In this document: one piece after another, positions 1-64,000 of the stretch
Layout: each line of letters opens with the position of its first letter
Position numbering within the stretch: position 1 is the first letter of the stretch
NCBI GenBank assembly: GCA_963759805.1
Contig: CAVXAT010000002.1
Span: 5,532-69,531, forward strand
Direction of reading: 5' to 3'
Source of the DNA: an uncultured bacterium
GTDB lineage: Bacteria > Babelota > Babeliae > Babelales > RVW-14
Length of the DNA stretch: 64,000 bases
Translations under genes and position numbers: made by a program
The notes under the pieces: generated by a model
Database searches by the model: none
Seen by the model: only the letters and a program-made list of their open reading frames with translations
What the model was told of the DNA's origin: nothing

Positions 1-221
1 AAATCGCCATCAGTAGTCAAACGTGATTTTAGATTTTCCAAGAGGCGGTTTTTTTGCTCTTCATTCAGTGCACTTGTTGTTTGGACATTCCAACGAACCG
101 TTATCCGCGTATCTGTTTTATTAACATGTTGCCCGCCAGCACCACTAGATCTGCTGGCAACTAAGTCAATCTCATAACCCGGAATGGTGATACCGTTTTT
201 AATGTGTAAATCGTTCTTCAT
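1..221 (-). CDS. arfB: ArfB-type peptidyl-tRNA hydrolase (GGQ ribosome-rescue factor). N-terminal 73 codons only; the gene runs off the window start.
   Basis: Hand translation of the minus strand from ATG at 221 gives MKNDLHIKNGITIPGYEIDLVASRSSGAGGQHVNKTDTRITVRWNVQTTSALNEEQKNRLLENLKSRL... It carries the GGQ motif in an ArfB/ICT1-like context. It is absent from the ORF track because no stop lies in the window. Confidence 0.75.
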   Translation of the reverse strand, partial: MKNDLHIKNGITIPGYEIDLVASRSSGAGGQHVNKTDTRITVRWNVQTTSALNEEQKNRLLENLKSRLTTDGD

Positions 222-247
222 TTGCTACAAACCCCTTTCTATAAAAT

Positions 248-281
248 AAAAAAAGCACCTACTATAAAATAATAGATGCTT
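248..281 (-). terminator. Intrinsic terminator candidate after rplQ
   Basis: The minus-strand RNA forms stem GCAUCUA / UAGGUGC (one G-U pair) with an AT-rich loop, followed by a U-run (complement of the A-run at 248-254). It lies between the rplQ stop and the arfB start. Confidence 0.45.
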
Positions 282-314
282 TTTAGTTTTTTAAATAAAT
301 TTAATTAACTTAAA

Positions 315-671
315 TTAAACCCATTCAAGTCGTGCAACTTTTGCCGTGTCGCTTTCACGTTGGCCGAGGGGGATGACTCGTGTGTACCCACCAGGTCTGC
401 CAACATACCTAGGCGCAATTTCCTTGATCATTTTCATAACAGCTTTGTCACTGTATGGCAAAAGAGATTTAATTCTACGAATAGTATTAAAATCTGATCC
501 TTTAGCTGCAATTGTGACAATTTTTTCAGCGAGTTTTTGTACTTCTTTTACTTTAGTTTTTGTAGTTTGAAGCACACCATACTCAATAAAGTGAATCACT
601 TGATTGCGAAGCAACGCTTTTCTGTGCCCTGATTTTAGATTTAATTTTTTTCTACCAAACTGATGATTCAT
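315..671 (-). CDS. rplQ: 50S ribosomal protein L17
   Basis: 118-aa ORF with an L17-type N-terminus (GRKKLNLKSGHRKALLRNQ). It is the last gene after rpoA, as in the alpha operon. Confidence 0.95.
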   Translation of the reverse strand: MNHQFGRKKLNLKSGHRKALLRNQVIHFIEYGVLQTTKTKVKEVQKLAEKIVTIAAKGSDFNTIRRIKSLLPYSDKAVMKMIKEIAPRYVGRPGGYTRVIPLGQRESDTAKVARLEWV

Positions 672-673
672 GA

Positions 674-1717
674 TTATTCACCACTTTCTTGATCTTTAAG
701 AGCTTTTTTAAGATCCAATTCTTTAACATTCATTCCCAAGTGCAACCCAAATGCCAACAGAATTTCCTTAACCTCGCGCAAAGACTTGCGACCAAAATTC
801 TTTATCTTGAGCACATCGTCTTCTGTCAGATTAACTAAATCAATAACACGCTTAATTCCGGCTCCAACAAGACAGTTGTGTGCCCGAACCGAAAACTCTA
901 ATTCATCGATAGGTTTTAGGAACAAGTCTACTGGTAATCCTTTGGTTGGTCCTTCCAAATCAAATTTGCCTTCGGCCTTACCTTCTTGTCCGATTTCTTT
1001 TGAAATCTCATTGAATGGAATTTCCGTTGCCTGTAAGAAATGTTCAAGCTGTGTCCTCAAAACGGATGTTGCGTAATGAATAACATCTTGAGGCTTTGCA
1101 GCTCCGTTTGTCTGTAAACAGAAAATTAATTTGTCATAATCGATTCTTTGTCCCACACGAGTCTTTTCTATATTATACTCAACTCGTTTGACGGGCGAGA
1201 ACATTGCGTCCAAATAAATTCTATTGTCATCCTGAAGTGATTTTCCCGCAGGCCACTGTGCTGCAAGATACCCTCTACCAGTTTCAACAAAAAATTCTAT
1301 TTCAAGTTCCCCATCCGGAGCCAAATGTGCAATAACATGTTCTTTATTGATCAACTCAAGGTGTGCGTCAGCTGTGATATCAGCAACTTTGGCAACACCG
1401 GCACCCTTAACCGAAAGGTGCATCTTACCTGGTTCGCCTGTAGAATTTTTAATCGCAACCTGTTTTATATTCAACACCAACTGCAATGTATCTTCAATAA
1501 CACCTTTTACCGTTGAAAATTCATTATTAACACCTTTTATGATAACAGATGTTACAGCAGAACCTTCGACAGAAGAAAGCATAACCCTTCTCAATGCATT
1601 GCCAAGAGTAGTACCATACCCCGGTTCCAATGGCTGAGCAATCAACTCACCATATGTCTCAGAAGATACCTGTTTGTTCCAGCTCAACTTAGGCAGTATC
1701 AATGGCTTATAATTCAT
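674..1717 (-). CDS. rpoA: DNA-directed RNA polymerase alpha subunit
   Basis: Signature LEPGYGTTLGNALRRVMLSS plus a C-terminal HhH-like domain (ELEFSVRAHNCL...IKNFGRKSL). Start moved to the internal ATG at 1717 (MNYKPLILPKL) by comparison with typical RpoA N-termini. The track ORF extends to 1744. Confidence 0.93.
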   Translation of the reverse strand: MNYKPLILPKLSWNKQVSSETYGELIAQPLEPGYGTTLGNALRRVMLSSVEGSAVTSVIIKGVNNEFSTVKGVIEDTLQLVLNIKQVAIKNSTGEPGKMHLSVKGAGVAKVADITADAHLELINKEHVIAHLAPDGELEIEFFVETGRGYLAAQWPAGKSLQDDNRIYLDAMFSPVKRVEYNIEKTRVGQRIDYDKLIFCLQTNGAAKPQDVIHYATSVLRTQLEHFLQATEIPFNEISKEIGQEGKAEGKFDLEGPTKGLPVDLFLKPIDELEFSVRAHNCLVGAGIKRVIDLVNLTEDDVLKIKNFGRKSLREVKEILLAFGLHLGMNVKELDLKKALKDQESGE

Positions 1718-1769
1718 TTGGAGCAATCCCTTTTTAAAAACCAACTACAAACTCATAACCTCAAATTCT

Positions 1770-2405
1770 TTACTTAGAATACAACTCAACAATTAAGTGC
1801 TCTTGAATTGGAGCGGTAACATCGGAACGAATTGGCAACCTTGCAACTGTTCCCTGTCGGTCTTTCTTGTTAAGCTCCAACCACTCTGGAACCTTTACTC
1901 CCATGCCCATTCTCTTATCAATTACAGTTTCAATAAAATTTGAATTTTTTAAAGTTGAACCGGTAAGAGAGATAACATCACCCTCTTTAACCAAAAAGGA
2001 TGGCGATATCACACGCTTACCGTTAACATTTATATGTCCGTGGACAACCAACTGTCGAGATTGGACTCTTGAAATAGCCATCTTCAAACGATAAACAACA
2101 TTATCAATACGACGCTCTAAAAGACTCAAAAGGCTCTCGCCGGTAACGCCTGTAGAACGAACAGCGATATCGAAAAACCTCTTGAATTGAGCTTCTCTTA
2201 AACCATACATCAATCTAACTTTTTGTTTTTCTTGAAGCTGTTTTCCATATTCGGAAAGCTTCTTCGTGCCAACACGTTTTGCGTGTTGACCAGGTCCTGT
2301 GGGACGCTTCTCAAGCGTACACTTTGCAGTGCGACACTTTGCTCCCTTCAGATACAATTTTTCACCAGCTTGTCTGCAGCGGCTGCATTTTACAAATTCA
2401 GACAT
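1770..2405 (-). CDS. rpsD: 30S ribosomal protein S4
   Basis: N-terminal Cys cluster (CSRCRQAGEKLYLKGAKCRTAKC) and S4 RNA-binding domain (RRIDNVVYRL). Operon position fits. Confidence 0.95.
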   Translation of the reverse strand: MSEFVKCSRCRQAGEKLYLKGAKCRTAKCTLEKRPTGPGQHAKRVGTKKLSEYGKQLQEKQKVRLMYGLREAQFKRFFDIAVRSTGVTGESLLSLLERRIDNVVYRLKMAISRVQSRQLVVHGHINVNGKRVISPSFLVKEGDVISLTGSTLKNSNFIETVIDKRMGMGVKVPEWLELNKKDRQGTVARLPIRSDVTAPIQEHLIVELYSK

Positions 2406-2448
2406 GTTAACCTTTTTATATTATAAATCGCAAGTAATCAACATTAAA

Positions 2449-2832
2449 CTATACACGTCGTTTCTTAGGAGCTCGGCATCCATTGTGAGGAATTGGAGTA
2501 ACATCTCTTAACATAGAGATGTTCAACCCGGAAGACTGAAGCGCTCTTACAACGCAATCACGTCCAGACCCTGGTCCCTGAAGGTTGACCTCAACAATTC
2601 TTACACCCAGCCCAAGCAATTCTTTTGCTATCTTAGTTCCAATTTGAGTTGCTGCGTATGGAGTACCTTTTCTTGCGCCTTTAAATCCAAGCTGTCCAGA
2701 ACTACCACGAACAAGCACATCACCATCAACCGTTGTTACAGCAACCATGGTGTTGTTAAAACTTGATTTTACGTGTGCAACCACTGACTCGATATTCTTA
2801 TGTTGCTTTTTTTTACTCTTTTTATATGCCAT
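2449..2832 (-). CDS. rpsK: 30S ribosomal protein S11
   Basis: GSSGQLGFKGARKGTPYAA motif; position between S13 and S4. Confidence 0.95.
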   Translation of the reverse strand: MAYKKSKKKQHKNIESVVAHVKSSFNNTMVAVTTVDGDVLVRGSSGQLGFKGARKGTPYAATQIGTKIAKELLGLGVRIVEVNLQGPGSGRDCVVRALQSSGLNISMLRDVTPIPHNGCRAPKKRRV

Positions 2833-2854
2833 CTTTACCCTTGCCTTATATCAA

Positions 2855-3244
2855 TTATTTCTTAGCCAGAATCTTTTTGTTTGGCACGACATTTGCAGGT
2901 TTTCTTGGTCCCTTACGAGTACGAGCGTTTGTTTTTGTACGCTGTCCTCTGACGGGCAAGCTCTTCTTATGACGAAGCCCTCTGTAGGAACCAATCTCTT
3001 GAAGTCGCTTGATATTCATTGTAATCTCTTTTCTCAACTCGCCTTCAATCTTGAAAAATTGAGTTATATACTTCTGAATAGCTGCAACTTGTTCATGAGT
3101 CAAGTCCTTGATTCTTACATCCGGACTTACTTTTATATCTGCCAAAATTTGTCGTGCTCTAGGTAACCCTATACCAAACAGGTAGGTTAACCCTATTTCA
3201 ACACGTTTTTCGTTAGGTAAAACAACACCTTCTATTCGAGCCAT
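2855..3244 (-). CDS. rpsM: 30S ribosomal protein S13
   Basis: [27 protein letters not shown]-terminus and basic C-terminal tail. Confidence 0.95.
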
Positions 3245-3281
3245 TAAAATTTACCTCTCAGAATAAACCTAAATTAATTTT

Positions 3282-3395
3282 TTAACCTTGTCGCTGTTTG
3301 TGCTTTGCAATTTTGCAAATTATACGCACAACGCCATTACGTTTAATAACCTTACAATTCGAACAAATTTTCTTAACGGATGTTCTTACTTTCAT
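3282..3395 (-). CDS. rpmJ: 50S ribosomal protein L36 (Zn-binding C+ form)
   Basis: Below the ORF-track size cut-off. Hand translation gives [37 protein letters not shown] (37 aa, C-x2-C...C-x4-H). It sits between infA and rpsM, as expected. Confidence 0.9.
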
Positions 3396-3456
3396 TGCAT
3401 TTTCCCAAAACTTACTTTGAAACCTAAAAATTCACTCTATTCTTAATTACTTACAA

Positions 3457-3681
3457 TTACTTACAGCGGGAAACTATTCTACCCTTCATCAAATCGTAAG
3501 GAGACAATTCGACTACAACCCGATCACCAGGTAAAAGCTTAATGTAATGCATACGCATCTTTCCGGACACATGTGCAAGGACCATATGGTCCCCACCGCT
3601 TAATTTGACCTGGAACATCGCGTTAGGTAAGGCCTTTTCAACCACACCTTCCATTACAATAACATCTTCTTTCTTTGCCAT
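3457..3681 (-). CDS. infA: Translation initiation factor IF-1
   Basis: 74-aa S1-like protein: [21 protein letters not shown]...[22 protein letters not shown]. Confidence 0.95.
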
Positions 3682-3702
3682 ATGAATCCGTTTCCCAAAT
3701 CT

Positions 3703-4449
3703 TTAAATTCTTGTTAACACTTCTGAGCCATTCTTAACAACCAAAACAGTGTCTTCAACATGTGCTGATAGCCCACCATCTGCAGTTTTAGCCGTCCAAC
3801 CATCCTGTAAAATTCGAACTTCATGACTTCGCTCTGAAATCATCGGCTCAATCGCTAACGTCATTCCTTCTCTCAAAACTGTATCATCTACTGTTTTTCT
3901 GTAATTAGGAATCTCAGGCTCTTCATGCAAATCCTTTCCAATTCCATGCCCTGCAAAAGCTCTAATTACGGAAAAACCATCAGTTTCAACTTTATCTTGA
4001 ATACATGCTGAAATTTCAGAGATCTTAACACCCGGCGCAACCTTTGCAATTGCAGCGTCCAAAGCGATCTGAGCTGTTTGCGCCATCTTCCTTGCAGTTA
4101 CACAAACATTTCCCACAAAAAAGAACCTTGTAATATCAGCACAGTAACTTTTATAAGACCCTACAACGTCTATCTTAACAAAATCTCCAGATTTTAAAAT
4201 AAGATCTTTTGATGGAATCCCATGAACTATGACGTCATTAAGCGAAATACACGTCGCATGCTTATAACCGGCATATCCCTTGCAGAAAGGAACAAGCCCG
4301 GATTTACGCATTTTTTCTTCAATTATTCTGTCCAAATCCCAGGTACTAATTCCAGCCCTAACCTCAGGTTGTATATCATGTAAAATGGTTGCCAGTCGTT
4401 TACCGGCGATTCTCATCTTCTCAATTGCAATCTTATTTTTTATCAACAT
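3703..4449 (-). CDS. map: Methionine aminopeptidase, type I
   Basis: Metal-ligand blocks VIVHGIPS, DVVGSYKSYCADITRFF, FAGHGIGKDLHEEPEIPNY, LAIEPMI and AHVEDTV. Confidence 0.93.
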   Translation of the reverse strand: MLIKNKIAIEKMRIAGKRLATILHDIQPEVRAGISTWDLDRIIEEKMRKSGLVPFCKGYAGYKHATCISLNDVIVHGIPSKDLILKSGDFVKIDVVGSYKSYCADITRFFFVGNVCVTARKMAQTAQIALDAAIAKVAPGVKISEISACIQDKVETDGFSVIRAFAGHGIGKDLHEEPEIPNYRKTVDDTVLREGMTLAIEPMISERSHEVRILQDGWTAKTADGGLSAHVEDTVLVVKNGSEVLTRI

Positions 4450-4457
4450 GACCCTCT

Positions 4458-5777
4458 TTAACGTACATAGCGGCCCTTTAACCTGCCGGATGCAAGAAAG
4501 CCTTCATAGCGTCTCTCGATTAAATGGGATTCAATCTGAGCAGACGTATCAAGAGCCACACCTACAACAATCAGCATACTCACGCCACTAAAAAACACGG
4601 GAAAGTTAATAAAATGTCTAATTATGGTTGGCAAAATAGCCAAACCAGCTAAATACATCGCACCTGGAAAGCCTATTCTTGTCAAAAGATAATCGAAAAA
4701 CTCAGCCGTCTTTTTACCGGGGCGAATTCCGGGAATAAATCCACCTGATTTTCTAATATTTTCAGCTAATTCTACCGGATTGAAAATAATCGCAGTATAA
4801 AAATATGTAAAAAACACTATCAAACCGGCATTTAAAACGTTGTAAAGTACTGAATAAGGACTAAAATAATCCGACATTATGGATGAAATCGCAGGCCACC
4901 TGTATGCAAATAACCCGGCAATAGCCATCGGCATCGCCAAAATAGATTGGGAGAAAATCACAGGAACAACACCTGCTGGATTAATTTTCAAAGGAATATA
5001 AGAGCTTTGCCCACCATAAACCTTATGCCCAACAACTCTTTTTGCGTACTGTACAGGAATTTTGCGCTCACCTCTTTCAAGAAAGATGATGCACATAATC
5101 ACGCCGACCACAATGGCAAGAAGCAATGCAGCCAAAAAGAGTCCTATTTGCCCCATCTGATAATTTTCCCACAATTTGATTATTGCACCTGGTAAAGCAG
5201 TAACGATACCTGCAAATATTATCATCGAACTACCATTACCCAATCCGTGAGCATTAATTTGTTCACCAAGCCACATCACAAAGAGAGACCCAACGCTTAA
5301 AATAAGTACTGTCGTTAGCTTGAAACCCAATCCGGGAGCAAATACCAAACCAGTTTGATGCTCCATGTACGCAGCAATACCAACGGATTGCACTAATGCA
5401 ATGCCAAACGTCAAATATCTTGTATATTGATTAATAATACTTCTTCCATATTCACCCTCTTTTGACAATGCTTCCAATGAAGGAACCATAATCGTCAAAA
5501 GCTGCATCATAATCGATGCACTAATGTACGGTGAAACACCAAGCGAAAATATAGAAAAAAGTTTTAATGCTCCACCGGAAAAAAGATCCAAGTAGGAAAG
5601 CAAACTTCCTGCCAAACTTGAATCAAATCTTCCATACAGAGCAGCAACATCTATTCCGGGAACACTTATATGTGCCCCAAACCTGAATACTGCAAACATT
5701 CCAAAGGTGAATGCAAGCTTTTTTCTTAACTCCGAAACAAGAAATATGTTCTTGAAGTTATGCAGTTGTACCACCAC
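4458..5777 (-). CDS. secY: Preprotein translocase subunit SecY
   Basis: 439-aa polytopic protein with SecY blocks (FRFGAHISVPGID, LFSGGAL, SPYISASIMMQLL). It follows rplO. Confidence 0.95.
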   Translation of the reverse strand: MVVQLHNFKNIFLVSELRKKLAFTFGMFAVFRFGAHISVPGIDVAALYGRFDSSLAGSLLSYLDLFSGGALKLFSIFSLGVSPYISASIMMQLLTIMVPSLEALSKEGEYGRSIINQYTRYLTFGIALVQSVGIAAYMEHQTGLVFAPGLGFKLTTVLILSVGSLFVMWLGEQINAHGLGNGSSMIIFAGIVTALPGAIIKLWENYQMGQIGLFLAALLLAIVVGVIMCIIFLERGERKIPVQYAKRVVGHKVYGGQSSYIPLKINPAGVVPVIFSQSILAMPMAIAGLFAYRWPAISSIMSDYFSPYSVLYNVLNAGLIVFFTYFYTAIIFNPVELAENIRKSGGFIPGIRPGKKTAEFFDYLLTRIGFPGAMYLAGLAILPTIIRHFINFPVFFSGVSMLIVVGVALDTSAQIESHLIERRYEGFLASGRLKGRYVR

Positions 5778-6243
5778 TTCCAGACTCCTTCATCAATATT
5801 GCCTTACCACCAGCGTTTTCAATTGCCTTAATAGCCGATTGACTAAATGCATCTGCATTTACAGTCAGCTTTTTGGTCAATTTTCCATTACCAAGAATTT
5901 TTACAAAGAATCCCTTGTTCCCCTTCACCAATCGCAAATCTTTTAATGCTTGCAATGTAACTTCATCACCAGCATTAAACTTCTCTTCCAAAACTTCGAG
6001 ATTTAAAACAACATACTCTATTTTAAATTCTCTGTTGGTAAAACCACGTCTTGGAATACGACGATTCAAAGGCATTTGTCCGCCTTCAAATAAAGGGCCA
6101 ACCTTATGGGTTCCTCCGGTTCTTGCTCTCTGTCCCTTGTTACCTCTGCCGGAAGTACCCCCACGATCACCACCGCGACCTTTGCGTTTTGTTTTTTTGG
6201 TAATTTGCGTTAATTTTTCAAGCTGCAACATGTTTTTCCTCAA
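5758..6243 (-). CDS. rplO: 50S ribosomal protein L15
   Basis: MRKNMLQLEKL...KRKGRGGDRGGTSGRGNKGQ, the Gly/Arg-rich L15 N-terminus. It overlaps the rpsE 3' end, and no rpmD (L30) lies between them. Confidence 0.92.
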   Translation of the reverse strand: MRKNMLQLEKLTQITKKTKRKGRGGDRGGTSGRGNKGQRARTGGTHKVGPLFEGGQMPLNRRIPRRGFTNREFKIEYVVLNLEVLEEKFNAGDEVTLQALKDLRLVKGNKGFFVKILGNGKLTKKLTVNADAFSQSAIKAIENAGGKAILMKESGSGGTTA

Positions 6244-6769
6244 ACAAGTCTTTCATTGTTTTACCACGCAATCTAGCAATCTCTTTTGCGGTTCTCAATT
6301 TGCCCAACGCCTGCAACGTTGCCTTAACAACGTTTTGAGGATTAGACGATCCAATCGTTTTTGCTAAAATGTCTTTGATTCCGGCAACTTCCATAACTGC
6401 TCGAACGGCACCACCAGCTATGACACCGGTACCTTTTGATGCAGAACGAATAATTACTTTACTGCCACCCTGCTTTCCTTCTACGTTAAATGGAATTGTT
6501 GTCTTGTAGAATGGAATCGAAATCATATTTTTTCTTGCACGACGCAGTGCTTTGGCAATTGCAGAAGAAACCTCTCTGCTTTTTCCAAGAGCAACACCAA
6601 TGTTACCCTTTTTATCACCAACAACTACTAATGCTGAAAATGCAAAACGACGACCACCTTTAATAACTTTTGCAACTCTTCTAACATTTAGAACAGCTTC
6701 AGAATACTCTTCTGCCTGCGGAACCGATGCTTTTGCTAATAAGCTTCTTTTGTTTTTCTCTTCGGCCAT
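6218..6769 (-). CDS. rpsE: 30S ribosomal protein S5
   Basis: VVVGDKKGNIGVALGKSREV and GTGVIAGGAVRAVME blocks. Confidence 0.95.
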   Translation of the reverse strand: MAEEKNKRSLLAKASVPQAEEYSEAVLNVRRVAKVIKGGRRFAFSALVVVGDKKGNIGVALGKSREVSSAIAKALRRARKNMISIPFYKTTIPFNVEGKQGGSKVIIRSASKGTGVIAGGAVRAVMEVAGIKDILAKTIGSSNPQNVVKATLQALGKLRTAKEIARLRGKTMKDLFEEKHVAA

Positions 6770-6802
6770 AATCTCTTCCTACGTTCCTAAATTTTCACAA
6801 TA

Positions 6803-7159
6803 TTAAAAATTCAAGCCAGCTTCTCGTAACCCGTCAGCCAATGCTTTTACTCGACCATGATACTTATATCTGCCACGATCGAAGAAGACCTCTTTGATCG
6901 CTTTTTCTGCAGCTAACTTCCCAAGCTCCAAACCAACAAGTTTGGCAACTTCTTTCTTATCCCCTTTTGCTTTTTTTAAATTAAGAGAAGAAAAACTGAC
7001 TAAAGTTTTTTGGGTGCTATCATCTATGATCTGAGCATAAATGTTTGCAAGGCTTCTGAAAACAGCTATGCGTGGCTTTTCGCCTCGACTAACCTGGTTT
7101 CCTCTAACCCTAAAAACTCTTCTCTGTGTTTTCTGCGCTTTTTTTCTTATCAAACTCAC
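6803..7159 (-). CDS. rplR: 50S ribosomal protein L18
   Basis: PRIAVFRSLANIYAQIIDD block; operon position. Confidence 0.95.
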   Translation of the reverse strand: MSLIRKKAQKTQRRVFRVRGNQVSRGEKPRIAVFRSLANIYAQIIDDSTQKTLVSFSSLNLKKAKGDKKEVAKLVGLELGKLAAEKAIKEVFFDRGRYKYHGRVKALADGLREAGLNF

Positions 7160-7198
7160 GTGTATATCCTTTTCAACACAAAACTACCCAGACAAAAA

Positions 7199-7756
7199 TT
7201 ATGCTGCTGCTGAAGCTTTTGTTTTACCAGCCTTACGAGTAATAACTTCGTCAACTCTCATAACACCCGTACCCTTATAAGGTTCTGGCTCTCTGAAAGA
7301 CCTCACCATATCACAAACATTTCCAAGCACGAATTTATCGTGAGATTTGAATGTAAGAAGTTGTCCGGTCTTATCAACTTCAACGGTAACCCCTTCAGGA
7401 AGATTCAGATCAATTTTATGGGTATACCCCAAAGTAAATGTTAACTTTTTACCTGCAAGTTGCGCTTTAAATCCAAGCCCTACAATTTTCATTGCCTGTT
7501 CAAACCCCGCCTCCACACCCTTAATTTTATTTGCAAGCAATGCTCTATGCAAACCCCAATCCATCTTATTTTTTTTAGATTGTTTTTCACCTTTTGCTAA
7601 AGACAAAATAAGATTTTTGTCTTTCAATGTTGCTACCAAAGTATTTGGTATTTCATGAACAAATTTTGCCTTAGCCCCTGCAATAGTAACAGTGTTTCCA
7701 TTAACCTGTACCTTTGCACTCGAAAATGAAATTGCTTTTCTACCGATCTTTGACAT
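7199..7756 (-). CDS. rplF: 50S ribosomal protein L6
   Basis: Start set at the internal ATG (MSKIGRKAISF...), which matches typical L6 N-termini and lies 11 nt after the rpsH stop. The track ORF extends to 7783. Confidence 0.93.
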   Translation of the reverse strand: MSKIGRKAISFSSAKVQVNGNTVTIAGAKAKFVHEIPNTLVATLKDKNLILSLAKGEKQSKKNKMDWGLHRALLANKIKGVEAGFEQAMKIVGLGFKAQLAGKKLTFTLGYTHKIDLNLPEGVTVEVDKTGQLLTFKSHDKFVLGNVCDMVRSFREPEPYKGTGVMRVDEVITRKAGKTKASAAA

Positions 7757-7767
7757 ATTTCTGCCCT

Positions 7768-8160
7768 CTACCAAACGTGACAAATAACTTCTCCGCCAAC
7801 ACCGAGCTTTTTAGCCTGTCGATCGGTTATAACACCCGAGCTTGTCGTTAAAATTGAAATTCCAAGACCCCCGATAACAGGCGTAATGGATTTTGAACTC
7901 TCATATTGACGACGTCCCGGAGTACTAATACTTGTTATTTCATGGATAACAGACTCACCATCAACATATTTCAAAAATACTGTTAAAGTTTTTTTGCTGT
8001 CTTCTTCTGAGATTTTAAAATCTTTGATGTACCCCTCGTCTTTCAAGACTTTAGCAATCTCAACTTTTAAAACTGAGCTAGGAATAGCTACAGATCTTTT
8101 ATTAACTTTTAATCCGTTTCTAATAATTGTTAAAAAATCGCCTATCATATCTCTGGACAT
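7768..8160 (-). CDS. rpsH: 30S ribosomal protein S8
   Basis: MSRDMIGDFLTIIRNG...GGEVICHVW. The 37-codon upstream extension in the track ORF overlaps rpsN and is not S8-like. Confidence 0.93.
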   Translation of the reverse strand: MSRDMIGDFLTIIRNGLKVNKRSVAIPSSVLKVEIAKVLKDEGYIKDFKISEEDSKKTLTVFLKYVDGESVIHEITSISTPGRRQYESSKSITPVIGGLGISILTTSSGVITDRQAKKLGVGGEVICHVW

Positions 8161-8176
8161 AATCAAATTCCCACTT

Positions 8177-8362
8177 TTACCAACTAGCCTTTTTAATTCC
8201 AGGCAAAACACCCTGCAATGCATTTTTACGAAAACACATCCTGCACATCTCGAAAAAACGCATATACGCACGCGGTCTTCCGCAGAGCTTACAACGATTT
8301 CTTGCTCGAGTCGAAAATTTAGGAGTTTTATTACTTTTTTCTATCATCGCTTTTCTTGCCAT
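8177..8362 (-). CDS. rpsN: 30S ribosomal protein S14, type Z (zinc form, 61 aa)
   Basis: C-x2-C...C-x2-C (CKLCGRP...CRMCFR) and the short 61-aa length typical of S14 type Z. Confidence 0.95.
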
Positions 8363-8374
8363 ATCAATCCTCTA

Positions 8375-8923
8375 TTAACTCTTCTTTCGGAAAGGCATAT
8401 TAAATTTTTTTAGCAATGCAAGCGCATGCTCATCTGTTCGGGCTGTAGTATGAATTGTTATATTCAAACCACGGCTTCTATCGACTTTATCATAATCAAC
8501 TTCAGGAAAGTTAATCCAGTCCGATAACCCAAGATTATAATTACCCGTTCCGTCAAACTTAGTCGAAATTCCCTGAAAATCACGAACGGATGGTAATACA
8601 ATATTTATAAGCTTGTCCAAAAAATGATACATTCTCGATTTACGTAAAGTAACGCAAACTCCGATTGGCATTCCCTGACGTAACTTAAAACTTGCAATCG
8701 ATTTTTTTGCAAGTGTTTTAACTGAACACTGTCCTGCAATTTTATCAATCAAATCCTTTACCTGTGTTACAACTTTTGAGTCAGTAACACCCTCTTTTAC
8801 GGCAATGTTAATAACAATTTTGGAAATTGCAGGAACTTCCATAACATTCCCAACGCCTAACTCTTTTTCAAGTTCTGGGCGAATTTTTGTTTTATATAAA
8901 TCTTCAAGTCGTGATTTATTCAT
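8375..8923 (-). CDS. rplE: 50S ribosomal protein L5
   Basis: NVMEVPAISKIVINIAV and RGLNITIHTTA blocks. Confidence 0.95.
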   Translation of the reverse strand: MNKSRLEDLYKTKIRPELEKELGVGNVMEVPAISKIVINIAVKEGVTDSKVVTQVKDLIDKIAGQCSVKTLAKKSIASFKLRQGMPIGVCVTLRKSRMYHFLDKLINIVLPSVRDFQGISTKFDGTGNYNLGLSDWINFPEVDYDKVDRSRGLNITIHTTARTDEHALALLKKFNMPFRKKS

Positions 8924-8938
8924 AGACCTTACCTACCA

Positions 8939-9253
8939 TTAAAAAGATTCTTTGCATCTATGACAAATTCTTGCTTTGTCATTTTCTTCTAAAAATTTAA
9001 CCTGTACACGGCAAGGCTTTTTGCAAGAAGGACAAATTGGCATAACTTTATGCAAAGGAATTGGACGTTCTTCTTTTACAATTCCACTTTTTTGGCCAGC
9101 TTTTCTTGCTTTTACATGTCGGGTCACAATTTCCACATCTTTTACAACAACAGTACTATTATGATTATCGACATTAATTACTAAACCTTGCTTGCCTCTA
9201 TCTTTTCCGGAAAGAACAATAACTGAATCGTTCTTTTTCACTCTACTTAACAT
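8939..9253 (-). CDS. rplX: 50S ribosomal protein L24 (with Cys4 C-terminal ribbon)
   Basis: KOW motif KKNDSVIVLSGKDRGKQGLV. The C-terminus, ICPSCKKPCRV...ICHRCKESF, resembles the Thermus-type L24 recalled from memory. Confidence 0.93.
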   Translation of the reverse strand: MLSRVKKNDSVIVLSGKDRGKQGLVINVDNHNSTVVVKDVEIVTRHVKARKAGQKSGIVKEERPIPLHKVMPICPSCKKPCRVQVKFLEENDKARICHRCKESF

Positions 9254-9269
9254 ATTTTTACCTCAACAC

Positions 9270-9638
9270 TTACCAAACTTCAGGCGCAAGCGAGATAATC
9301 TTAGCATACCCAGCAGCCCTCAATTCTCTTGCAATAGGACCGAAAATACGCGTTCCAACTGGCTGTTTTTCTTTATCAATGATAACAGCCGCATTATCAT
9401 CGAAACGAATATAACTGCCATCAGAACGACGACATTCCTTACGAGTTCTAACAATAACAGCATCCAGCACTTCGCTTTTTTTAACAGTCCCACCAGGGAT
9501 TGCATTTTTCACTGTAACCTTAACAATATCACCCAAGTAGGCATAACGTTTTTTGCTACATCCTGTGATACGAATAACTTGCAACTTTTTAGCGCCAGAA
9601 TTATCAGCAACCTCAAGCATTGCACGTTCTTTAACCAT
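9270..9638 (-). CDS. rplN: 50S ribosomal protein L14
   Basis: [24 protein letters not shown], a canonical L14 N-terminus. Confidence 0.95.
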
Positions 9639-9663
9639 CGCTAGTATCCTTTTCTATGCATAT

Positions 9664-9939
9664 TTAACTTTTTGGCAAAATTCGAACCAAGGTTGCATGC
9701 TTTGTTTTGGATAATGGTCGACATTCTTTAATTTCAACAACATCCCCAATACTAGCCTTGTTTTCTTCATCGTGCGCTTTAAACTTTCTGTGTCTCTTGA
9801 CAACTTTTCCATACAATGGATGCTTTAACAATCTTGTAACTTTAACAACAATTGTCTTGTCCATTTTATCAGAGACAACCTCGCCGACAAACACTCGGCT
9901 CCCTGATTCTTGAATATTTTGTTTAGCCTTATCCGACAT
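9664..9939 (-). CDS. rpsQ: 30S ribosomal protein S17
   Basis: [19 protein letters not shown]...[13 protein letters not shown]. Confidence 0.95.
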
Positions 9940-9980
9940 TTCTTACCTAACCTCTAATCAATAAACTGCATTTTGACAAC

Positions 9981-10171
9981 TTACTGCTGCTTTTGATTCA
10001 AATATGTAAGAGCTCTTGCAATCTGAACTCTCAATTTCCTGAACTGAGATAAATCCTTTAACTGACCAGTTATCTTAGTTAATTTTAGATTAAAAAGCTC
10101 TTTTTTTAATGAAGCAACCTCTTGCTTAAGAGCTGCACATCTAAATTTTTCAATTCTTTTTTGTCCATCAT
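9981..10171 (-). CDS. rpmC: 50S ribosomal protein L29-homologous segment. The canonical start (ATGATG at 10171) is in a different frame from the rest, so a 1-nt correction near 10131-10138 is needed.
   Basis: AAGGGAG Shine-Dalgarno followed by ATG ATG GAC AAA AAA GAA TTG AAA AAT TTA (MMDKKELKNL, an L29-type N-terminus). That frame stops after 21 codons (10106-10108). The remainder of L29 continues in the rplP frame. Confidence 0.6.
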
Positions 10172-10625
10172 AAAATGCAACTCCCTTAAGCAGACTTATC
10201 TCAGCCGAAATCAAATCAGCCTTGGTAACAAAACGAGTTTTCAACGGAAGCTTATATGCAGCAAGTCGCAAAATCTCTTTTGCTTCTAATTCCGTAAGCC
10301 CTCCGCCCAACTCAACAATCACACGACCACGTTTAACAACAGACACCCAAAACTCAGGATTTCCCTTACCTTTACCCATTCGAGTTTCAGCAGGTTTTTT
10401 CGAAATAGGCTTATCAGGAAACATTCTTAAATACAACTGGCCAACTTTCTTAAGCTGCCGACTAATGGTTACACGAAGTGATTCAATCTGCTTTGATGTA
10501 ACCCAATGAGGTTCCATTGCAACTAAGCCAAAATCGCCAAAAGCCACAGTTCGGGCACCCTTAGAGAGGCCCTTCATACGCCCTCTCTGCGCTTTTCTAA
10601 ATTTAGTTTTCTTTGGCATTAACAT
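9981..10625 (-). CDS. rplP: 50S ribosomal protein L16, read through in frame into L29 sequence (a single 214-aa ORF as sequenced)
   Basis: Residues 1-137 are L16 (MLMPKKTKFRKAQRGR...KLPLKTRFVTKAD). The last ~55 residues are L29 (ALKQEVASLKKELFNLKLTKITGQLKDLSQFRKLRVQIARALTYLNQK). No stop separates them. Confidence 0.9.
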   Translation of the reverse strand: MLMPKKTKFRKAQRGRMKGLSKGARTVAFGDFGLVAMEPHWVTSKQIESLRVTISRQLKKVGQLYLRMFPDKPISKKPAETRMGKGKGNPEFWVSVVKRGRVIVELGGGLTELEAKEILRLAAYKLPLKTRFVTKADLISAEISLLKGVAFYDGQKRIEKFRCAALKQEVASLKKELFNLKLTKITGQLKDLSQFRKLRVQIARALTYLNQKQQ

Positions 10626-10648
10626 AGCTCATTCCTTCCAAGGCTGTA

Positions 10649-11269
10649 TTAATATTCGCCTTTGCAAATCCAGACTTTCACACCAATCACACCATAAGTT
10701 GTAACAGCTTCGGCAAGAGCATAATCAACATTACTTCTTAGCGTATGTAAAGGAATGGAACCCACTCTTAACCATTCAGTACGAGCTATTTCAGCTCCCC
10801 CAATACGTCCAGAAATACAAATTTTAACTCCGCGTGCACCATTTTTTATTGCAGTAAAACCTGCTCTTTTCATTAAACGTTTATAATTGGCGCGTTTTTC
10901 AAGCTGTTCAGCAATGCTTTTTGCCACAAGCGCTGAGTTCAAATCTCTGGTCCTAACTTCCTGAACCGAGAGCTCGACGTTTTTACCTATAAAACTGCCT
11001 AACTCCTGCTTGACCTTTTCAATCCCTAAACCCTTTTTTCCGATGATAACACCGGGACGAGAAGAGTGAATTGTAATTCTCACATTTCCAACCGCTTTAT
11101 CAATTACAATTTTGGCAACTTCAACGTCATTTAGTTTACTTTTAAGATATTTACGAATCTGAATGTCTTCAATAAGATCAGCACCATAACCCTTTTTAGC
11201 AAACCAATGAGCGTGCCAATCTTCGAAAACCCCTAACCTAAAACCTACTGGATGAACCTTTTGTCCCAC
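10649..11269 (-). CDS. rpsC: 30S ribosomal protein S3
   Basis: MGQKVHPVGFRLG N-terminus and KH-domain GVIIGKKG. Confidence 0.95.
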   Translation of the reverse strand: MGQKVHPVGFRLGVFEDWHAHWFAKKGYGADLIEDIQIRKYLKSKLNDVEVAKIVIDKAVGNVRITIHSSRPGVIIGKKGLGIEKVKQELGSFIGKNVELSVQEVRTRDLNSALVAKSIAEQLEKRANYKRLMKRAGFTAIKNGARGVKICISGRIGGAEIARTEWLRVGSIPLHTLRSNVDYALAEAVTTYGVIGVKVWICKGEY

Positions 11270-11307
11270 AGTAACACCTCTAATTTTCTTTTATTTTCAA
11301 CCAAATC

Positions 11308-11658
11308 TTAAAATTTCTTGTCAAGAACAATTTCCAAATGACTCAACCGTCTTCTCTGCATATTTGCACGCCCCATAGCCCCAGGCTTAAAATACTTTAT
11401 AACCGGACCATGATCAATGGTAATCTGTTTAATGTAAAGTTTATCCATCGAGTCAATTTCTGGATTCTTAAAGCGTACATTTGAATATGCGGAAAATAAT
11501 GTCTTCAATATTGGTTTTGCTTTTCTTACGCCAACAGTCTTCAGAAAGGCAAATGCCTTATCTACCGAATACCCGCGAATCACATCCACCATTGGGCGAA
11601 GTTTGTAAGGGGAAATTCGTATATATTTACATTTAGCACGTGAAAGCATTATTAACAA
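11308..11658 (-). CDS. rplV: 50S ribosomal protein L22
   Basis: L22-like sequence (YIRISPYKLRPMVDVIRG) between rpsS and rpsC. The start could be the ATG three codons downstream. Confidence 0.92.
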   Translation of the reverse strand: MLIMLSRAKCKYIRISPYKLRPMVDVIRGYSVDKAFAFLKTVGVRKAKPILKTLFSAYSNVRFKNPEIDSMDKLYIKQITIDHGPVIKYFKPGAMGRANMQRRRLSHLEIVLDKKF

Positions 11659-11694
11659 CCTTTATTATTGTAACAAAAAACTAACTATTTGTAC

Positions 11695-12099
11695 CTACTT
11701 CTTTTTTGCGGTACCTGCTGCAGGAGCAACTGGAGCTGCAGTAGCTGCAGGGGTTGCCGTTGCAGTGGCAGCTGGGGCGGCCGCACCTGGTACTGGAGCC
11801 AACGGAGTTGGAGCACCTTCCACACCTGCTTTTCGTTGTCCGCTGTGTACACGAAATGTTCTAGTAGGAACAAACTCACCTAACTTATGCCCCACCGCAT
11901 TTTCAGTAATAAAAACTGAAACAAATTTTCTTCCGTCATGAACGGCAATAGTCATTCCAACCATTTCAGGAAGAATCATACTGGCGCGTTTCCAAGTTTT
12001 TATTACTTCCCGCTTTCCAGATTCTTTAACTTTTTCAATTTTTCCCATCAAACATGGCGATATGTATGGGCCTTTGCTCAAAGATCTTGACATACTCAA
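11695..12099 (-). CDS. rpsS: 30S ribosomal protein S19 with a ~35-aa Ala/Pro/Thr-rich C-terminal extension
   Basis: S19 core ([31 protein letters not shown]), then [43 protein letters not shown]. The start may be the ATG at 12093. Confidence 0.93.
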
Positions 12100-12106
12100 T
12101 TATCCT

Positions 12107-12922
12107 TTATTTTCTTCTTTTCAGAATAGCTGTACTCTTACGTTTACGCGTTCTTACACCTTTACAGCTCTTACCCCATGGAGTCATTGGGTGAGATCCA
12201 GATTTTGAACGACCTTCACCACCACCATGTGGGTGATCGACCGGATTCATGGCCATACCACGAACCGTTGGTCTAATTCCCATACGACGGCTTCTTCCTG
12301 CTTTACCAATCACAACGTTTTTATAATCTGCATTAGAAAGAATTCCAACAGTAGCCCAGTTATCCAAACTTACTGTTCGCATTTCTCCGGAAGGCATTTT
12401 TAAAACGGCCAATTCGCCATCTTTTCCTACCAACTGAATAGCACTTCCTGCACTTCTTGCAAATTTTCCACCGCGACCTGCATAAAGTTCAACGTTGTGA
12501 ACAAAAAATCCGACAGGAATATTTTTTAATGGCAAAGCGTTGCCAACTTTTGCCTCTGCCTTATCGCTTGCCAAAATTTCATTTCCCAAACCCAAGCCTT
12601 CAGGTTTTAAAATATAGGATTTTGCTCCATTCTTAAAATAAATAAGAGCAATTGACACATTTCTATTTGGGTCATATTCAAACGCATGTACAACACCAGG
12701 AATGTCTCTAACAACTCTTTTAAAATCAACGATTCTGTAAAGCCTCTTTGCGCCACCACCTTGATGACGACTTGTAATGCGTCCATAGCAATTACGGCCA
12801 CCAGTTTTATGTAATGGTGTAACGAGCGACTTCTCCGGACGCTCCTTACTCAGATCAGTATATTTTATGTACTGCTGTGTACGCAAAGAAGGATTTCTTG
12901 GTTTTCTACTTACAATAGCCAT
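12107..12922 (-). CDS. rplB: 50S ribosomal protein L2
   Basis: GGGAKRLYR and MNPVDHPHGGGEGR blocks. Confidence 0.96.
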   Translation of the reverse strand: MAIVSRKPRNPSLRTQQYIKYTDLSKERPEKSLVTPLHKTGGRNCYGRITSRHQGGGAKRLYRIVDFKRVVRDIPGVVHAFEYDPNRNVSIALIYFKNGAKSYILKPEGLGLGNEILASDKAEAKVGNALPLKNIPVGFFVHNVELYAGRGGKFARSAGSAIQLVGKDGELAVLKMPSGEMRTVSLDNWATVGILSNADYKNVVIGKAGRSRRMGIRPTVRGMAMNPVDHPHGGGEGRSKSGSHPMTPWGKSCKGVRTRKRKSTAILKRRK

Positions 12923-12925
12923 TTT

Positions 12926-13285
12926 TTATTTTCCTTCAGCCTGTACATCCTTAACTTTCTGTGCACCAAAAGACTCAGCCGCGCCCATGGATTCAAACAT
13001 TCCAGGTATCTCAATCTTATAACCCTTTTTAAGAGTTATAATTGCTTTCTTTTTAGCTGAAGTCAAAAACTCTTTTCTACCAAAAGCCTTAAGCTTAGCC
13101 GGCACGGTTACCACACAAACATTTGCAACTTTTACATTCCAAATTTTTTGAATGGCATCCTTGATCATGCTTTTATTTGCTTCTTTGTGCACTTCAAACG
13201 TAAGCTTGCCCAACTTGCGATATAATTCAAAGCTCCTGCTCGTCATTATAGGCTGTTTGATAATATCATAAACTTTTAGTTCCAT
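12926..13285 (-). CDS. rplW: 50S ribosomal protein L23
   Basis: L23-like sequence in the conserved position between rplD and rplB. Confidence 0.9.
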   Translation of the reverse strand: MELKVYDIIKQPIMTSRSFELYRKLGKLTFEVHKEANKSMIKDAIQKIWNVKVANVCVVTVPAKLKAFGRKEFLTSAKKKAIITLKKGYKIEIPGMFESMGAAESFGAQKVKDVQAEGK

Positions 13286-13908
13286 CGTGAAATCATTTCT
13301 TTAAATAAATCCACATCCTTTTTAAAAAACACCCAACAACCACCGTTGATCAAATCAAACGCATTTGGTTGATCAAACGAAATGATATGAACATTGGGAA
13401 TATTTCTAAAAGATGCGATGCTTGTTATATCATCAAAAGGCAAAAACAACAACACCTTTTTATTGTCCAAAGCTGCGGCCTTCAACATTTTCTGTGCTAA
13501 TTTTGTAACAGGCTTTTCAGCTGAAACAGTAAAATCTAGACAGGAAATTGCTTTTTCGGCCAATTTGGAAGATAAAATATTGTTAAAAACCAAATCCATC
13601 TCTTTGCTGTTCATTGACAAAGTTCTTGTTCTTGGTTGCGGACCAAAAATCACACCACCTTTTCTCCAAAGTGGAGATCTTAATGATCCGGCTCTTGCTC
13701 TACCCGTACCCTTTTGCTTCCAAGGTTTACGATTAGAAAATGCAAGCTCTGCCCTGGTTTTGCACCCTACCGTACCCTGTCTCCAGTTTTGACGCAAAAC
13801 GCGAATTGCTCGTGCAAATGCCACAGGATTACTCTCTTTTGCTGTGATGTCAAAACTAACAGAACCTTGAACATTGCCGTCTAAATCATAAACTATTACT
13901 TCTGACAT
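13276..13908 (-). CDS. rplD: 50S ribosomal protein L4
   Basis: QKGTGRARAGSLRSPLWRKGGVIFGP block. Confidence 0.95.
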   Translation of the reverse strand: MSEVIVYDLDGNVQGSVSFDITAKESNPVAFARAIRVLRQNWRQGTVGCKTRAELAFSNRKPWKQKGTGRARAGSLRSPLWRKGGVIFGPQPRTRTLSMNSKEMDLVFNNILSSKLAEKAISCLDFTVSAEKPVTKLAQKMLKAAALDNKKVLLFLPFDDITSIASFRNIPNVHIISFDQPNAFDLINGGCWVFFKKDVDLFKEMISRWN

Positions 13909-13910
13909 GG

Positions 13911-14549
13911 CTATTTCCCTTGCTTTCTAATCAAAACCAGAGAATCTTTTTTACCAGGAACGGAGCCCTTAACTAAAACGAAGGATTTTTCTCGATCAAT
14001 TTTTACAACCTCTAAACCACGAATGGTAAATTGACGACACCCCATATGTCCTGGGAATCTCTTGCCTTTAATAACCTCACCTTGTGTTCTCATGTGACTA
14101 ATTGCACCGGGCCTACGATGAAATTTGGAACCGTGAGATTTTGGACCACCCGCAAAATTCCAACGCTTCACGACACCTTGAAATCCCAATCCTCGACTTG
14201 TACCGGTAACAGCAACTTTTTGACCTTCTTGCAAAGCAATATGATCAAAAGCAACACGCTGTCCCAAGCCAAAACTTCCGGCTCCATCTTCTAAGCGTAC
14301 CTCTTTAATGTTGGAAAAAAACTTATTTTTTGTTTTTAACCAATCATTAGAAAACTCTTTACCCCAGTATTTTTCTCTTAACATACCCAATTGTAATGCA
14401 ACATATCCATCTTTATCTGCAGATTTCAACTGTGTTACATACAAATTTCCGGTATCAATCACCGTAACGGGAACAACATTCCCTTCAGAGTCAAACACCT
14501 GAGTCATTCCAACTTTTTTACCTAACACACTATTCAACATAGCTGCCAT
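13911..14549 (-). CDS. rplC: 50S ribosomal protein L3
   Basis: [22 protein letters not shown] block. Confidence 0.95.
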
Positions 14550-14561
14550 ACCTCATCTTAT

Positions 14562-14867
14562 CTACTTAATTTCCACATCAACGCCAGCTGAAATGTTAAG
14601 TTTCATCAACGCATCCATTGTCTGTTCCGACGGAGATACAAGGTCCAAAATTCTCTTGTGTGTAATAATCTCAAACTGCTCACGAGACTTTTTATCAATA
14701 TGAGGAGACCTTAAAACAGTAAAGACCTTTTTATTGTTTGGAAATGGGACTGGGCCCAACACCTGAGAGCCAGTCCTTTTTGCCGTCAAAACTATCTGTC
14801 TTACAGCATTATCCAACAAGCGATAATCGTAAGACTTCAATGTTAAACGAATTTTCTGTTTTTTCAT
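14562..14867 (-). CDS. rpsJ: 30S ribosomal protein S10
   Basis: [15 protein letters not shown]...[13 protein letters not shown]. Confidence 0.95.
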
Positions 14868-14885
14868 CTTTATGCCGCTATCAAA

Positions 14886-16076
14886 TTATTCAAGGATTTC
14901 AGTAATAACACCAGCACCGACAGTTCTTCCACCTTCACGAACAGAAAATTTCAATTCGTTTACCATAGCAATCTTGCTGATCAAATCAACTACAACTTCT
15001 ACGTTGTCACCAGGCATAACCATTTCGCGACCGGCTGGAAGGGTTATTGTACCTGTTACGTCTGTTGTTCTGAAATAAAATTGAGGACGATAGCCATTGA
15101 AAAATGGACTATGACGACCACCTTCTTCTTTGGTTAACACAACCAACTGAGCTTTAAATTTCTTATGAGGAGTAATTGATCCGGGAGCGGCAACAACTTG
15201 TCCACGGATAACATCTTCTTTATTAATACCACGAAGTAACAAACCTACGTTATCACCGGCCTCAGCTTCTTTCATCTCTTTGTTGAACATCTCTATGCCA
15301 GTTACCGTTGATTTAGCTGTGTCGGTAAATCCAATAATTTCAACGTTTTCGCCAAGTTTAACTTTACCTTGATCAATTCGTCCTGTTACAACAGTACCAC
15401 GGCCTGAAATTGAGAAAACGTCTTCAATAGGCAACAACAATGGTTTTTCAATTTCGCGTTTTGGTAGAGGAATGTAGCTATCAACAGTGTCCATAAGTTT
15501 TAAAATTGATGGAACACCAATTTCACTTTGATCACCCTCTAGAGCCTTGAGTGCTGAACCGCGAATAACCGGAATACTCTTACCTGGGAAACCATATACT
15601 GTTAAAAGATCTCTTACTTCTTCTTCGACCAGATCAATCATATCTGGATCATCAACCATATCAACTTTATTCATGTAAACTACAATTGCAGGAACACCAA
15701 CTTGGCGAGCCAACAGAATGTGTTCTCTTGTTTGAGGCATTGGTCCGTCTGCAGCAGAGACAACTAATATAGTTCCATCCATCTGAGCAGCACCTGTTAT
15801 CATGTTTTTAACATAGTCAGCGTGCCCAGGGCAGTCTACGTGAGCATAGTGTCTGTTTGCAGTTTCATACTCAACGTGTGTTGCGTTAATTGTAATACCA
15901 CGAGCTTTTTCTTCCGGCGCCTTATCAATCTGATCATATGCTTTAAATTCAGCCAAACCCTTAGATGCAAGCACTTTTGTAATTGCAGCAGTCAATGTTG
16001 TTTTACCATGGTCAACGTGTCCAATGGTACCAATATTTAAGTGAGGTTTTTTACGCTCAAAAACACCCTTTGCCAT
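14886..16076 (-). CDS. tuf: Elongation factor Tu
   Basis: GTPase motifs [18 protein letters not shown] and NKVD; full-length 396 aa. Confidence 0.98.
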
Positions 16077-16110
16077 CGTTATATTCCTTCTATTCTTTTA
16101 AAATCAATAC

Positions 16111-18176
16111 CTACTTTTTAACTACCAGTTGATCTTGTACATGTTTAGGAACTTCTCGGTAAACTTCAAATTGCATGCTATAACTAGCTCTACCCTTTGA
16201 CAAAGATCTTAAGGTTGTTGAATAACCAAACATTTCTGCCAAAGGTACTTCTGCGGATACAACCTGAATTCCCTTCTTACTCTCCATTCCCAAAATTCTG
16301 CCTCTTCTGGAATTAAGGTCACCAATTACATCACCCATATTTTCATCCGGTGTAAAAACTTCAACCTTCATTATAGGTTCAAGAATTACAGGGGATGCTT
16401 TTGAACATCCATCTTTAAATGCCATAGATGCTGCAATTTGGAAGGCCATTTCCGAAGAGTCAACATCGTGGAATGAACCATCGAAGACGGAAGCTTTTAC
16501 GTCTACAACAGGATATCCAGCTAAGACACCAGAATTTGTGGAATCTCTAAATCCTTTTTCTATGCCGGGAATAAATTCTTTTGGAACTGAACCACCAGTG
16601 ATTTCATTCTCGAACTCAATACCAGCTCCACGCTCAAGTGGCTCAATCTTCAACCAAACGTGCCCGTATTGCCCACGTCCACCTGATTGACGAATATACT
16701 TTCCTTCAGATTCAACAGATCTTTGAATCGTTTCTTTGTAAGCAACCTGTGCTTTACCAACGTTTGTTTCAACTTTATGCTCTCTAAGCAAACGATCAAC
16801 AATAATTTCCAAATGCAACTCGCCCATTCCGGAAATAATTGTTTGATTTGTTTCTGGATTATATGTGAATCTAAAAGAAGGATCTTCTTGCATTAACTTA
16901 CGTAATGCGACACCCATTTTTTCATATTCCCCTTTACCCTTTGGCTCAATTGCCATATCAATAACAGGATCGGGAATGTAATATTTTCAAGTAAAATAGG
17001 CTTATCTTCCGCACAAAGTGTATCACCAGTCATAACGTCTTTTACACCAACTATTGCACAGATATCACCAGCTGAAACCTCTTTAATTTCTTCTCGTTTA
17101 TTTGCATGCATTTTGAGCAAACGACTTACTCGTTCAGTTTTACCCTTCGAAGCATTATAAACATATGAGCCAGACTCAAGATGCCCAGAATAAACTCGAG
17201 CAAATGTCAACGATCCAACAAATGGATCTATCATAATCTTAAATGCTAATGCACAAAACGGTTCTTTATCGCTAGTCTTTCGTTCTTCCTCTTTACCCGT
17301 ATTCGGATTAACTCCCTTAATAGAAGGAACATCTAACGGTGATGGAAGATAATCAACAACCGCATCAAGCATTAACTGCACGCCCTTATTTTTAAATGCA
17401 GAGCCACAAAACACAAGTGTAATCTCTTGAGCAATAACACCCTTATGCAACGCCGATTTAATTTCTTCAACTGAGTATGACTTGCCATCCAAATATTTTT
17501 CAGCTAGAACTTCATCAAAATCGCATGCACGTTCTACAATTTTAGTACGCATCTCCTGGATCTTGTTCTGAAATTCGGACGGTGCATCCTGCCAAGTAAT
17601 CACAGAACCTTTATCTTCTGCGCTAAATGTTGCCATCTTGCCGGTTAAAACATCAATTAGACCATAAAAATTTTCAGACTCTCCAACAGGAATCTGCATA
17701 GCAACCGGATTTCCATGCAACTTAGATCTAATTTCTCCAACAACTGAAAAATAATCTGCCCCAATTCGGTCCATCTTGTTAACAAAGGCAATTCTAGGAA
17801 CTCTGTGCTTATCTGCTTGTCGCCAAACTGTCTCAGACTGAGGCTCAACACCACCCACAGCACAAAAAACAGCAACAGCTCCATCAAGAACACGCAGCGA
17901 TCGTTCAACTTCAATTGTAAAATCTACGTGACCGGGAGTATCAATAATATTGATATGATGATCTTTCCAGAAACATGTCGTCGCAGCGGAGGTAATCGTT
18001 ATACCTCGTTCTCTTTCTTGCTCCATCCAGTCCATGGTGGCTTCGCCCTCATGAACCTCACCAATTTTGTAAGAAACACCAGTATAAAACAGTACCCGTT
18101 CTGTAACGGTAGTTTTACCGGCATCAATATGCGCCATAATTCCAATGTTTCTATACTTCGTTAAATCGTTACTCAT
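16111..18176 (-). pseudogene. fusA: Elongation factor G, interrupted by a 1-nt frameshift near 16969-16972 (fragments 16893-18176 and 16111-16956)
   Basis: N-terminal ORF: [22 protein letters not shown]. It ends ...[12 protein letters not shown]... out of frame. The second ORF resumes at [30 protein letters not shown]. On the coding strand, ACA TTC CCG ATC CTG TTA TTG ATA TGG becomes [13 protein letters not shown] if one base is added after CCG. Confidence 0.9.
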
Positions 18177-18194
18177 TTTAAATAAACCCCCACC

Positions 18195-18677
18195 TTACCA
18201 AGCATAATGAGAGAAGGCTCTGTTAGCCTCTGCCATCCTATGTACATCTGTCTTCTTTTTAAGAGCACCACCCTGACCTTGGACAGCATCCAACAATTCG
18301 TGCGCCAACCTCATTCCCATTGTTTTATCAGAACGGCTTGCCGCCGCTTCAATAAGCCAACGCAAAGCAAGTGCAAGCGCTCTTTCCGGACGAACTTCGG
18401 TAGGAATTTGATATACACCACCGCCAACACGTCTTGCTTTAACTTCAACATAAGGTTTGATCTGAGAAATTGCCTTTTCAAATATCGCATATCCCTTCAA
18501 ATCATCCCCATTATTTTTCGCTCTCAATTCATCGAACGCATCATAAACAATTCGACGAGCAGTATCTTTCTTCCCACGCTCCATGATTGTATTGATCAAT
18601 TTTTGAACCAAAAATGATTTAAAGCGCTCATCAACCCCAATGTCTCTTTGAGCTCTTACCGACTTACGTCTAGGCAT
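18195..18677 (-). CDS. rpsG: 30S ribosomal protein S7
   Basis: MPRRKSV...LINTIMERGKK..., ending in AFSHYAW. Confidence 0.96.
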   Translation of the reverse strand: MPRRKSVRAQRDIGVDERFKSFLVQKLINTIMERGKKDTARRIVYDAFDELRAKNNGDDLKGYAIFEKAISQIKPYVEVKARRVGGGVYQIPTEVRPERALALALRWLIEAAASRSDKTMGMRLAHELLDAVQGQGGALKKKTDVHRMAEANRAFSHYAW

Positions 18678-18679
18678 CT

Positions 18680-19057
18680 TTATGCACCCTTCTTACGTTT
18701 AGCACCATACAAAGAACGCGATTGCATACGTCCAGTAACACCAGCCGTATCAAGCGTACCTCTAATAATGTGATATCTTACACCGGGCAAGTCCTTTACT
18801 CTTCCACCGCGAACAAGCACAACTGAGTGCTCTTGAAGATTGTGGCCCTCACCAGGAATGTACGCTGTAATCTCTTTTCCGGTCGTCAATTTTACACGAG
18901 CAACTTTACGCAATGCTGAGTTTGGTTTTTTAGGAGTCTGCGTGTAAACACGAACACATACACCTCTTCTTTGAGGACACGAATCAAGCGCAGGAGCCTT
19001 GGTCTTTACCTTTGTACCTTTGCGGCTACTACGTACTAGCTGGTTTATCGTTGGCAT
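18680..19057 (-). CDS. rpsL: 30S ribosomal protein S12
   Basis: MPTINQLVR..., [14 protein letters not shown]. Confidence 0.97.
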
Positions 19058-19395
19058 ACTATCTATTCCTATAAAAAATAATCAAAACTAACAAACTTTT
19101 TTCACTCTCAATTTTCACACTCATGCCCAAAATAGCCCCTGTTAATAGCTTTCATTTATGACAAAAGCTACGTAAGAATAGCCACTTTAGCTCGCAATCA
19201 CAACAAAAAATGTGTATTATACAAGCGACACGTGATAGGCATAATTGTATAGTTTTCTACACTTTTTTCAAGTTTTTCCAACTAAAAAATATTTATTGCA
19301 CAAACTGTTAGAAATTTTGCCTCAAATTCTGTATTCTTAAGACTTAAGCACATTTGTATGTAGGCATATTAATTTTAAGTACAGGAAGGAACAGA

Positions 19396-20559
19396 ATGCA
19401 TTTAATAGGTTTTTCTGCAAATTTTATTTCAAAAATTCTCCCAATAGCACTTTCACTAGCCGGACTGGGACTGTTAATCACCGTTCATGAATTCGGCCAC
19501 TTTTTCTTCTGTAAACTATTCAAGGTCCACACCCCTACCTTTTCAATCGGATTTGGGCCAAAACTTTTTCAAAAGAAAATTGGAGATACAAATTTCAGGT
19601 TGGCGTTAATCCCTTTTGGGGGCTATGTCGAAATTGCAGGCCTTGCCGAAACCGGGCAAGGGGAGCAAGAACATGCCAAAGACACCAGCGACAGGTCCTT
19701 TGACAAAAAATGGTACTGGCAGAAATTTTTCATCCTCATCGGCGGTATACTTTTCAATTTGCTGTTTGCGTACACTGTCTTCTGCGCACTTATCTTCTTT
19801 ACGCCCAAATCAACGAATGGTGGTCTAAAAATCACACAACTCGTCAAAGACGCTCCGGCTGAAAAATACGGCGTACAAGTTAATGATATGGTCATTGGGA
19901 TAAACAAAATTAAGTTCGATCCACAAGACCCGGAAAATATCTTGGAAAACTATAAAAAATTGCTCACAGAGATAAGAAGCAATCCAGGGCAAAAGATTGA
20001 GATGTTCGTTAAAAGAGACGGTGAAATCAAGCAGTTAGACATTGTTTTGAATACGGTAAAAGAGGCCGGAAAAGAGATAGGCAAGATGGGAGCCTCATTT
20101 GAACCGCAAATGCCAAAAATGTCATTCTTCAAATCAATAAAAATGGGAATTAAGCGCACAAATGAGATTATTGTGGGATTAATAGTCGGAATACAAAAAA
20201 TGTTTACTTCTCGCAGCCTTGATGGCACAATGGGGCCCATTATGATTATCTCACAGGGGGCAGACTTTGCGAAAGCCGGAGTGCTAGCATTGTTAATGTT
20301 TTTAGCCCTGCTCAGCATAAGCCTTGCCGTTATGAACTTGCTACCAATCGGGGCATTAGACGGCGGCCAATTACTTTTCGTAACTATCGAAGCAGTCATT
20401 CGTCGCAAGATTCCAGATACCATCAAACTAGTAATCAATCTGGCCTCTTGGGTACTTATTCTAGGACTTGCTGTTTATCTATCGGTCCAAGAGTTACGAC
20501 AACTCTTTTGGCCAAGCATTAAACGCTTGGGATGCAAAGTTCTAGGATTCTTTAGGTAA
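19396..20559 (+). CDS. rseP: RseP-family site-2 (M50) zinc metalloprotease
   Basis: HEFGHF in the first TM helix, a central PDZ-like segment, and C-terminal NLLPIGALDGG. Start set at ATG 19396, preceded by AGGAAGGA. Confidence 0.88.
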   Translation: MHLIGFSANFISKILPIALSLAGLGLLITVHEFGHFFFCKLFKVHTPTFSIGFGPKLFQKKIGDTNFRLALIPFGGYVEIAGLAETGQGEQEHAKDTSDRSFDKKWYWQKFFILIGGILFNLLFAYTVFCALIFFTPKSTNGGLKITQLVKDAPAEKYGVQVNDMVIGINKIKFDPQDPENILENYKKLLTEIRSNPGQKIEMFVKRDGEIKQLDIVLNTVKEAGKEIGKMGASFEPQMPKMSFFKSIKMGIKRTNEIIVGLIVGIQKMFTSRSLDGTMGPIMIISQGADFAKAGVLALLMFLALLSISLAVMNLLPIGALDGGQLLFVTIEAVIRRKIPDTIKLVINLASWVLILGLAVYLSVQELRQLFWPSIKRLGCKVLGFFR

Positions 20560-20775
20560 GCACTTACAACTTATTACCAGCTTCTACCAGTACCTAAATT
20601 CACGCTTTGTATATTTATTGTAAAAGCTGTGATAAGTACAAATTATTTTGCTTGCATCAACTCCAGCCGCAATCTGAGCAAGAAAATAGTTTCACTGCGC
20701 AACTTTGTTTTTACCCATATTTTTTGCTTTGCATCTAGCACTGCACCAATTCCTGAAAGGATTCCACGATCGCTC

Positions 20776-20824
20776 CACTTATGAGCTAAAGGTAACATGA
20801 CATGTTACCTTTAGCTCATAAGTG
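20776..20824. repeat. Perfect 49-bp palindrome (24-bp arms, 1-nt centre)
   Basis: CACTTATGAGCTAAAGGTAACATG-A-CATGTTACCTTTAGCTCATAAGTG. Every arm position was checked base by base. It lies in the 460-bp non-coding gap after rseP. Confidence 0.95.
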
Positions 20825-21020
20825 ACACATTAGCCTGGCTTTTGCAATAGTTTTGCAAATATGTTGCGCCCCCGCTCACGATAGCTAAAATCTCGCGATT
20901 TAATTCATCAAAAAAAATTATTTTCAAAACTTGCTTTTACCCCCCCCCTTATTATTTATTACAATTAGAATAGAAAGTTATTTTATAATATTTTTAATAT
21001 CTTATTCAGGGGAGGAAGGT

Positions 21021-21182
21021 ATGAAGAATTTCAAGCAATTATTAGGTCTTTGCTTGGCCTATGCATGCATCAATGCAAACGTACAGGCAATGGAAATGGG
21101 TGAAGTTGAAGCCGATGCTAGAGAAGAGGCTGCCGCCAAAAAGCTAGCTGCCGAGGAGAAGGCCGCCGAATCGGCTGTCTGA
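21021..21182 (+). CDS. Small secreted Ala/Glu-rich protein (53 aa), function unknown
   Basis: GGGGAGGAAGGT precedes the ATG. Signal-peptide-like MKNFKQLLGLCLAYACINANVQA is followed by an acidic Ala-rich helix. The track ORF starts further upstream with no support. Confidence 0.5.
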   Translation: MKNFKQLLGLCLAYACINANVQAMEMGEVEADAREEAAAKKLAAEEKAAESAV

Positions 21183-21216
21183 AACCCTGCTGCCGGACAA
21201 CCAAGTGCTAAATAAG

Positions 21217-22146
21217 CTATACACGAAGATGAGGAGGCATAACCCGCCACTGATCGGGATTAGAAATATAGTGAACGACAACTTCGCGGTTAAAGCTGTG
21301 GCCAGTTTTAGCCGCGATTACTTTTCCGGCCAGAGATAAGCCCAACAGGCTTAAATCACCGATAAGATCAAGAACCTTATGCCTGACACACTCATCATCA
21401 AACCGTGTTTCGTTTAGAAAGCCTTCGTTACTTAGTACAACAGTGTTACCAAGCGATGTTCCCTTTGCAATCCCAAGCTTGCGCATCTGTGGAAGTTGCT
21501 CCAAAAACCCAAATGTTCTTGCCGGCGCAATATTTTGAGCAAAAAATTCTGGCGTTAATATGCATTCAAACTGGCTGCTGCCAACAAGTTTATGGGCAAA
21601 GTCCGCCGTATAAATTAAGTGAAGAGCTGGAGAATTATCTTGTGAGGTATAATTATCTTGCGTGGGATGATTGCCCTGTACGGGATGATTGTCCTGTGCA
21701 GGATAAATCTCAATAAAGCGTCCCGTTTTATCTTCAAATCTAAGTTTTTCTTTGGGGGTAATATACTTTTTTGCAACATTTTGAAATTGAAAGCCACAGT
21801 CTAAAATACCCTGAACAAATGGAGAGGCACTGCCATCCATGATTGGAATCTCGACACCATGTACCTCTATCAAAACATTATCAAGTCCGGTTGCAACAAT
21901 TGCCGCCAGCAGATGTTCTGTTGTACTCAACATCCAACCACTACTATTTTTCAAAACCGTTGCCTGCATTGCAACCTCAGGAATTACAGACCCAATTTTA
22001 AAAACATCATTGGGGAACGCCGGGTTTGTGAAAACAATGCCAGAATCTTGAGCTGCCGGCTTTAAGATAATCTTGGACAACTGTCCGGAATGAACCCCTA
22101 TTCCTTCAAAAATGACTTCGTTTTTCAGTGTGCTTTGTTGCTGCAT
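21217..22146 (-). CDS. lpxC: UDP-3-O-acyl-N-acetylglucosamine deacetylase
   Basis: TLKNEVIFEGIGVHSG, TTEHLLAA, EIPIMDGSA and HKVLDLIGDL blocks. Start set at MQQQSTLKNE. Contains a tandem hexapeptide-repeat insertion. Confidence 0.9.
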   Translation of the reverse strand: MQQQSTLKNEVIFEGIGVHSGQLSKIILKPAAQDSGIVFTNPAFPNDVFKIGSVIPEVAMQATVLKNSSGWMLSTTEHLLAAIVATGLDNVLIEVHGVEIPIMDGSASPFVQGILDCGFQFQNVAKKYITPKEKLRFEDKTGRFIEIYPAQDNHPVQGNHPTQDNYTSQDNSPALHLIYTADFAHKLVGSSQFECILTPEFFAQNIAPARTFGFLEQLPQMRKLGIAKGTSLGNTVVLSNEGFLNETRFDDECVRHKVLDLIGDLSLLGLSLAGKVIAAKTGHSFNREVVVHYISNPDQWRVMPPHLRV

Positions 22147-22274
22147 GTAATGCCTAATAATATAAACCCTAATCACGTAACCCATTTAAACAATTATAGC
22201 AGGTCTACAAATCTGTAAACCTGCTACAAAAACTTATTTATCTTGCTGACCTGGTTGATCTGGCCCAAAGCCAA

Positions 22275-22700
22275 CTAATCTTTTAGCTGCGCTTGGTGTG
22301 GATGCTCTGGCCCAACATAAATCTTAAGTTTCTTAAGAACTTGTCGATTCAGTTTATTTTTTGGAAGCATGCCTTTTACACCGTGCATAATCAGTCTGGA
22401 TGGATCTTTTGCAAAAACATCTTTGGCTGAAGGCTCTTTTAAACCGCCTCTCCAACCGGAGAAACGAGCATAAATTTTATCATCCCACTTATTTCCGGTT
22501 AAAACAATTTTCTCACAATTTACAACAACAACATAATCACCGCAATCAGTGTGAGGAGTGTATGTAGGCCTATCCTTCCCTCGAAGAATATCTGCAATCT
22601 GCGTGCACAAACGACCTAAAACTTTGCCTGAAGCATCAATCTTACGCCACTTTGGCTCGCGTTCTTCTGGTTTCAAAATATAACTTTTATTCATATCCAT
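22275..22700 (-). CDS. rplM: 50S ribosomal protein L13
   Basis: WRKIDASGKVLGRLCTQIADILRGK...; L13 family. Confidence 0.94.
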   Translation of the reverse strand: MDMNKSYILKPEEREPKWRKIDASGKVLGRLCTQIADILRGKDRPTYTPHTDCGDYVVVVNCEKIVLTGNKWDDKIYARFSGWRGGLKEPSAKDVFAKDPSRLIMHGVKGMLPKNKLNRQVLKKLKIYVGPEHPHQAQLKD

Positions 22701-22841
22701 GGCTGATAACCTTAAATCTACTATTTAGAAATCTACTTTTAAGCCTTAAAATTCAATAAAAATGACATTCTTCATTCTAGGGCAAAAAACGGCTATGGTC
22801 AAATATTTTCTAACCGCTCGGTTATTTTTTCTCTTATTCGG

Positions 22842-24500
22842 TTATTTTTTCTCGACAACCACCCTCATGAACTCCATAAACAGCGGATTTACCTTCAGGG
22901 GTGATGAGGTAAACTCCGGATGAGCCTGCGTTCCAAGCATAAACGGATGATCCTTTATCTCTGAGATTTCCACCAGATTTTTCTCAGGGTAGATCCCTGA
23001 AAATACCACGCCGGCTGCTTCAAATTGCTGCCTGTACGCATTATTGAACTCATAACGGTGACGATGTCGCTCCTCGACCAAATCTTTGCCATAAGCCTGA
23101 TATGCTTGAGATCCCTTCAATACTTTGCACGGATATGTGCCAAGACGCATTGTTGCACCCTTACGCTCAATTCCAAGCTGTTCTGCAAGCATTGATACAA
23201 CCGGATTGGCTGTTTTTTTATCAAATTCCGTGCTATTTGCGTCTTTAAGCCCAAGAACGTTTCTGGCAAACTCAATAAGCATTACCTGCATCCCAAGGCA
23301 TAATCCAAGATATGGAACCTTGTGCTCACGTGCCCACTGCGCTGCCAACATCTTACCCTCAACCCCCCTGTTATCAAAACCACCTGGCACAACAATCCCA
23401 TCAAGGCTTGCCATATCCTTCCAAACATCGGCACTTGAATCATCCTTTGCCCTTTCAAGTTGCTCAGCCTCAATTACTTCAAGTTGTACTTTAGCTTTAT
23501 TCCAGTATCCGGCGGATAATATCGCCTCAATAACGCTTATGTATGGATCGTTGCTCCCAACATACTTTGCCACAAGTCCAATTTTCACATCTTTTTTACT
23601 ATTATCGATCAGATCAATTAATTGCCGCCACTGAGATAAATCAGTTGGCTTGGCATTCTCAATTCCAAAATAATTTTGAATCTTTTCACACAGACCCTGT
23701 TTTTCCAGATCCAAAAACAACCTATAAATTGGTCTGTACGTCAAAGCCTGGAATATAAAATCCTTCTCAACACCACACATTACGGATAACTTTTCGCGCG
23801 GTTTTATTCCCACCGGCTTCTCCGCCCGCAATACCAAGCTGTTAGGAATTAGCCCAAGCCCCTTCAAAGTATACACACTGTGCTGGGTTGGCTTTGTCTT
23901 AATTTCATTGGCCCAATCCAAAAATGGCACATAACTGAGATGACAATGGAAAAGCCTGTGATAACCAAGTTCAAGCTGAATCTGACGTATCGCCTCCAAA
24001 AAGGTGTTCCCCTCCATATCCCCAACAGTGCCACCTATCTCTATGAGTACAAAATCTGTCTTTTTATCAATGGCAAAATCTAATAAACGATTTTTTATTG
24101 TATCGACCACATGAGGAACCAACTGAATGCAACGCCCTAAAAACTTACCCTCACGCTCGCCTTGAAGCACCTCTTCAAAAATCTGTCCTGACGAAACTGA
24201 TGATGTTCTGGTCAGATGCAGTTGCATTAATCTTTCATAATGGCCTAAATCAAGATCTGTTTCTGCTCCATCTGCTGTAACAAAAACTTCGCCGTGCTCC
24301 ATCGGCGACATTGTTCCAGGATCAACATTCAAATATGGATCCCATTTGACCACTGCAATTGAGTAACCCGCATTTTTAAGAAGTACGCCGATAGAGGAAA
24401 CCAAAACCCCTTTACCAATTGACGAACAAACCCCACCGGTAACGGTTATAAATTTTGTGCCATTATCAATAACAGTCTTTAATTTTTCACTGAAGCTCAC
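22842..24500 (-). CDS. pyrG: CTP synthase
   Basis: ITVTGGVCSSIGKG, GGTVGDMEG, the glutamine-amidotransferase motif GLCLGMQ, and HRHRYEFN. Confidence 0.96.
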   Translation of the reverse strand: MSFSEKLKTVIDNGTKFITVTGGVCSSIGKGVLVSSIGVLLKNAGYSIAVVKWDPYLNVDPGTMSPMEHGEVFVTADGAETDLDLGHYERLMQLHLTRTSSVSSGQIFEEVLQGEREGKFLGRCIQLVPHVVDTIKNRLLDFAIDKKTDFVLIEIGGTVGDMEGNTFLEAIRQIQLELGYHRLFHCHLSYVPFLDWANEIKTKPTQHSVYTLKGLGLIPNSLVLRAEKPVGIKPREKLSVMCGVEKDFIFQALTYRPIYRLFLDLEKQGLCEKIQNYFGIENAKPTDLSQWRQLIDLIDNSKKDVKIGLVAKYVGSNDPYISVIEAILSAGYWNKAKVQLEVIEAEQLERAKDDSSADVWKDMASLDGIVVPGGFDNRGVEGKMLAAQWAREHKVPYLGLCLGMQVMLIEFARNVLGLKDANSTEFDKKTANPVVSMLAEQLGIERKGATMRLGTYPCKVLKGSQAYQAYGKDLVEERHRHRYEFNNAYRQQFEAAGVVFSGIYPEKNLVEISEIKDHPFMLGTQAHPEFTSSPLKVNPLFMEFMRVVVEKK

Positions 24501-24556
24501 AGACTCTCCTTTAAAGAAATCGTTAAATACTAAAGTACTTTTTTTTCAAGAGTAAC

Positions 24557-24802
24557 GTGAGCTCGATAATTCTAAGATTGATATAATGACCCAAAGCAAC
24601 GCCGCATCGTAGCACTGTATCATCCTGAATTTACCTGCCTCGCCGTAGCCACAGCATGGCGTAGGCGGGTTTCAGGCCTGTCCGAAGTGTTAAATTGCCT
24701 CCCTTAGCGCCATTTTGTCATCCTGAACTCGTTTCAGGATCCATGGATTAATAACCTTCCTATTTTTGTTGTACTTAGGTTATCGAGTTCGCATTAAACA
24801 AA
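24557..24802. repeat. MITE-like non-coding element bounded by ~20-bp imperfect inverted repeats and packed with GC-rich palindromic repeat units
   Basis: Left GTGAGCTCGATAATTCTAAG versus the reverse complement of the right end, GCGAACTCGATAACCTAAG (16/20). The interior contains the 34-nt repeat at 24715-24748 and GTAGCCAC-type units related to other dispersed repeats in the window. Confidence 0.5.
24715..24748. repeat. Dispersed 34-nt palindromic repeat, copy 1 (TTGTCATCCTGAACTCGTTTCAGGATCCATGGAT)
   Basis: Identical 34-mer at 49015-49048. Contains the hairpin ATCCTGAA-ctcg(t)-TTCAGGAT. Confidence 0.9.
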
Positions 24803-24978
24803 ATATTTACAAATTATAGCCAAATTTTGGGTTAAATACATAAAATTTTTACATGTTTTTAAATGAAAAGGCTAATTATTAACTAAAACAAGCATAAATG
24901 TGCATTGCATAATAATTACTAATTACTTGAACCAGCACACCCATTTGCAAATCCAGCACACCCATTGTTCTAGTCCAG

Positions 24979-26105
24979 ATACATATGAGACTAAAAAGTT
25001 GAATTTTTGAATTTGCTTGAAATATAATAAAGACCTCCAGAAAACATAACAAACTTTTTAGGAGGCCTTTATTATGCAGACAAAACGTCTACACAAGAAA
25101 TACTATTATATTTCTAAAATAGATGAAAGAGATTATTCAAAAATAGTTTGGGAGCGCAAGCAAAAGCTCGAGCTATTCGATACATTAATGTGTGATGGAT
25201 GCTCGGAAGAAGTTGCCATCCAAGCAATTGGAATGTCTCGATCAAAATACTATCGATTAAAAGCTCGTTATCAAAGAGATGGCCTTGCAGGCCTTGAGAA
25301 TCAAAGTAGAAAACCACATCGCTTAAGACAACCTCAATGGCCCCCTGAAATTGAGGAAAAGGTATGTGGGATTCGAAATAAATTCCGTGTTTGGGGCAAG
25401 GATAAAATTGCTGTTATTCTTAAACGGGAATTCAATCTTAAGGTATCGATTAGCACGGTTGGACGCATATTATCAAAGCTTATAAAAAATGGAAAATGTA
25501 AAACTGTTTCGTTTTATACTGGAAAATACTCACCAAAGCCAAGAATATTTAATGATCATGCTCAGCGGTTACCAACTGGAGCCAAGAGCAAAAGACCTGG
25601 AGAACTCGTACAAATTGACCATATGACGGTTAAACTTGATTCAGGAAAAGAAGTTAAACACTTTGATGCAATGTGTCCAACGACGCACGTTGCCGTGGGT
25701 AAAGCATATCGCCAAGCAACGAGTTTAATCGCAACAGATTTTCTTGATTTTATGGTTCAGCAGCTGCCTTTCCCGCTTTTATCAGTTCAGGTCGATGGGG
25801 GCAGTGAGTTCAAAGGTGAATTCGAACAAGCCTGTAAAAGTCGCAATATTCCCCTTTTTGTTACCCCTCCGAGATCGCCTCAAATTAACGGTGCTGTTGA
25901 ACGGGGAAATGGAACCGTTAAGTATGAATTTTACAGCCTGTACGACAAAGGCGACAACCTTCAATTCATTAATGACTCACTGCAACAATTTATGAATATA
26001 TATAACAATTATCGACCCCATCGCAGTTTACAAGGACTTACGCCTATGGAATACTGTATAAAGATGGAGGTCTTTCAATCGAATTCTCAGTCTCATATGT
26101 ATTGA
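24979..26105 (+). mobile_element. IS481-like insertion sequence (single HTH + DDE transposase ORF)
   Basis: Perfect 14-bp terminal inverted repeats: ATACATATGAGACT at 24979-24992 and its complement at 26089-26102. The transposase stop sits at the right end. Confidence 0.75.
25074..26105 (+). CDS. IS481-family DDE transposase/integrase
   Basis: N-terminal HTH (MSRSKYYRLKARYQRDGLAGLENQSRKPH) and an rve core with D (VQIDHM), D (VQVDGGSEF), E (NGAVERGNG) and YNNYRPHRSL. Confidence 0.9.
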   Translation: MQTKRLHKKYYYISKIDERDYSKIVWERKQKLELFDTLMCDGCSEEVAIQAIGMSRSKYYRLKARYQRDGLAGLENQSRKPHRLRQPQWPPEIEEKVCGIRNKFRVWGKDKIAVILKREFNLKVSISTVGRILSKLIKNGKCKTVSFYTGKYSPKPRIFNDHAQRLPTGAKSKRPGELVQIDHMTVKLDSGKEVKHFDAMCPTTHVAVGKAYRQATSLIATDFLDFMVQQLPFPLLSVQVDGGSEFKGEFEQACKSRNIPLFVTPPRSPQINGAVERGNGTVKYEFYSLYDKGDNLQFINDSLQQFMNIYNNYRPHRSLQGLTPMEYCIKMEVFQSNSQSHMY

Positions 26106-26211
26106 ACGCAGTCACCCATTTGCAAATAAAGAATTTATAAATTAATCTTGTTAGTAATCTAAGTAGAATATTGTGAGGTTATATTTTAATATTTTTTTGG
26201 GAGGTTATTTC

Positions 26212-28020
26212 ATGAAAATGTTTAAGAAAATAATATTATCGATTCTGATAGCTGGCTGCACAAGTTTTGCAGCATTTGGAGCGAAAGATTCCGGTACAGC
26301 GCCAGCAACTGCGCCCAAAGCAGATTATATAAAAATACAACTCAAGAACGGAAGGGTCCTGCATCTTCCCAAACAAGTCGCAAATATTACAAAATATTTC
26401 AACAACCCTACGCAACAAGCTATGCGCACTGGCATTGAAACCGGTGTTAAATTTGAAAATTTTGATGATAACGTCGTTGAGCTAACCTGCAGCATGATTA
26501 AAGTAATTTACAACTTGCGCCAAGATCAAGAGTCCCAAGCATACAGTAATGATACCAAAAATAAAATGCTTCAAGATATACTTAATCACGCGCTTAATAA
26601 TAAACGCACATTGCTCAAGCAAACTGATTTTGATATCAACCAAGCATGGTGCTTTGCCGATTATCTCGATGGAATTCCAGAATTAGAACAAGCCATTATG
26701 GCTGTGTTGGCCAAAAACATTTGTACACCAGAATTTCTTGATACATTCCAAGGCAATGAATTTTTATCAGATGATCCAACCAATGATCTAACCAATCAAA
26801 AATTTAGGGAGCAATTAAAAGAAGCTTTAAATAAGTATATAAAAATACATCAGCCTGATGTTTATGCGCGCATAATGCCTTACAGCTGCTCTCAAACATT
26901 GAGGTTGCGGAACGACAGCGCCTGTAGCCTATGCGTTACACCAGATGGCAAGATAGTTTCTGGATCTTTTTTTGGATCCATAACCATATGGATCTGTAAT
27001 CCTGTAAATCATAAATATAGGCTGCTTCAAACACTTAATGCTTCAATTGGCGGTCTCCCCGATCCGTGGGTGCTGAGCGTATGCGTTACACCAGATGGCA
27101 AGATAGTTTCTGGGTCTGGTAACAATATCATCAAAATATGGTCATATAATCCTGAAACCCTTCAGTACGCCCTGTCTCAAACACTTGATTCTACGGTTGA
27201 CGGCCATACCGGTTGTGTCAATTGCGTATACATTACACCGGATGGCAAGATAGTTTCCGGATCGAATGACAATACCATCAAAATATGGACCTATAATCCT
27301 GAAATCCATCAATACACGCTGTCTCAAACACTTAATTTTCCATTTGATGGCCCTGCCGGCCATACCTATTGTGTCAATTGCGTATGCATTACACCGAATG
27401 GCAAATTGGTTTCTGGGCTTTATGACAACTCCATCAAAATATGGGCTTATAATGGAGAAACCCATCAATACACCACCCTCCCTCAAACACTTGATTCTAG
27501 AGTTGGCGGCCATACCAATAGTGTCAATAGCGTATGCGTTACGCCAGATGATAAGATACTTTCTGGGTCTTCTGACAGTACCATCAAAATATGGTCCTAC
27601 AGTCCTGAAACACATCAGTACGCCCTATCTCAAACACTTGTCGTCGGTCATGTGGGCAGTGTTGAAAATGTGTGTGTTACTCAAGATGGCAGGATCGTTT
27701 CAGCACTTGAGGTCCCCCCAGGTTGGGGCGACATTATGGACTCAGCCATAAAAATATGGTCCTATAATACTGAAACCAATCAGTACGCCCTATCCCAAAC
27801 ACTTGATTCTACAGTTGGCGGTCATACCAGTTTTGTCAGGACGGCATGCATTACATCAGATGGCAAAATAGTTTCCGGGGCTAATGACAACACCATCAAA
27901 ATATGGGCGGCGCCTAATTTAACGATTGAGCAGATTATTGCACGGTTAAAAAAAGAGCTCGTACCAGCAACTCAGGTACGACAGAAACACAAACATAGGA
28001 CGCAGTCTTCGTGGAAATAA
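26212..28020 (+). CDS. Predicted lipoprotein with an N-terminal Skp1/BTB-like domain and a 7-bladed WD40 beta-propeller
   Basis: GGGAGG Shine-Dalgarno before ATG 26212. The signal peptide has a lipobox (ILIAGC). Seven ~45-aa repeats follow: C(V/I)TPDGKIVSGS.DNTIKIW.YNPE..QY.LSQTL. The Skp1-like similarity is described in the findings. Confidence 0.85.
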   Translation: MKMFKKIILSILIAGCTSFAAFGAKDSGTAPATAPKADYIKIQLKNGRVLHLPKQVANITKYFNNPTQQAMRTGIETGVKFENFDDNVVELTCSMIKVIYNLRQDQESQAYSNDTKNKMLQDILNHALNNKRTLLKQTDFDINQAWCFADYLDGIPELEQAIMAVLAKNICTPEFLDTFQGNEFLSDDPTNDLTNQKFREQLKEALNKYIKIHQPDVYARIMPYSCSQTLRLRNDSACSLCVTPDGKIVSGSFFGSITIWICNPVNHKYRLLQTLNASIGGLPDPWVLSVCVTPDGKIVSGSGNNIIKIWSYNPETLQYALSQTLDSTVDGHTGCVNCVYITPDGKIVSGSNDNTIKIWTYNPEIHQYTLSQTLNFPFDGPAGHTYCVNCVCITPNGKLVSGLYDNSIKIWAYNGETHQYTTLPQTLDSRVGGHTNSVNSVCVTPDDKILSGSSDSTIKIWSYSPETHQYALSQTLVVGHVGSVENVCVTQDGRIVSALEVPPGWGDIMDSAIKIWSYNTETNQYALSQTLDSTVGGHTSFVRTACITSDGKIVSGANDNTIKIWAAPNLTIEQIIARLKKELVPATQVRQKHKHRTQSSWK

Positions 28021-28069
28021 CTGTTCAGTTATAAAAATAGTTTGTCAGCAACAAATAATTTGGTTTCAT

Positions 28070-28106
28070 AAGTGGGTCGATTAAAAACCGGCCCACTTAA
28101 TTTTTG
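28070..28106 (+). terminator. Intrinsic terminator after the WD40 gene
   Basis: Stem AAGTGGGTCG / CGGCCCACTT (one mismatch), loop ATTAAAAAC, then AATTTTT. Confidence 0.65.
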
Positions 28107-28378
28107 GGCGAATAATTAAATAAAATGAACGAACGTTTATGGCTCAATATACTCGATCTATTCTAAGCTTAACGTCTTTCATGGTCAAAATAGACGCATA
28201 CTTTTGGCATTCCATGGTTAAAATAGACGGTTGCTTATGCCAAGGCCCAGCCCAAGCGGACAACGCCATCATCTGCCATAGCATAGAGTACAAAAGTATG
28301 CTAAACATTGACTTATGGTATTACTGCATGGTACCATAATAACAATGTTGTAAATTGGGTATAAAAAATTGGACCCAA

Positions 28379-28633
28379 ATGAATAAAAAACAAAGCGAAA
28401 CATTGCAGGCGATTTTTAAAGAGCCAACAAAATCAAATGTAAAATGGACAGACATTGAGTCGCTATTTAAGCATCTTGGGGCTGAAGTAAGTCAAGGCAA
28501 CGGATCTCGTATAAGAGTTGCACTTAATGGGGTAAGAGCGGTTTTTCATAGGCCACATCCAAGAAAAGAGACCGACAAGGGTGCTTTGGTTTCGGTACGT
28601 AGATTTTTAGAAAATGCAGGGATAAAGCAATGA
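28379..28633 (+). CDS. hicA: HicA-family type II toxin (mRNA interferase)
   Basis: MNKKQSETLQAIFKEPTKSNVKWTDIESLFKHLGAEV..GNGSRIRV....AVFHRPHPRKETDKGALVSVRRFLENAGI. HicA-like architecture, with a 4-nt overlap onto hicB. Confidence 0.75.
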   Translation: MNKKQSETLQAIFKEPTKSNVKWTDIESLFKHLGAEVSQGNGSRIRVALNGVRAVFHRPHPRKETDKGALVSVRRFLENAGIKQ

Positions 28634-28950
28634 TGAAATATAAAGGCTATTTGGGCGAAGTTTCTTATGATGCAAATGCAAAAATCTTTCATGGAGAAGT
28701 TCTAGGGCTAAAAGATGTTATTACGTTTCAAGGAACAACGGTCGTTGAACTTGAAAAGGCATTTAGAGATTCAGTTGATGATTATGTAGCTTGGTGTAAA
28801 GAGCGTGGCGAAGAGCCTGAGAAAGCATTCTCTGGAAACATTCATATAAGAATCTCGCCTAACCTTCATGCAAAACTTGCACAAACCGCTATAGTGCAAG
28901 GCGTAAGTTTAAATTCTTTGATTATTGATAAATTACAAAAAAATAAATAG
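28630..28950 (+). CDS. hicB: HicB-family antitoxin with a C-terminal ribbon-helix-helix
   Basis: YKGYLGEVSYDANAKIFHGEVLGLKDVITFQGTTVVELEKAFRDSVDDYVAWCKERGEEP, then an RHH-like IRISPNLHAKLAQTAIVQGVSLNSLI. Confidence 0.8.
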   Translation: MMKYKGYLGEVSYDANAKIFHGEVLGLKDVITFQGTTVVELEKAFRDSVDDYVAWCKERGEEPEKAFSGNIHIRISPNLHAKLAQTAIVQGVSLNSLIIDKLQKNK

Positions 28951-28988
28951 ACGATATGGCGTAACACTCTTTATTTAATCGATTTCTA

Positions 28989-30293
28989 CTAACCCATCAT
29001 ATTTTCAATGTCATCAGCAGATTTGGGCAAGGCCCCACTCAGACAAACGACACCGTCATCAGCCATTGCGTAATCGTCTTCAATTCTAATCCCAATGTTC
29101 TCTGCTTGGATATAAATTCCTGGCTCGATGGTGAAGACATCGCCCGGTTGAAGCGGAATTTCGCCATTGCCAACGTCATGAACATCAAGGCCAAGAAAAT
29201 GCCCTATGCCATGCACAAAGTATTTTGAATAGCCTAACTTTTCTAAAAATTTAACGGCCTGATGGTGCAGTGATTTCTCAGGCAAATTTGGATTATTCAG
29301 ATACATTCCGGGCACGGCCAGAGATTCAATATATTTCTGTGTTTGCAACACAACATCATAAATCTCTTTCTGTCGCACGGAAAATTTTCCACCAACCGGA
29401 AAAGTCCTAGTTAAATCTGATGAGTAGTTCCCATACTCAGCACCGATATCCATAACGACCAAATCGCCGACAGCAAGCTTGTCAGTGTTGTTACAAGAGT
29501 GTAAAGTTGTTGTATTTTTACCCGTCGCAACAATGCTGGGAAATGCCGGAACTGCGCCGGCAGCCTCTTGAAAAATATACTCTATAATTGCCTGAATCTG
29601 ATACTCATACTTACCCGGCTCAATACTTTTTGCAGCAGATTGAATGGCAAGTGACGTAATTTGTGCCGCTTTATAAATCAAGTTTATTTCATGATCTTCT
29701 TTAATGCGCCTGGATTTATGAACAATGCCTGAAACATCAGCAATTGTAATTTTATAATCAGACAGCCAGGCCTGAAAGCACGAAACTAGCTGCATTTGAG
29801 TAAAATATCTTGAGTTTGTGATTGAATCCATCAATGTATAAAGAACCCCGCCAATGCCAATATTTTTCTTTATATCGGCAATAATCTCGCTGTAACGCTC
29901 AGGTGTAAAAAATGGGGCACTCGAGTAACCCTTGATTTGCGCTCCAAGATATTTAATCTGATCGACAGACAAATTTGCTTTATCGCTTTTTATGGTCAAA
30001 CCCGTTTGTACCCACTGTTCACGACTTTGACTATAAAAAGGTAGATACAAAAGATCAGTACCATTAACATCAATACCATCAAAATAGCAGCACATAACAA
30101 CTGCCGGCTCTGTTATTCCGGTTAAATAGTAAAATGATGATTCCTGTTTAAACACATGACGTGCTGATTCAAAATCTGCTATCAGCAACAACGCTCCAGC
30201 CCCACCCTTGGGGTTCAATAATTTGATCTGCTCTATAATTTTTGTTCGTCGATTTTTGAAACGATTTAATTTCTTTTCAGGCATATAAAACAT
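28989..30293 (-). CDS. pepP: Xaa-Pro aminopeptidase (M24B family)
   Basis: HGIGHFLGLDVHD, EPGIY and IRIEDD metal-ligand blocks. Start set at ATG 30293, preceded by GGGAG. The track ORF continues upstream through a GC-rich repeat to a GTG at 30413. Confidence 0.85.
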   Translation of the reverse strand: MFYMPEKKLNRFKNRRTKIIEQIKLLNPKGGAGALLLIADFESARHVFKQESSFYYLTGITEPAVVMCCYFDGIDVNGTDLLYLPFYSQSREQWVQTGLTIKSDKANLSVDQIKYLGAQIKGYSSAPFFTPERYSEIIADIKKNIGIGGVLYTLMDSITNSRYFTQMQLVSCFQAWLSDYKITIADVSGIVHKSRRIKEDHEINLIYKAAQITSLAIQSAAKSIEPGKYEYQIQAIIEYIFQEAAGAVPAFPSIVATGKNTTTLHSCNNTDKLAVGDLVVMDIGAEYGNYSSDLTRTFPVGGKFSVRQKEIYDVVLQTQKYIESLAVPGMYLNNPNLPEKSLHHQAVKFLEKLGYSKYFVHGIGHFLGLDVHDVGNGEIPLQPGDVFTIEPGIYIQAENIGIRIEDDYAMADDGVVCLSGALPKSADDIENMMG

Positions 30294-30335
30294 CTCTTCT
30301 CCCGTTTCGACTAATATCTTCTGAAACTCGCATCC

Positions 30336-30416
30336 TTCGACAGGCTCCCAGACTTCGCCCTTCCCACTCCGCTCAGGTAGCTCCGAGGGACAGGTCGTGG
30401 CTACGCCGGGCACGGC
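30336..30416 (-). repeat. 81-bp GC-rich dispersed repeat, copy A (5' of pepP)
   Basis: The reverse complement matches 41411-41491 with about 5 mismatches: GCCGTGCCCGGCGTAGCCACGACCTGTCCCTCGGAGCTACCTGAGCGGAGTGGGAAGG.CGAAG.CTGG..GCCTGTCGAA. Confidence 0.9.
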
Positions 30417-30435
30417 AGGACGAGCGCCATGAAGT

Positions 30436-30471
30436 AGGCGCGCTCGTGGTGAGCTCGTCGAACCATCACCC
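30436..30471. repeat. GC-rich dispersed repeat (GCGCTCGTGGTGAGCT.GTCGAACCATC.CCC), copy 1
   Basis: Near-identical cores at 36141-36176 and 48262-48296. Confidence 0.85.
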
Positions 30472-30488
30472 TGTGACGCGCCGGGCCT

Positions 30489-32882
30489 CTACTGCTCCCT
30501 GCGCATTATAGGCTGACGTCTAAATTTTTTAGCAAATGTACCTAGCGAATCTAACTTTAAAGCAAAAACAAATGTATGCTCTGTCGTATTATTACCATAC
30601 TCACGATATTTTTTAACCTCAATTCCAAAATATAAACCCCAACAGTGTCCGTTTATTTCCATTCTTACTCTATGAATCAAAGGGTTTAAGCCTTGTAAAT
30701 CTGCAAAATGGCAACCCTTTTCATCATAAAACTGGCCATCATAACAAAGTACTACCTCTTTGCTAATTGGAATTGCAATATTCACAAAAATAAAATGCGG
30801 AACATTTGATAAAAGCTCACGGATCCGTTGTAATAATGGGTACTGATAAAAATAACCGGCGGAGATGTTTAGCTTATCTTTAAAAATACCTAACCCTATC
30901 TGAGACTGAAGTAAACGAGCCCGACCAAACTCAACTTCTTGAGCTAAAGAAAGTTTTAAAATACTGTATCCAATACTAAAATCATAACTAAGCGGTAAAA
31001 GATGCCGTTGTCCTACTCCGCGACGCAGGTAAAAAATATCGGATTGACTATAAAAATCATACCCCTGCTCAATATTCAGATCGATATTCCAGTTTTTCCA
31101 ATTCAAATTATTGGAAATATTTCCGGACAGTTCGTTTATTGGATATGCTCGATCCCACAAATCCATGTAATACCAATTTTTTTGATAAAATTTAGGCAAG
31201 AATGTCCACTTAATTGTCGGCTGCATAAAATTAGAGCAACTAAAATCATCACTATAACTGGTGACCTCAGGCAGAGCCCATTCAGCACCATATTTTGAGT
31301 AAATTCTATAAGCTCCATTCCCCAACAGATGATCCTCGATAACATTTTTTTTATGAATATCTTTTGAGAAAGTGTTACTTCTAAACTGAACTTGCGGTTC
31401 AGCAAAAAGCCTAATGTTGCTATTTTTTAAATTAATGCGCGAATGAAGATTCCCCTTATATCCAGCCCTGAATACATCATGCTTTTTAGGAGGAATCAAC
31501 AACGATTCATTAATCATTCTTGAATTTACAAAGATACGCCCTATCTTAATTTGGCTACAAGAGATCTCATCAAAAAACAGGTCATGCCGATAAAATAATG
31601 TATTATATAGGCTCCAGTTGGAAGCATTCCACTCAAAATGAGGTAGCTTTACCGTGTTAAACCTATCTTCAATCTCTTTTTTTGTAACAAAATCATCATT
31701 AAACTCAATAACTTTTTCTTTATGATCATTAGCGAATTTTTTAGCAAAAACAATCTCCTCCCGAGTAAGATTTAAAAATTGCTTACGACTTGTACGCTCT
31801 TGATCCCATTTTAATTCAACCAAATGCTTACTGGATAACCCCCTAAAAATAACCGAATTAAAGAATGTGTCATCAACCTCTTCAATGTTATTATAAAAGT
31901 AGTATCCAATCTGTTTATCCGTACCAAAATCTGCACGGATAAGACTTCTAAAATCAAAATTTCCAAGATGCGTCAGATATGTAAAATCCTTACCCTGAAT
32001 CCAATACCTATGCTCTGTTTTTGGAACAATATTGTCATTTTCTAAGGCATACGAATCGTTGACTACGGCGTACTGCCCATAGGCAGTTGTAAATGAATCG
32101 GGAGACCGCGCCCATCTAAATTCATCTGAAAATACACAGCCTCTTCGCGTTTTAAAATCTAAGCCAAACGTAGTATCACAATGTCGATTGATATATTTGT
32201 AATACTCTACTTTCACGCCAAAACCAAGACTATAATCAAATGAAAATTTTGGAATTAAAAAACCTGACTTTGAACGGCCCTGAATTGGCAAAGCCATCCT
32301 TGGCACATAAAAAACCGGAATTCCACCTGTTTTGAAAAGAATATTCGACGCATCTATGAAATAACTTCCGTGTATAACAGCCTTTGTCGCACTAAAATAC
32401 CAGTGTAAATCCTCTTGATCACAAGCCGAAAACAGAATATCTTCCATTCGCCAGTTAAAATCATTAAGTTTTTGTGCCCTCTTCGCAGAAATATACCCTT
32501 CATCCATATGAATTTTTATATTCTCGGCATAACCTGTTTTATTTTCAAGATTCAAAAGAATATAATCAGTTAAAATTACAAAATCATTATTTTCAATTTT
32601 TACCGGACCACATTCAGACATCTTTGCAATCAGTGTCTGCTCCTTACGATCTATCTCTACCCTGTCAGCAGACAAACGAAATTTTTGATCTATGATCGCA
32701 TCGACGGCGCCTTCAAAAATGATTCTGTTCTCATCAATAACCGTCTGTTTTAAACTGTTTACGCGCAAAAATTTACCGGACGTTGAGGATTTTATAGCGG
32801 CATTTAAATTAAAAGAAAAAAATGTAAGAATAAGCAGCAAACCCGCTTGTCGCAAATAACTTTTAAGCATATTCAAAATCAA
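30489..32882 (-). CDS. lptD: LPS-assembly outer-membrane protein LptD/OstA-like
   Basis: Signal peptide, an OstA-like N-terminal beta-jellyroll region (LSADRVEIDRKEQTLIA...GYISAKRAQ) and a ~600-aa aromatic-rich beta-barrel-like remainder. Family assignment rests on overall pattern only. Confidence 0.65.
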   Translation of the reverse strand: MILNMLKSYLRQAGLLLILTFFSFNLNAAIKSSTSGKFLRVNSLKQTVIDENRIIFEGAVDAIIDQKFRLSADRVEIDRKEQTLIAKMSECGPVKIENNDFVILTDYILLNLENKTGYAENIKIHMDEGYISAKRAQKLNDFNWRMEDILFSACDQEDLHWYFSATKAVIHGSYFIDASNILFKTGGIPVFYVPRMALPIQGRSKSGFLIPKFSFDYSLGFGVKVEYYKYINRHCDTTFGLDFKTRRGCVFSDEFRWARSPDSFTTAYGQYAVVNDSYALENDNIVPKTEHRYWIQGKDFTYLTHLGNFDFRSLIRADFGTDKQIGYYFYNNIEEVDDTFFNSVIFRGLSSKHLVELKWDQERTSRKQFLNLTREEIVFAKKFANDHKEKVIEFNDDFVTKKEIEDRFNTVKLPHFEWNASNWSLYNTLFYRHDLFFDEISCSQIKIGRIFVNSRMINESLLIPPKKHDVFRAGYKGNLHSRINLKNSNIRLFAEPQVQFRSNTFSKDIHKKNVIEDHLLGNGAYRIYSKYGAEWALPEVTSYSDDFSCSNFMQPTIKWTFLPKFYQKNWYYMDLWDRAYPINELSGNISNNLNWKNWNIDLNIEQGYDFYSQSDIFYLRRGVGQRHLLPLSYDFSIGYSILKLSLAQEVEFGRARLLQSQIGLGIFKDKLNISAGYFYQYPLLQRIRELLSNVPHFIFVNIAIPISKEVVLCYDGQFYDEKGCHFADLQGLNPLIHRVRMEINGHCWGLYFGIEVKKYREYGNNTTEHTFVFALKLDSLGTFAKKFRRQPIMRREQ

Positions 32883-33493
32883 AATGGTCTTCTGCCTGTT
32901 AAAGCCTTGGAAATCGTAACGCGATCCATATATTCAAGATTTGATCCAATCGGCACACCACTTGCCAACCGAGAGACAGGAAGCGATAAATCTTTTATCT
33001 TTGAAAAAATGTAGCTTGCTGTCGCCTCCCCTTCAGGGGTTGGATTAGTTGCAAAAATCAGCTCGTTAACCGTTTTTGTTCTTAATCGCTTAACCAATGA
33101 ATCAATCGTTAGATTATCCGGCCCAATACCCTCAAGAGGACAAAGCGCCCCACCCAAAACATGATACACTCCATTAAATCCACCGCTATTTTCGATAGCG
33201 AAGAGATCATGCAGCGTTTCAACAACGCAAACAGTTTGTTTATCGCGCTTTGCTGAAGAGCAAATCGAACAAAGCGCATCACTATCTTCTGCCTTTTCTG
33301 TCAAATTAAAACAATCTTTGCAAAATTTAACCGAAGCCTTTACGTCAATTAATGTCTGACAAAATTGCTCAATACTTTTTTTGTCATTCATCAAAAAGTA
33401 GACAGCCACCCTGTAAACGTTTTTTGAAGCCAAGAATGGCACTCTTTGTAACTGACGGATAAGCCTTTGAAATGTCGGTAAATCTGCAAACAT
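32879..33493 (-). CDS. recR: Recombination protein RecR
   Basis: HhH N-terminus, Cys4 zinc finger (CKDC...CSIC), and Toprim (VCVVE...D, GVYHVLGG, EGEATA). Confidence 0.93.
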   Translation of the reverse strand: MFADLPTFQRLIRQLQRVPFLASKNVYRVAVYFLMNDKKSIEQFCQTLIDVKASVKFCKDCFNLTEKAEDSDALCSICSSAKRDKQTVCVVETLHDLFAIENSGGFNGVYHVLGGALCPLEGIGPDNLTIDSLVKRLRTKTVNELIFATNPTPEGEATASYIFSKIKDLSLPVSRLASGVPIGSNLEYMDRVTISKALTGRRPF

Positions 33494-33521
33494 GCAAAGC
33501 CTATTTTAATATCTTGATAAT

Positions 33522-35270
33522 TTAATGGCTCAATACATATTTTCTGAAATAATCTTCCACTAACGTCAGAATATTATTCATGGTCCAGTATAAAACCAGC
33601 CCAACCGGAAAATTTGCAAAAAGAGCTGTCATAACAATAGAAACGAAGTACATCATTATCTTCTGTTTTTCATCGCTTGATGGAGTCATAGCCTGTTGCC
33701 AAATCATTGTAATTCCCATTAACACAGGAATAACGTAATATGGATCCTTGGCTGAAAGGTCCATAATCCATCCAAAAAATGGTGCCTGATAAAGATCAAG
33801 ATAGTTTCCCAAAACACGATACAATGCAAATAAGATAGGCATCTGTATCAATAAAGGTAAGCAGCCAAGCAGCGGAGTCGCTGTCGATAAATTATGATCT
33901 GCATGGAACTTCATCAACTCCTGATTCTGCATCTTCAAATCCTGTTTATACTTTTGACGAATGCGCTGAATTGTTGGTTGAAAGCGTTGGTACTCTTCCA
34001 TCTTTCTTCTACTAAAAATTGAAAGCGGAACAAATGGGAGACGAAGTAAAATGGTCATGACAACAATTGCCCAACCATAATTTCCAATCAGCCCAAATAA
34101 CCAATAAAGCAGTTTAAGAAGCAGCTTGCACAACCAAGAAAGCCACCCGAAAGCTAATAAATCAACCAAGCGACTATCAACAACCGACATGGATTCCAAA
34201 ACCTTTGGACCAATATAAAAAGATACATTAAAACTCTTTGCCTCTGTCAACTCCGGGCCTTCAAATATCGTTATAACCTTCTTGGTATCAGTCCGTTTGA
34301 CATAGGCACGTTGAACAAACTTTGCAGGATCATTGACCATGCCATGAGCAAAATATTTATCTTCAGATCCAAACATAACTTTTGGGGTAACCCAATGCCA
34401 TGCCAAATCTTGGGTTGCCTTCAGATCAATCTTCTCAACCGACTCTTTTGATTCATTAAACACAAAAACATTTATTGTATCATTTTCAATTTCACTGACA
34501 CATGGCGAACTAACTAAAATTCTTGCACGGATGGGGAGCAATTCATCTGTCTTGCGTGGTTCAAAATTAACGGTCAAATCAATTTTGTAACTATCTTGAT
34601 AAAGTGAATAAATCTTGCGAATAGTCCAAAATTCGGTTTCAATTTGATATGCCACTTCCACAACATCGTGCTGATCAATTTTTTTATCCTGTTTATGCAA
34701 AAATTGATATTTAAATGGCGTATTCTCTTCAAGAGCTAATAAGAAACAACCGTTCTCACGATTATCTTTTCCAGCGGCTGACTTTTCACCAGCGACTTTT
34801 TCACCAGAAGCCTTTTCACCAACGGCGCCACCATCTTTACCAACGCTCTTGCCCGCATCTTTACCCTCACATTTATTGCCATCTTTATCAGCATCTCTTG
34901 AAATAGTTTTTAATGGCGAGCCGTTTTTGCCTTTATGATCGTTCAGTTCAAATTCCGCCAAAACTGCACCATAATTTGAAAAAACTGCTTTGTACTTTGG
35001 CATCTGCACATCAGTTAAAACTTCTGCCTCTTCATCCCGAGATCCATCTCGTACAGATCCATCTCGTTTTTCTTCAAACTTAACCTGCATATTCAACGGA
35101 CGGTAAAGCTCCTGAACTGCCGCGACCTTTATTGGCTGACCTGCGACGGGAGCTTGAACCGTTTCAACAGATGAAGGTTTTTGAGCAACTTTTCCACTGA
35201 AAAAATACTGCAAGCCCAAAACTGTTAATAATGAAAGCGATAATGCTATAAAAAACTTTTTGTCTATCAT
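33522..35270 (-). CDS. yidC: Membrane protein insertase YidC
   Basis: N-terminal TM segment, a large periplasmic domain, and the conserved C-terminal core (NYGWAIVVMTILLRLPF, PLLGCLPLLIQMPILFALY). Contains Gly/Lys/Glu-rich repeat insertions. Confidence 0.92.
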   Translation of the reverse strand: MIDKKFFIALSLSLLTVLGLQYFFSGKVAQKPSSVETVQAPVAGQPIKVAAVQELYRPLNMQVKFEEKRDGSVRDGSRDEEAEVLTDVQMPKYKAVFSNYGAVLAEFELNDHKGKNGSPLKTISRDADKDGNKCEGKDAGKSVGKDGGAVGEKASGEKVAGEKSAAGKDNRENGCFLLALEENTPFKYQFLHKQDKKIDQHDVVEVAYQIETEFWTIRKIYSLYQDSYKIDLTVNFEPRKTDELLPIRARILVSSPCVSEIENDTINVFVFNESKESVEKIDLKATQDLAWHWVTPKVMFGSEDKYFAHGMVNDPAKFVQRAYVKRTDTKKVITIFEGPELTEAKSFNVSFYIGPKVLESMSVVDSRLVDLLAFGWLSWLCKLLLKLLYWLFGLIGNYGWAIVVMTILLRLPFVPLSIFSRRKMEEYQRFQPTIQRIRQKYKQDLKMQNQELMKFHADHNLSTATPLLGCLPLLIQMPILFALYRVLGNYLDLYQAPFFGWIMDLSAKDPYYVIPVLMGITMIWQQAMTPSSDEKQKIMMYFVSIVMTALFANFPVGLVLYWTMNNILTLVEDYFRKYVLSH

Positions 35271-35425
35271 GACTTGTCCTTACCTTAATTTTTAACAAGA
35301 CCTTAAATTATAAGCACACTAATTTTAACGAGAAAACTAAATTTTAACAGAGAATAGCCCATCAAGCTAGCCCTGATTTCAAACCATTCGGTTTTCAAGT
35401 CTTCGACTTTATACCATTAGACTTT

Positions 35426-36277
35426 TCAAACCAACCCACCCAATCCCCGAACAATAGCCTCCAAAACGACGTGCCAGTCATCATCCTGGTTAACTCCAAC
35501 CTCAATCAAAAGGGCTGGGGCAACAATTCCACACAACGGTTTGAGCGGAATGCCGTAAAAACCCCCAAAATCAAATATTTTCTGGTTGTCTGCCCCTGAA
35601 AGTGCATTTGACAACTGTTGACCAATATTTTTTGTTCTGAAAATACTAACTTGATGCGCCTGCAAAACCGATATCATTTTAAGAGATGGGAATGTCCTGT
35701 CAACAAAATCGCCAACAGGGTCTGCCACATGCTGGTAAACATAGACCTTTGGCCTAACTGACTCTAATTTAAAAAGATGGACACTTATGAATAGATCTAC
35801 GTTTAAACGGTTGGCAAACGAGGCATTCTGAAAATCGACTATCTTTTCCCCGGGTACACGGGTCAAAACAACCCTGAAATCATACGCTCGTTCAAAAGCA
35901 CTTTGAAGCTCTTGGGCAAACCTAAACGTCGCGGCACGCTCAAAACCACTCAAGCTACGCCCCGGATCCCCCGCATGTCCGGCGGGATTGATCATAATGA
36001 CCTTCTTTGCACCCTTGAGAGAAGGATCAAGAAAGGGGGCATTAGCGTAAGCCATAAAATTAGTTGCGAAAGTAGACAACCCCGCCATCAAAGTTAATGT
36101 GATTAAAAATAGTCTTCTTGCACAACTTGGAATTTTAAAAAGGCGCGCTCGTGGTGAGCTTGTCGAACCATCGCCCGGCTTGTCCGTCGTAGCTCGAAGA
36201 GCGAAGTCGGAAGGGCGACGGGCCTGGTCATGCAAGAGATCTATTAGTCTGATTAAAGCTGATTTAAATATCTTCAT
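35426..36277 (-). CDS. N-acetylmuramoyl-L-alanine amidase-like protein (Amidase_3-like)
   Basis: VIMINPAGHAGDPGRS...RFAQELQ...VVLTRVPGE...FANRLNVDLFISVHLF follows the Amidase_3 pattern. The start is uncertain: the N-terminal 45 codons include a GC-rich repeat in frame, and the alternative start is ATG 36088. Confidence 0.6.
   Translation of the reverse strand: MKIFKSALIRLIDLLHDQARRPSDFALRATTDKPGDGSTSSPRARLFKIPSCARRLFLITLTLMAGLSTFATNFMAYANAPFLDPSLKGAKKVIMINPAGHAGDPGRSLSGFERAATFRFAQELQSAFERAYDFRVVLTRVPGEKIVDFQNASFANRLNVDLFISVHLFKLESVRPKVYVYQHVADPVGDFVDRTFPSLKMISVLQAHQVSIFRTKNIGQQLSNALSGADNQKIFDFGGFYGIPLKPLCGIVAPALLIEVGVNQDDDWHVVLEAIVRGLGGLV
36141..36237. repeat. Composite GC-rich repeat: copy 2 of the GCGCTCGTGGTGAGCTTGTCGAACCATCGCCC unit, with a degenerate copy of the 81-bp repeat nested in its TCGCCC...GGGCGA hairpin loop
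   Basis: 36141-36176 matches 30436-30471 and 48262-48296. 36177-36222 (GGCTTGTCCGTCGTAGCTCGAAGAGCGAAGTCGGAAGG) resembles CCTGTCCCTCGGAGCTACCTGAGCGGAGTGGGAAGG from 41431-41468. Confidence 0.75.
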
Positions 36278-36365
36278 GCTGTCATTCTAGCCTAAAACAA
36301 GTATCTTTACAAATTTGGCAAAAGAAAAACCCCCGGTTTTTCAACTAGGGGCTTAAATTCTGTTC

Positions 36366-37049
36366 TTATTTTGGACAACAATTCGGATGTGTTCCACGTG
36401 GACCGCATACTCGATCTTTAAAATCATATTTATTACGATCATAACCAAAGCCGAGACAACCGTCTGTCTGTCCAGGTTTTGCAAGTGGAGAATGATGCAT
36501 AACGTCAGGTACCCAACTTAATATATACTTCACTAATACAAAAGGCGCATATAAAATGTCAGTCCGTCCGTAAAACCATAATACTACCAAGCTAACTCCT
36601 CCTACCATAATAGCCGTACTTACAAGAGCAACTGGTCCGTGAGCAAGATATTTTATCGCTTTCCAAAAATTATTGGGACCTTCTTTTAAATCACCTATTA
36701 AAGAATTTTCTTCTTTCTTTTCTGGCTTTTCTGTTAATTTTTTTAATAACTCAATTTGAGCTTTACCAAGCTCAATTTCATTTTTGAGTCTAACAACTTT
36801 TGCAATATCATCTGCAGACAAATTAGGATTCGAAGAAGCAGAGCGGAAAAACTCAGTTGCTTCCATTATTTTTTTATTTTCACCATCACTTAAAACCACG
36901 ACCGGAATAGGGTCATTGATAGATGCTTGAACCTCATCTTTTTTAACCATCGCAAAAAGATATATGGAATCTGTTAATGCATAACTCATTGCAAGACAAG
37001 CAAAACTCAAAATTAAAACTTTACCCTTAAAAGTATATATGTTAATCAT
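36366..37049 (-). CDS. Hypothetical membrane protein, family 'A' (paralogue of 38608-39444)
   Basis: Start at ATG 37049, preceded by GGGGGGA. It has an N-terminal TM segment, the motif PVVVLSDGENKKIMEATEFF (compare PVVMMSDGKESKVVPMEEFL in the paralogue), a second TM segment and a Cys-rich C-terminus. Confidence 0.6.
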   Translation of the reverse strand: MINIYTFKGKVLILSFACLAMSYALTDSIYLFAMVKKDEVQASINDPIPVVVLSDGENKKIMEATEFFRSASSNPNLSADDIAKVVRLKNEIELGKAQIELLKKLTEKPEKKEENSLIGDLKEGPNNFWKAIKYLAHGPVALVSTAIMVGGVSLVVLWFYGRTDILYAPFVLVKYILSWVPDVMHHSPLAKPGQTDGCLGFGYDRNKYDFKDRVCGPRGTHPNCCPK

Positions 37050-37231
37050 AAAAATCCCCCCGAAAATTAACCCTAAATCTCTCAAATATGCGATATCTAA
37101 AGCTACCTTACTCACCCACTTGTACTCTATTTTCATCTTACAAGAAAGGCGTAATTTTGCAACAGGCACGCAAAACCAAACAATAATCAAAACAAGCAAA
37201 ATCCCATTATTAATTTCAAATATAAAAAACC

Positions 37232-37298
37232 AAAATTGATTCTAGGCCTAGAGGCCACGACTTGGACGTCATCAGCCCCCAGCGCTAGAATCAATTTT
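37232..37298 (-). terminator. Long hairpin abutting the stop of 37299-38420: 14-bp perfect stem with a GC-rich 39-nt loop
   Basis: AAAATTGATTCTAG (37232-37245) pairs with CTAGAATCAATTTT (37285-37298). The loop GCCTAGAGGCCACGACTTGGACGTCATCAGCCCCCAGCG is GC-rich and contains GCCACGAC, as in the 81-bp repeat. A U-rich tract follows on the minus strand. Confidence 0.5.
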
Positions 37299-38420
37299 TT
37301 ATTTTTCTAATAGCCTTGTTACAAATTTGTGAATTAAAACATAGCACAAAGGAATAAAAAATGGTGTCATTTCAAAACTTCCATATCTGGCTATGTGCTG
37401 ATCAAACGCACAAATCCTATCTAACGTATAATTATTATATCGAGCAACGCTACAGTTTGCTTCTGTGTCCTTTCCATACTCCGTATGAATCAAAAGAAAC
37501 ATCGTCAAAGATGCCATAAAAAAAGCCCCCAAAATAGCAAATGGCGCTTCTATAGTAAATCTAGACACATTTAATGCAATGCCACCTAATGAAGTCGTTG
37601 ATCCACTAACGACTTCTAATCTTCTTAAATACTCAGGGCTTATTGCATTTAGCGCAGACAATATTGTGGTTGCCATTTTTTGATCAACTGACGATAATAC
37701 ACGTTCTAGTTGTGCAGCTGCAGCTTCTGGTTTTATCTGTAATCTTGCTACTGCTGCCGCTGATCGACTTTGCATAGGTATAGCTTGTCCTTCTTGCAAC
37801 GGTATTTCAGATTCTTTGTCTGAGATTATTCCGAACACATCTACTGTTTTCGGTAATGCTTTTAGAGATTCGCAAAAGGACCCATACCATGTCTCACCCA
37901 ATGCACGCCTTGCTACTTTTCTTGCCGCTTTTGCTCGTAACATTGCTGCTGCGTGCGCTGCTGGGTCTTGTGTTTGTGTTGCTTTATATTCTGCTATGGC
38001 TGACGCAATAATTGCTGCTAGAGCATTGGCTACTTGTGCTGGGGTTACTTGTACCAGCGCGTCAGACAAATCACCTTCTAAAATAGCTGCTATTACTTCT
38101 GCGTTTTTTGTATGCGGTGAGATCAAACGTATTAAACTAGATTGACCTGCCACTTCTCGTACTACTGGTACTACTGGGGCTGTTGTTGTTGATGTTGATG
38201 CTACTGGTTGTGGGGCTGGGGCTGTTGTTGATGTTGATGCTACTGGTGGTATTGTTAATGAACTCAAGCTCGAAGATCTCGAAACTCTTGTTGATGTTCC
38301 TGGCTTACGCTGTTGCTGCCCTTTTCCGGAACCACCCTTACCAGGGTTGCCAGTCATGGCAGATAGACTTGTAGAAATCAATAATCCCATCGAAACGATA
38401 AAAGCTAAATGCTTTTTCAT
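37299..38420 (-). CDS. Hypothetical secreted/membrane protein, family 'B' (signal peptide, ASTST-type low-complexity region, C-terminal hydrophobic segments)
   Basis: AGGAGGTTATATC precedes the ATG. MKKHLAFIVSMGLLISTSLSA signal peptide. VASTSTTAPAPQPVASTSTTTAP repeats, an Ala-rich helical middle, and hydrophobic APFAILGAFFMASLTMFLLI. Confidence 0.6.
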   Translation of the reverse strand: MKKHLAFIVSMGLLISTSLSAMTGNPGKGGSGKGQQQRKPGTSTRVSRSSSLSSLTIPPVASTSTTAPAPQPVASTSTTTAPVVPVVREVAGQSSLIRLISPHTKNAEVIAAILEGDLSDALVQVTPAQVANALAAIIASAIAEYKATQTQDPAAHAAAMLRAKAARKVARRALGETWYGSFCESLKALPKTVDVFGIISDKESEIPLQEGQAIPMQSRSAAAVARLQIKPEAAAAQLERVLSSVDQKMATTILSALNAISPEYLRRLEVVSGSTTSLGGIALNVSRFTIEAPFAILGAFFMASLTMFLLIHTEYGKDTEANCSVARYNNYTLDRICAFDQHIARYGSFEMTPFFIPLCYVLIHKFVTRLLEK

Positions 38421-38607
38421 GATATAACCTCCTAAAAAAATAAATAATATAACCTCACATTTTTAAAGACTACTATTCTTTGTAATCTCTTCTATTTTCT
38501 CAAATAATTGCATAACAGTCAAACGCATGCAATGTATCAAAAAACTGTAAAAATCAACAAAAAATGACTTTGAATGTTTCTATGTGAAAAGATACAGAAG
38601 TTGCCGT

Positions 38608-39444
38608 TTAGCAGCCACGTAGGTTTTTATCAATCGCGCACAATGATGGATCGCACAGGGTACCATCAATCTCGCAATAGCCGGCAAAGCTCCCATCCGG
38701 CAAAACAACGGCCGGAACGCTGTTTGAAATCAGTTTCGCTGCCTGCTTTAATTGGGCTTCTTGGGCCGAAATTTTGTTTAACTGAGCATTACAAATCCCA
38801 TTCTTCCCTGAACCCCAACGCTCTGAAATTCCAGGTATCCAATCTGCAATCAAAGGCCCCGGCCCATTGCAGTAGGCAGGAATAATCAAAAGTTGCCACA
38901 CAATTGCTCCACCTATCAATAAAACAACCCCCATTGTTGCACCAACTGCAACACCTTTGATAACAGATTTCGAAAGCGATTTTAACGACTGCCCTACCCC
39001 TTGCAAAGATTCTTTTAAAGTATCAACAACAAAAGAGTCTTTAAAGGCAGACCTAATCCAGTTCCCTACTGAGCCTGTTGATGGTAAACCATTGGCACTA
39101 CGTTGGTCGCTTAACTCTGCTAATCCATCTGGTCTGGATGGTAAAACTCCTCGATCCAAACTTCGCTTAAGATTAAGTACGTTTTGAAATTCCTCTTTAT
39201 TTTTCATTTTTCCGGCATCTTCTAAGGCAACTTTCAAAAATTCCTCCATCGGAACAACTTTGGATTCTTTGCCGTCACTCATCATAACAACTGGATGCAA
39301 AGCAGCATCTTGTGCCGGAGTTGGCATAGCGGAGAATAATTCAGTTACGTAACTAGTCACACAAATAAATGAAATCAGAGTAGCAAAAAGAACTTTGCTA
39401 CCCCAAAATTTACACACAGTCTTAAATTCATCAAATTTAAACAT
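38608..39444 (-). CDS. Hypothetical membrane protein, family 'A' (paralogue of 36366-37049)
   Basis: Same length class and layout as 36366-37049: N-terminal TM, P-V-V-M-M-S-D-G motif, central TM (GVAVGATMGVVLLIGGAIVWQLLII), Cys-rich C-terminus. Confidence 0.6.
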   Translation of the reverse strand: MFKFDEFKTVCKFWGSKVLFATLISFICVTSYVTELFSAMPTPAQDAALHPVVMMSDGKESKVVPMEEFLKVALEDAGKMKNKEEFQNVLNLKRSLDRGVLPSRPDGLAELSDQRSANGLPSTGSVGNWIRSAFKDSFVVDTLKESLQGVGQSLKSLSKSVIKGVAVGATMGVVLLIGGAIVWQLLIIPAYCNGPGPLIADWIPGISERWGSGKNGICNAQLNKISAQEAQLKQAAKLISNSVPAVVLPDGSFAGYCEIDGTLCDPSLCAIDKNLRGC

Positions 39445-39538
39445 TTTTTATCTTTCTAAAATTATACGCTTAAATGAAAGCCTACAAAAGCTTACAGATA
39501 AAAATACTTTTATCAAGTAAGATTATTTAATAGAAAAA

Positions 39539-39576
39539 CCAAAAAAGACGGTAGATTTTTAAAATTCTACCGTCTT
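39539..39576 (-). terminator. Intrinsic terminator after 39631-40476
   Basis: Perfect 10-bp stem AGACGGTAGA / TCTACCGTCT with a 10-nt loop. On the minus strand it is followed by a run of six T. Confidence 0.75.
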
Positions 39577-39630
39577 AAAACTTCTTACTTACAAACTTCT
39601 TAATCTTTTCAGATTAAAGATCAATTCGGA

Positions 39631-40476
39631 TTAGTCGTCAAGGCCAAATGGATGGTATCCCCATCTTCTTAGTTCTGGGCGTCCAAAGAAAAAACTTACA
39701 GGCAGCTTAATAAATAAATCATAAGCACAACGCAATCCAATTATAACCCCAAAAAGCCATCCACCAAAACGTAAGCCACTCAATCCAAGAAATGTTCCCA
39801 GATACTGTAATCCCGAAATTGCAGTCCATAATCTTGAGACCGTATAGTGAAAGGAGATTCGAGAAAATACATCCTCCAATGCAAAACCGGCCAATCTCAA
39901 TCTCTTATTCGCGGCATCTCCAAGAGCATCGCTTGATGTGAGATATAACATTATTCCGCATAATAAACCCTCTAAAACACATCTAATTAAAACTTTTGTT
40001 GTTGGCTCAGCATTAGCTGTAGAATTAGTAATCCAAGAGGTTATTGATGACCCTAACTCCCAAGGAGCAGCAAGTAATTTCTTAAGAGCACTGACTGCTG
40101 CCTGGCGATTAGCAGGCACTGCTGCTGCAGAGGTACTCGCACCAGGAGTAAGAACATTGCCTAATGCCCTGCGATTAGCAGGTACTTCCGCTGTAGGTGT
40201 ACTCGCAACAAGAGTAAAAGCTTTGCCTCCTGCCCTACGATTAGCAGGTACTTCCGCTGTAGACGTACTCGCAACAGGAAGCCTTTTGACTTCCTCAACA
40301 GAAGAAGTTTGCGTTGCATACGTAACAGCGCTGCTGTGATAATCCTTCTGTTTCTTCTGGGAAGAATCCTTCTGGGAAGCATTCTCATCTTTTTTCATGG
40401 CATTTAAGTCAGAACTCAAAAGGCCCATACTCAACCCTGCACCCACCAATAAAAACACAAATATATTCTTTTTCAC
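39631..40476 (-). CDS. Hypothetical secreted/membrane protein, family 'B' (paralogue-like of 37299-38420)
   Basis: GTG start preceded by GGAGGTTATC. Signal peptide KKNIFVFLLVGAGLSMGLLSS. Three repeats of ASTS(T/A)AEVPANRR, and C-terminal hydrophobic segments. Confidence 0.6.
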   Translation of the reverse strand: MKKNIFVFLLVGAGLSMGLLSSDLNAMKKDENASQKDSSQKKQKDYHSSAVTYATQTSSVEEVKRLPVASTSTAEVPANRRAGGKAFTLVASTPTAEVPANRRALGNVLTPGASTSAAAVPANRQAAVSALKKLLAAPWELGSSITSWITNSTANAEPTTKVLIRCVLEGLLCGIMLYLTSSDALGDAANKRLRLAGFALEDVFSRISFHYTVSRLWTAISGLQYLGTFLGLSGLRFGGWLFGVIIGLRCAYDLFIKLPVSFFFGRPELRRWGYHPFGLDD

Positions 40477-40705
40477 GATAACCTCCATATTTAATAAAAC
40501 TAAAAAAACCACCATCTTTTTAAACTAAAATTTATCACTTGTAATATTATACTAGCAGACAAAAATACTAAAATCAAAGGCCCCCACCCCATTGCAAACT
40601 TGAAAAACAAAAAATATACTCTATCATCACATAAGATTTTAAATAAATTATTAAATAAACTATCCAATTGTGTGTTAGGAATTAGATGTGTGTGTTAGGA
40701 ATTAG

Positions 40706-42778
40706 ATGTCTGAATCATTGACAGAAAGTAGCTTGAAGTTTTGGGAAAAGCAGGCTCAAAAATTACCTTGGTTTAAAAAATGGAATCATGTTCTAGCATG
40801 GAATGAACCATTTGCACACTGGTTTGTTGGCGGTCAAATAAATGCCTCATACGCATGTCTAGATATTCACATTAAAAACGGATTGCAGGACAAAACAGCA
40901 ATCATCTGGGAAAGTGAGAATGGTAGCTCACAAACTCTCACATACGGCCAACTTTATGATCAAGTAAATAAATTTGCCAGTTTTTTACAAACACAGGGTG
41001 TTAAAAAGGGCGACATCATCGTCATTTATCTTCCAATGATTCCTGAAGCAATTGTGGCCATGCTGGCAGTGGCACGGCTTGGGGCAACGCATTCAGTAGT
41101 GTTCTCAGGCTTTAATACAACGGCATTAAAAGATAGAATTGTCGACACTCAAGCCAAATTCGTAATTACAACTGATGCGGCATTTTATAGAAACAAAAAT
41201 ATTGTCCCGAAATATGTTGTATCAGACGCAATCAGACAGATTAGCCAGACTGCGCATGACAATGCAGCGCAAGCAAATTTTGTTAAAAAAGTTATTGTAA
41301 TTAAGCGAACAGAAAATTCAATAACTATAAATCCCGATCTTGATGTTATTTACGACCCAAACACCTCAACGGGTCCGATGGAACCTAGCCATGCGGAATT
41401 TGTTCCCGCCGCCGTGCCCGGCGTAGCCACGACCTGTCCCTCGGAGCTACCTGAGCGGAGTGGGAAGGACGAAGCCTGGATGCCTGTCGAATCCAATCAC
41501 CCTCTTTTTATTTTATATACATCCGGAACTACAGGAAAACCCAAGGGCATCGTCCACTCAACCGGCGGATATTTAACTTATGTTTATTCAACAATTAAAT
41601 GGGCTTTTAATATCAGCAAAGATTCAATTTACTGGTGCACGGCAGACATTGGGTGGATTACGGGGCATTCGTACGTAGTCTACGGCCCCCTCATGCACGG
41701 GGCAACAATTTACATCCGCGAGGGCGCACCTGACTGGCCAACTCAGGATGTCTGGTGGAAGGCAATTGAAAAGCATAAAATTTCAATTTTTTACACATCC
41801 CCAACGGCATTACGTATGTTCATGAAAATGGGTAACGAGAATATTTTAAAACACGATTTATCCAGTTTAAAAACGCTTGGTTCGGTTGGCGAACCGATAA
41901 ACCCTGAAGTCTGGCGATGGTTCAATGATGTTATCGGACAAAAAAGGTGTCCGATAATTGATACGTGGTGGCAGACGGAAACAGGTGGTTTTATGATCTC
42001 TCCAACCGCAGGACTTAATCCTACCACAGAGCTTAATCCAATTGCAGAAATAAAACTTAAACCCGGGTCCGCAACCTTTGCATTACCGGAAATTGATGCT
42101 GACATTGTTGATTCAGGCGGACAATCCGTACCACCCGAAACCAAAGGGTTTCTTGTAATCAAAAAGCCTTGGCCGGGAATGGCAATTGGAATTCATAACA
42201 ATCCACAAGCATTTCGTGAGATTTATTGGTCAAAGTTCCCAAGCATGTATTATTCAGGCGATTATGCAATAAAAGATTCCGAAGGGTATTTCTGGTTACT
42301 TGGCCGAGCAGATGAAGTATTAAAAATCTCCGGCCATAGAATTGGAACATCAGAAATTGAAAGCATAACACTTGAACATGAAGCAATTGCTGAAACTGCA
42401 GTTATCGGAATTCCTGATGAGATAAGAGGAGAAGCAATAATTATATTCTCGATTCTCAAAACAAGTTTCACCGTGAGCATTAGCACTGAACACGAAGTAT
42501 TAAAACACGACGTATTAAAACACGACGTGTTGGAACACGAAGTGTTCAAGCAAGAAATCTTGCAAAAAATCAGAACTCAGATTGGTGCATTTGCAACTCC
42601 AAAAGAGATTCACTTTGTTGAAAGTTTACCAAAAACCCGTTCGGGGAAAATAATGCGTAGACTGCTTAAAGCAGTTGTGCAGGGTCAAGCAATCGGAGAC
42701 CTGTCCACATTGGAAGATGGAACGTCGATTGAAGAAATTCAAGCAATTTATAATATGATTAAGAAACAGTTGGGATAA
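40706..42778 (+). CDS. acs: Acetyl-CoA synthetase (AMP-forming), carrying two in-frame repeat insertions
   Basis: YTSGTTGKPKG, WWQTETGG and SLPKTRSGKIMRR. Insertions lie at 41411-41491 (dispersed 81-bp repeat) and 42488-42547 (4 x 15-bp tandem repeat). Confidence 0.95.
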   Translation: MSESLTESSLKFWEKQAQKLPWFKKWNHVLAWNEPFAHWFVGGQINASYACLDIHIKNGLQDKTAIIWESENGSSQTLTYGQLYDQVNKFASFLQTQGVKKGDIIVIYLPMIPEAIVAMLAVARLGATHSVVFSGFNTTALKDRIVDTQAKFVITTDAAFYRNKNIVPKYVVSDAIRQISQTAHDNAAQANFVKKVIVIKRTENSITINPDLDVIYDPNTSTGPMEPSHAEFVPAAVPGVATTCPSELPERSGKDEAWMPVESNHPLFILYTSGTTGKPKGIVHSTGGYLTYVYSTIKWAFNISKDSIYWCTADIGWITGHSYVVYGPLMHGATIYIREGAPDWPTQDVWWKAIEKHKISIFYTSPTALRMFMKMGNENILKHDLSSLKTLGSVGEPINPEVWRWFNDVIGQKRCPIIDTWWQTETGGFMISPTAGLNPTTELNPIAEIKLKPGSATFALPEIDADIVDSGGQSVPPETKGFLVIKKPWPGMAIGIHNNPQAFREIYWSKFPSMYYSGDYAIKDSEGYFWLLGRADEVLKISGHRIGTSEIESITLEHEAIAETAVIGIPDEIRGEAIIIFSILKTSFTVSISTEHEVLKHDVLKHDVLEHEVFKQEILQKIRTQIGAFATPKEIHFVESLPKTRSGKIMRRLLKAVVQGQAIGDLSTLEDGTSIEEIQAIYNMIKKQLG
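41411..41491 (+). repeat. 81-bp GC-rich dispersed repeat, copy B, in frame inside acs (encodes AVPGVATTCPSELPERSGKDEAWMPVE)
   Basis: Matches the reverse complement of 30336-30416. 81 bp is 27 codons with no stop. It lies just upstream of the conserved PLFILYTSGTTGKPKG block. Confidence 0.9.
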
Positions 42779-42802
42779 ATTCCACAAAATTAAGAATATA
42801 AA

Positions 42803-43387
42803 TTAAGAACGTGCAAATGTAACTAGTTTTGAATAATCTCCTTGATCTGCTAACTTCAATGCATCAATATACTGTTTTCGAATTGGTGTAGCCTTATATA
42901 AATCCTGATTTATTCCCCAACTAAAACGGGGATGTCCCAATTGCATTATAAGCAAATCAGCCATCAAGCGCGCATGTCGCCCATTCCCGTTAGGAAAGGC
43001 ATGAATCCACACTAAACGATGGTGTAATCTTACCGCAATTTCGTCATCAGAAAAAGATTTGTTCTCCAGTTGATAATTAACATCATCACAAAGTTTTTTC
43101 AACTCGACTGGAATAATAGGCCAGTCAACACCTATATTTTTCCCATAATGACGAAAGATCCCTGCCCACTTCCATGTTTCATTAAACATCTGTTTATGTA
43201 GCTGCTGAATAAAATGAACCGAAATAATATCCTTTTTTTCACGCCCCCATTTTTCGGCAGCAATAATATTTTTTTGTTCCCAAGCATTCAGTTGTTCATG
43301 AGTGGTAATATGTGTTGGGATTAAATCGGCAATTTCCTCCGGCTCGATGGGCGTAGCGCCCTCCGGATAATTAAATTTCATCATCAC
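42803..43387 (-). CDS. Fic-domain protein ('mobile mystery protein B' type)
   Basis: Fic motif HAFPNGNGRHAR (HxFx[D/E/N]GNGRxxR). It overlaps the upstream HTH gene. Confidence 0.85.
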   Translation of the reverse strand: MMMKFNYPEGATPIEPEEIADLIPTHITTHEQLNAWEQKNIIAAEKWGREKKDIISVHFIQQLHKQMFNETWKWAGIFRHYGKNIGVDWPIIPVELKKLCDDVNYQLENKSFSDDEIAVRLHHRLVWIHAFPNGNGRHARLMADLLIMQLGHPRFSWGINQDLYKATPIRKQYIDALKLADQGDYSKLVTFARS

Positions 43388-43844
43388 TCCAAAGATTTCT
43401 TGGACTCCCTTGAAGCAATTCCTCTATCAGATCATCCTCCTGTTGACGCCTCTGCTCAGAAGAAAGCCCCTGTTGTTCCAATTTCATTGAATGCTCCACA
43501 ACGCTAAGGCGTTTTCTTGCAACCAATTGCGCTCTTTCTTTTAGTATCTGATCAAAGGGCTTGTTTGGAATGAAAAAATATACGCAACGACAATTCATCG
43601 CCCTTGCAACCTGATCAAGAGCCTCTAAGGAGATAGTTCGCTCCTTTTCACGACGTTCAAATGCCATCACATTCGACTGAGTACACCCCAACCGCTTGGC
43701 AAGTTGCTGTCCTGATAACCCCAGAACTTTACGAATAACCTGAATCCATCCATTCTTGGGAACATGTTTTTGAGCTAAAATGTTAAGGTCAGTTAAGCTC
43801 GCCTGTACTTGATCACGCATCATTTTCTGAAAATTTTTTCTCAT
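43371..43844 (-). CDS. XRE-type HTH protein ('mobile mystery protein A' type), partner of the Fic gene
   Basis: HTH LSGQQLAKRLGCTQSNVMAFERRE. Start at ATG 43844, preceded by GGTGA. 17-nt overlap with the Fic gene. Confidence 0.75.
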   Translation of the reverse strand: MRKNFQKMMRDQVQASLTDLNILAQKHVPKNGWIQVIRKVLGLSGQQLAKRLGCTQSNVMAFERREKERTISLEALDQVARAMNCRCVYFFIPNKPFDQILKERAQLVARKRLSVVEHSMKLEQQGLSSEQRRQQEDDLIEELLQGSPRNLWSDDEI

Positions 43845-43967
43845 AATAATCACCTATAAGTATTAATTTAATTAAAAATTATAATCTATAAGTGATTATA
43901 TTGGAAAAATTAATATAATTAAAAGGGTTTGCTAATTTTATATATTTCTACTATTTAACAAACGAAT

Positions 43968-44828
43968 TTAAGCCGTAACTGGAGAGTGTTGTTGCACTGC
44001 AGGGATTTCTTTCGCATTATCTCGATTTGCCAAAGACTCTGCCAGCATTAAAGATCTTTCATCAAGATTATATGCCCTTACTTTGACATCGGTATGTCCA
44101 TAGCGAATACCTACAAAATTCATCCCCAACTCTTGGGCGGCAACTTTTACAGATTCCACGTTTTTTAGCTTATCATCAACAAAAACAATCTTTTTTACTT
44201 TCAATTCCGGTTTACCCAACAAAAAGGCCTTAAGCGCCGGCCCTTTGTAATACCCATCACAAAACAAAATGCCATTACAATACTTGGACCCTAGAGTGGT
44301 AAGTGTTGCATTAATTCCATTTTCAGAAATGGCTCCCTGTTCAACATCAATTCCAACTGATTTTAGCTGGTTAAAAACGCTCTCTATCAGACAGAGAGAC
44401 CTAACAGTTAAAATCATCACGCTATGGCCATTGTTTTTCAAGTCTTTGATCAAATCTTTTGTACAAGATTCAACAGCCTGAACCGCCGCAGAACGCTGAA
44501 TTTCTACGTAAACTGGAAGCAGTTTAGACTTCGCATCTGCATTTGATAACCCATTATCTTCAAGTTTGTTCATCATTGCACAAAACCAAGCATCAAAGCC
44601 ATAATCCACTTTACCTTCAACAAGTACATTATCGTAATCAAAGATAAATAAAGTTTCAGGCTCAATAAATCTTTTGACATCTTCAATAGCATTACTTTCT
44701 ATGATCTGAACGGATGTATCCGCAGGTACACCAATGGGAAGCTTACGCGAGCCCTGAAATTTATAAAAAGCAATTGCAACAGCCAACGAACATAATGTTA
44801 ACACAAATAATTTTGTAATTTTTTTCAT
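43968..44828 (-). CDS. Secreted HAD-superfamily-like hydrolase (putative)
   Basis: N-terminal signal/anchor. HAD motif I-like IFDYDNVLV (DxD) and motif IV-like VFVDDKLKN. The assignment rests on motifs only. Confidence 0.45.
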   Translation of the reverse strand: MKKITKLFVLTLCSLAVAIAFYKFQGSRKLPIGVPADTSVQIIESNAIEDVKRFIEPETLFIFDYDNVLVEGKVDYGFDAWFCAMMNKLEDNGLSNADAKSKLLPVYVEIQRSAAVQAVESCTKDLIKDLKNNGHSVMILTVRSLCLIESVFNQLKSVGIDVEQGAISENGINATLTTLGSKYCNGILFCDGYYKGPALKAFLLGKPELKVKKIVFVDDKLKNVESVKVAAQELGMNFVGIRYGHTDVKVRAYNLDERSLMLAESLANRDNAKEIPAVQQHSPVTA

Positions 44829-45562
44829 GATACTCTCTTAAATATTGCTAGAAACTCTTTGTTACCAGACTTATCGCCTTTGATTGGCGATTCCATTAAA
44901 TCCATCATTTCAAAACCAAACTCCAGCATCCCATTTTTTATTTTTTCGACAACTTTTTTGTGCACGTCATCGTCTTTAACTATTCCGCCACGCCTAACAT
45001 CTTCTCGCTCTGCCTCGAATTGAGGCTTGATCAATGTAATAATTCTTGCATCGGGCTTTAATAACTTACAAACCGCGGGCATAACTTTAAGCAAAGAGAT
45101 AAAAGACAGATCAAGAGTTGCCAAATCTACCAACTCCGGCAAAGAGTCAAGATAACGTAAATTTGTTTTTTCGTACAAGATAACTCGAGGATCTTTGCGA
45201 AGTTTTTCATGAACAATTCCAAAACCGACATCCACGCCGTAAACACGTTTTGCACCTCGCTGCAGCAAGCAGTCAGTAAAACCACCTGTTGAAATTCCTG
45301 CATCAAGAACCACCAAGCCTGTAACATCAATCTTGAAATTATCCAAAGCACCTTCAAGTTTAAATCCTGCACGGCTTACAAATTTTGGCGTTTCATTTTC
45401 AAGCTCAATTTTTGCATCAGGAATAACCTGTGTGCCGGCCTTATCTACAATCTGGTCATTAACCTTGACCTTGCGCTGCAGAATAAAACTTTGTATCTGA
45501 TTTCTTGATAAATTCGGGAATCGCTCCTGAATAACCAAATCTAACCTCTTTTTCTCAGCCAT
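44825..45562 (-). CDS. tlyA: TlyA-family rRNA 2'-O-methyltransferase (S4 domain + FtsJ-like methyltransferase)
   Basis: RLDLVIQERFPNLSRNQIQSFI (S4-like), FVSRAGFKLEGAL, and VLDAGISTGGFTDCLLQRGAKRVYGVDVG. Confidence 0.9.
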   Translation of the reverse strand: MAEKKRLDLVIQERFPNLSRNQIQSFILQRKVKVNDQIVDKAGTQVIPDAKIELENETPKFVSRAGFKLEGALDNFKIDVTGLVVLDAGISTGGFTDCLLQRGAKRVYGVDVGFGIVHEKLRKDPRVILYEKTNLRYLDSLPELVDLATLDLSFISLLKVMPAVCKLLKPDARIITLIKPQFEAEREDVRRGGIVKDDDVHKKVVEKIKNGMLEFGFEMMDLMESPIKGDKSGNKEFLAIFKRVS

Positions 45563-45570
45563 AATTTATT

Positions 45571-45621
45571 CAAGCATAACTTTTATGCAAGCATAAGTTT
45601 TATGCAAGCATAAGTTTTATG
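45571..45621. repeat. 3 x 17-bp tandem repeat (CAAGCATAA[C/G]TTTTATG) spanning the htrA stop and the htrA-tlyA spacer
   Basis: Units at 45571-45587, 45588-45604 and 45605-45621. Each contains the mini-palindrome CATAA-n3-TTATG. Confidence 0.9.
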
Positions 45622-47233
45622 CTAGCCCCTCCAATAATTTAGATTTTTTATAGAAGAAGCGATCTGAAAGCATCTCTTCATCCTTCAAAAGCTTCTCAAT
45701 TGAAAGTACCGCACATAATTTATCATCCGTCGTAATAGTTATATAACCACTCTGCTTGCCCTTAAGCACAGCAGCTCTAAATTCAGCCAACGTCTTAATC
45801 TCTTCCCCATTGATTTCTGTAATTATATCACCCGGACGTAAAATTCTGGTTTTACGCGCCTGAGAATTTGGCAAAACATGCGAAATAATAACTGCAGGAT
45901 CGTACTGAATATCAACACGCATGTATTTGACTAAATTCGAAGCGCTGTTAATCAATTTTTGTACGTGATTCAATGTCAACTGCATAACAACCATTCCACC
46001 TATAACTTCGTAATCAGTCATATCCGGTTCAAATTCAGGATAAACGGCACGAACCTCAGGAATATATTTGTGTTCAAGCGGAAATGTAAAAACTCTCGCA
46101 GCCCCCTTGCGATACATCAGTAATCTTAGATTGTCCCCCACCTTCATTCTATTCAAAAGTTCAAATAACGAAACTTTATCTTCACTCCATGGCACATTCA
46201 TCTCACCATACATATCAACCTTATATCCGTTGATCTCATAAAGCATGTCACCGTCTTTTACGCCAACACCACTGAGCAGAGTATTCTCAAAAACTTTAGC
46301 AACATACCAGCCACCCTCTTCCGGATTTCCAAGATAATCAACAAGTTCAGGTGTTGAAGCGGTAAACAGACATCCAAGCGTTGGACGACGAAGCAATTTA
46401 ACTTTATATAAATCCTTCAGTGCAGTTTTAACCTCATTAATTGGAACAATATATCCAACATTTTGAGCATCTGCAATTATGCAGGTGTTAATACCAATGA
46501 CTTCACCCTCAACATTAAGAGAAGGCCCACCGGAATTTCCAGGATTGAGCGGAGCGGTTATCTGAATATATCCAAAGTTTCCATGACGCTCACGACCACT
46601 AACAATTCCCAACGTACTTTTTAATCTGAATTGAGCCAGAGGATATCCCAGCGCAAGAACCTCTTGTGAGCGTAAAATTTGATCAGAATCACCAAGAGCC
46701 AGATAAGAAATTGTTTTCAATTTTGTCTGTATCTTTTTCTTGGACTCATCTGTTAGCTTTAACAAAGCAATATCACGCTCAGGGCTGACACCAACAATTT
46801 GAGCATCAAAACGCTCCATTCCAAAAGATGGAATTTGAATTTGAACACTTATGGCCTGAGCAATAACATGGTAATTTGTAATCAAATCTCCCTCGGCGTT
46901 AATGAAAAAACCACTACCGGCGCCTTCATTCTGGCTGGGAGTTTTGTAGGGCTCCGTCCAGTTAAACTCAGATGTTTGTGAAAATACCTGTACGACGGTA
47001 TCCTTCACCTGCTTCTGCACATCAAGCCAAGTTTTTCCCGTCTTTTGCGAAACTACCCTTGAAGGAGTAATCTTTGTCTCTTTATTTGCATCTGCTGTTT
47101 TTTCTATGTCTACGGCCTGTCGATATTTTCTGAATGCAAGTCTATTCATAAAACTTGTATATAATACATAAACCGCAATTACGGCGACAAGTGTCAACAG
47201 AATGGACAGCCCACTCTTTTTAAAACTTTGCAT
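45617..47233 (-). CDS. htrA: HtrA/DegP-family periplasmic serine protease with two PDZ domains
   Basis: Catalytic blocks TNYHV, DIALLKL and GNSGGPSLN. There are two PDZ-like regions and an N-terminal anchor. Confidence 0.92.
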   Translation of the reverse strand: MQSFKKSGLSILLTLVAVIAVYVLYTSFMNRLAFRKYRQAVDIEKTADANKETKITPSRVVSQKTGKTWLDVQKQVKDTVVQVFSQTSEFNWTEPYKTPSQNEGAGSGFFINAEGDLITNYHVIAQAISVQIQIPSFGMERFDAQIVGVSPERDIALLKLTDESKKKIQTKLKTISYLALGDSDQILRSQEVLALGYPLAQFRLKSTLGIVSGRERHGNFGYIQITAPLNPGNSGGPSLNVEGEVIGINTCIIADAQNVGYIVPINEVKTALKDLYKVKLLRRPTLGCLFTASTPELVDYLGNPEEGGWYVAKVFENTLLSGVGVKDGDMLYEINGYKVDMYGEMNVPWSEDKVSLFELLNRMKVGDNLRLLMYRKGAARVFTFPLEHKYIPEVRAVYPEFEPDMTDYEVIGGMVVMQLTLNHVQKLINSASNLVKYMRVDIQYDPAVIISHVLPNSQARKTRILRPGDIITEINGEEIKTLAEFRAAVLKGKQSGYITITTDDKLCAVLSIEKLLKDEEMLSDRFFYKKSKLLEGLA

Positions 47234-47331
47234 TAAAAAAGCCTTTCAATTCTGGAACTAATTCAGCGATATTTAATTTATAATTCTAACAAAATGAAAG
47301 AAAAACACCACGCTTTGTGGATAAATTTAAG

Positions 47332-48198
47332 TTACTTGTGAAAAATCGATTCCTGTAGGGCATCATGAACTTCACACGAACAAGATTCGTGATCCTGAGC
47401 TTCATGTCTCTGAAATCTAAATTTTAGATATAGAAAAATTTGGGATATTTTAATAAAAATAGCTTTGCACAATGCAAAGGCAATGTAAGCAGCATAAATA
47501 AAGAATAAAACCTTTATACATCCAAACACCATTGCAAACGCTACAAAAATAATTCCGGCCAAGGCATAAAAGCCTTTTCTAATGTGTTTAAATGTTGGAA
47601 TTCTTACCGAACATATCATCAATCCGGACAGAACAATCATGGCAAAGGCCAAAGCAAACAAAGAAAAAAGCGATTTAAACGACACTTGATGCATATTCAG
47701 AATAAGTGAGGCGAGAAAACAGGCTGCAAATGGGGTTGGAACTCCGATGAAAGACTTTGACTGCTCGTTATGCGTTATATTAAATTTTGCAAGGCGTAAC
47801 AGGCCGCATGCTAGGAAAAGACCACAAATTCCCATACCGATTACACCAAATTTTTTAAGCTGCCAACAGTAGACCAAAAATGCCGGAGCAAGGCAAAAAG
47901 TTATGGCATCGGACAATGAATCAAGTTGTAGGCCAAACTCGCTTGATGAACGAACCCAACGAGCAACCTGACCATCAAGCGCGTCCATTAAAGCACCAAG
48001 AAAAATACAAAATGCCGCTGCAACCCAGGCCTCACGCGCTGCAAAAATTATAGAACAAAAACCAAAAAACGAGTTGCCTAACGTGAAAATGTTTGGGATA
48101 ACACGCAAACCCCTACGAAATGGAATTGGGCGAAAATTGAACCCTTTTCTACCTCTTCCAAATCGATGGGTACATTTTGATTTAAAATTTAAAGCCAT
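47332..48198 (-). CDS. pssA: CDP-diacylglycerol--serine O-phosphatidyltransferase
   Basis: CDP-alcohol phosphatidyltransferase motif DALDGQVARWVRSSSEFGLQLDSLSD. Start at ATG 48198, preceded by AAGGGGG. Confidence 0.85.
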   Translation of the reverse strand: MALNFKSKCTHRFGRGRKGFNFRPIPFRRGLRVIPNIFTLGNSFFGFCSIIFAAREAWVAAAFCIFLGALMDALDGQVARWVRSSSEFGLQLDSLSDAITFCLAPAFLVYCWQLKKFGVIGMGICGLFLACGLLRLAKFNITHNEQSKSFIGVPTPFAACFLASLILNMHQVSFKSLFSLFALAFAMIVLSGLMICSVRIPTFKHIRKGFYALAGIIFVAFAMVFGCIKVLFFIYAAYIAFALCKAIFIKISQIFLYLKFRFQRHEAQDHESCSCEVHDALQESIFHK

Positions 48199-48261
48199 AA
48201 AACCCCCTTGGTTTTTGTTATCAACTAGAACTCTTCTGTAACTATGCACTTTTTACTAGCC

Positions 48262-48306
48262 CGCTCGTGGTGAGCTTGTCGAACCATCGCCCTATGGGCG
48301 ACGGGC
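48262..48306. repeat. GC-rich dispersed repeat, copy 3 (with intact TCGCCC-tat-GGGCGA hairpin)
   Basis: CGCTCGTGGTGAGCTTGTCGAACCATCGCCCTATGGGCGACGGG, intergenic between grpE and pssA. Confidence 0.85.
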
Positions 48307-48328
48307 AAAGTTAGGAAAAAAGTCTCTT

Positions 48329-48967
48329 TCATTTCGCAACAACCACTTGAGCGTACTTAATAACTTTATCTTTGAATCGATAACCCTTACTCATCACCTC
48401 AATGATCTGCCCTGATTTATGCCCAACTGAATCAATTTGTGCAACAGCTTCGTGAAGTTCCGGGTTAAAAACTCCAGAAGCAGAGATCTCTTCAACGCCC
48501 AACTCTTGCAAAGCTTTTTTAAAATTCTTCTGCACGACAGATAACCCATCAATCCATTGTACAACAGCAGGCTGGTCACTCACAATTGATGAACTTAGGG
48601 CTCTATCCAAATCTTCAATAACAGGAACTAATTTCAAAATTATAGACTCTTGTGCAACGGCAGTCCACTCTGCCCTTTGTTTCTCAACCCTTCGCTGGTA
48701 ATTCTGCAAATCGGCAGAGACACGTAAAAATAGATCTTTGTAATTAGGCTGCTCGGCTTTAGATTCGACTTTTGGCTCAGTTTTTTGTTCAGTCTTTTCT
48801 TGCAATTCAACTTTTTCTTGTTGCACAGCTTGCTCTAGCTGTTCACCCTTTTCTGGTTGCACAACTTGTTCATGTTTCGAGGCCGCAACAACTGCTGGCT
48901 CTGTGTTCACAGATTCAGTTTTCTCAGAATTTGAGTCATTATGCCCGTTTTTACCGCTGTTATCCAT
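48329..48967 (-). CDS. grpE: Nucleotide exchange factor GrpE
   Basis: An acidic N-terminal region followed by LRVSADLQNYQRR...GYRFKDKVIKYAQVVV. Confidence 0.92.
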   Translation of the reverse strand: MDNSGKNGHNDSNSEKTESVNTEPAVVAASKHEQVVQPEKGEQLEQAVQQEKVELQEKTEQKTEPKVESKAEQPNYKDLFLRVSADLQNYQRRVEKQRAEWTAVAQESIILKLVPVIEDLDRALSSSIVSDQPAVVQWIDGLSVVQKNFKKALQELGVEEISASGVFNPELHEAVAQIDSVGHKSGQIIEVMSKGYRFKDKVIKYAQVVVAK

Positions 48968-49014
48968 TTTAACCTGCCCTTTTCAACCTGAAAATCGTAT
49001 TTTATTATTCCGAA

Positions 49015-49048
49015 TTGTCATCCTGAACTCGTTTCAGGATCCATGGAT
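49015..49048. repeat. Dispersed 34-nt palindromic repeat, copy 2
   Basis: Identical to 24715-24748. Confidence 0.9.
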
Positions 49049-49303
49049 CCTATGTTTTCCACATATTCTATCAATATTAACAGCTTTATTATAAATAAAA
49101 ACCGCTCAAAAATAAAGAAACCCCCACTTTAAACCAAAAATCAGGTGCACAGTATAATTGTTATAATTTTTTTTATAATTTTTTTAAAATCGTTTTTTGA
49201 TAGAAAACTGCAGCTTTTCGCATTTTTTGTTTCAACTATTCCTGATGCAACCATAAAAACTTCAAAACTTATTACAGCGTGAAAACTTTCTCCCACATGG
49301 CCT

Positions 49304-49332
49304 TTGACGAGCACGTTTTAATGCGCTAAATT
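49304..49332 (+). promoter_or_regulatory. Candidate sigma70-type promoter for the 49391-58372 gene string
   Basis: TTGACG (49304-49309), a 17-nt spacer, then TAAATT (49327-49332), about 60 nt upstream of the ATG. Called by eye only. Confidence 0.3.
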
Positions 49333-49390
49333 ACAAATAGATGTAAATTGTTTTTTTACAAAAACGGTTATTTATTAATAGGAGGTTATC

Positions 49391-52300
49391 ATGAAAAAGA
49401 TTTTTCATGTTTTTTCGATGTTACTGTTGTTAGGTTCGTTACAAGTTGATCTTTGCGCAATGCAGGAACCAGATGATGCAACGACTCCCGTTGAAATACC
49501 AGTAGATCATCCAAATTCCGGCCTGATAAACGGCCAGAGCATCTGTTATCTAAACGCTGTAATTCAATGTCTTTCAAATCTTAAAACTTTCAGAGAAAAA
49601 TTGTTAGCCCACGAAGACACTTATCAGAACAATCCTCTTGTTTTAAATTTAATCAGATTATTCAAAGACTTAAGAACAACCACAGAACCTGCAATACAAA
49701 ATGACACCTTGATTGGCCATGTAAAAACGTTAATCACAAATCAATCAGGAAATGCACGAGAACACTTTCAAGATGCGGATGAAATTCTAACTCTGTTGTT
49801 AGGACAAATTAACAAACCAAACAAAATTTCTTTAGAGTTACAACTTGATCAGAAAGTTAAATGCCTTGGAGCTCATGGTGCAGCCGGTTGTCAGCACGAA
49901 TCCCCAAAACATGAGACGCATGAAACAATTGCATTACCACTTGATGAAATTGCCACTCAAAATACACTTCAAGCATTGCTTGAAAGCTTTTTTACATCAT
50001 CATTCGCACATGATTATGTTTGTGATGGTTGTGGTAAAAAAAATACATCTTTTAAAACTTCTAGAATTTCAAAAAACCAAGATGAATTAATTATCACGTT
50101 AAAAAGATTCAATTCAGATGGGACCAAGATAGATACATCTATTTCATTTCCAATGGAACTCGATTTAAAGCCTTATTCAACAGATGGGCTAAAACAACAA
50201 GCCGGCGTAGATCTTTCATATGAATTAGTTGGTTTTGTTTGTCATGGCGGTAACCATTATATTTCATTTGTAAGAGATTTTGGAAATGGGGAATGGTACA
50301 TGTATAACGATTCGGCAGTCAGCGATGAAATAAATTTGCAACTTATACAAGGGATTACCACGACAGGTAGTTTTTCACTAAATTCTCAAATTTTCACACC
50401 ATACATTTTGTTTTATCAAAAAAATGGAATCGGGGGGCAAACGCTTGCTCATCCAACAGCACAACAATCTGTAGATCAAGATGAAGGCGAAGATTGGGAT
50501 TCATCAGATGGCGAGGATGAACTTCAGCCGCCAACAACTAAAGGCTTTTTTAGCTGGTTTCTTGGATGGGCTACCGGTAACAACCAAAGAGAAGACGAGC
50601 GAAGAAAACAAGAAGAGGTTAAATTGCAAGAAGAGGCGATAAAGAAACGTCAAGAGGAGAAACTAAGGATGCGAAGGGAAACTAGACTACAAGAAGAAGT
50701 GATAGAAAAACGCCAAAACCTAGGACTCATGAAAGTCGAAGCACTCCCATATTTAAATTCAGTCGTACAGTGTCTTTCGAATCTTAAAAAATTTAAGACT
50801 AAACTATTTGCAAGTGAAAATGATTATAAAGATGATTTTTTAATTCTTAGCCTTATTAATCTTATCAAAAGACTGAAGAATTCTAGCGAATCATTAGGAA
50901 ATCAAGATTTTGTAGAGCAAGCAAAGATTTTGGTGCAACAAAGTAAAAATAATGAAGTTGCACTTCAGGTGGCAGATGAATTTTTAAATTTGTTATTTGA
51001 TCGTCTGCATACCCAAGACATGGAACCTCTTAATCTCCTAATTAATATAATTACCCAGTGCATAAAAAACAAAGATATATCAGGTTGCGAATATTCTTTA
51101 GATGAAGATGGAGTTGTGCAACCCAAGACAAGCCTATGTTTTAAAGAATTAAAAAGTGTCCAAGAAATTTTGGCAAAGCAATTTTCACCTTCTTTTGATA
51201 AAGGGTACACCTGCAAATGTTGTCATAAAGCTGGAACTTCTGTTATTACACAGAAATTTTTACGCTGCCCTTCCGAATTAATAATTTCTTTACAACGATT
51301 TGATTCATCTGGAAATAAAGATTTATCGCCAGTTATTTTACCATTGATACTTGATTTGACCCCTTATCTTAGCCATGAATTACTACAACAAATCGATCAG
51401 GCTCCGTATGAATTAGTGGGCATTGTTTGTTGCAATCGAAACTCTCAATATTATTCTTACATGAAAAATATTGCATCAGATAAATGGTTCCGGTACAACG
51501 ATGAGTCCGTTGTAGAGGTCAGCAATCAAGAAATTAAAACGCTGGCAGATTCCGGAATAGATTCGCAAAATTTTGTGCCATACATTTTATTTTATGAATT
51601 AAAGGAGTCCGAATGCCATACAAGTGCATCTCAAGCGCAACAAAGTTCAACTGCAACGAAAGATCAAAGATCAAACGCTAAAAACACACAAGAAATAATG
51701 GCTCAAATGACGAAACTTTGGAATATAAAGAAGCAACAAGAACGGGACCTTAAACGTGCTCAGGGCGTTGCAAAATCGGCTGATAAAAATCTAGTTAATG
51801 CGCAGTTGGATGGAGCCGATTTAACCGATTTGGATTTGAATGGGGCAGATTTAACGGGTGCGTCTTTAATCGGTGCAACATTGGTTAGAACAAAATTGAA
51901 TGGCACAATTTTGGCCAATGCAAAGTTAAATAATGCAATTATTTCGGATGTTCAATTATGCAATGCGACACTAAAAAACACAGATTTGAATAATTCAACA
52001 ATAACGAATATAACCGCTCATAACATAACTATCTCAGATGGTACAAAATTTGAGAATGCAACAATAAGCTCGCTAAATCTAAAAAATATCAAACTACAAA
52101 ATGTGTCTTTTGCAAATGCAACATTAAAAAATATCACATTTTCAACCTCATTAATTGATCATGTAAATATGGCACACATACAAGCTGAGGAGTTATATTT
52201 AAATGAATCTTCGCTGACAAACATAGATTTCAGCAGGGCTTGCATTGTAGGTCTTGATATAAGCAATGCAAACATCATAGGAGATTGGTTAAATTTCAGA

Positions 52301-52981
52301 TATGCAACGATAAAAACGGGGTGCATTAGGGGAACAACCACATCTAGAAGACCTAGCCCTGGCGAACGCTCAGATGGCATCACAGAAAAAGAAAATACAG
52401 GACTAATAATGGATACAGTAGGCGTTTCAACACTTGTGACATCTACAGCTTTTGGTACTGTTACTATTCCTATTCCGATTGTTGGATCTGCCGCTGGATT
52501 TTTCTATGGATTGTTTTTGGTTGGAGTTGAGCTTATCATTCACGATGAATACCTCGACTCAAAAAAAGATTTTGGCGCTTCAAATATTAACAGCATTTTG
52601 CTCAATTCCGATTTTTATGGAGCATCATTACAAGACGTGATTGTGCAACATGTAAAGCTTGGTAATTGTATGAATATTGGAAGAATTAGAAAAGCAGTTG
52701 GAACCAATTTTGATAACATTGTAAGTAGCAATCCAAAGGATTTGGACGATTTAAGACACAAGGGCGCTTGTGTAAATGAAATTCCATCAGACGAATTTAA
52801 AGTACTATGGCCTACAAAAGGAAACGATCAGAAAGTTTTTTGGGTCAAGCTACTTGCTGGTGCTGCGCATGGAACCCTCTCAGGCACCATATCAAAAGTT
52901 GAGACAAATTTACGGGACAAACAACAAGAGGCAAAGTATAAGTCTTTTATATCTGAAGAAATACAAAAAACAAGAAAATAA
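49391..52981 (+). CDS. Signal-peptide protein with tandem USP/UCH (peptidase C19) deubiquitinase-like domains, pentapeptide repeats and a bilobed hydrophobic segment
   Basis: Domain 1 has the Cys box GLINGQSICYLNAVIQCL, zinc-ribbon CxxC pairs, the His box YELVGFVCHGGNHYISFV and WYMYNDSAV. Domain 2 has EALPYLNSVVQCL (Cys replaced by Pro) and YELVGIVCCNRNSQYYSY (His lost). Residues ~800-960 are A(D/N)LxX-type pentapeptide repeats. The hydrophobic hairpin is VGVSTLVTSTAFGTVTIPIPIVGSAAGFFYGLFLVGVELII. Confidence 0.85.
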   Translation: MKKIFHVFSMLLLLGSLQVDLCAMQEPDDATTPVEIPVDHPNSGLINGQSICYLNAVIQCLSNLKTFREKLLAHEDTYQNNPLVLNLIRLFKDLRTTTEPAIQNDTLIGHVKTLITNQSGNAREHFQDADEILTLLLGQINKPNKISLELQLDQKVKCLGAHGAAGCQHESPKHETHETIALPLDEIATQNTLQALLESFFTSSFAHDYVCDGCGKKNTSFKTSRISKNQDELIITLKRFNSDGTKIDTSISFPMELDLKPYSTDGLKQQAGVDLSYELVGFVCHGGNHYISFVRDFGNGEWYMYNDSAVSDEINLQLIQGITTTGSFSLNSQIFTPYILFYQKNGIGGQTLAHPTAQQSVDQDEGEDWDSSDGEDELQPPTTKGFFSWFLGWATGNNQREDERRKQEEVKLQEEAIKKRQEEKLRMRRETRLQEEVIEKRQNLGLMKVEALPYLNSVVQCLSNLKKFKTKLFASENDYKDDFLILSLINLIKRLKNSSESLGNQDFVEQAKILVQQSKNNEVALQVADEFLNLLFDRLHTQDMEPLNLLINIITQCIKNKDISGCEYSLDEDGVVQPKTSLCFKELKSVQEILAKQFSPSFDKGYTCKCCHKAGTSVITQKFLRCPSELIISLQRFDSSGNKDLSPVILPLILDLTPYLSHELLQQIDQAPYELVGIVCCNRNSQYYSYMKNIASDKWFRYNDESVVEVSNQEIKTLADSGIDSQNFVPYILFYELKESECHTSASQAQQSSTATKDQRSNAKNTQEIMAQMTKLWNIKKQQERDLKRAQGVAKSADKNLVNAQLDGADLTDLDLNGADLTGASLIGATLVRTKLNGTILANAKLNNAIISDVQLCNATLKNTDLNNSTITNITAHNITISDGTKFENATISSLNLKNIKLQNVSFANATLKNITFSTSLIDHVNMAHIQAEELYLNESSLTNIDFSRACIVGLDISNANIIGDWLNFRYATIKTGCIRGTTTSRRPSPGERSDGITEKENTGLIMDTVGVSTLVTSTAFGTVTIPIPIVGSAAGFFYGLFLVGVELIIHDEYLDSKKDFGASNINSILLNSDFYGASLQDVIVQHVKLGNCMNIGRIRKAVGTNFDNIVSSNPKDLDDLRHKGACVNEIPSDEFKVLWPTKGNDQKVFWVKLLAGAAHGTLSGTISKVETNLRDKQQEAKYKSFISEEIQKTRK

Positions 52982-53006
52982 AGAATAATAAAGTTAGGAG
53001 GTTATC

Positions 53007-53993
53007 ATGAAATTCAAAAATGTTTTTTCACTCATTTTAATTTTAAACGCTGCAAACTTATTTGCATATGACCAACAAACATATAAAGAACTGCTTGCTG
53101 GTGGCAAAAGGTTTGCAAATGCAGACTTGTCAAAAGCAAAAATCGAAAATATGGATTTATCAGATGTTACTTTTGTGAATGTAAATTTAACTGATGCATG
53201 CTTTCATAATTCGATGCTTACAAATGTCACATTTGATTCATGTAATTTATCGGGTTCTATATTTTATGATATGGTATTTAATAATTCCAAAATTTTAAAC
53301 AAATCTAATTTGGCACATTCTATTTTTGAAAAGGTAATTTTTGATAGCTCAGAAATAAATAATTCATCAATGGCTCATGTCAAATTGTCAGAAACTGATC
53401 TTGTGGCAGCTAGAATTTACAATGTTGACATGTACAACACCAAGCTTGAGTCTGTAAATTTTTCTGCGTGTACCCTGGAGCATATAAATTTCAGGGCAGC
53501 CAAACTCGAATTGGTAAGAATCTACGAAACAACTCAGATTGGTACTGATCTGATCTTTGATCAAGCAACTCTTTCACAGTGCTGTTTCCTAGGCCAAAAG
53601 GAACGCAGTTCAGTTATAGGGGGCGACTTTTTTGGCACGACTATTATGCATAGCTACTTTGTAAATCTAAATTTTGATAACTGTACACGCTTAGATCAAG
53701 TTGGCGATGCAACAAAAAGTTTATTCGACAATATTTCCTCTATTAGTCCAAATGACCTAAGAATATTTGCTGAAAGGCTGAAATTTAAAGAGGCAAAAGT
53801 CAATGGCGAATGGACTAAAGACAAAGACTATTGGAGTAAATTTGAATCTCATTATTGCAAGCAATTTTTTGCGGCATTGTGGCCATCAGTAGCTTATTTA
53901 GGTACTTTCGCCTTTGTTGGATTGGTTTGTCCAGCTGCTGCACCTATAGCAGCATCTGCAGTATCTGGAGGAGTATCTGCAGTAGTTAACTAA
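53007..53993 (+). CDS. Signal-peptide pentapeptide-repeat protein with a C-terminal hydrophobic tail (paralogue of the C-terminal part of 49391-52981)
   Basis: FANADLSKAKIENMDLSDVTFVNVNLTDACFHNSMLTNVTFDSCNLSGSIF... Shares FDNI(S/V)S..P.DL with the USP protein. The tail is FFAALWPSVAYLGTFAFVGLVCPAAAPIAASAVSGGVSAVVN. Confidence 0.8.
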   Translation: MKFKNVFSLILILNAANLFAYDQQTYKELLAGGKRFANADLSKAKIENMDLSDVTFVNVNLTDACFHNSMLTNVTFDSCNLSGSIFYDMVFNNSKILNKSNLAHSIFEKVIFDSSEINNSSMAHVKLSETDLVAARIYNVDMYNTKLESVNFSACTLEHINFRAAKLELVRIYETTQIGTDLIFDQATLSQCCFLGQKERSSVIGGDFFGTTIMHSYFVNLNFDNCTRLDQVGDATKSLFDNISSISPNDLRIFAERLKFKEAKVNGEWTKDKDYWSKFESHYCKQFFAALWPSVAYLGTFAFVGLVCPAAAPIAASAVSGGVSAVVN

Positions 53994-54033
53994 CTATATT
54001 AAATTTAGAATACTGAAAAATTTGGAGGTTATC

Positions 54034-57000
54034 ATGAAATTTAAAAATATTTTGATTTATCTTTTTGCTGTAGGGCAGGTTGGTTTTGCATGGGGAATGG
54101 GAAGAACACAATTTGCTAGTTCGTGTACAGAGCTCTGGTTTCAGGGAAGCAGTATACAGGACCAGGCACGTCCCACAACCTCTAGTGAATGGGGTATCAG
54201 AGTTAATTTACCTTCACGCAGCAGGTACACGAGCGAATCCTCATATTCACGGTCTAGCGGTCCTTTGAGAAAATGTTTTGCTAATTCACCAACGAAGGCT
54301 GTATTTAATTTACCTAATCTTGTGAGTTCTCATCAGTATAAAACTCTTGATAAGGCATTTAGTGCACTACTAAATTCAGACGCTACTGTGAAAGCTGTAC
54401 AAAATGACCCGAATGTTCTTGTACAATTGTATTCCGCATTGGCACAACTTCATGAGCAAATGGCTTTTCAGGATAAAAAGAACACTTTGGTTACAGATGG
54501 TACACACTGGTTTTTACAAAAACCAAATGGAAAACGGCTCGATTTAACATCAAAAGTGTCCAATGCCTCTTATGCAATAAACCAATTTGTCTATGAAATT
54601 AAAGATGAATTAGAAAGCAAAGGAATCCCTTTTGATCTTGTTTTGCGCAGCCATCGCGAATGTGTTGGTTTTTCTAAAGATGGCAAAAAAGTAATTCATC
54701 GATACTCTGGTCTCCCCGGATCCGGGCAGGAATATGTTCTTGATTTGATTGTATCCACGGAAGATGATGGATCCAAAAAGATTACTCACAAGATTAAGAA
54801 TAAAAATAAAGTAAATGATAAAAATTTACGAAAACCAAAAGATGTACAACCGCCAGCTCCCACAATTCCACATGCTCCAACTCCCACTCCAGATATCCTA
54901 TACAAGGGCGTAATTTTATCCCAACAGCCTCTCTTGATTGATACAAGTGTTGATGCACGTTGTAAAGGCACAATAAAAACTTACATGGACTCTCCTAAAT
55001 TTGCCGAAAAGGCATATTCTCTTTTTAATTCCAAAGATGCATTTAGGGGAATCCGTTTTACAGAAAATGATTTTAATTTAACAGAGAGGAGTCCTGATGG
55101 AACACTTGTCTATATTGCAGGAGCTTTAGTGGAACACGAAGATGGCACGAAAGAAGCTGGCGCTATTAGAATTGTTGTAAAACCTAATCCAGAAATGCCT
55201 GAAATAAGAGAGATACATTCTTATGTTGGAGAATTAAATAAAGATGTATCCAATGGGTTGGATGTTAATCCGCTCACTCAGGACCGACCCGGCAAAAAGG
55301 ACGATGGCGTTTCTTCTGATCCTAAAATCTCTCCCACACCTAAACACATCTTTGATATGTCAAAGCTTTTAGATTCTGATCTTAAGCAGATTGACCTACA
55401 CCATTATATGTTGAATCAATCGACAAAACAATTTGTCAGATTTAACTCTCACATTGACAGCTTACAACAGGGTAGAGGAACACAAGCCGCAGATGGTTCT
55501 ACTACAAAACCCCAGCAAGGTCCTAATACTGGTGCAGCTGGTGATAGAAAAGACAAAATAGCTCCCGAAAACGAATATACAGAAGCAGGTCAAACGCATA
55601 AAAACCTTGCGGGTCAGCATCAACTTGAAACTCAAGATCAAGATGATGAATTGCCCAAACAAGAATCCTCTCAGGCAGGGGCAGCTAATGTTGACGCCAA
55701 AGCTGCCGAAGAGGCAGCTGCAGCTAAAGCCCAAGCTGAAGCCGAAGAAACAGCCGCCAAAGCAGCTAAAGAAGAAGCCGACGCTATGGCAAAAAAAGCA
55801 GTCGATAAAAAAATAGCATCTGAAGCCTCAGCAAAGAAAACCAGAAGATCTAAAGCCATCCTAGCTCAACAAAACAAAGATATAACCCAAAAATCTCTAC
55901 ACCAAGCTGAACAAATTGAAGCATTGGTAAATAAGGGGTTCACTAAAGATCTCGCAAAAATGAAAGTATGCGCACCCAGAGAATACAGTGCATTTGTTAA
56001 ATTGAGCGATAAACAGATTTTGCAACGTGAAGAGCTATCCACAGCTAAAACAGATGTAGGGGGCACAGCTAAGCCATCCCAGCCAGTTGAAATGTCACAA
56101 CCAATCAGACTCACACTTGCAGATCGTTTTCAACAAGCAACTTCTGTTGATTCAGGAACTCAAGGAAAACAACCAGCGCTTAATTTTTCGATAGAAGATC
56201 GAAACCGTGGATTCAAAGAGCGCATAGCACGCATGCAACAACACTCAACAAGCAGATTATCAGAACAACCAAAAGCACCTGTAATACCAGAAGTACCGGT
56301 AAAACCAGTTGAAACGCCAACTCAGGCACCACAACCGCAACAACCAACATTTATAGAAAGAATTAGAGAGCGTGCTGCTGAAGTTATTGAAATGGCCAAA
56401 ATACCAGCCCTGGAAACACTCAAAACCGTTGTGACATCTGCCACAGATAATCTTTTAAAATACTTTTTTACTTCCCCTCCCACCATGGACGGAAAACATT
56501 TCTTTGGTGAAGGCCCAGAAGAGACAAGATATACTCCATATTTGGATAGGCCACTACTAAATTTGCAAAGTAAATTGCATCCAGACATGGAAATGCAAGA
56601 CTCATCACAAAATCTAGCAACTGCAGCTGCTTCTTCTGGCGAACAGGAATATCCGATTATGTTCGATCCCACAGCTCGCCCAGTAAAAATAACGCACACT
56701 GGATATTCTTCATCTAATCCTACGGAAGTAGAAAAACCCTTTGTAATGCCTCACGATGTCGGCATTGAAGGACCAACTGCAACAACACAAACTGGTCACT
56801 TAAACCTGGAACAATTTAAACGCCACACAGACTACACGGCAAAGAAAAGTGCAGAATTGGCAGAGATTACTCGTGATAACCCAACGCTGCAAAATACCTG
56901 CAAATTTGTGGATGCTCTGAATAGATTTGCTAACTTATATGCAGAGGCTGATGATGGGGTTGGAGCAACCGCTTTGGGCAAAGCCGCACAAAACACATTG

Positions 57001-58032
57001 CGCAATGCACAAAGGGCTGCGACAGCATTGGGTAGAGGTGCAATTCGAGGTGCTGAGAAATTTGATCCCAAGGTTATGTTTGTTGCCAATGCAAAACTTG
57101 CAATGTTTGCAATTGGGGAAATTAGCAGGCAAGAAACTGTCGACCAGGCCTTTTTATCTTTCAATCCTGAACAAGCTGAGCAGGCGGCTTCGGCACATGC
57201 TCAACATTGCACAGAACAGTATCAAGCATTTTCAACGGCTGCCAAACAAACTCTTGAGCGGTTAAGGAGCATGCCATGGGAAGAAGTGCTTGAAAATGGT
57301 TCTGAGCTTGGTGTTGATCTTGTTATGCAAGGTGTGTTTATTAACGGACTGGGCAAACTTGGTGGAACAGCATTGCAGCGTTTTGCTGCATTAACATCGG
57401 ATTTAAATGAAATTGTCAAAGCTGAAAAAATAGCCGCTGCCACTGGAAAGGCTTCCGCTCAAATTACAGAGCTTGGGCAACAGGTTGCTGTTGTAGGTAA
57501 ACTTACTGAACAAGAGGGATCTGAAGTAGCAGGAAGAGTTGTTGGAATTATTAAAGATAATCCCGAGCTTATCCAGAGCGAATTTGGTTTTGTACAAACT
57601 GTAAGAGCTGTATCAAAAATTGAGCAAAAGCCACATTGGGAATCGCTTGCGCTTGACCCTGCCCATGGAAATAAAATAAGTATCAAAAGTATTGAGGAAG
57701 CTTTGGCTGGAATTGCTGCTGAAGAAAAAGGATTTTTACCAGGACCTATTAGGCGCGATCCGAGCGCAGCCGCAGAATTTATTGATACATTAGGAAGAGC
57801 TTGGGATGTTAAAACTCCACTATCACTTGCTCCCAATGGGCAACATGTTTTCAAAATCGACCAGGTATTTAGTAGTATCAAACGAGAACTAGGACTTGGC
57901 GAAAATGTCATCTTGAGTATGATTAAACTTAATAAAGAGGATGCGTTGTCTTTGATTGCAAAATTAAAAACAGAATTGTCAGCAGCTGAGATCGAAAAAA
58001 TTATTACTGTTTTTAGAGAGGACTTATTTTAA
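54034..58032 (+). CDS. Large secreted polymorphic-toxin-like protein (1332 aa) with a variable C-terminal toxin region
   Basis: GGAGGTTATC precedes the ATG. Signal peptide MKFKNILIYLFAVGQVGFAWG. About 900 aa have no family I recognise. The junction segment is duplicated at 58455-58691. The C-terminal ~130 aa carry a D-x7-DVK pattern. Confidence 0.7.
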   Translation: MKFKNILIYLFAVGQVGFAWGMGRTQFASSCTELWFQGSSIQDQARPTTSSEWGIRVNLPSRSRYTSESSYSRSSGPLRKCFANSPTKAVFNLPNLVSSHQYKTLDKAFSALLNSDATVKAVQNDPNVLVQLYSALAQLHEQMAFQDKKNTLVTDGTHWFLQKPNGKRLDLTSKVSNASYAINQFVYEIKDELESKGIPFDLVLRSHRECVGFSKDGKKVIHRYSGLPGSGQEYVLDLIVSTEDDGSKKITHKIKNKNKVNDKNLRKPKDVQPPAPTIPHAPTPTPDILYKGVILSQQPLLIDTSVDARCKGTIKTYMDSPKFAEKAYSLFNSKDAFRGIRFTENDFNLTERSPDGTLVYIAGALVEHEDGTKEAGAIRIVVKPNPEMPEIREIHSYVGELNKDVSNGLDVNPLTQDRPGKKDDGVSSDPKISPTPKHIFDMSKLLDSDLKQIDLHHYMLNQSTKQFVRFNSHIDSLQQGRGTQAADGSTTKPQQGPNTGAAGDRKDKIAPENEYTEAGQTHKNLAGQHQLETQDQDDELPKQESSQAGAANVDAKAAEEAAAAKAQAEAEETAAKAAKEEADAMAKKAVDKKIASEASAKKTRRSKAILAQQNKDITQKSLHQAEQIEALVNKGFTKDLAKMKVCAPREYSAFVKLSDKQILQREELSTAKTDVGGTAKPSQPVEMSQPIRLTLADRFQQATSVDSGTQGKQPALNFSIEDRNRGFKERIARMQQHSTSRLSEQPKAPVIPEVPVKPVETPTQAPQPQQPTFIERIRERAAEVIEMAKIPALETLKTVVTSATDNLLKYFFTSPPTMDGKHFFGEGPEETRYTPYLDRPLLNLQSKLHPDMEMQDSSQNLATAAASSGEQEYPIMFDPTARPVKITHTGYSSSNPTEVEKPFVMPHDVGIEGPTATTQTGHLNLEQFKRHTDYTAKKSAELAEITRDNPTLQNTCKFVDALNRFANLYAEADDGVGATALGKAAQNTLRNAQRAATALGRGAIRGAEKFDPKVMFVANAKLAMFAIGEISRQETVDQAFLSFNPEQAEQAASAHAQHCTEQYQAFSTAAKQTLERLRSMPWEEVLENGSELGVDLVMQGVFINGLGKLGGTALQRFAALTSDLNEIVKAEKIAAATGKASAQITELGQQVAVVGKLTEQEGSEVAGRVVGIIKDNPELIQSEFGFVQTVRAVSKIEQKPHWESLALDPAHGNKISIKSIEEALAGIAAEEKGFLPGPIRRDPSAAAEFIDTLGRAWDVKTPLSLAPNGQHVFKIDQVFSSIKRELGLGENVILSMIKLNKEDALSLIAKLKTELSAAEIEKIITVFREDLF

Positions 58033-58033
58033 T

Positions 58034-58372
58034 ATGGCAAACCTGATACTGAAAAATGACAAAGTTATATGGAAGTGTTCCAACTCCATGCTGGCTCTTA
58101 TTTATGAAACAATTATGGGAATTATGAATGATAAAAAAATGAATAAAGAGTCCGCAGTTTGCAAATTTGTGGAAAAATTAAATCAGGATATCTATGGAGA
58201 TGGATGTATTTCTATTGATCTGGATGATTATCTAAAAAACAATGACGATATACTTGTTTTTGCAAAGTTATTTAAGGAATCAATAGAACAGCTTAAGAAA
58301 AAATTTGAATGGCAAGAAGAACTATATAGCCACACATTAAAATTATATCAACAGCTGACATGCCCTGATTAA
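58034..58372 (+). CDS. Candidate immunity protein for the 54034-58032 toxin (112 aa)
   Basis: It starts 2 nt after the toxin stop, is small and cytoplasmic-looking, and is followed by a terminator. The assignment is positional only. Confidence 0.5.
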   Translation: MANLILKNDKVIWKCSNSMLALIYETIMGIMNDKKMNKESAVCKFVEKLNQDIYGDGCISIDLDDYLKNNDDILVFAKLFKESIEQLKKKFEWQEELYSHTLKLYQQLTCPD

Positions 58373-58406
58373 TTATCATAGAGCATAATGTTTTTGTCAT
58401 TTTCAT

Positions 58407-58441
58407 GCCTCGGCATGTATAAAAGTGCTGGGGCTTTTTTG
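58407..58441 (+). terminator. Intrinsic terminator after the toxin-immunity pair
   Basis: GCCUCGGCA pairs with UGCUGGGGC (9 bp including 2 G-U pairs), with a 10-nt loop, then TTTTTT. Confidence 0.65.
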
Positions 58442-58461
58442 CTGCACTCGCTACCGTTGGC

Positions 58462-59688
58462 ATGGAAGGACCAACTGCAACAACGCAGACTGGTCGCTTA
58501 AACCTGGAACAATTTAAACTCCACACAGACTACACGGCAAAGAAAAGTGCAGAATTGGCAGAAATTACTCGTGATAACCCAACGCTGCAAAATGCCTGCA
58601 AATTTGTGGATGCTCTCAACAGATTTGCTAACTTGTACGCAGAGGCTGATGATGGGGTTGGAGCAAACGCTTTGGGCAAAGCCGCACGACAAACAGTGCA
58701 TTATGCCGAAAATATAACAAAAATATTTGGCGGTCACATTCAAGAAGCTCTTCTTGGCGTTTCAGATTCAGGCCTGGATCACCTTGACTTTGGAACAGAA
58801 GCTGCGTCTCATCCACAAGAAACTTTAGTAAATATGGCTAATGGCCTCAAAGAGCTTACAATTTTTACTGCAAAAATTATGGCAATAGGAGAGATGTCTC
58901 TAGATAATTCAGAATTAGCACTTGATGCATTTAATAGAGAAATTAGGCCAACGGTGCAACCATTGTACGATAGACTCGAAGCTATGACGGGACCGGAAAG
59001 AACCAGATTTATAACACGTACATTCTGTAATCTTTTTTTGGGGAAATATCTATCGATTGGCTTGCAAGCGGCATCCCTTGGTATATCTGTACCAAACATT
59101 CAGCAATTTAGGTTAGCAACTGCGGCAGCAAAAGAGTTTTATGGATCTTTGATTAATGAAGCAGAAATAGTAAGTAGAATTCCAAATTTTGCGAATTTGC
59201 CACAAAATATGCAAACTCTTTTATCTCCTCTTATATCGATGACTGAGAATCCTGGTAAGTTGGTTGAATTAGGAATCAACAAAGGCCAAGAATTTGCGAG
59301 AAGGATTGCAATAGCACTTGGGCAAAATCCAGAGTTAGTCGTTACAGAAGGCTCATTTGATGGTGCTGTGGCAAGACTTGTGGGTGATTTCGAAAAAGAA
59401 GGTGCGGCGGCAGCTGCAGCCGATGATTTGGCAAGTTTTAGAAAAAGTGAGCGTGGAGCCTCTTCAGGTACTGCTGTTCAAGCTGAGCAGAGTTATGCTA
59501 AAATGTTTGAGCAGAGAATTAGCAAGATGCCAGTGGGTGAAAGAGTTGCAGCGGTGACAGAAGAGGCTCAAAGAATAGCTGCGGCTAGAGGATGGGAAAA
59601 AATGGGTCAAATATCTAGAAGAAATGGGGAAAGAATTGTTTACAAAGATAAAAATGCATCGAAACTTTATTCTGTGGATATATACTGA
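58462..59688 (+). pseudogene. Orphan toxin cassette (5' part): no signal peptide or delivery region, begins inside the conserved junction, and is truncated by an IS insertion at 59680/59681
   Basis: The first 76 aa are nearly identical to residues ~911-986 of the main toxin. No Shine-Dalgarno is visible. The reading frame runs into the IS left end after ...NASKLYSVD. Confidence 0.8.
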
Positions 59689-59770
59689 CCCCATAAAACT
59701 AGACAGTGCAACTTGAGAAAATAAGTACTTTAAAAATATTAGTTATAACAATGAGCCCGGGGGGCATTAA

Positions 59771-60046
59771 ATGAGTAACAAAGTAAGCAGAACCCACAGC
59801 AACAAATTTAAACTAAAAGTTGCATTGGCAGCTATAAAGGCTGATAGGCCAATAGCTGAATTATGCCAAGAATTTGCATTAGCGACAAGTCAAATTTATG
59901 CATGGAAAAAACGGCTTGAAGATCGAGGCATTGAAGTTTTTTCGAGTGAAAAAATGGCTGCAAAAAAAAGTTTAGATGTTGAAAAGTTTCATGTGATTAT
60001 AGGCAAGCTTATTGTAGAACGTGAGTCATTATTGCGGGCGCTTTAA
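59771..60046 (+). CDS. IS3-family OrfA-like HTH protein (extra or remnant copy)
   Basis: KFKLKVALAAIKADRPIAELCQEFALATSQIYAWKKRLE, a transposase_8-type HTH. It is a diverged paralogue of the next ORF, and no OrfB follows it. Confidence 0.7.
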   Translation: MSNKVSRTHSNKFKLKVALAAIKADRPIAELCQEFALATSQIYAWKKRLEDRGIEVFSSEKMAAKKSLDVEKFHVIIGKLIVERESLLRAL

Positions 60047-60147
60047 TGCAATAAACGCAAATGGATAAACTGTGTACAACGACAATAATAATGAATTAGC
60101 ATGAGAATGTTAAATCTAAAAATTTGCTTTACAAGAAAGGCATTCTC

Positions 60148-60426
60148 ATGAGTGATGACACGAAAAAAAGTCATGATGACAAGCTTAAACTTAAGGTGGC
60201 TTTAGCTATGATAAAGGCCGACAAATCAGTTGATACCATCTGTAGAGAATTTAATATTTCAACATGCCAAGCATATGCATGGAAGCAACACCTAGAAGAG
60301 CATGGCAACGAACTTTTTGCAGACAAAAGAAAAGTTAAAAAAGAAGAAACATATGACAAGATTTTGGCAGACCTTGAACAAGTAAAGGAAGAGCGCAATT
60401 TTTTAGTACAAGTGCTCAGTCGCTAG
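60148..60426 (+). CDS. IS3-family transposase OrfA
   Basis: MSDDTKKSHDDKLKLKVALAMIKADKSVDTICREFNISTCQAYAWKQHLE, then a leucine-zipper-like tail. Start set at the ATG; the track starts at an upstream TTG. Confidence 0.8.
   Translation: MSDDTKKSHDDKLKLKVALAMIKADKSVDTICREFNISTCQAYAWKQHLEEHGNELFADKRKVKKEETYDKILADLEQVKEERNFLVQVLSR
60399..60405 (+). promoter_or_regulatory. Candidate -1 programmed ribosomal frameshift heptamer (T TTT TTA) joining OrfA to OrfB
   Basis: In the OrfA frame the codons are AAT TTT TTA. The -1 frame is open from 60378 and runs into OrfB (…FFSTSAQSLDIQVRKQWIEHN…). An OrfAB fusion is the usual IS3 arrangement. Confidence 0.6.
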
Positions 60427-60434
60427 ATATCCAA

Positions 60435-61355
60435 GTGCGCAAGCAATGGATTGAGCACAACAACAAATTGAACTTGTCCAGAAAATGCGATCTGCTCGGT
60501 ATAAATCGAAGTAGCCTTTATTACAAGCCAAAGAAGGCCAACAACCAAGACGAGGTGATTATGGATGAGATACGCAACGAATATGAGAGACATCCATTTT
60601 ATGGATATCGAAAAATACACGAAGTTCTTATCGAAAAAAGCTTTAACCACAACATTAAAAGAACACAGCGGCTAATGACGTTGACAGGTCTTTGTGCAGT
60701 TGCCCCTTATAAAAAAACTAGCATTCCAAACAAGGAACACAAGGTGTACAAATATCTTTTAAGAGGATTACGAGTTTGCCGCCCAAACCAAGTCTGGAAA
60801 ACAGATATCACATACGTAAAAATAAGAGGTGGGTTTGTTTATTTGGTTTGTCTTATCGATGTTTTTAGTCGCAAGATTATGGGATGGGCATTGTCACCAT
60901 ATCTCGATACAGACGTTTGTCTTGAAGCATTGGAAATGGCTCTCGTACTCGGTAAGCCTGAGATTTTAAATAGTGATCAAGGGTGCCAGTTTACAAGTGA
61001 AAGATGGGTTGCTCGTTTAGAAAAAGAAGGTATCAAAATTAGTATGGATGGAATAGGTCGATGGGCAGACAACATCATTATTGAACGATTCTGGCGAACT
61101 ATTAAATATGAAGCACTGTGTTTTTATGTTCTTGAAAACATTGCTGAGACGCGATTAATTATAAAAAACTATATCAACTTTTATAATAGAGAACGCTTTC
61201 ACCAATCACTCGAATATAAAAAACCAGATGAAGTTTACTATGGAGCTATCATTGCAGTAGACCAATCTGATTTTACTTTCGAATCATTGGCTTTTGTATG
61301 TAATAGCAAAATCATCGTTCAACAAAATAAATCAATGGGGATACAAATGGCCTGA
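60435..61355 (+). CDS. IS3-family transposase OrfB (DDE/rve catalytic domain)
   Basis: WKTDITYV (D), LNSDQGCQFTS (D), NIIIERFWRTIKYE (E) and YNRERFHQSL. Confidence 0.9.
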   Translation: MRKQWIEHNNKLNLSRKCDLLGINRSSLYYKPKKANNQDEVIMDEIRNEYERHPFYGYRKIHEVLIEKSFNHNIKRTQRLMTLTGLCAVAPYKKTSIPNKEHKVYKYLLRGLRVCRPNQVWKTDITYVKIRGGFVYLVCLIDVFSRKIMGWALSPYLDTDVCLEALEMALVLGKPEILNSDQGCQFTSERWVARLEKEGIKISMDGIGRWADNIIIERFWRTIKYEALCFYVLENIAETRLIIKNYINFYNRERFHQSLEYKKPDEVYYGAIIAVDQSDFTFESLAFVCNSKIIVQQNKSMGIQMA

Positions 61356-61409
61356 TAAAAATTCTGAAATATAAGTTAAAAATTTGTCTTGACAATGGGG
61401 GTCACTATA

Positions 61410-61534
61410 ATACACAGCATGGACGATTTGAAATATTAAATGAAGAAGGAAAACATTTGGGAGAAGTTGATTTTGATTTCAATTTTACAAAAGAACGTGA
61501 TGCATCAGGTAGCCACGATTTAAATACGCGATAA
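61410..61534 (+). pseudogene. Orphan toxin cassette (3' part): C-terminal half of a colicin-E3-like cytotoxic rRNase domain
   Basis: In-frame continuation TQHGRFEILNEEGKHLGEVDFDFNFTKERDASGSHDLNTR*. Compare colicin E3, recalled from memory: WDSQHGELEGYRASDGQHLGSFDPKTG. Confidence 0.75.
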
Positions 61535-61549
61535 GAAAGGTTTAAAATA

Positions 61550-62095
61550 ATGGTAGACATTGTTTCTAAAACAATCGATTATTTTTACAAACAAAAAAAT
61601 TATAATGCCTTTAAGGAATGTTGTAAAAATCCATTGAATTTGTTTCTGGAGTTACAGCAATATATAGATAGAAACGGATTAAATTCGTCTGGAGGACCCG
61701 ATAATAAGTACTACCCGGCCAGAGATTGGCACATACATTTTAATGATTATAAGAAAGGTGAATTTGAAATTTCTTATACAACAGTTCTTAATATTTCAAA
61801 ACTTGCACCATTATATTATGTTCAACATGAATTTTCAGTTAAAGATAAAGATGATGATAGAATGACTCCTGTCCTAGATGGTTTTAGTAATCACCCATAT
61901 ACAAAGAAACAGTTTGTTTTGCATGATAAAATTTCATCTGTTTTAAATAAAAAAGGGTATCATGAACTCGAGTATGTTGACATAAGTGAGGCGGTAGAAG
62001 GTTTTAAAATGCCAGAGGGGGTAACTATCTTTGGGCCTAATGTTACAGTTGAAGATTTATTGTTTGCAGATTTATTTGATGTACGTAATAAGTAG
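61550..62095 (+). CDS. Candidate immunity protein for the orphan E3-like toxin (181 aa)
   Basis: It starts 15 nt after the reconstructed toxin stop, has no signal peptide, and is followed by a terminator. The assignment is positional only. Confidence 0.45.
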   Translation: MVDIVSKTIDYFYKQKNYNAFKECCKNPLNLFLELQQYIDRNGLNSSGGPDNKYYPARDWHIHFNDYKKGEFEISYTTVLNISKLAPLYYVQHEFSVKDKDDDRMTPVLDGFSNHPYTKKQFVLHDKISSVLNKKGYHELEYVDISEAVEGFKMPEGVTIFGPNVTVEDLLFADLFDVRNK

Positions 62096-62130
62096 GCGTT
62101 TTCAATAAATAAGCTTTATTAACACTTTAT

Positions 62131-62163
62131 GCCCTGGCCGGTAAAACGGCTGGGCTTTTTTTG
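62131..62163 (+). terminator. Intrinsic terminator after 61550-62095
   Basis: CCCUGGCCG-guaaaa-CGGCUGGG stem (with G-U pairs), then CTTTTTTT. Confidence 0.6.
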
Positions 62164-62222
62164 TAGCATAGAAACGTTAGTATCCTAAATTTAAAAAACG
62201 ACGGGATACAAATTTATGAGCC

Positions 62223-63602
62223 TTAGTTTCTAGCGTTTTCTCGAGATAGTCTTAATGCCTCATCTCGTGCATTCGCAAACTCTGTTCTTGCTTCTGCTAA
62301 TTTATGAGATATATCAAGCCTATTTGCCTGTAGGATTGTGGCTTGTTCTTTGAATTTGTTCTCCTCCATTCTTCTATCAAATTCGCGACTAACAATTTGC
62401 TGAATTCTTTGTGCTTCTTTTTCAGCATAAAATTGCCTTCCCAGCCATGAATCTCGTGGAGGGTGCATCCTTTCATCAAGAGGTATCCATGACTCATTTG
62501 CGTGAATGTTTTGCCTAAAAGATACAGCACGTTCTTCCAAGGCTGTGGTTTGTATAGCCGCTTTTATTTGGACCAATTTTCCGTCTAGAACGGAAATCTC
62601 TGATTGTTTTCGATCAGCTTCTTCCCATGCCAACCTGCTGGGATCATTTGCTGGTCTACCTAGTGCTTTTTCTCGCAACTGTGTTTCTTCTGCACGCCTG
62701 TATTCTACCTCTGCCCATTCACAAGCAGCTTCTTCATCTCTAATTTTTTGTAGTCGTGCTTCTTCTGCTTGCCTGCTGGCTTGCTCTTCTTCTAGAATTT
62801 TTCGCTTACGAGCTTCCTCCGCTTCTCTACGAACATGCTCTTCATCTCGGATTTTTTGTAATCGTGCTTCTTCTACTTGCTTGCGCACTCGTTCTTCTTC
62901 TAAGGCCTTTCTTTGAAGAGCTCCCTCAGCCTGCCTATGAGCAGTCTCTTCTTTAAAAAATGCTTCTTTTATTTTGTTAGTCCCATAAAGATCTTTTATC
63001 GACATAATAATGCTTAGCCCCAAAGCAACTCCGTACAATATCTGTTCTGGACTCTTATCTTTACTGATAATTATATTATCAAATAACCGAAATGCGGAAT
63101 TCAATGACTTACACTTTAATCTAAAATCTGCATCTTCAATTGTAGCCCTATCTTTAAGTGAAGCAAATAATGCAGTTAGGCCTTCGATAAATGGAATTAA
63201 TCCCGTGTGAAAAGTTTTAAGAAATCCTTCTAATTTTTTTATATCTTCCGAATTTTGAGTTATATCTTCAGGTTTGTTAAATAAATCAACTAAATGTGTA
63301 ACGAAACGTACTCCATCATAGGCTGCCCAAATATAATCGTACTTATGAAATTCCAATTCTCCATTCTTATTAATTATAGAAAGTACTTCACTTGACAATC
63401 GAAGAACATCTACTGATAAATTCAAAATATGATGGTACTTTTTACTAGATTCGGGGCTTAACTTATTTTTAATTGCAAGCGTCGGAATTCTTAAAAGTGC
63501 AACAATTGATTCAACATTGTTTAGATCTATTTCAGAAAATAAATTGCTTGAATATGTGCTTGTGCTGAAAAAAAGAATAAGCATAACTATTTTTTTAAGC
63601 AT
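62223..63602 (-). CDS. Secreted coiled-coil protein with internal Glu/Arg-rich repeats, function unknown
   Basis: Signal peptide MLKKIVMLILFFSTSTYSS. The repeated segment is EEARLQKIRDEEHVRREAEEARKRKILEEEQASRQAEEARLQKIRDEE. Confidence 0.6.
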   Translation of the reverse strand: MLKKIVMLILFFSTSTYSSNLFSEIDLNNVESIVALLRIPTLAIKNKLSPESSKKYHHILNLSVDVLRLSSEVLSIINKNGELEFHKYDYIWAAYDGVRFVTHLVDLFNKPEDITQNSEDIKKLEGFLKTFHTGLIPFIEGLTALFASLKDRATIEDADFRLKCKSLNSAFRLFDNIIISKDKSPEQILYGVALGLSIIMSIKDLYGTNKIKEAFFKEETAHRQAEGALQRKALEEERVRKQVEEARLQKIRDEEHVRREAEEARKRKILEEEQASRQAEEARLQKIRDEEAACEWAEVEYRRAEETQLREKALGRPANDPSRLAWEEADRKQSEISVLDGKLVQIKAAIQTTALEERAVSFRQNIHANESWIPLDERMHPPRDSWLGRQFYAEKEAQRIQQIVSREFDRRMEENKFKEQATILQANRLDISHKLAEARTEFANARDEALRLSRENARN

Positions 63603-63658
63603 AAAAATCCTTTTGAACTAAATAAAATTACCTTGATGGAGGCTTCAGGTTGTTAAAT

Positions 63659-63958
63659 TTACGCCGGCTTTGCTATTTCATTTGAAGTGGCTTCTTTTAC
63701 TGTTTTCAAGATAAATTCTTTCAATATATCTTTGAGCGTAGGGTGTGTTTTATTGTTGTAATGCTCTAAAATTGAAAATAATTTATCTGTGGAAATAGGC
63801 GAAATTTTATCTTCCATTTCAAATAACACGTTTAAAGATTTATCATAGAATTTAAACAAGCCATAATTTCCCAGGGAAATTAGAAAGGATGAAATTTGAT
63901 CAACATCCTTCCATTCGATACTTTTGCCATTCCAAAATTTAATTTCATGATAATTCAT
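63659..63958 (-). CDS. Hypothetical small cytoplasmic protein (99 aa)
   Basis: The ORF has AT-rich codon usage like its neighbours. No recognisable motif. Confidence 0.4.
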   Translation of the reverse strand: MNYHEIKFWNGKSIEWKDVDQISSFLISLGNYGLFKFYDKSLNVLFEMEDKISPISTDKLFSILEHYNNKTHPTLKDILKEFILKTVKEATSNEIAKPA

Positions 63959-64000
63959 TATGAGAAACGGAACCTTGCTAAGATCATAATGTAAATTTTT

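Follow-up and report, generated by a model that had tools for sequence, protein, structure and literature searches.

A predicted exported Skp1-like/WD40 fusion protein encoded by a bacterium of the Babeliales

The window analysed here, a stretch of 64,000 nucleotides, belongs to an intracellular parasite of protists from the phylum Dependentiae/TM6 (Ca. Babeliales); its ribosomal protein L2 shares a 90% cluster with the L2 proteins of 'candidate division TM6 bacterium' and Ca. Babeliales, in agreement with an earlier guess of a host-associated (protist) lifestyle. On the forward strand, to which all features below belong, positions 26212 to 28020 (stop codon included) hold a complete gene for a 602-residue Skp1-like/WD40 fusion with a predicted export signal, delineated by reading the frame and by Pfam. 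The ATG at 26212 is preferred as the start over an upstream GTG at 26173, because the Shine-Dalgarno sequence GGGAGG (26199 to 26204), read directly, sits 7 nt before it. The reading frame is as given in the preliminary description of this DNA, and every peptide string quoted there was found in the translation. A scan for promoters and terminators returned nothing that exceeds shuffle expectation. An identical protein is on record from a 226 kb contig (P0001). Directly upstream lies an IS481-like transposase gene (25074 to 26105; Pfam rve, HTH_32, and LZ_Tnp_IS481), which is not part of the fusion gene, and directly downstream a HicA/HicB toxin-antitoxin pair (28355 to 28950; HicA_toxin E=7e-12, HicB E=1e-19).

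The protein opens with a Sec-type signal peptide, MKMFKKIILSILIAGCTSFAAFGA (26212 to 26283), followed in the translation by a short low-complexity spacer, KDSGTAPATAPK (26284 to 26319). A signal peptide with an n-region and an h-region stands at the start of most family members. Here the segment MKMFKKIILSILIAGC fits the lipobox pattern [LVI][ASTVI][GAS]C, with IAGC at residues 13-16 (Cys16, nucleotides 26257 to 26259), preceding Lys residues, and a hydrophobic h-region; an alternative SPase-I-like AFG/A site is also present. The lipobox noted in the preliminary description is thus in place, while the lipoprotein status assigned on its strength is not established: the strict motif occurs in this protein only among 24 family members, and the closest relative (P0002, with its N-terminus corrected) has the Cys-free signal peptide MKKSFKIILWAMLALQAWSAIFA/MQ with an ...A/M junction. 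The Babeliales homologs P0010 and P0018 read ...GAVCGASSAFG/MD, and most remaining members end in ...A/M. Because the lipobox is confined to one of the 24, an ordinary Sec signal peptide is probable, as on the ubiquitin-specific protease encoded nearby; were the lipobox used, the protein would be anchored in the membrane. In Babela, such signal peptides have been taken to identify proteins that the bacterium secretes into its amoeba host (PMC4378268), and the type II secretion system is conserved in TM6 genomes, with two copies of gspD (PMC4776705).

The C-terminal part of the protein is a predicted WD40 propeller (residues 241-569, 26932 to 27918), defined by Pfam PF00400 and by blade parsing. 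The Pfam WD40 family matches at E=6.4e-38, and many propeller families follow at 1e-27 to 1e-10. The seven regular repeats described previously are confirmed: exactly seven in-register units, anchored on C[VI]T(P/Q/S)(D/N)(G/D)(K/R)(I/L)(V/L)S, extend from residue 241 to residue 590, with blades starting at nucleotides 26932, 27082, 27229, 27385, 27535, 27673, and 27847 and an insertion in blade 6. The blades are canonical WD40 blades of the eukaryotic type, and would close into a seven-bladed propeller. Their DNA units of about 150 nt are 62-84% identical according to a repeat finder and up to 82% identical in register; the high inter-repeat DNA identity claimed earlier therefore holds as regularity, not as near-identity. 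Sequence comparison places a helix, NLTIEQIIARLKKEL, in the C-terminal tail (27919 to 28017), which is common to P0002 (LTIEEIITNLKQEL) and corresponds in position to the tail LTDVQAEKVW.YLQ found in the broader family.

Between the spacer and the propeller lie a divergent Skp1-type POZ domain (residues 37-180, 26320 to 26751) and a helical linker (residues 181-240, 26752 to 26931). The domain, an alpha/beta unit of about 145 residues with a beta-beta-alpha core, long helices, an H5-like segment (FADYLDGIPELE), and an alpha7-like CTPEFLDTF, was assigned by HMM, hhalign, AlphaFold/Foldseek, and alignment to human SKP1. Searches with the domain alone are silent. It has no Pfam match at E up to 10 (neither to Skp1_POZ, PF03931, or Skp1, PF01466, nor to classical BTB, PF00651), none in NCBIfam, and none by word-indexed search; no BACK or 3-box was detected, and neither phmmer nor the A1 subfamily profile finds a sequence in the PDB. 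Exhaustive phmmer yields three relatives only among 1.84 billion representatives, and the domain was not found among 185,579 species representatives. A scan of genome contigs with the full protein returns generic WD40 proteins only (cyanobacteria, Omnitrophota, and others), matching from about residue 140 onwards, and nothing was found by scanning metagenome and viral contigs with single sequences or by means of the degenerate DNA pattern CTPEFL..GNEF. The domain is the most diverged part of the protein, with 10-18% identity within the family.

The likeness to Skp1 becomes visible through profile and structure methods only, by which it exceeds chance. An N-domain profile built from 17 family members matches Skp1 structures in the PDB at E=5.7e-18 (Dictyostelium) and about 3e-16 (human), with Elongin C at just 5e-3 and no match to classical BTB; 8 of the 17 relatives match Pfam Skp1_POZ (PF03931), the best at E=4e-11. 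The window domain obtains 15.5 bits (E=6e-7) from the A2 family HMM, collinearly over profile positions 7-118, a score reached by 0 of 2000 shuffles; P0002 by itself fails the shuffle test. Family-to-domain comparison by hhalign gives 56% probability and E=1e-4 over 117 columns (31% in a first run), and BLASTP of the window protein to P0053 gives a collinear alignment at E=2e-4. Since the family profile matches Skp1, the same family's HMM scores the window domain, and the predicted structures return Skp1 and Elongin C, the domain is linked to Skp1. The earlier reading of this region as Skp1-like is supported (family profile E=6e-18), and the domain is of the Skp1 type rather than a classical BTB.

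The predicted structures point the same way. AlphaFold model 1 of the N-domain has a pLDDT of 81.8, and nearly all of its top 35 Foldseek matches in the PDB are Skp1, with TM-scores of 0.5-0.59 on target length; its input alignment included Skp1-like relatives, which could bias the model. BTB-Kelch structures rank below Skp1 for this model, at a Foldseek probability of 0.3-0.4. Model 2, built from the narrow subfamily without any Skp1-annotated sequence, has a pLDDT of 47.9 and low TM-scores; all of its top 50 matches are Skp1 or Elongin C, which gives weak independent support. Across the models, searched against a library of 350,542 chains, Foldseek E-values are 5e-3 to 1e-1 and TM-scores at most 0.59. 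In the two models the secondary-structure elements come in nearly the same order, which is also that of Skp1, and a library of viral structures returned giant-virus Skp1 and SKP1/BTB/POZ proteins as best matches. The predicted models are thereby consistent with a core BTB/POZ fold carrying Skp1-type helical additions, and the profile and structure comparison proposed earlier for this region came out in favour of Skp1.

Full-length searches recover proteins of the same architecture with query coverage of up to 94% (P0006 and P0053). For P0053 and P0072 a Skp1_POZ annotation was already precomputed, and Ca. Babeliales is the named source of P0010 and P0018. The window protein has its domains in the same order as these relatives and resembles them in its CVTPDGKIVSGS-type blades, its C-terminal LT..Q helix, and a homologous N-domain; family propellers have 7-8 blades. 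The A3 profile search gained only three further proteins. Paralogs occur in tandem arrays. A syntenic ortholog at locus L084 is about 43% identical, and the flanking pyrG, pepP, and orf30489 are 76-90% identical in well-aligned segments; tblastn finds no match to the IS481-like transposase or to HicA/HicB at that locus. Related genomes thus carry the gene as a positional ortholog, which evolves far more quickly than the genes beside it, and the Skp1-like domain is kept intact across orthologs and paralogs despite the rapid change. By sequence comparison, the protein belongs, as a strongly diverged member, to a small, lineage-specific, tandemly expanding Babeliales family, and such fast divergence together with tandem expansion would be typical of effectors. 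We hold the architecture and the family assignment to be correct with high confidence. The family of signal peptide, Skp1-like domain, and WD40 propeller is apparently undescribed; among searchable papers, no report of a bacterial Skp1-domain fusion was found.

In Skp1, the PxPN motif of strand B3 is described as taking part in contacts with Cul1 (Stogios 2005, PMC1257465). At the position of human PLPN (residues 46-49), the window protein reads KFEN, P0002 QFKD, and the L084 ortholog QFKA, and both prolines are gone in this subfamily. The broader family has PLPN, PLPS, PLPT, or SLPx, mostly with at least one proline kept, and relatives such as P0026, P0016, and P0053 carry PLPN itself. Because its subfamily is without both prolines, the proposal that this protein mimics a cullin-RING substrate receptor is weakened. 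The H5-like helix, A(D/N)YL-x-(I/V)P, is kept and represents the best-conserved segment family-wide; in the window protein it aligns to the A-A-N-Y-L-D-I segment of the H5 helix in human SKP1, a helix reportedly found by Zheng and co-workers in 2002 to contact Cul1. No open paper was found that lists the individual Skp1-Cul1 contact residues (N108, Y109).

The F-box is bound by the C-terminal helices alpha7 and alpha8 of Skp1. Family profile alignments to Skp1 stop at about residue 135, where alpha7 starts. The window segment CTPEFLDTF resembles alpha7, and the linker follows as two long helices in the model, replacing Skp1 helix alpha8 and the F-box; no equivalent of alpha8 was detected in the profile alignments or in the model. 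Searched at E up to 10, neither the full protein nor its N-domain nor linkers cut out from six family members match the Pfam F-box families (PF00646 and PF12937), and the linker shows no other Pfam domain. An LP.DI...II pattern in the linkers of relatives was considered as an F-box remnant and rejected, having no Pfam support. With no F-box and a seven-bladed WD40 propeller, the direct Skp1-like/WD40 fusion that would bypass the F-box, as first proposed from the sequence, holds. The F-box-less fusion is real, and its function we infer.

Set beside eukaryotic SCF ligases, in which Skp1 works with an F-box/WD40 receptor (beta-TrCP, Fbw7/Cdc4), the protein has a Skp1-type POZ domain with the H5 A(D/N)YL helix and an alpha7-like TPE, a seven-bladed WD40 propeller (eight-bladed in some relatives) as presumed substrate binder, and, as Fbw7 and beta-TrCP do, a helical linker bearing the propeller. 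Unlike in SCF, all of this lies in a single bacterium-encoded chain with a Sec signal peptide, no F-box, no detected alpha8, and, in the window's subfamily, no PxPN prolines. Uniting a POZ-fold docking domain and a beta-propeller receptor in one chain is the logic of Cul3 adaptors (PMC4403949; PMC1257465). Such adaptors (BTB-Kelch, BTB-MATH, and the BTB+WD proteins KCTD3/SHKBP1, as well as poxvirus BTB-Kelch proteins) similarly combine cullin docking with a substrate receptor, and poxvirus and giant-virus BTB proteins occur among the structural matches to the N-domain; the domain of the window family is, however, Skp1-type (profile 1e-16 to 1e-18), and the propeller is WD40 instead of Kelch.

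Eukaryotic-type ubiquitin-ligase parts are also found in Legionella AnkB/LegU1, the NEX/PEX proteins of Parachlamydiaceae (F-box-LRR, BTB-LRR), and a Babela F-box protein. Like the present family, bacterial F-box/BTB effectors belong to amoeba-associated intracellular organisms and have undergone tandem expansion specific to their lineage along with rapid birth-and-death evolution (PMC4209131; PMC4378268). Those effectors copy the receptor, and so need host Skp1, or are classical BTB-LRR proteins, whereas here the copy is of the Skp1 adaptor, joined to WD40; neither WD40 nor a Skp1 fusion is mentioned by Domman 2014 (PMC4209131). Giant viruses (Pandoravirus, Orpheovirus, Solumvirus, and Pithovirus) are amoeba parasites with their own Skp1-like adaptors (Skp1 and SKP1/BTB/POZ proteins), to which the likeness is at the level of the fold only (11-15% identity, E at least 2e-2), and a search of viral contigs with the P0053 N-domain found no relative. 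The known bacterial and viral cullin-RING mimics, to our knowledge, copy the receptor (F-box, PRANC, or SOCS-box-like) or use a classical BTB domain. The fusion apparently extends the known ubiquitin-ligase-mimicking effectors, as a hitherto undescribed way of imitating, and perhaps hijacking, host ligases.

The best explanation, which we favour tentatively and short of an even chance, is that of an exported Skp1-like/WD40 fusion that links a host protein, bound by the propeller, to the SCF machinery of the host, either through a cullin or through a different component. After Sec export, the protein might be released or exposed at the surface, possibly by way of the type II secretion conserved in the phylum, and so reach the cytoplasm of the protist host. 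There the Skp1-like domain would dock with a host cullin, at its N-terminal domain, or with some other part of SCF, while the propeller would capture a host protein. One polypeptide would thus do the work of Skp1 and of an F-box/WD40 receptor, akin to BTB-Kelch proteins for Cul3, and the captured target could be ubiquitinated, or SCF function blocked. It is somewhat doubtful that the window protein itself still engages a cullin productively. A bolder version, rather unlikely as a whole, would have the Dependentiae evolve a single-chain, F-box-independent SCF receptor, a bacterial copy of Skp1 fused to WD40 that fits directly into host Cul1, with tandem-diversified propellers that retarget the ligase and a lipobox variant perhaps displayed on the surface, recruiting or disarming cullin ligases where parasite and host meet.

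Loss of both PxPN prolines also agrees with an exported effector acting as a decoy or sequestering agent, whose Skp1-like domain no longer binds cullin and which forms no ligase. The domain would in that case mediate oligomerisation or docking (self-association is common among POZ folds; Stogios 2005, PMC1257465) or bind some other host partner, and the propeller would titrate or relocalise a host protein; alternatively, the protein might compete with host Skp1 and poison SCF. The extreme divergence of the domain, with no Pfam match and so few relatives among all representatives, is in keeping with such a role, yet the H5-like helix is still its best-conserved part, relatives retain PLPN/PLPS/PLPT together with clear Skp1 likeness, and the domain has survived in orthologs and paralogs through rapid change. 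We consider a decoy unlikely to a degree that leaves it worth weighing against the cullin-docking fusion.

An envelope lipoprotein with no role in the host, lipid-anchored through IAGC in the inner or outer membrane and with a propeller that works in the periplasm or on the surface, e.g., in BamB-like scaffolding or in adhesion, is improbable. Beta-propeller lipoproteins such as BamB are known in diderm bacteria and offer a precedent, and the N-terminus matches the lipobox pattern, with its Lys residues and Cys16; the lipobox is missing, however, from the other 23 family members, P0002 included. NCBIfam finds no BamB or other envelope-family match, and the blades are of the eukaryotic PF00400 type. 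We know of no bacterial-envelope role for a Skp1-type domain, and the rapid divergence and tandem expansion would suit an effector better. Without an NCBIfam match and with an unconserved lipobox, a BamB-like or envelope lipoprotein was rejected as the main reading. Also improbable is a lineage-specific helical domain with convergent or accidental likeness to Skp1 in what is simply a secreted WD40 protein: direct sequence matches are lacking, model 2 is of low confidence, and the Foldseek E-values and TM-scores are as modest as stated, but the architecture, the CVTPDGKIVSGS WD40 signature, and the C-terminal helix match a family with a clearly Skp1-like N-domain, HMM and hhalign both align the domain collinearly along some 115 columns, the HMM with a score that no shuffle reached, and both models return almost solely Skp1 and Elongin C.

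If the bolder version, with direct docking onto host Cul1, is true, the family would be the first of pathogen effectors to mimic the adaptor instead of the receptor. Welding Skp1 to WD40 would free the effector from host Skp1 and from the F-box interface, and would imply that the two-chain adaptor/receptor of SCF is collapsible into one chain, like the Cul3 adaptors. Even without cullin binding, a eukaryotic adaptor fold would have been repurposed by a bacterium. The family supplies concrete, testable candidate effectors for the poorly known phylum Dependentiae, and its gradient from clearly Skp1-like members with PLPN kept to the highly derived window gene could serve to map the requirements of cullin binding and to find amoebal targets.

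A second gene with a ubiquitin theme is encoded at 49391 to 52981, where a ubiquitin-specific protease (UCH/USP) with pentapeptide repeats (UCH PF00443 E=2e-60, Pentapeptide E=7e-19) starts with the signal peptide MKKIFHVFSMLLLLGSLQVDLCA/MQE. The preliminary description had joined the two genes into one argument for manipulation of host ubiquitin. The protease is real and bears a signal peptide; because it sits 21.4 kb downstream of the fusion gene, across housekeeping genes, it provides thematic ubiquitin context and not evidence of genetic linkage.

The open reading frame described at 26212-28020 (+) is present and encodes a product of 602 aa beginning with MKMFKK. The ORF listing also offers an upstream GTG start (26173-28020, +); since GGGAGG sits seven bases 5' of the ATG at 26212, the 602-aa product was adopted. 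All peptide strings quoted in the preliminary description occur in the translation. In Pfam, the protein matches canonical WD40 repeats (PF00400, E=6.4e-38) along with dozens of propeller families, and in-register parsing resolves exactly seven blades (aa 241-590), as originally counted, each starting with the consensus C[VI]T(P/Q/S)(D/N)(G/D)(K/R)(I/L)(V/L)S. In the DNA, the blades correspond to repeat units of ~150 nt that share 62-84% identity (82% and 80% for the top in-register pairs): the repeats are regular, as had been noted, but too unlike to require very recent duplication. The gene, with a GC content of 0.413, lies slightly over the mean of the window (0.387); across 24-30 kb, where genes turn to the + strand, GC skew is ~0, compared with about -0.2 in the flanks.

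The N-domain alone (aa ~37-240) has no match in Pfam, NCBIfam, the PDB (phmmer) or a word-indexed search, and exhaustive phmmer against 1.84 billion representatives returned only the closest relative, P0002 (2e-37), and the fragments P0121 and P0122. With the full-length protein as query, the best matches behind P0002 were proteins of the same layout (470-620 aa), with a hydrophobic N-terminus, an N-domain of ~150 aa, 7-8 blades bearing the same CVTPDGKIVSGS signature, and, at the C-terminus, an LT..Q..W.YL helix. A precomputed Skp1_POZ annotation exists for two of these proteins, and two are assigned by name to Ca. Babeliales. When 17 N-domains from this broader family were combined into a profile (A2), it matched Dictyostelium Skp1a (E=5.7e-18), Arabidopsis ASK2 (2e-17), and human SKP1 (~3e-16, spanning SKP1 residues 3-135) in the PDB; Elongin C reaches just 5e-3, and no classical BTB proteins are among the matches. 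Together with the matches of 8 of the 17 members to Pfam Skp1_POZ, these results argue beyond reasonable doubt for a Skp1 origin of the broader family.

The tie of the window domain to the A2 family is weaker than that of the family to Skp1, yet consistent. In BLASTP, the window protein aligns collinearly with the family member P0053 over 218 residues (E=2e-4). Against the A2 HMM, the window domain obtains 15.5 bits (E=6e-7, single comparison; profile positions 7-118), a value reached by none of 2000 shuffles (best 11.6); P0121 passes the same test at 1/2000, and P0002 alone fails it (2000 shuffles). In hhalign, the four-sequence subfamily gave only 31% probability over 31 columns; with a new paralog added and the ortholog fragments merged, the probability was 56% (E=1e-4) over 117 collinear columns, which take in the H5 helix.

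An AlphaFold model of the N-domain based on a combined alignment (pLDDT 81.8, pTM 0.76) was compared with 350,542 PDB chains by Foldseek. Skp1 constitutes nearly all of the top 35 matches (probability 0.9-1.0, TM 0.5-0.59 by target length, 165-178 columns), with Elongin C and BTB proteins among and beneath them. Because this alignment included Skp1-like sequences, a second model was made from the narrow subfamily only. It is poor (pLDDT 47.9), its secondary-structure order is nearly that of the first, and all of its top 50 matches are Skp1 or Elongin C. In a viral structure library, giant-virus Skp1 and SKP1/BTB/POZ proteins come first, followed by poxvirus BTB-Kelch proteins. The Foldseek comparison proposed in the preliminary description is dominated by Skp1 and Elongin C for both models. 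As sequence, architecture, and both models agree, the window N-domain very probably adopts a Skp1-type POZ fold.

The human SKP1 sequence, identical to the PDB sequence over all 163 residues, was then aligned with the family. Throughout, conservation is highest in the H5-like helix (A(D/N)YL-x-(I/V)P among family members, FADYLDGIPELE in the window protein). The PxPN motif of strand B3, involved in Skp1-Cul1 contacts (Stogios 2005, PMC1257465), corresponds to PLPN, PLPS, PLPT or SLPx in the broad family and to KFEN, QFKD or QFKA in the window's subfamily, where both prolines are lost. Family alignments to Skp1 end at about residue 135, where α7 begins; the α7-like CTPEFLDTF of the window protein aligns with an SKP1 segment that it resembles, and two long linker helices follow it in the AlphaFold model instead of α8. 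Pfam detects no F-box in the window protein, nor in the isolated linkers of six family members, and the suggested F-box bypass is a real architecture of the whole family. In the relative P0034 (618 aa), the C-terminal half of the Skp1-like domain seems to have been duplicated, with the segments ...ITNYLAIEPLLGRIVKKLAEVLPANFEKF... and ...LAYYLDDENFLDKAIKKLAEALIQPKNIEEF... succeeding each other ahead of the propeller.

The analysis establishes the window protein as an exported fusion of a Skp1-like domain with WD40 that lacks an F-box, and as a member of a lineage-specific family; the same genome also encodes a secreted ubiquitin-specific protease (USP). The fusion protein would reach the host cytoplasm, where its POZ domain could dock on a host cullin or some other component of the SCF, and its propeller might recruit a host protein to be ubiquitinated or sequestered. 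It would thereby be a functional analogue of the BTB-Kelch Cul3 adaptors, in which a single chain serves as both adaptor and receptor (PMC4403949). Cullin binding by such a highly derived protein is uncertain, and productive engagement, with which the retained H5-like helix is compatible, is proposed tentatively. A cullin-independent decoy or scaffold would suit the altered PxPN position, less so the conserved helix, and is somewhat unlikely. That the N-domain is not Skp1-like at all, as the lack of direct matches and the poor second model might suggest, is highly improbable in view of the family HMM, the shared architecture, and the Foldseek matches of both models, which uphold the Skp1-like domain first proposed.

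The window N-terminus MKMFKKIILSILIAGC fits a lipobox, on which the designation as a lipoprotein was founded; it is the only such motif among 24 family members. In most others, the signal peptide ends at a type-I-like ...A↓M junction, and LLLGAVCGASSAFG↓MD of Babeliales homologs parallels IAGCTSFAAFGA↓KD of the window protein. P0002 was annotated with a start too far downstream on its contig L083 (ENA ERZ27248448 k141_535813, 1-2241); upon re-reading, this protein truly starts MKKSFKIILWAMLALQAWSAIFA↓MQ, is Cys-free, and is preceded by an SD-like sequence. Signal peptides of the ...A↓M type also occur on the USP and several unannotated window ORFs. Sec export is therefore the conserved feature, and lipidation of the window protein may occur. 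A purely envelope-bound lipoprotein, consistent with the lipobox and at odds with its absence from the 23 other family members, is very unlikely. Signal peptides begin five ORFs of the - strand (37299-38420, 38608-39444, 39631-40515, 62223-63602, and 30489-32882), three of them ending ...A↓M (...SLSA↓MTG, ...LFSA↓MPT, and ...DLNA↓MKK); the three that were scanned (30489, 37299, and 62223) contain no Pfam domain. The secreted proteins of this genome seem to favour Met at position +1 of the predicted cleavage site.

P0121 and P0122 lie on the indel-ridden contig L084 (ENA ERZ25039473 contig_80889), where the housekeeping genes lpxC, pyrG, and pepP are each broken into several ORFs in differing frames. 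This points to indel assembly errors rather than pseudogenes; P0121 and P0122 are therefore artefactual fragments of one orthologous gene. Synteny between L084 and the window extends over lpxC, L13, pyrG, the ortholog, pepP, and an orf30489 homolog, in this order. In tblastn, identity amounts to 84-90% for pyrG (well-aligned segments), 83% for pepP (main segment), and 76% for orf30489, and only to ~43% (N-domain) and mostly 35-60% (blades) for the ortholog. The IS481-like transposase upstream of the window gene (25074-26105) and the HicA/HicB toxin-antitoxin pair downstream of it (28355-28950) are absent from L084 and are therefore lineage-specific insertions around an older gene. The window gene has diverged rapidly compared with neighbouring genes, and synteny, low ortholog identity, and the missing insertions argue that it is an old resident of the site, evolving far faster than its surroundings.

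Elsewhere, the family occurs in tandem. Locus L002 (ENA ERZ25039495 contig_44773, 1-9629) contains at least five full-length Skp1-like/WD40 paralogs arranged head to tail, together with two short fragments. P0105, from the same 217 kb contig, terminates in the signal peptide and the first strands of another family member, apparently through read-through or fusion of two tandem genes. On L083, the narrow subfamily has a second paralog beginning at nt 1747, downstream of P0002, and the initial 100 nt possibly represent the end of a third. Such tandem paralogs show the birth-and-death pattern known for chlamydial F-box and BTB families (PMC4209131). The window contains a single family copy.

Imitation of cullin-RING ligase parts by amoeba-associated bacteria is a well-known general theme. 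A literature search found no report of a bacterial Skp1-domain protein or Skp1/WD40 fusion for Dependentiae, Chlamydiae or Legionella. Domman 2014 covers F-box and BTB-LRR families only (PMC4209131); for Babela, an F-box protein, a RING protein, USPs, and WD40 proteins are described, with Skp1 merely as a cited reference (Pagnier 2015, PMC4378268). The specific solution, Skp1 copied and fused to WD40, appears undescribed. The loss of the PxPN prolines in the window protein tempers the weight of this finding, and the role of that protein is predicted from sequence and models.

The window is a chromosomal stretch with EF-Tu, ribosomal protein L2, LpxC, CTP synthase, YidC, and an HtrA-like protease. 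Its L2 clusters at 90% identity with the L2 proteins of 'candidate division TM6 bacterium GW2011_GWF2_36_6' and Ca. Babeliales. This assigns the organism to the phylum Dependentiae (TM6), whose members live as obligate intracellular parasites of protists. Dependentiae genomes encode many signal-peptide-bearing ankyrin, WD40, F-box, RING, and USP proteins, read as secreted into the amoeba (PMC4378268; PMC4776705), and a type II secretion system is conserved across the phylum (PMC4776705). The USP reported 21 kb away was recovered at 49391-52981 (+), where a 1196-aa protein with pentapeptide repeats and a signal peptide ending ...DLCA↓MQE matches UCH (E=2e-60). It is followed by a pentapeptide-repeat protein with a signal peptide (53007-53993, +, 328 aa) and an ORF of 1336 aa (54022-58032, +) whose start resembles a signal peptide (...GFAWG↓MG) and in which Pfam finds no domain at all; together, the genes of 49391-58032 (+) appear to form a cluster for exported proteins of unassigned role. 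A second transposase/integrase (rve core and HTH_21; 60435-61355, +) lies near the window end and, with the IS481-like element, makes two mobile-element genes in 64 kb.

Follow-up and report, generated by a model that had tools for sequence, protein, structure and literature searches.

The question at acs

The gene for acetate--CoA ligase (acs) in an AT-rich Babeliales (Dependentiae) genome carries a GC-rich segment that leaves its reading frame open, and a near-identical segment lies upstream of pepP. What kind of unit this is, where it begins and ends, and how it came to lie between two codons of acs are the questions addressed here, using the whole 64-kb stretch of DNA, taken from a 226-kb contig, that contains both copies (hereafter the window). 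The features concerned are as follows.

40706..42778, + strand: host gene acs, acetate--CoA ligase, 690 aa; intact, with all three Pfam domains of its orthologues present
41411..41479, + strand: copy A, a 69-nt GC-rich element with a predicted hairpin, between acs codons 235 and 236; 93.9 bits with covariance model R1; empty sites in relatives L001, L002 and L005
41480..41491, + strand: native acs codons for (M)PVE, ATG CCT GTC GAA, the target-site flank outside the element, where relatives have their own codons; V261 and E262 invariant
30348..30416, - strand: copy B of the 69-nt element, intergenic and nested in a palindrome, PE; 92.4 bits with R1; 67/69 identical to copy A

A GC-rich repeat adds 23 codons to acs

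The arms at 30336-30416 (- strand) and 41411-41491 (+ strand) match at 77 of 81 bases (95% complementary over 81 nt), and blastn recovered the pair inside the window with E = 1e-32, confirming the original prediction of a dispersed GC-rich repeat with a second copy. As had also been proposed, the composition of the element (70% G+C) contrasts with that of the AT-rich host sequence (~39% for the window), and the two copies share their orientation relative to the neighbouring gene, being inverted to each other on the plus strand. The proposed length of 81 bp, or 27 codons, has to be revised: the mobile unit is 69 nt, or 23 codons, over which copies A and B are identical at 67 positions (97%), and the last 12 nt are native flank at both places.

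Within the Acs translation (...EFVPA|AVPGVATTCPSELPERSGKDEAW|MPVESNHPLF...), copy A supplies residues 236-258, AVPGVATTCPSELPERSGKDEAW, between EFVPA and MPVE. The frame is kept, as predicted, and the added length relative to orthologues is 23 codons rather than 27, since the VPVE codons are native. In our alignment the 23 residues are missing from all 15 of 15 Acs orthologues, seven of which are 82-87% identical. The empty acs sites of L001, L002 and L005 read CCC GCM | GTN CCN GTC GAA, with GTA CCG GTC GAA or GTC CCA GTC GAA at the position of 41480..41491; V261 and E262 are invariant across the alignment, and the proline codon CCT is found in the window only (CCG or CCA in relatives).

An alignment of Acs orthologues had been proposed as a check, and in it the insert falls in a length-variable loop directly N-terminal of the P-loop (YTSGTTGKPKG) strand, with no homologous peptide in any of the 15. 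PDB homologues gave no alignment across query residues 179-258, and in an AlphaFold2 model residues 235-270 are coil with pLDDT <50, in a model whose mean pLDDT is itself only 64; these predictions hint that the insert region may be a disordered loop. Judged from its gene, the Acs protein would be expected to carry a 23-residue extra loop together with a V-to-M change. A public protein look-up found no record of the exact window Acs protein.

Filled and empty sites define a discrete 69-nt unit

Three comparisons of filled and empty sites each gave a difference of exactly 69 nt. At acs, the window is filled and L001, L002 and L005 are empty; at PE, copy B in the window was set against the uninterrupted PE of L005; and at an intergenic site upstream of acs, L001, L016 and L019 are filled while L002, L004 and the window are empty. 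No target-site duplication accompanied any of the three, each being a clean gain with a junction ambiguity of at most 1-2 nt. Terminal inverted repeats are also lacking in the 69-mer, as its ends, GCCGTGCC... and ...GAAGCCTGG, are not complementary. Without either hallmark, the 69-mer is not a classical MITE. The comparisons show a discrete unit, where it starts and stops, that it can be nested, and which orthologous sites have or lack it. A model with a 5-nt core or target duplication (G(T/A)GCC) was rejected, since 3 nt at each of the acs and PE sites would then have no explanation.

Copy B is nested in a palindrome outside pepP

28989..30293, - strand: pepP, Xaa-Pro aminopeptidase, with its start ATG at 30293; L021 and L025 share the MFY... 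start and a GGGAGRAGAG ribosome-binding site
30317..30485, - strand: composite GC-rich block of PE plus copy B, in the spacer between a gene for a 797-aa protein and pepP; same composite in L033

The second copy does lie 5' of pepP, as first described; that it forms part of the pepP open reading frame does not hold, given the conserved ATG at 30293, 55 nt downstream of copy B, which is thus outside the coding sequence. Nor does the repeat genuinely extend the protein: pepP orthologues are 428-429 aa long and begin MFY..., behind a conserved ribosome-binding site 11-21 nt past the upstream gene, and the public call (P0121, 474 aa) begins 40 codons too early. Between pepP and the gene for the 797-aa protein, the spacer measures 195 nt in the window versus 11 nt in L021 and 21 nt in L025, and the 169-nt GC-rich block is missing as a whole in relatives.

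PE has the layout CCCGGCGCGTCAC..GATGGTTCGACGAGCTCACCACGAGCGCGCC-loop-GGCGCTCGTCCT^GAGCCTGTCGAAGGATGCGAGTTTCAGAAGA, with copy B at ^, and its core is strongly palindromic (fold z = -6.8). Its internal site is found in three occupancy states: empty (L005), with a 36-nt hairpin (L033, where the composite of PE and hairpin has matching flanks) and with the 69-nt hairpin (window). The 12 nt flanking copy B belong to PE itself and are seen in L005 and L033. One PE arm, GGTTCGACAAGCTCACCA, resembles a T-loop plus NCCA end, and PE arms (GGTGAGCTTGTCGAACC) are found across phyla, on a Comamonas plasmid and IMG/VR contigs.

A family of related GC-rich modules

Family members score 89-99 bits with R1, are identical to one another at 51/69 to 67/69 positions and occupy non-orthologous sites in different genomes. 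In copies from other genomes the acs frame is interrupted by a TAG stop, so the open frame is a trait of the window variant and not of the family. The 69-mer folds no better than shuffled sequence (z of -0.7 to -1.6 as DNA, -0.05 to +0.94 as RNA). When seven sequences were aligned to the model, 94% of cells in the consensus hairpin were paired versus 32-53% in slid controls, and four pairs had changed on both sides, one of them being seen as UA, CG and GC; these few compensatory changes suggest a weak hairpin. The motif CGTAGCCACG does not vary among 5 copies; it contains GTAG and lies away from the foot of the main stem as predicted.

Related modules occur elsewhere in the window.

36107..36241, - strand: in-frame repeat insertion of 45 codons in an amidase_3 gene, in the n-region of the signal peptide; from alignment with L001, L002 and L005
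about 36173-36227, - strand: short hairpin-family variant in the amidase insertion, next to a PE arm
36139-36172, - strand: one PE arm in the amidase insertion, after the hairpin variant
48258..48306, + strand: one PE arm plus a small CGCCCTATGGGCG hairpin, between grpE and a CDP-alcohol phosphatidyltransferase gene; found by blastn, repeat family D9

R1 matches the amidase insertion at 36162-36221 (36 bits, E = 7e-7), and the 135-nt insertion has a possible 9-nt duplication and a 7-nt inverted repeat. The spacer between grpE and the phosphatidyltransferase gene is 79 nt long in the window versus 30 nt in L001. Related in-frame repeats are also carried by the MetRS linker of L005 and by a small secreted ORF of L033. 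The 69-mer appears to belong to a mosaic set of GC-rich modules comprising hairpins of 36, ~55 and 69 nt and PE arms. The modules populate intergenic spacers of this clade and are occasionally fixed in frame within genes.

Copies are few. The window holds two, and exact-pattern matching across GTDB representatives and JGI metagenomes returned only a handful. A 21-mer scan of genome contigs gave one true match, in L016, and 11 chance matches (one within a coding region of a Saccharimonadales genome, the other 10 in genomes of high GC), while a metagenome contig scan, whose exact-pattern design probably missed diverged copies, gave only 3 loci. The sole relative-lineage copy from the unbiased scans lies ~45-110 nt upstream of the orthologous acs, and it has diverged as much as that gene has (83-84% identity for the element, 82% for the host gene); local hopping of the element is an unlikely possibility. 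Viral contigs had no match to the 69-mer and plasmids none to the 81-mer by blastn. Rfam returned no match to the element, either for the whole window at the gathering threshold or for the copy B block and the L018 tRNA locus in E-value mode, and ARAGORN called no tRNA within the window. For a 55-aa repeat peptide, a word-indexed protein search gave no match, a suspicious result since the L005 MetRS shares many words with it, and an exhaustive HMMER search gave 4 weak matches. The literature searched for Dependentiae or Babeliales repeats and for repeat-encoded peptide strings held nothing relevant.

How the element may have reached acs

We consider it reasonably probable (about 0.6) that the segment is a 69-nt GC-rich, imperfect-hairpin, non-autonomous mobile repeat of an AT-rich Babeliales genome, one copy of which landed in acs. 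Such a unit would move discretely, with neither target-site duplication nor terminal inverted repeats, and would have inserted between two acs codons. Its persistence there could be due to a length of 23 codons, a variant free of stops in that frame and a site in a length-variable loop. We infer that the element is selfish, neutral in the protein and not functional, and that it would be mobilised in trans by an enzyme like those of the REP/REPIN-RAYT or IS200/IS605 systems, which would act on single-stranded DNA in its folded form and perhaps somewhat favour targets resembling ...Y^G(N)GCYTGTCGAA.

The two target sites in the window are alike (GCC^GTGCCTGTCGAA in acs and CCT^GAGCYTGTCGAA in PE, with 10-11 of 12 bases in common), and both insertions have the same register relative to GCYTGTCGAA. 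The 3' flank of the element, in acs sense, starts with G(N)G at all three sites with an empty comparator and with GNGCYTGTCGAA at two of the three, a tiny sample. Because the L001 insertion site has no TGTCGAA motif, the target preference is drawn from two sites. With approximate queries, tblastn found no IS200 TnpA or RAYT match in the 322 kb searched, and a regex scan of the window ORFs found no Y1/RAYT transposase. The window encodes a single transposase, a member of the IS481 family, whose enzymes are of the DDE type, the kind that makes target duplications.

Copying assisted by homology, in which a composite of PE and hairpin such as copy B served as template for gene conversion or for a template switch during replication, is an unlikely alternative with several points in its favour. 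It would use microhomology that the donor junctions (GTCCTGCCGTGCC / GCCTGTCGAA) share with ancestral acs (TTCCCGCCGTGCC / GCCTGTCGAA), and the inferred ancestral site matches the donor at 11/13 positions of the left junction and 10/10 of the right flank. Similarity between copies A and B extends 12 nt past the inserted 69 nt (10/12 identical), and the CCT proline codon is confined to the window. However, crossovers within these homologies predict a gain of 66 nt, whereas 69 nt were gained, with an extra GCC; the ATG comes from neither partner (GTG in acs, GAG in the donor); and the identical 69-nt gain is seen at the PE and L001 sites, the latter without such homology.

We hold it similarly unlikely that the hairpin is a site-specific element, directed by structure or sequence, that a recombinase or guide places by tRNA-3'-end-like motifs (TTCGA...NCCA), with PE arms and tRNA genes as natural targets and the acs VPVE codons as an accidental mimic. 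Two diverged copies adjoin the 3' ends of tRNA-Ala and tRNA-Leu, with the terminal TGG of the element coinciding with the tRNA CCA, and both the T-loop-like arm of PE and the register shared by the PE and acs insertions fit this explanation. Against it, TCGAA stands at different distances from the junction in tRNA and in PE, a motif of this type is missing at the L001 site, and the tRNA cases number two, both from sister metagenomes and without empty-site comparators. With the same doubt, one may picture a new kind of site-directed mini-element in Dependentiae, placed without duplication beside such motifs and constrained to lengths of 36 and 69 nt, which are whole codons and would make off-target insertions in genes such as acs survivable; it would target the CCA ends of real tRNAs as well as the pseudo-T-loop/NCCA arms that PE has across phyla.

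A misassembly caused by repeats in a metagenome contig is very improbable. The window proteins have no public source label and its Acs is not on record, as would fit a metagenome contig without independent confirmation, yet acs continues unbroken and in frame on either side of the insert, which measures exactly 23 codons and sits at a codon boundary, the two copies differ at 4 positions, and related in-frame insertions occur in the independent assemblies of L005 and L033. A last reading, in which Acs ancestrally had this segment and relatives lost it, or in which the segment is a lineage-specific loop with a function, and the sequence upstream of pepP was copied secondarily from acs, is effectively refuted: the Acs region directly before it does vary in length among relatives, but the insert is missing in 15/15 orthologues, has 70% G+C in a gene of 39%, has family members in other genomes at unrelated non-coding sites with a stop in this frame, and in copy B is flanked by 12 nt native to PE. 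Other identities were rejected: an intein or intron (too small, motifs lacking), DGR or retron templating (no reverse transcriptase, mismatches not adenine-specific) and an integron attC site (no R'/R'' cores).

Read as a mobile repeat, the element adds Dependentiae, a group that includes parasites of amoebae, to Rickettsia and fungal mitochondria as places where selfish DNA lies inside protein-coding genes. It hints at a repeated tolerance of GC-rich hairpin repeats in protein loops, or an inability to purge them, among AT-rich, reduced intracellular genomes. Such repeats also corrupt automated gene calls, as with the overlong pepP and the small ORFs in public protein sets that traverse repeats, and they make proteins of metagenome-assembled genomes look more novel than they are. 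A search for the mobilising enzyme can build on the clean 69-nt gain, the nested copy, the common target motif and the adjacency to tRNAs.

Comparison with known systems

REP, BIME and REPIN sequences are GC-rich imperfect palindromes arranged in mosaics, without terminal inverted repeats or target duplications, and are mobilised by RAYT, a Y1 HUH enzyme. REPs are extragenic by definition and typically have GTAG at the foot; REP-RAYT pairs are lineage-specific, and the cognate RAYT (Y1_Tnp) gene is usually flanked by repeats. The 69-mer lies within the REPIN size range, PE is a REPIN-like doublet of inverted arms, and CGTAGCCACG contains GTAG. It differs in that copy A lies inside a gene, as do the amidase and MetRS insertions, GTAG is not at the hairpin foot in every copy, PE arms cross phyla (Comamonas plasmid, IMG/VR contigs) in a way not typical of REP-RAYT, and tblastn with approximate queries found no RAYT match in 322 kb. 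Elements derived from IS200/IS605 likewise have neither terminal inverted repeats nor target duplications, and they insert beside a short specific target on one side; for the 69-mer, the G(N)G 3' flank recurs at three sites, a small sample.

Yeast mitochondrial GC clusters are flanked by AG/TAG repeats and spread by unidirectional conversion, features not seen for the 69-mer. These mobile clusters are GC-rich palindromic modules of 30-80 bp, divided into classes and subclasses by insertion and deletion, and they form arrays (PMC4464245). Like the elements described here, they populate an AT-rich genome in tandem or mosaic arrays, mostly intergenic and optional in a protein gene (VAR1/rps3), where they alter product size (PMC4464245). 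They are organellar and of unrelated consensus, and their likeness to the 69-mer is an analogy of behaviour and not homology.

Among MITEs, ERIC, BOX, QMITE1 of Coxiella and Anabaena MITEs have ORFs or in-frame fusions and are occasionally intragenic (PMC10969869). The 69-mer resembles them as a small non-autonomous repeat that is occasionally in frame inside genes; classical MITEs differ in having terminal inverted repeats and target-site duplications, and possible MITE-like traits are limited here to the 135-nt amidase insertion.

The behavioural likeness to Rickettsia palindromic elements (RPEs) that had been proposed holds for lineage-specific in-frame insertion, with parallels in the amidase gene and the L005 MetRS, and is less clear for a palindrome, with fold z of -0.7 to -1.6 alongside 94% of consensus pairs kept and four covarying pairs. 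RPEs are small non-autonomous repeats found between genes and in frame in housekeeping genes (Ogata et al. 2000, summarised in PMC10969869). Common to both systems are an AT-rich obligate intracellular host and the addition of a fold-compatible peptide loop to unrelated genes (PMC10969869), here acs, the amidase gene and the L005 MetRS gene. The Babeliales element is of another phylum and without an evident sequence relationship, its RPE likeness being one of behaviour. It is also shorter (69 nt against about 100-150 nt for RPEs), and it is strongly GC-rich, weakly palindromic and mosaic or nested, as a hairpin within PE, with a family consensus that has a stop in the acs frame.

A 69-nt GC-rich unit is present or absent at orthologous sites

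The two 81-nt arms of the original prediction (30336-30416 and 41411-41491) were found as described, being 95% complementary and identical at 77/81 positions (E = 1e-32, blastn within the window). Their predicted contrast in composition was likewise borne out (about 70% G+C versus a window average of 35-42%), and the acs ORF (40706-42778, 690 aa) reads uninterrupted across the second arm, as ...EFVPAAVPGVATTCPSELPERSGKDEAWMPVESNHPLFILYTSGTTGKPKG..., as had been proposed. The closest relatives of Acs and PepP are proteins of metagenome-assembled genomes, several of them named Candidatus Babeliales, Dependentiae or TM6, and the gene order recR-yidC-amidase...acs-DUF2608-ftsJ-htrA... is kept in four related contigs (L001, L002, L005 and L021).

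Alignment of Acs orthologues upheld the view that the acs copy is an insertion, since every orthologue in the 16-sequence alignment, seven of them 82-87% identical, reads ...FVPA-VPVESNHP... without the insert. At the DNA level relatives have CCC GCM followed directly by GTN CCN GTC GAA, whereas the window has CCC GCC, 69 nt, and then ATG CCT GTC GAA; acs has thus gained 23 codons, as residues 236-258, and undergone a V-to-M change. Thus the unit is 69 nt, not the 81 bp first proposed, whose final 12 nt are the VPVE codons of acs itself (V261 and E262 do not vary among Acs sequences). The two copies of this 69-mer in the window are:

41411-41479 (+): copy A, in frame inside acs
30348-30416 (-): copy B, between genes, 5' of pepP, nested in a second, palindromic repeat (PE)

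Separately, a 20-nt exact tandem duplication (TGTGTGTTAGGAATTAGATG, two copies) at 40669-40709 doubles the acs ribosome-binding site and ATG; of the two ATGs, the upstream one is not in frame.

The PE site was found in three states.

States of the PE site (^, insertion point)
L005, comparison contig: empty, ...GGCGCTCGTCCT^GAGCTTGTCGAAGGATGCGAG
Window, copy B: 69-mer placed exactly at ^
L033, unrelated contig: 36-nt hairpin with termini as in the 69-mer, at the same ^

(The end of L033, a public ENA contig, is Illumina adapter sequence at 1266-1296 (AGATCGGAAGAGCACACGTCTGAACTCCAGT), into which the called ORF P0243 runs.) A third site lies upstream of acs, where L001, L016 and L019 carry a 69-mer (83-84% identical) about 45-110 nt from the gene and L002, L004 and the window are empty (...CATCGC^AAA...). 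All three filled-versus-empty comparisons (acs, PE and upstream of acs) gave a clean 69-nt gain, with no target-site duplication in any of them. The 69-mer is a discrete unit that some genomes have and others lack at orthologous sites, and it is nested in PE.

Copies A and B are identical at 67/69 positions, the mark of a recent duplication. The L001 copy, which matches them at 57-58/69, in line with the host gene divergence of 82%, split from them earlier.

Copy B lies outside pepP

Copy B does lie 5' of pepP, as originally noted, but it forms no part of the gene, since the conserved ATG (30293) is downstream of it. Like this ATG, a GGGAGRAGAG ribosome-binding site is conserved. The pepP start of relatives comes 11-21 nt after an upstream gene of 803 aa, versus a 195-nt spacer in the window that is filled by a 169-nt GC-rich composite (30317-30485). 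The suggestion that the repeat might genuinely extend the pepP ORF did not hold: PepP orthologues are 428-429 aa long and start MFY..., versus 474 aa in the public call (P0121, 28989-30413, -), which has a GTG start inside the repeat and is about 40 codons over-long. This call, made on a contig of 226,291 nt, is an annotation artefact.

The insert occupies a variable region of Acs

In the protein, the insert falls at the end of a segment that differs widely in length among Babeliales orthologues, in keeping with the predicted variable loop, and four residues ahead of the strand leading into the YTSGTTGKPKG motif. Query residues 179-258 are unaligned in PDB homologues, and residues 235-270 are coil with pLDDT < 50 in an AlphaFold2 model of moderate quality (mean pLDDT 64). 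The protein is otherwise intact and conserved, so acs is not a pseudogene. The gene also holds two lineage-specific in-frame repeats of other kinds, an 18-nt tandem duplication at 42014-42049 (LNPTTE/LNPIAE) and, at 42489-42543, 3.7 tandem copies of a 15-nt repeat (HEVLK HDVLK HDVLE). Downstream, overlapping ORFs for a Fic/DOC protein and an HTH_3 protein (42803-43853, -) separate acs from the DUF2608 gene; as the two genes directly adjoin in relatives, the pair is a lineage-specific insertion, possibly a toxin-antitoxin-like module.

The window's 69-mer variant is open in three of six frames, the acs frame included. The L001, L018 and L020 copies carry TAG in that frame (CCGTAGCTAC versus CTCGGAGCTAC in the window), so that openness is a sublineage feature, common to the intergenic copy B, and is not a family-wide adaptation.

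Related GC-rich modules occur in other genes and genomes

The window holds GC-rich modules at no fewer than five places. The proposed resemblance to Rickettsia palindromic elements in in-frame behavior gained support from further in-frame repeats in the amidase_3 gene of the window and the MetRS gene of L005.

Further GC-rich modules
Window 36107-36241 (-): amidase_3 gene insertion, 45 codons, in frame, signal-peptide n-region
L005 21866-21960 (-): uninterrupted PE in the MetRS gene, in frame, linker before the C-terminal tRNA-binding domain, GDGSTSSPRARLLDGARPELVEGC
Window 48258-48306: one PE arm and CGCCCTATGGGCG mini-hairpin, spacer between grpE and a CDP-alcohol phosphatidyltransferase gene
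Window 24630-24760: GC-rich module upstream of pyrG
Window 49015-49048: GC-rich module

The amidase_3 insertion, missing in three orthologues, combines a short hairpin variant with one PE arm. Its flanks (AGACTAATA and AGACTATTT) hold a possible 9-nt target duplication and a 7-nt inverted repeat (TCTTGCA/TGCAAGA), so this composite may have been mobilized as a classical MITE. L001 MetRS has a short unrelated linker in place of the PE, and the grpE spacer is 79 nt in the window versus 30 nt in L001. An exact 34-mer (TTGTCATCCTGAACTCGTTTCAGGATCCATGGAT) recurs 24.3 kb apart in the window, and a hairpin variant in L005 (2922-3020) is followed by a related sequence, ...GATCCATGGATTAATAA. In public protein sets, small ORFs run straight across the PE composite.

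Beyond these relatives, PE-like palindromes lie between the Ku and DUF3606 genes of a betaproteobacterial plasmid, that of Comamonas endophytica (NZ_CP106882; L027, 244380-244440), and the GGTGAGCTTGTCGAACC arm motif occurs at five IMG/VR loci (L028-L032), of which L028 and L031 are the same sequence and repeat variants of it as a tandem run; the PE arm motif is thus spread across phyla. Diverged 69-mers on low-GC metagenome contigs lie directly 3' of tRNA-Ala(cgc) (L018, 3580-3721) and tRNA-Leu(taa) (L020, 581-736), the terminal TGG of the 69-mer coinciding with the tRNA CCA in both; the adjacent tRNA-Cys in L020 is without an element.

Two unrelated features of the window are a run of 147-150 nt tandem repeats within a coding region (26900-27935; NTIKIW-type, WD40-like) and a 1196-aa protein (49391-52981, +) in which pentapeptide repeats accompany two stretches matching ubiquitin C-terminal hydrolase (UCH), and which looks like a eukaryote-like effector, as in amoeba-associated bacteria.

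Hairpin structure and possible mode of movement

PE is strongly palindromic (L005 copy, -24.3 kcal/mol, z = -6.8). For the 69-mer, the predicted palindrome held only in part: single sequences fold no better than shuffles (z of -0.05 to +0.94 as RNA and -0.7 to -1.6 as DNA), but five diverged full-length copies have in common a long imperfect consensus hairpin when read in the acs sense. Once two shorter variants are included, 94% of cells are paired versus 32-53% with slid partners, and four pairs changed on both sides, one being seen as UA, CG and GC; a caveat is that these counts come from an alignment fitted to the model. Together they make a conserved hairpin moderately well supported.

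The acs (GCC^GTGCCTGTCGAA) and PE (CCT^GAGCYTGTCGAA) sites have 10-11 of 12 bases in common in identical register, a likeness far beyond chance that suggests target preference or homology assistance; the L001 site is without this motif. The 69-mer is probably moved in trans, by an enzyme acting on folded single-stranded DNA and belonging to the REP/REPIN-RAYT or IS200/IS605 type. Approximate IS200 TnpA/RAYT queries found no candidate in the 322 kb searched. The sole transposase in the window is an IS481 family ORF (rve_3, HTH_32, LZ_Tnp_IS481; 25074-26105, +), a DDE enzyme of a type that duplicates its target. Pure microhomology or conversion is an unlikely source of the acs insert, as it predicts a gain of 66 nt versus the 69 observed. 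A more novel, site-directed mechanism, for which target similarity and tRNA adjacency leave room, we consider unlikely. As a classical MITE, defined by inverted terminal repeats and target duplication, the 69-mer fails: its ends (GCCGTGCC... and ...GAAGCCTGG) do not form an inverted pair.

Relation to known repeats

A new family of selfish repeats, GC-rich hairpins able to sit in frame in genes, explains the findings well; the kind of repeat is known, the phylum new. The 69-mer has no match in Rfam, and the literature searched gave no account of such repeats in Dependentiae. Its behavior matches that of Rickettsia palindromic elements, which form in-frame fusions in housekeeping genes (PMC10969869), and its anatomy resembles REP/BIME/REPIN mosaics, although it probably belongs to neither by sequence. 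A closer behavioral match, again without sequence membership, comes from yeast mitochondria, whose AT-rich DNA carries mobile GC clusters, GC-rich palindromes of 30-80 bp that form classes, subclasses and arrays and are optional in VAR1 (PMC4464245).

Follow-up and report, generated by a model that had tools for sequence, protein, structure and literature searches.

What use would a bacterium have for a protein that carries two domains of the ubiquitin-specific protease (USP, peptidase family C19) fold? We addressed this question for a gene found in a 64,000-nucleotide stretch of DNA (the window), in which a single uninterrupted ORF of 1196 amino acids occupies exactly positions 49391..52981 of the + strand.

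Gene, architecture and genomic context

From the N-terminus, the protein consists of a predicted Sec-type signal peptide, two USP domains (first D1, then D2) separated by an acidic/coiled-coil linker, and a pentapeptide beta-helix with an insert. A 100% identical protein (P0001) is encoded on a 226,291-bp NCBI/ENA contig. The features of the gene are as follows.

49304..49332, +, sigma-70-like promoter match TTGACG-17-TAAATT (consensus match only)
49380..49385, +, Shine-Dalgarno AGGAGG, 5 nt 5' of the ATG (read directly from the sequence)
49391..52981, +, complete gene, 1196 aa and stop codon (ORF reading)
49391..49459, +, predicted Sec-type signal peptide, aa 1-23: MKK, hydrophobic core, DLCA/M (hydropathy heuristics)
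49508..50428, +, D1, aa 40-346, predicted active (Pfam UCH, PDB matches, catalytic columns)
50429..50710, +, inter-domain linker: acidic low-complexity stretch, then a Glu/Arg/Lys-rich helix (aa ~398-442)
50711..51610, +, D2, aa 441-740, catalytically dead (Pfam UCH, catalytic columns)
51611..51778, +, second linker, aa 741-796: Gln/Ser-rich, then a helix capping the beta-helix (AF2 helix at model residues 2-23)
51779..52336, +, pentapeptide beta-helix block 1, aa 797-982: ~9 coils, ~31-36 pentapeptides (Pfam PF00805, PF13599; AF2)
52337..52582, +, variable insert, aa 983-1064, ~80 aa, interrupting the beta-helix
52583..52795, +, beta-helix block 2 and C-terminal cap, aa 1065-1135 (AF2 pLDDT 81-90)
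52796..52978, +, C-terminal helical tail, aa 1136-1196, low confidence (AF2)

The promoter match lies within the 424 bp that separate the USP gene from the divergently oriented grpE; sigma-70-like consensus matches were not enriched relative to shuffles. Compared with Pfam, the whole protein matched PF00443 (UCH) in two stretches (E=2e-60), and the pentapeptide families PF00805, PF13599 and PF13576 all exceeded their cutoffs. The motifs quoted in an earlier note on this DNA were all found in the translation where that note had placed them: GLINGQSICYLNAVIQCL at aa 44-61, YELVGFVCHGGNHY at aa 277-290 and YNDS at aa 305-308 in D1, and EALPYLNSVVQCL at aa 450-462 and VCCNRNSQYY at aa 679-688 in D2. 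The Glu/Arg/Lys-rich region of the inter-domain linker forms a long helix in the AF2 model (pLDDT 60-73), and this linker evolves fast (dN 0.95 versus L001). The C-terminal tail (48% identity, dN/dS 0.72) has neither a CaaX box nor a Pfam match.

The flanking genes include grpE, htrA, a pssA-like gene, yidC, lptD, tuf, fusA and pyrG. The best named relatives of the CTP synthase encoded on the same contig all belong to Candidatus Dependentiae/Babeliales (62-73% identity), and its 100% match shares the 226-kb contig with P0001. Orthologs of the USP protein were found in Ca. Babeliales MAGs. Judged by the flanking genes and the CTP synthase, the USP gene is bacterial and belongs to Candidatus Dependentiae/Babeliales.

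Downstream, the gene is followed by two further genes, with which it forms a cassette, and by a putative operon end.

53007..53993, +, cassette gene 2 (ORF2), 328 aa: signal peptide, pentapeptide beta-helix and hydrophobic tail
54022..58032, +, cassette gene 3 (ORF3), 1336 aa: signal peptide, conserved body and variable ~130-aa C-terminus (polymorphic-toxin-like)
58407..58434, +, end of the putative operon: strong terminator-like hairpin (stem of 10 bp with 6 GC pairs, and a T-run)

The beta-helix of ORF2 is paralogous to the C-terminal module of the USP protein, and its ~40-aa hydrophobic C-terminal tail is conserved. ORF2 remains adjacent to the USP gene in L001, L002 and L003. The adjacency of ORF3 is kept in L002 and L003, orphan ORF3 fragments are present in L004, and in L001 the next gene, which is partial, resembles ORF3 as far as its signal peptide goes. 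The USP gene thus belongs to a conserved cassette, together with this pentapeptide paralog and the polymorphic-toxin-like locus.

Predicted signal peptide and export

The protein had been proposed to be secreted, and its N-terminus is compatible with this: MKK is followed by a 14-residue hydrophobic core and LCA/M, and no lipobox is present in it. A23 and M24 are invariant across five homologs, and an [IL]xA/M motif is kept in homologs. Simple hydropathy heuristics underlie all of our signal peptide and transmembrane calls; by them, 41 of the 150 best USP cluster representatives have signal-peptide-like N-termini. Such a signal fits the biology of the phylum, since Dependentiae export effectors through Sec and type II secretion (T2SS) (PMC4378268, PMC4776705, PMC6561590). 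The T2SS belongs to the core of TM6 (PMC4776705), signal peptides were reported on 44% of Chromulinavorax CDS (PMC6561590), and the T2SS is the sole secretion system reported in Babela, Dependentiae being devoid of type III secretion (PMC4378268). The USP-type effector TssM is likewise secreted by a T2SS (PMC10719079).

An intact and a dead USP domain

D1 alone matched the Pfam UCH profile over its full length (positions 2-254 of 254; E=1.4e-36, 126.9 bits against a cutoff of 23.9), so that the profile comparison suggested in the earlier note bore out its assignment of a C19 domain. PDB matches of D1 were USP46, USP12, USP36 and Ubp8. The oxyanion residue N47, the nucleophile C52 (codon 49544-49546), H289 (50255-50257), D307 (50309-50311) and the gatekeeper Y290 all fall in conserved HMM columns, and E131, which would bind Arg72 of ubiquitin, is kept. 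Four Cys in conserved columns (C158/C167/C211/C214) form the Fingers zinc ribbon and are predicted to bind Zn. The ribbon had been described as two CxxC pairs; this holds for the second pair (C211/C214 in D1, C608/C611 in D2), whereas the first is Cx8C (C158/C167, C557/C566). D1 thus appears to be a canonical, finger-bearing USP cysteine protease with every catalytic signature, and is predicted to be active.

D2, in turn, matched the same profile end to end (positions 2-254 of 254; E=1e-28, 101.1 bits, cutoff 23.9) and D1 at 35% identity (E=6e-56). It keeps 30 of the 43 conserved USP columns, yet lysine replaces the oxyanion Asn (K448), proline the catalytic Cys (P453), glutamine the catalytic His (Q686) and cysteine the first His of the His box (C681). 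The second domain was therefore correctly recognized as a catalytically dead USP. E530, Y687, D704 and the zinc-ribbon residues C557/C566/C608/C611 are retained. P0002 carries the same K, P and Q substitutions, with Leu at the first His of its His box. These three substitutions are identical between two lineages that are only 49% identical overall, which indicates that D2 was inactivated long ago and retained afterwards. On this comparison, D2 arose from D1 by an ancient internal duplication; it has since lost the nucleophile, the catalytic His and the oxyanion Asn, but its fold core, zinc ribbon, Arg72-binding Glu and aromatic gatekeeper are preserved.

The pentapeptide beta-helix

The C-terminal third had been read as pentapeptide repeats, which the above-cutoff Pfam matches, an AF2 beta-helix and structural matches all corroborate. 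We counted ~36 repeats of the A(D/N)LXX type in register, ~31 in block 1 (aa 801-967) and ~5 in block 2, as expected of a right-handed quadrilateral beta-helix. Block 1 was modelled with pLDDT >90, and Foldseek with the beta-helix model retrieved Qnr, MfpA, AlbG and NleL, the last of which was also matched by sequence (3sqv, 3naw). The motif FDNI..NP.DL...GA.VN of block 2 is conserved and common to ORF2 and P0005; P0005, P0033 and P0053 also combine a USP domain with pentapeptides. By substitution rates, the beta-helix is the most constrained module of the protein (block 1, 83% identity, dN/dS 0.12 versus L002; block 2, 89% identity, dN/dS 0.14). By analogy with NleL, SopA and PipB2, it probably acts as a targeting or partner-binding scaffold.

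Proposed function and alternative explanations

Taken together, the features make it rather likely that the protein is a host-directed effector of obligate intracellular Dependentiae, exported and composed of an active D1, a reader D2 and a beta-helix scaffold. The signal peptide would carry it across the inner membrane, and the T2SS of the phylum, or vesicles, would release it, as the biology of the phylum suggests. D1 should then deubiquitinate substrates of the host or associated with the bacterium, via C52, H289 and D307, while D2 may present ubiquitin chains or substrates to D1 and the beta-helix may target the effector or bind a partner. That the protein enters host cells and acts on substrates there is an inference from the restriction of ubiquitin to eukaryotes and from the lifestyle of the phylum (PMC4378268, PMC6561590). 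Against this reading counts that a Sec/T2SS substrate would have to cross the vacuole membrane, Babela being vacuolar (PMC4378268).

For D2, a non-catalytic ubiquitin-binding or regulatory role, as a reader for D1, seems the most likely one. The domain might instead be an inert spacer or a slowly decaying relic of the duplication, in a protein that works as a single-USP effector. Besides the lost catalytic residues, the relatives argue for this: in the lineage of L002, L003, L005 and L006, D2 has lost its second half and the gene is split, and the P0005 lineage lacks D2, so that the full dead domain is dispensable there; P0005, P0033 and P0053 are themselves single-USP proteins. The AlphaFold model of D1-D2, being of poor quality (pLDDT 38.5), lends no structural support to a D1-D2 interface or to ubiquitin binding by D2. 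However, D2 is conserved at least as well as D1 and far better than the linkers (dN versus L001 of 0.36, 0.30 and 0.74-0.95, respectively; dN/dS versus L002 of 0.18 for the N-terminal half of D2 and 0.28 for D1), and by these rates purifying selection on D2 is as strong as on D1. Moreover, its losses cluster at catalytic positions and spare the Glu for Arg72 binding, the gatekeeper Tyr and all four Zn Cys, and its inactivation is old. We found no description of an active-plus-dead USP tandem in the literature searched; a second, independent one is present in the Babeliales protein P0024, where R replaces the Cys and E the His. An inert D2 is, on balance, somewhat unlikely. A quite improbable alternative to host ubiquitin as the target is a bacterial or co-secreted substrate, such as the toxin-like ORF3, which the protease might process or protect, or another ubiquitin-like modifier. 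Linkage to the toxin-like locus is conserved, with ORF3 homologs or fragments in the window, L002/L003 and L004, and some enzymes with a USP fold act specifically on ISG15 or SUMO (USP18, USPL1). Chlamydia Cdu1, too, shields the bacterium's own effectors from degradation (PMC10942603). However, neither the cassette nor the ~25 profiled ORFs of the window included a gene that we noticed as E1, E2 or Ubl, inspection of ORF3 by eye revealed no ubiquitin-like domain or conserved Gly-Gly junction, and D1 keeps the Arg72-binding Glu and the Gly-Gly gatekeeper (cf. PMC10719079).

A further question is whether this effector is anchored in a membrane. The repeats had been described as interrupted by a ~45-aa two-lobed hydrophobic stretch, reminiscent of the hairpins of chlamydial Inc proteins. 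The interruption exists, as the ~80-aa insert; the bilobed character is not supported. The hydrophobic stretch (aa 1006-1050, 52406-52540) contains many hydrophobic and small residues, a turn rich in Pro and the motif GxxxGxxxG (G1032/G1036/G1040), and it resembles Inc proteins in its ~45-aa length and in belonging to a putative effector of a bacterium that lives in a vacuole. A genuine two-helix hairpin serving as an anchor in the vacuole or a host membrane would also fit the Gly/Ala/Val-rich counterpart in P0002, the conserved hydrophobic tail of the paralogous ORF2 next door, the hydrophobic regions of the Simkania USPs (PMC10643670) and the CaaX-like boxes that end two family members, which suggest membrane targeting in the family. 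Transmembrane-like hydrophobicity, however, is reached only at aa 1026-1050, and marginally (Kyte-Doolittle 1.89; crude Hessa sum +2.7, no better than signal peptides), whereas the first lobe (aa 1010-1028), rich in Ser/Thr, stays below the threshold. AlphaFold gives the insert a pLDDT of 21-30 and a single 12-residue helix. The insert, which has no Pfam match, is also the fastest-evolving internal region (36% identity, dN/dS 0.50), and its ortholog in L002 contains no hydrophobic segment.

We therefore see no support for an Inc-type bilobed domain, the stretch being, in contrast to Inc hairpins, not bilobed by hydropathy, poorly conserved among orthologs and set in a beta-helix loop. Inc proteins differ further in that this protein has a predicted Sec signal peptide and no type III signal or system (PMC4378268, for Babela), so that, if Sec-exported, it would have no type III route to Inc topology; in addition, strong transmembrane segments would hold a Sec substrate in the bacterial inner membrane. 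We consider an anchoring hairpin unlikely; at most, the stretch, as part of a surface insert of the beta-helix, would give a lineage-specific peripheral membrane association, not a conserved Inc-type hairpin. Of the earlier proposal of a host-membrane-anchored effector that edits ubiquitin, the host-directed role thus remains supported, as it fits the organism and the Sec and T2SS export of its phylum, while the Inc-type anchor does not.

Comparison with known systems

Bacterial USP effectors are an already recognized class of host-manipulating proteins; what is unusual here is the fusion of an active and a dead USP to a beta-helix. Individual elements of this architecture have counterparts elsewhere. 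In E. coli NleL, Salmonella SopA and PipB2, all of them secreted effectors, a right-handed quadrilateral beta-helix is likewise joined to an enzyme of the ubiquitin system or works together with one; PipB2 is a pentapeptide beta-helix effector, while NleL and SopA differ in their HECT-like E3 ligase partner, in the N-terminal position of the helix and in being type III substrates. Legionella LotA also holds two DUB-fold domains within one effector, but both of its OTU domains are active. Catalytically dead USP folds retained for binding roles are found in USP39/Sad1 (among the PDB matches of the USP protein) and PAN2, which, unlike D2, are not fused to an active USP.

TssM had been named as the bacterial example of a USP, but it is not the sole one. 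Three secreted C19 hydrolases were reported in Babela massiliensis in 2015 (PMC4378268), and the canonical, biochemically active SnUSP1-3 of Simkania negevensis in 2023 (PMC10643670). The latter share with our protein the canonical full-length USP fold, the catalytic residues, the aromatic gatekeeper and an amoeba-associated intracellular bacterium as source, and are large proteins whose hydrophobic regions were proposed to serve membrane attachment (PMC10643670). They differ in having one USP domain each, with neither a dead duplicate nor a pentapeptide beta-helix, and in coming from Chlamydiota, which have type III secretion; their activity is experimental, whereas that of D1 is predicted. 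The Babela hydrolases belong to the same phylum and protease family, and have a signal peptide and the T2SS as only secretion system (PMC4378268). Compared by description, they differ in that the genome annotation lists them with no dead tandem or pentapeptide fusion described; the same paper reports inactivated peptidase domains in an expanded Ulp1-like effector family (PMC4378268). Finally, Burkholderia TssM is also a bacterial USP-type DUB effector with Sec/T2SS-type export, but has an Ig-like N-terminal domain, neither a second USP nor pentapeptide repeats, and a 'Littlefinger' loop in place of Fingers, whereas D1 and D2 each have a four-Cys Fingers ribbon (PMC10719079).

A tandem of an intact and a catalytically dead USP domain

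The earlier note had described a protein with two deubiquitinase domains of the USP type at 49391..52981 (+). The ORF listing bears out a single uninterrupted frame of 1196 aa there, with a Shine-Dalgarno sequence (AGGAGG, 49380-49385) and the ATG 5 nt further downstream, and each sequence motif quoted for the protein is present at the position assigned to it. As proposed, Pfam finds two C19 domains: PF00443 (UCH, the C19/USP family) matches the whole protein in two stretches (E=2e-60). Scanned separately, the two domains each span profile positions 2-254 of 254 and clear the 23.9-bit cutoff, the first (D1, aa 39-348) with 126.9 bits (E=1.4e-36), the second (D2, aa 441-745) with 101.1 bits (E=1e-28). 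Both matched USP46, USP12, USP36, Ubp8 and USP2 in a phmmer search of PDB sequences. The protein is organized as follows.

aa 1-23: Sec-type signal peptide by a heuristic call (MKK, 14-residue hydrophobic core, LCA|M)
aa 40-346: D1, consensus residue in every catalytic column
aa 347-440: fast-evolving linker, an acidic stretch followed by a Glu/Arg/Lys helix
aa 441-740: D2, catalytic residues lost
aa 797-982 and 1065-1135: one continuous right-handed quadrilateral beta-helix (AlphaFold)
aa 983-1064: insert, pLDDT 21-30 with a single 12-residue helix (AlphaFold)
aa 1136-1196: tail, helices of low confidence

The catalytic columns of D1, read from an HMM built on 15 bacterial USP domains, hold the oxyanion residue N47, the nucleophile C52, H285, H289, the gatekeeper Y290 and D307. 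Also present are four zinc-ribbon Cys and E131, at the Glu position that binds ubiquitin Arg72 in canonical USPs (PMC10719079). By these features D1 is a USP of the canonical type, Fingers included, and is predicted to be an active deubiquitinase. The description of its zinc ribbon as two CxxC pairs fits the second pair; the first is Cx8C in both D1 and D2.

D2 is an internal duplication: along its entire length it shares 35% identity with D1 (E=6e-56), whereas the identity of either domain to USPs of eukaryotes or viruses is no more than about 20-30%. D2 matches 30 of the 43 columns that are conserved in at least 70% of 178 USP domains, with the whole of the chemistry among the 13 deviating columns: K448 for N, P453 for C, Q686 for H, C681 for the first His-box H, and V for the Asp of QQD. 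E530, Y687, D704, W699 and the four Cys are kept. The same K, P and Q substitutions occur in P0002, a relative 49% identical overall, and the inactivation of D2 is therefore old. D2 probably binds ubiquitin or plays a regulatory role; an AlphaFold model of aa 25-760 (6-sequence alignment) reached a pLDDT of 38.5 and gave no reading on the packing of D1 against D2.

We compared selection across the modules. Against the locus of P0002 (L001), where dS is saturated, dN was 0.23 for the beta-helix, 0.30 for D1, 0.36 for D2, 0.37 for the C-terminus, 0.53 for the insert and 0.74-0.95 for the linkers. Against a closer ortholog, L002 (dS 0.45-1.4), dN/dS was 0.12 and 0.14 for the two beta-helix blocks, 0.18 for the N-terminal half of D2, 0.28 for D1, 0.50 for the insert and 0.72 for the tail. 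The dead D2 is thus under constraint at least equal to that on the live D1, the beta-helix is the most constrained module, and no internal region is less constrained than the hydrophobic insert.

The C-terminal beta-helix and its insert

Three pentapeptide families score above Pfam cutoffs on the whole protein, in agreement with the pentapeptide repeats noted earlier, though we count about 36 repeats rather than ~30. Their AlphaFold model has a pLDDT of >90 in the first block and 81-90 in the second; its fold resembles Qnr, MfpA, AlbG and the beta-helix of the E3-ligase effector NleL, and it probably serves as a scaffold or in targeting. The repeats are indeed interrupted, by an insert of ~80 aa that is hydrophobic in part only. 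Pfam scans of the insert and of the C-terminal tail gave no match.

A hydrophobic stretch of ~45 aa in the insert had been likened to the bilobed membrane hairpins of chlamydial Inc proteins, a comparison that we abandon. A Kyte-Doolittle profile (window 19) peaks at 1.89 in aa 1020-1052 and is no higher than 1.41 over aa 1010-1028, and in a crude Hessa-scale sum with a lenient threshold aa 1026-1050 alone passes (+2.7), a value like that of the family's signal peptides. The stretch has a Gly/Ala/Val-rich counterpart in P0002; in the L002 ortholog the aligned segment is polar or amphipathic and has no hydrophobic window. Moreover, only Sec and a type II secretion system (T2SS) are reported for Dependentiae (PMC4378268, PMC4776705), so there is no type III route to an Inc topology, and a Sec substrate that contains strongly hydrophobic segments would be held up in the bacterial inner membrane. 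We keep open a weaker, lineage-specific membrane association of the insert, or a glycine-zipper role (G1032xxxG1036xxxG1040).

Source organism and probable export

The neighbouring genes are ordinary bacterial ones (grpE, a pssA-like transferase, htrA, ftsJ/tlyA, acs, yidC, lptD, rseP, pyrG, tuf and fusA). The 226,291-bp contig that carries the USP protein also gives a 100% match to the CTP synthase, whose named relatives among the best matches are all Candidatus Dependentiae or Candidatus Babeliales (62-73% identity). These genes identify the organism as a diderm, obligately host-associated member of the Dependentiae (TM6/Babelota), known only as a MAG. We rejected eukaryotic contamination, given that the flanking genes are bacterial and that the gene has a Shine-Dalgarno sequence and an operon arrangement. 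fusA (EF-G) appears split into two overlapping ORFs (16111..18176, -), of which 16893..18176 covers EF-G positions 6-403 of 691, and the rest of EF-G would fall in 16111..16956; the split is a frameshift, from an assembly error or a pseudogene.

Residues A23 and M24 of the signal peptide are invariant across five homologs of the USP protein, and its [IL]xA|M ending recurs in more distant USP-pentapeptide proteins. A lipoprotein signal was rejected, since the N-terminus has neither a lipobox nor a conserved Cys. We infer that the protein is exported via Sec and the T2SS and acts in the host.

Relatives and distribution

A word-index search found five relatives of the USP protein. Among them, P0002 (Logan run SRR8925765) has the full architecture, P0003 and P0004 come from two Ca. 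Babeliales MAGs, and P0005 combines a single USP domain with pentapeptide repeats. In the Ca. Babeliales MAG lineage (L002 8001..11469; L003, L005, L006) a ~350-nt deletion took the palm and His-box half of D2 and left two ORFs in place of one gene, the first of 700 aa with the signal peptide, D1 and the other half of D2, the second of 430 aa with the pentapeptide repeats but lacking a signal peptide. Both ORFs are still under strong purifying selection in the L002 lineage (dN/dS 0.12-0.28). A metagenome scan with D2 recovered the truncated lineage alone (L005, L006), and the complete tandem is therefore known from two genomes. A scan of GTDB species representatives, using a pattern from a 5-sequence alignment, gave 89 pattern matches with 0 confirmed, so that neither the source genome nor any close relative is among those representatives.

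An exhaustive HMMER search with D1 returned 7056 proteins at E<=1e-3. Signal-peptide-like N-termini occur in 41 of the 150 best cluster representatives, pointing to a large radiation of exported USPs in Dependentiae; those with a named source belong to Ca. Dependentiae or Ca. Babeliales. The combination of USP and pentapeptide repeats recurs in four proteins. P0024 (Ca. Babeliales, MBY0353144.1) is an active-plus-dead tandem that evolved independently, with GNTCFLN and GGHYYAY followed by GNTRFLN and GGEYRAY; its second domain has R in place of C and E in place of H. Two or three USP domains, apparently active, are also found in the signal-peptide proteins P0040 (with three), P0084 and P0141. 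Eukaryote-like multi-USP matches (P0010, P0012-17, P0020-22, P0025, P0028-29), whose origin was judged by eye, were rejected as analogues because the copies keep the Cys in those inspected; they look like neighbouring USP genes of tandem arrays that were joined in a single gene model. Two bacterial-type members end in CaaX-like boxes (CCIL in P0053, CIVM in P0018), which hint at host prenylation as an alternative means of membrane targeting within the USP effector family; the protein studied here has none.

A viral source was also considered. USP domains are encoded on 38 IMG/VR giant-virus MAG contigs (L007-L044), so that USPs are common in viruses that also infect protists. However, these domains are only 20-34% identical to D1 and none of the contigs holds a close relative of the USP gene, which led us to reject a recent viral origin.

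A cassette with a polymorphic-toxin-like gene

The USP gene heads a tight cassette with intergenic gaps of 25 and 28 nt, followed by a variable-looking stretch.

53007..53993 (+): ORF2, 328 aa, signal peptide, pentapeptide paralog of the C-terminal module of the USP protein
54022..58032 (+): ORF3, 1336 aa, signal peptide
58034..58372 (+): 112-aa ORF starting 1 nt after ORF3, where an immunity gene is expected
58407-58434: strong terminator-like hairpin, after the cassette
58462..59688 (+): orphan alternative C-terminal arm

ORF2 ends in a conserved hydrophobic, small-residue-rich tail of ~40 aa that resembles a tail anchor, and may be a membrane-anchoring partner. In the window as in L001, L002 and L003, the USP gene is directly followed by a gene of this type. 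The whole cassette order is kept in L002 and L003; in L001 the pentapeptide paralog is followed by a partial gene whose signal peptide is similar to that of ORF3, and L004 carries orphan fragments of the third cassette gene, each with small ORFs behind.

ORF3 looks like a polymorphic toxin. It shares 30% identity with its L002 homolog (L002 12482..16571) over a conserved body of about 575 aa, and the last ~130 aa are unrelated. The L002 homolog ends with a Cytotoxic domain (PF09000, colicin E3 rRNase-type, 29 bits); a PDB sequence search with the C-terminus of ORF3 gave no match. The first 240 nt of the orphan arm are 94% identical to nt 2737-2974 of ORF3, and the remainder, 48% identical in amino acids to the arm of L002, breaks off within the Cytotoxic-type domain. 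An rve-family (IS3-like) transposase (60435..61355, +) lies just downstream of this orphan module, a sign that the cassette is variable on its 3' side. The GC content is slightly lower over 50-54 kb (0.35, against about 0.39 elsewhere).

Comparison with known bacterial USPs

To our knowledge, USP-type deubiquitinases were thought to be almost absent from bacteria until 2023, and we know of no exported Dependentiae USP that has been characterised or whose architecture has been described. Precedents make a secreted bacterial USP a known kind: Babela massiliensis was reported to encode three secreted C19 hydrolases, with the T2SS named as its only secretion system (Pagnier et al., PMC4378268), SnUSP1-3 of Simkania negevensis are active canonical USPs with hydrophobic regions (Nat Commun 2023, PMC10643670), and TssM of Burkholderia is T2SS-secreted and, unlike D1, fingerless (Hermanns et al. 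2023, PMC10719079). Of the earlier interpretation, the tandem of USP domains stands, the Inc-like element does not, and the occurrence of a USP in a bacterium is no longer surprising. In the literature outside subscription journals we found no description of an active USP domain placed in cis and in tandem with a conserved dead one, of a USP fused to a pentapeptide beta-helix, or of a USP gene linked to a polymorphic-toxin-like locus.

A speculative reading, to which we give a low probability, would join these features. D2 would be a USP-fold ubiquitin receptor that gives D1 selectivity for chain types or substrates, a reader-eraser tandem evolved at least twice in Dependentiae (in the clade of the window protein and in P0024); together with the beta-helix and the co-operonic tail-anchored paralog, the enzyme might shield the co-secreted polymorphic toxin, or the bacterial compartment, from host ubiquitination. 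If so, it would be the first case of a USP and a pseudo-USP fused in cis, and the first in which a deubiquitinase is tied functionally to a polymorphic-toxin locus. For specialists in deubiquitinases or effectors, the pseudo-USP tandem is the part worth testing: a dead domain joined to a live one is a natural test of what USP-fold pseudoenzymes do (ubiquitin reading, allostery or scaffolding), and the expressed domains lend themselves to assays with standard ubiquitin probes. The conserved linkage to a pentapeptide paralog and a polymorphic-toxin-like locus may inform how effectors are delivered and protected in bacteria with only Sec and the T2SS.

Elsewhere in the window, a 194-aa ORF (42803..43387, -) contains a Fic/DOC domain (PF02661, E=1.5e-11) and could be another host-directed or toxin-type enzyme.
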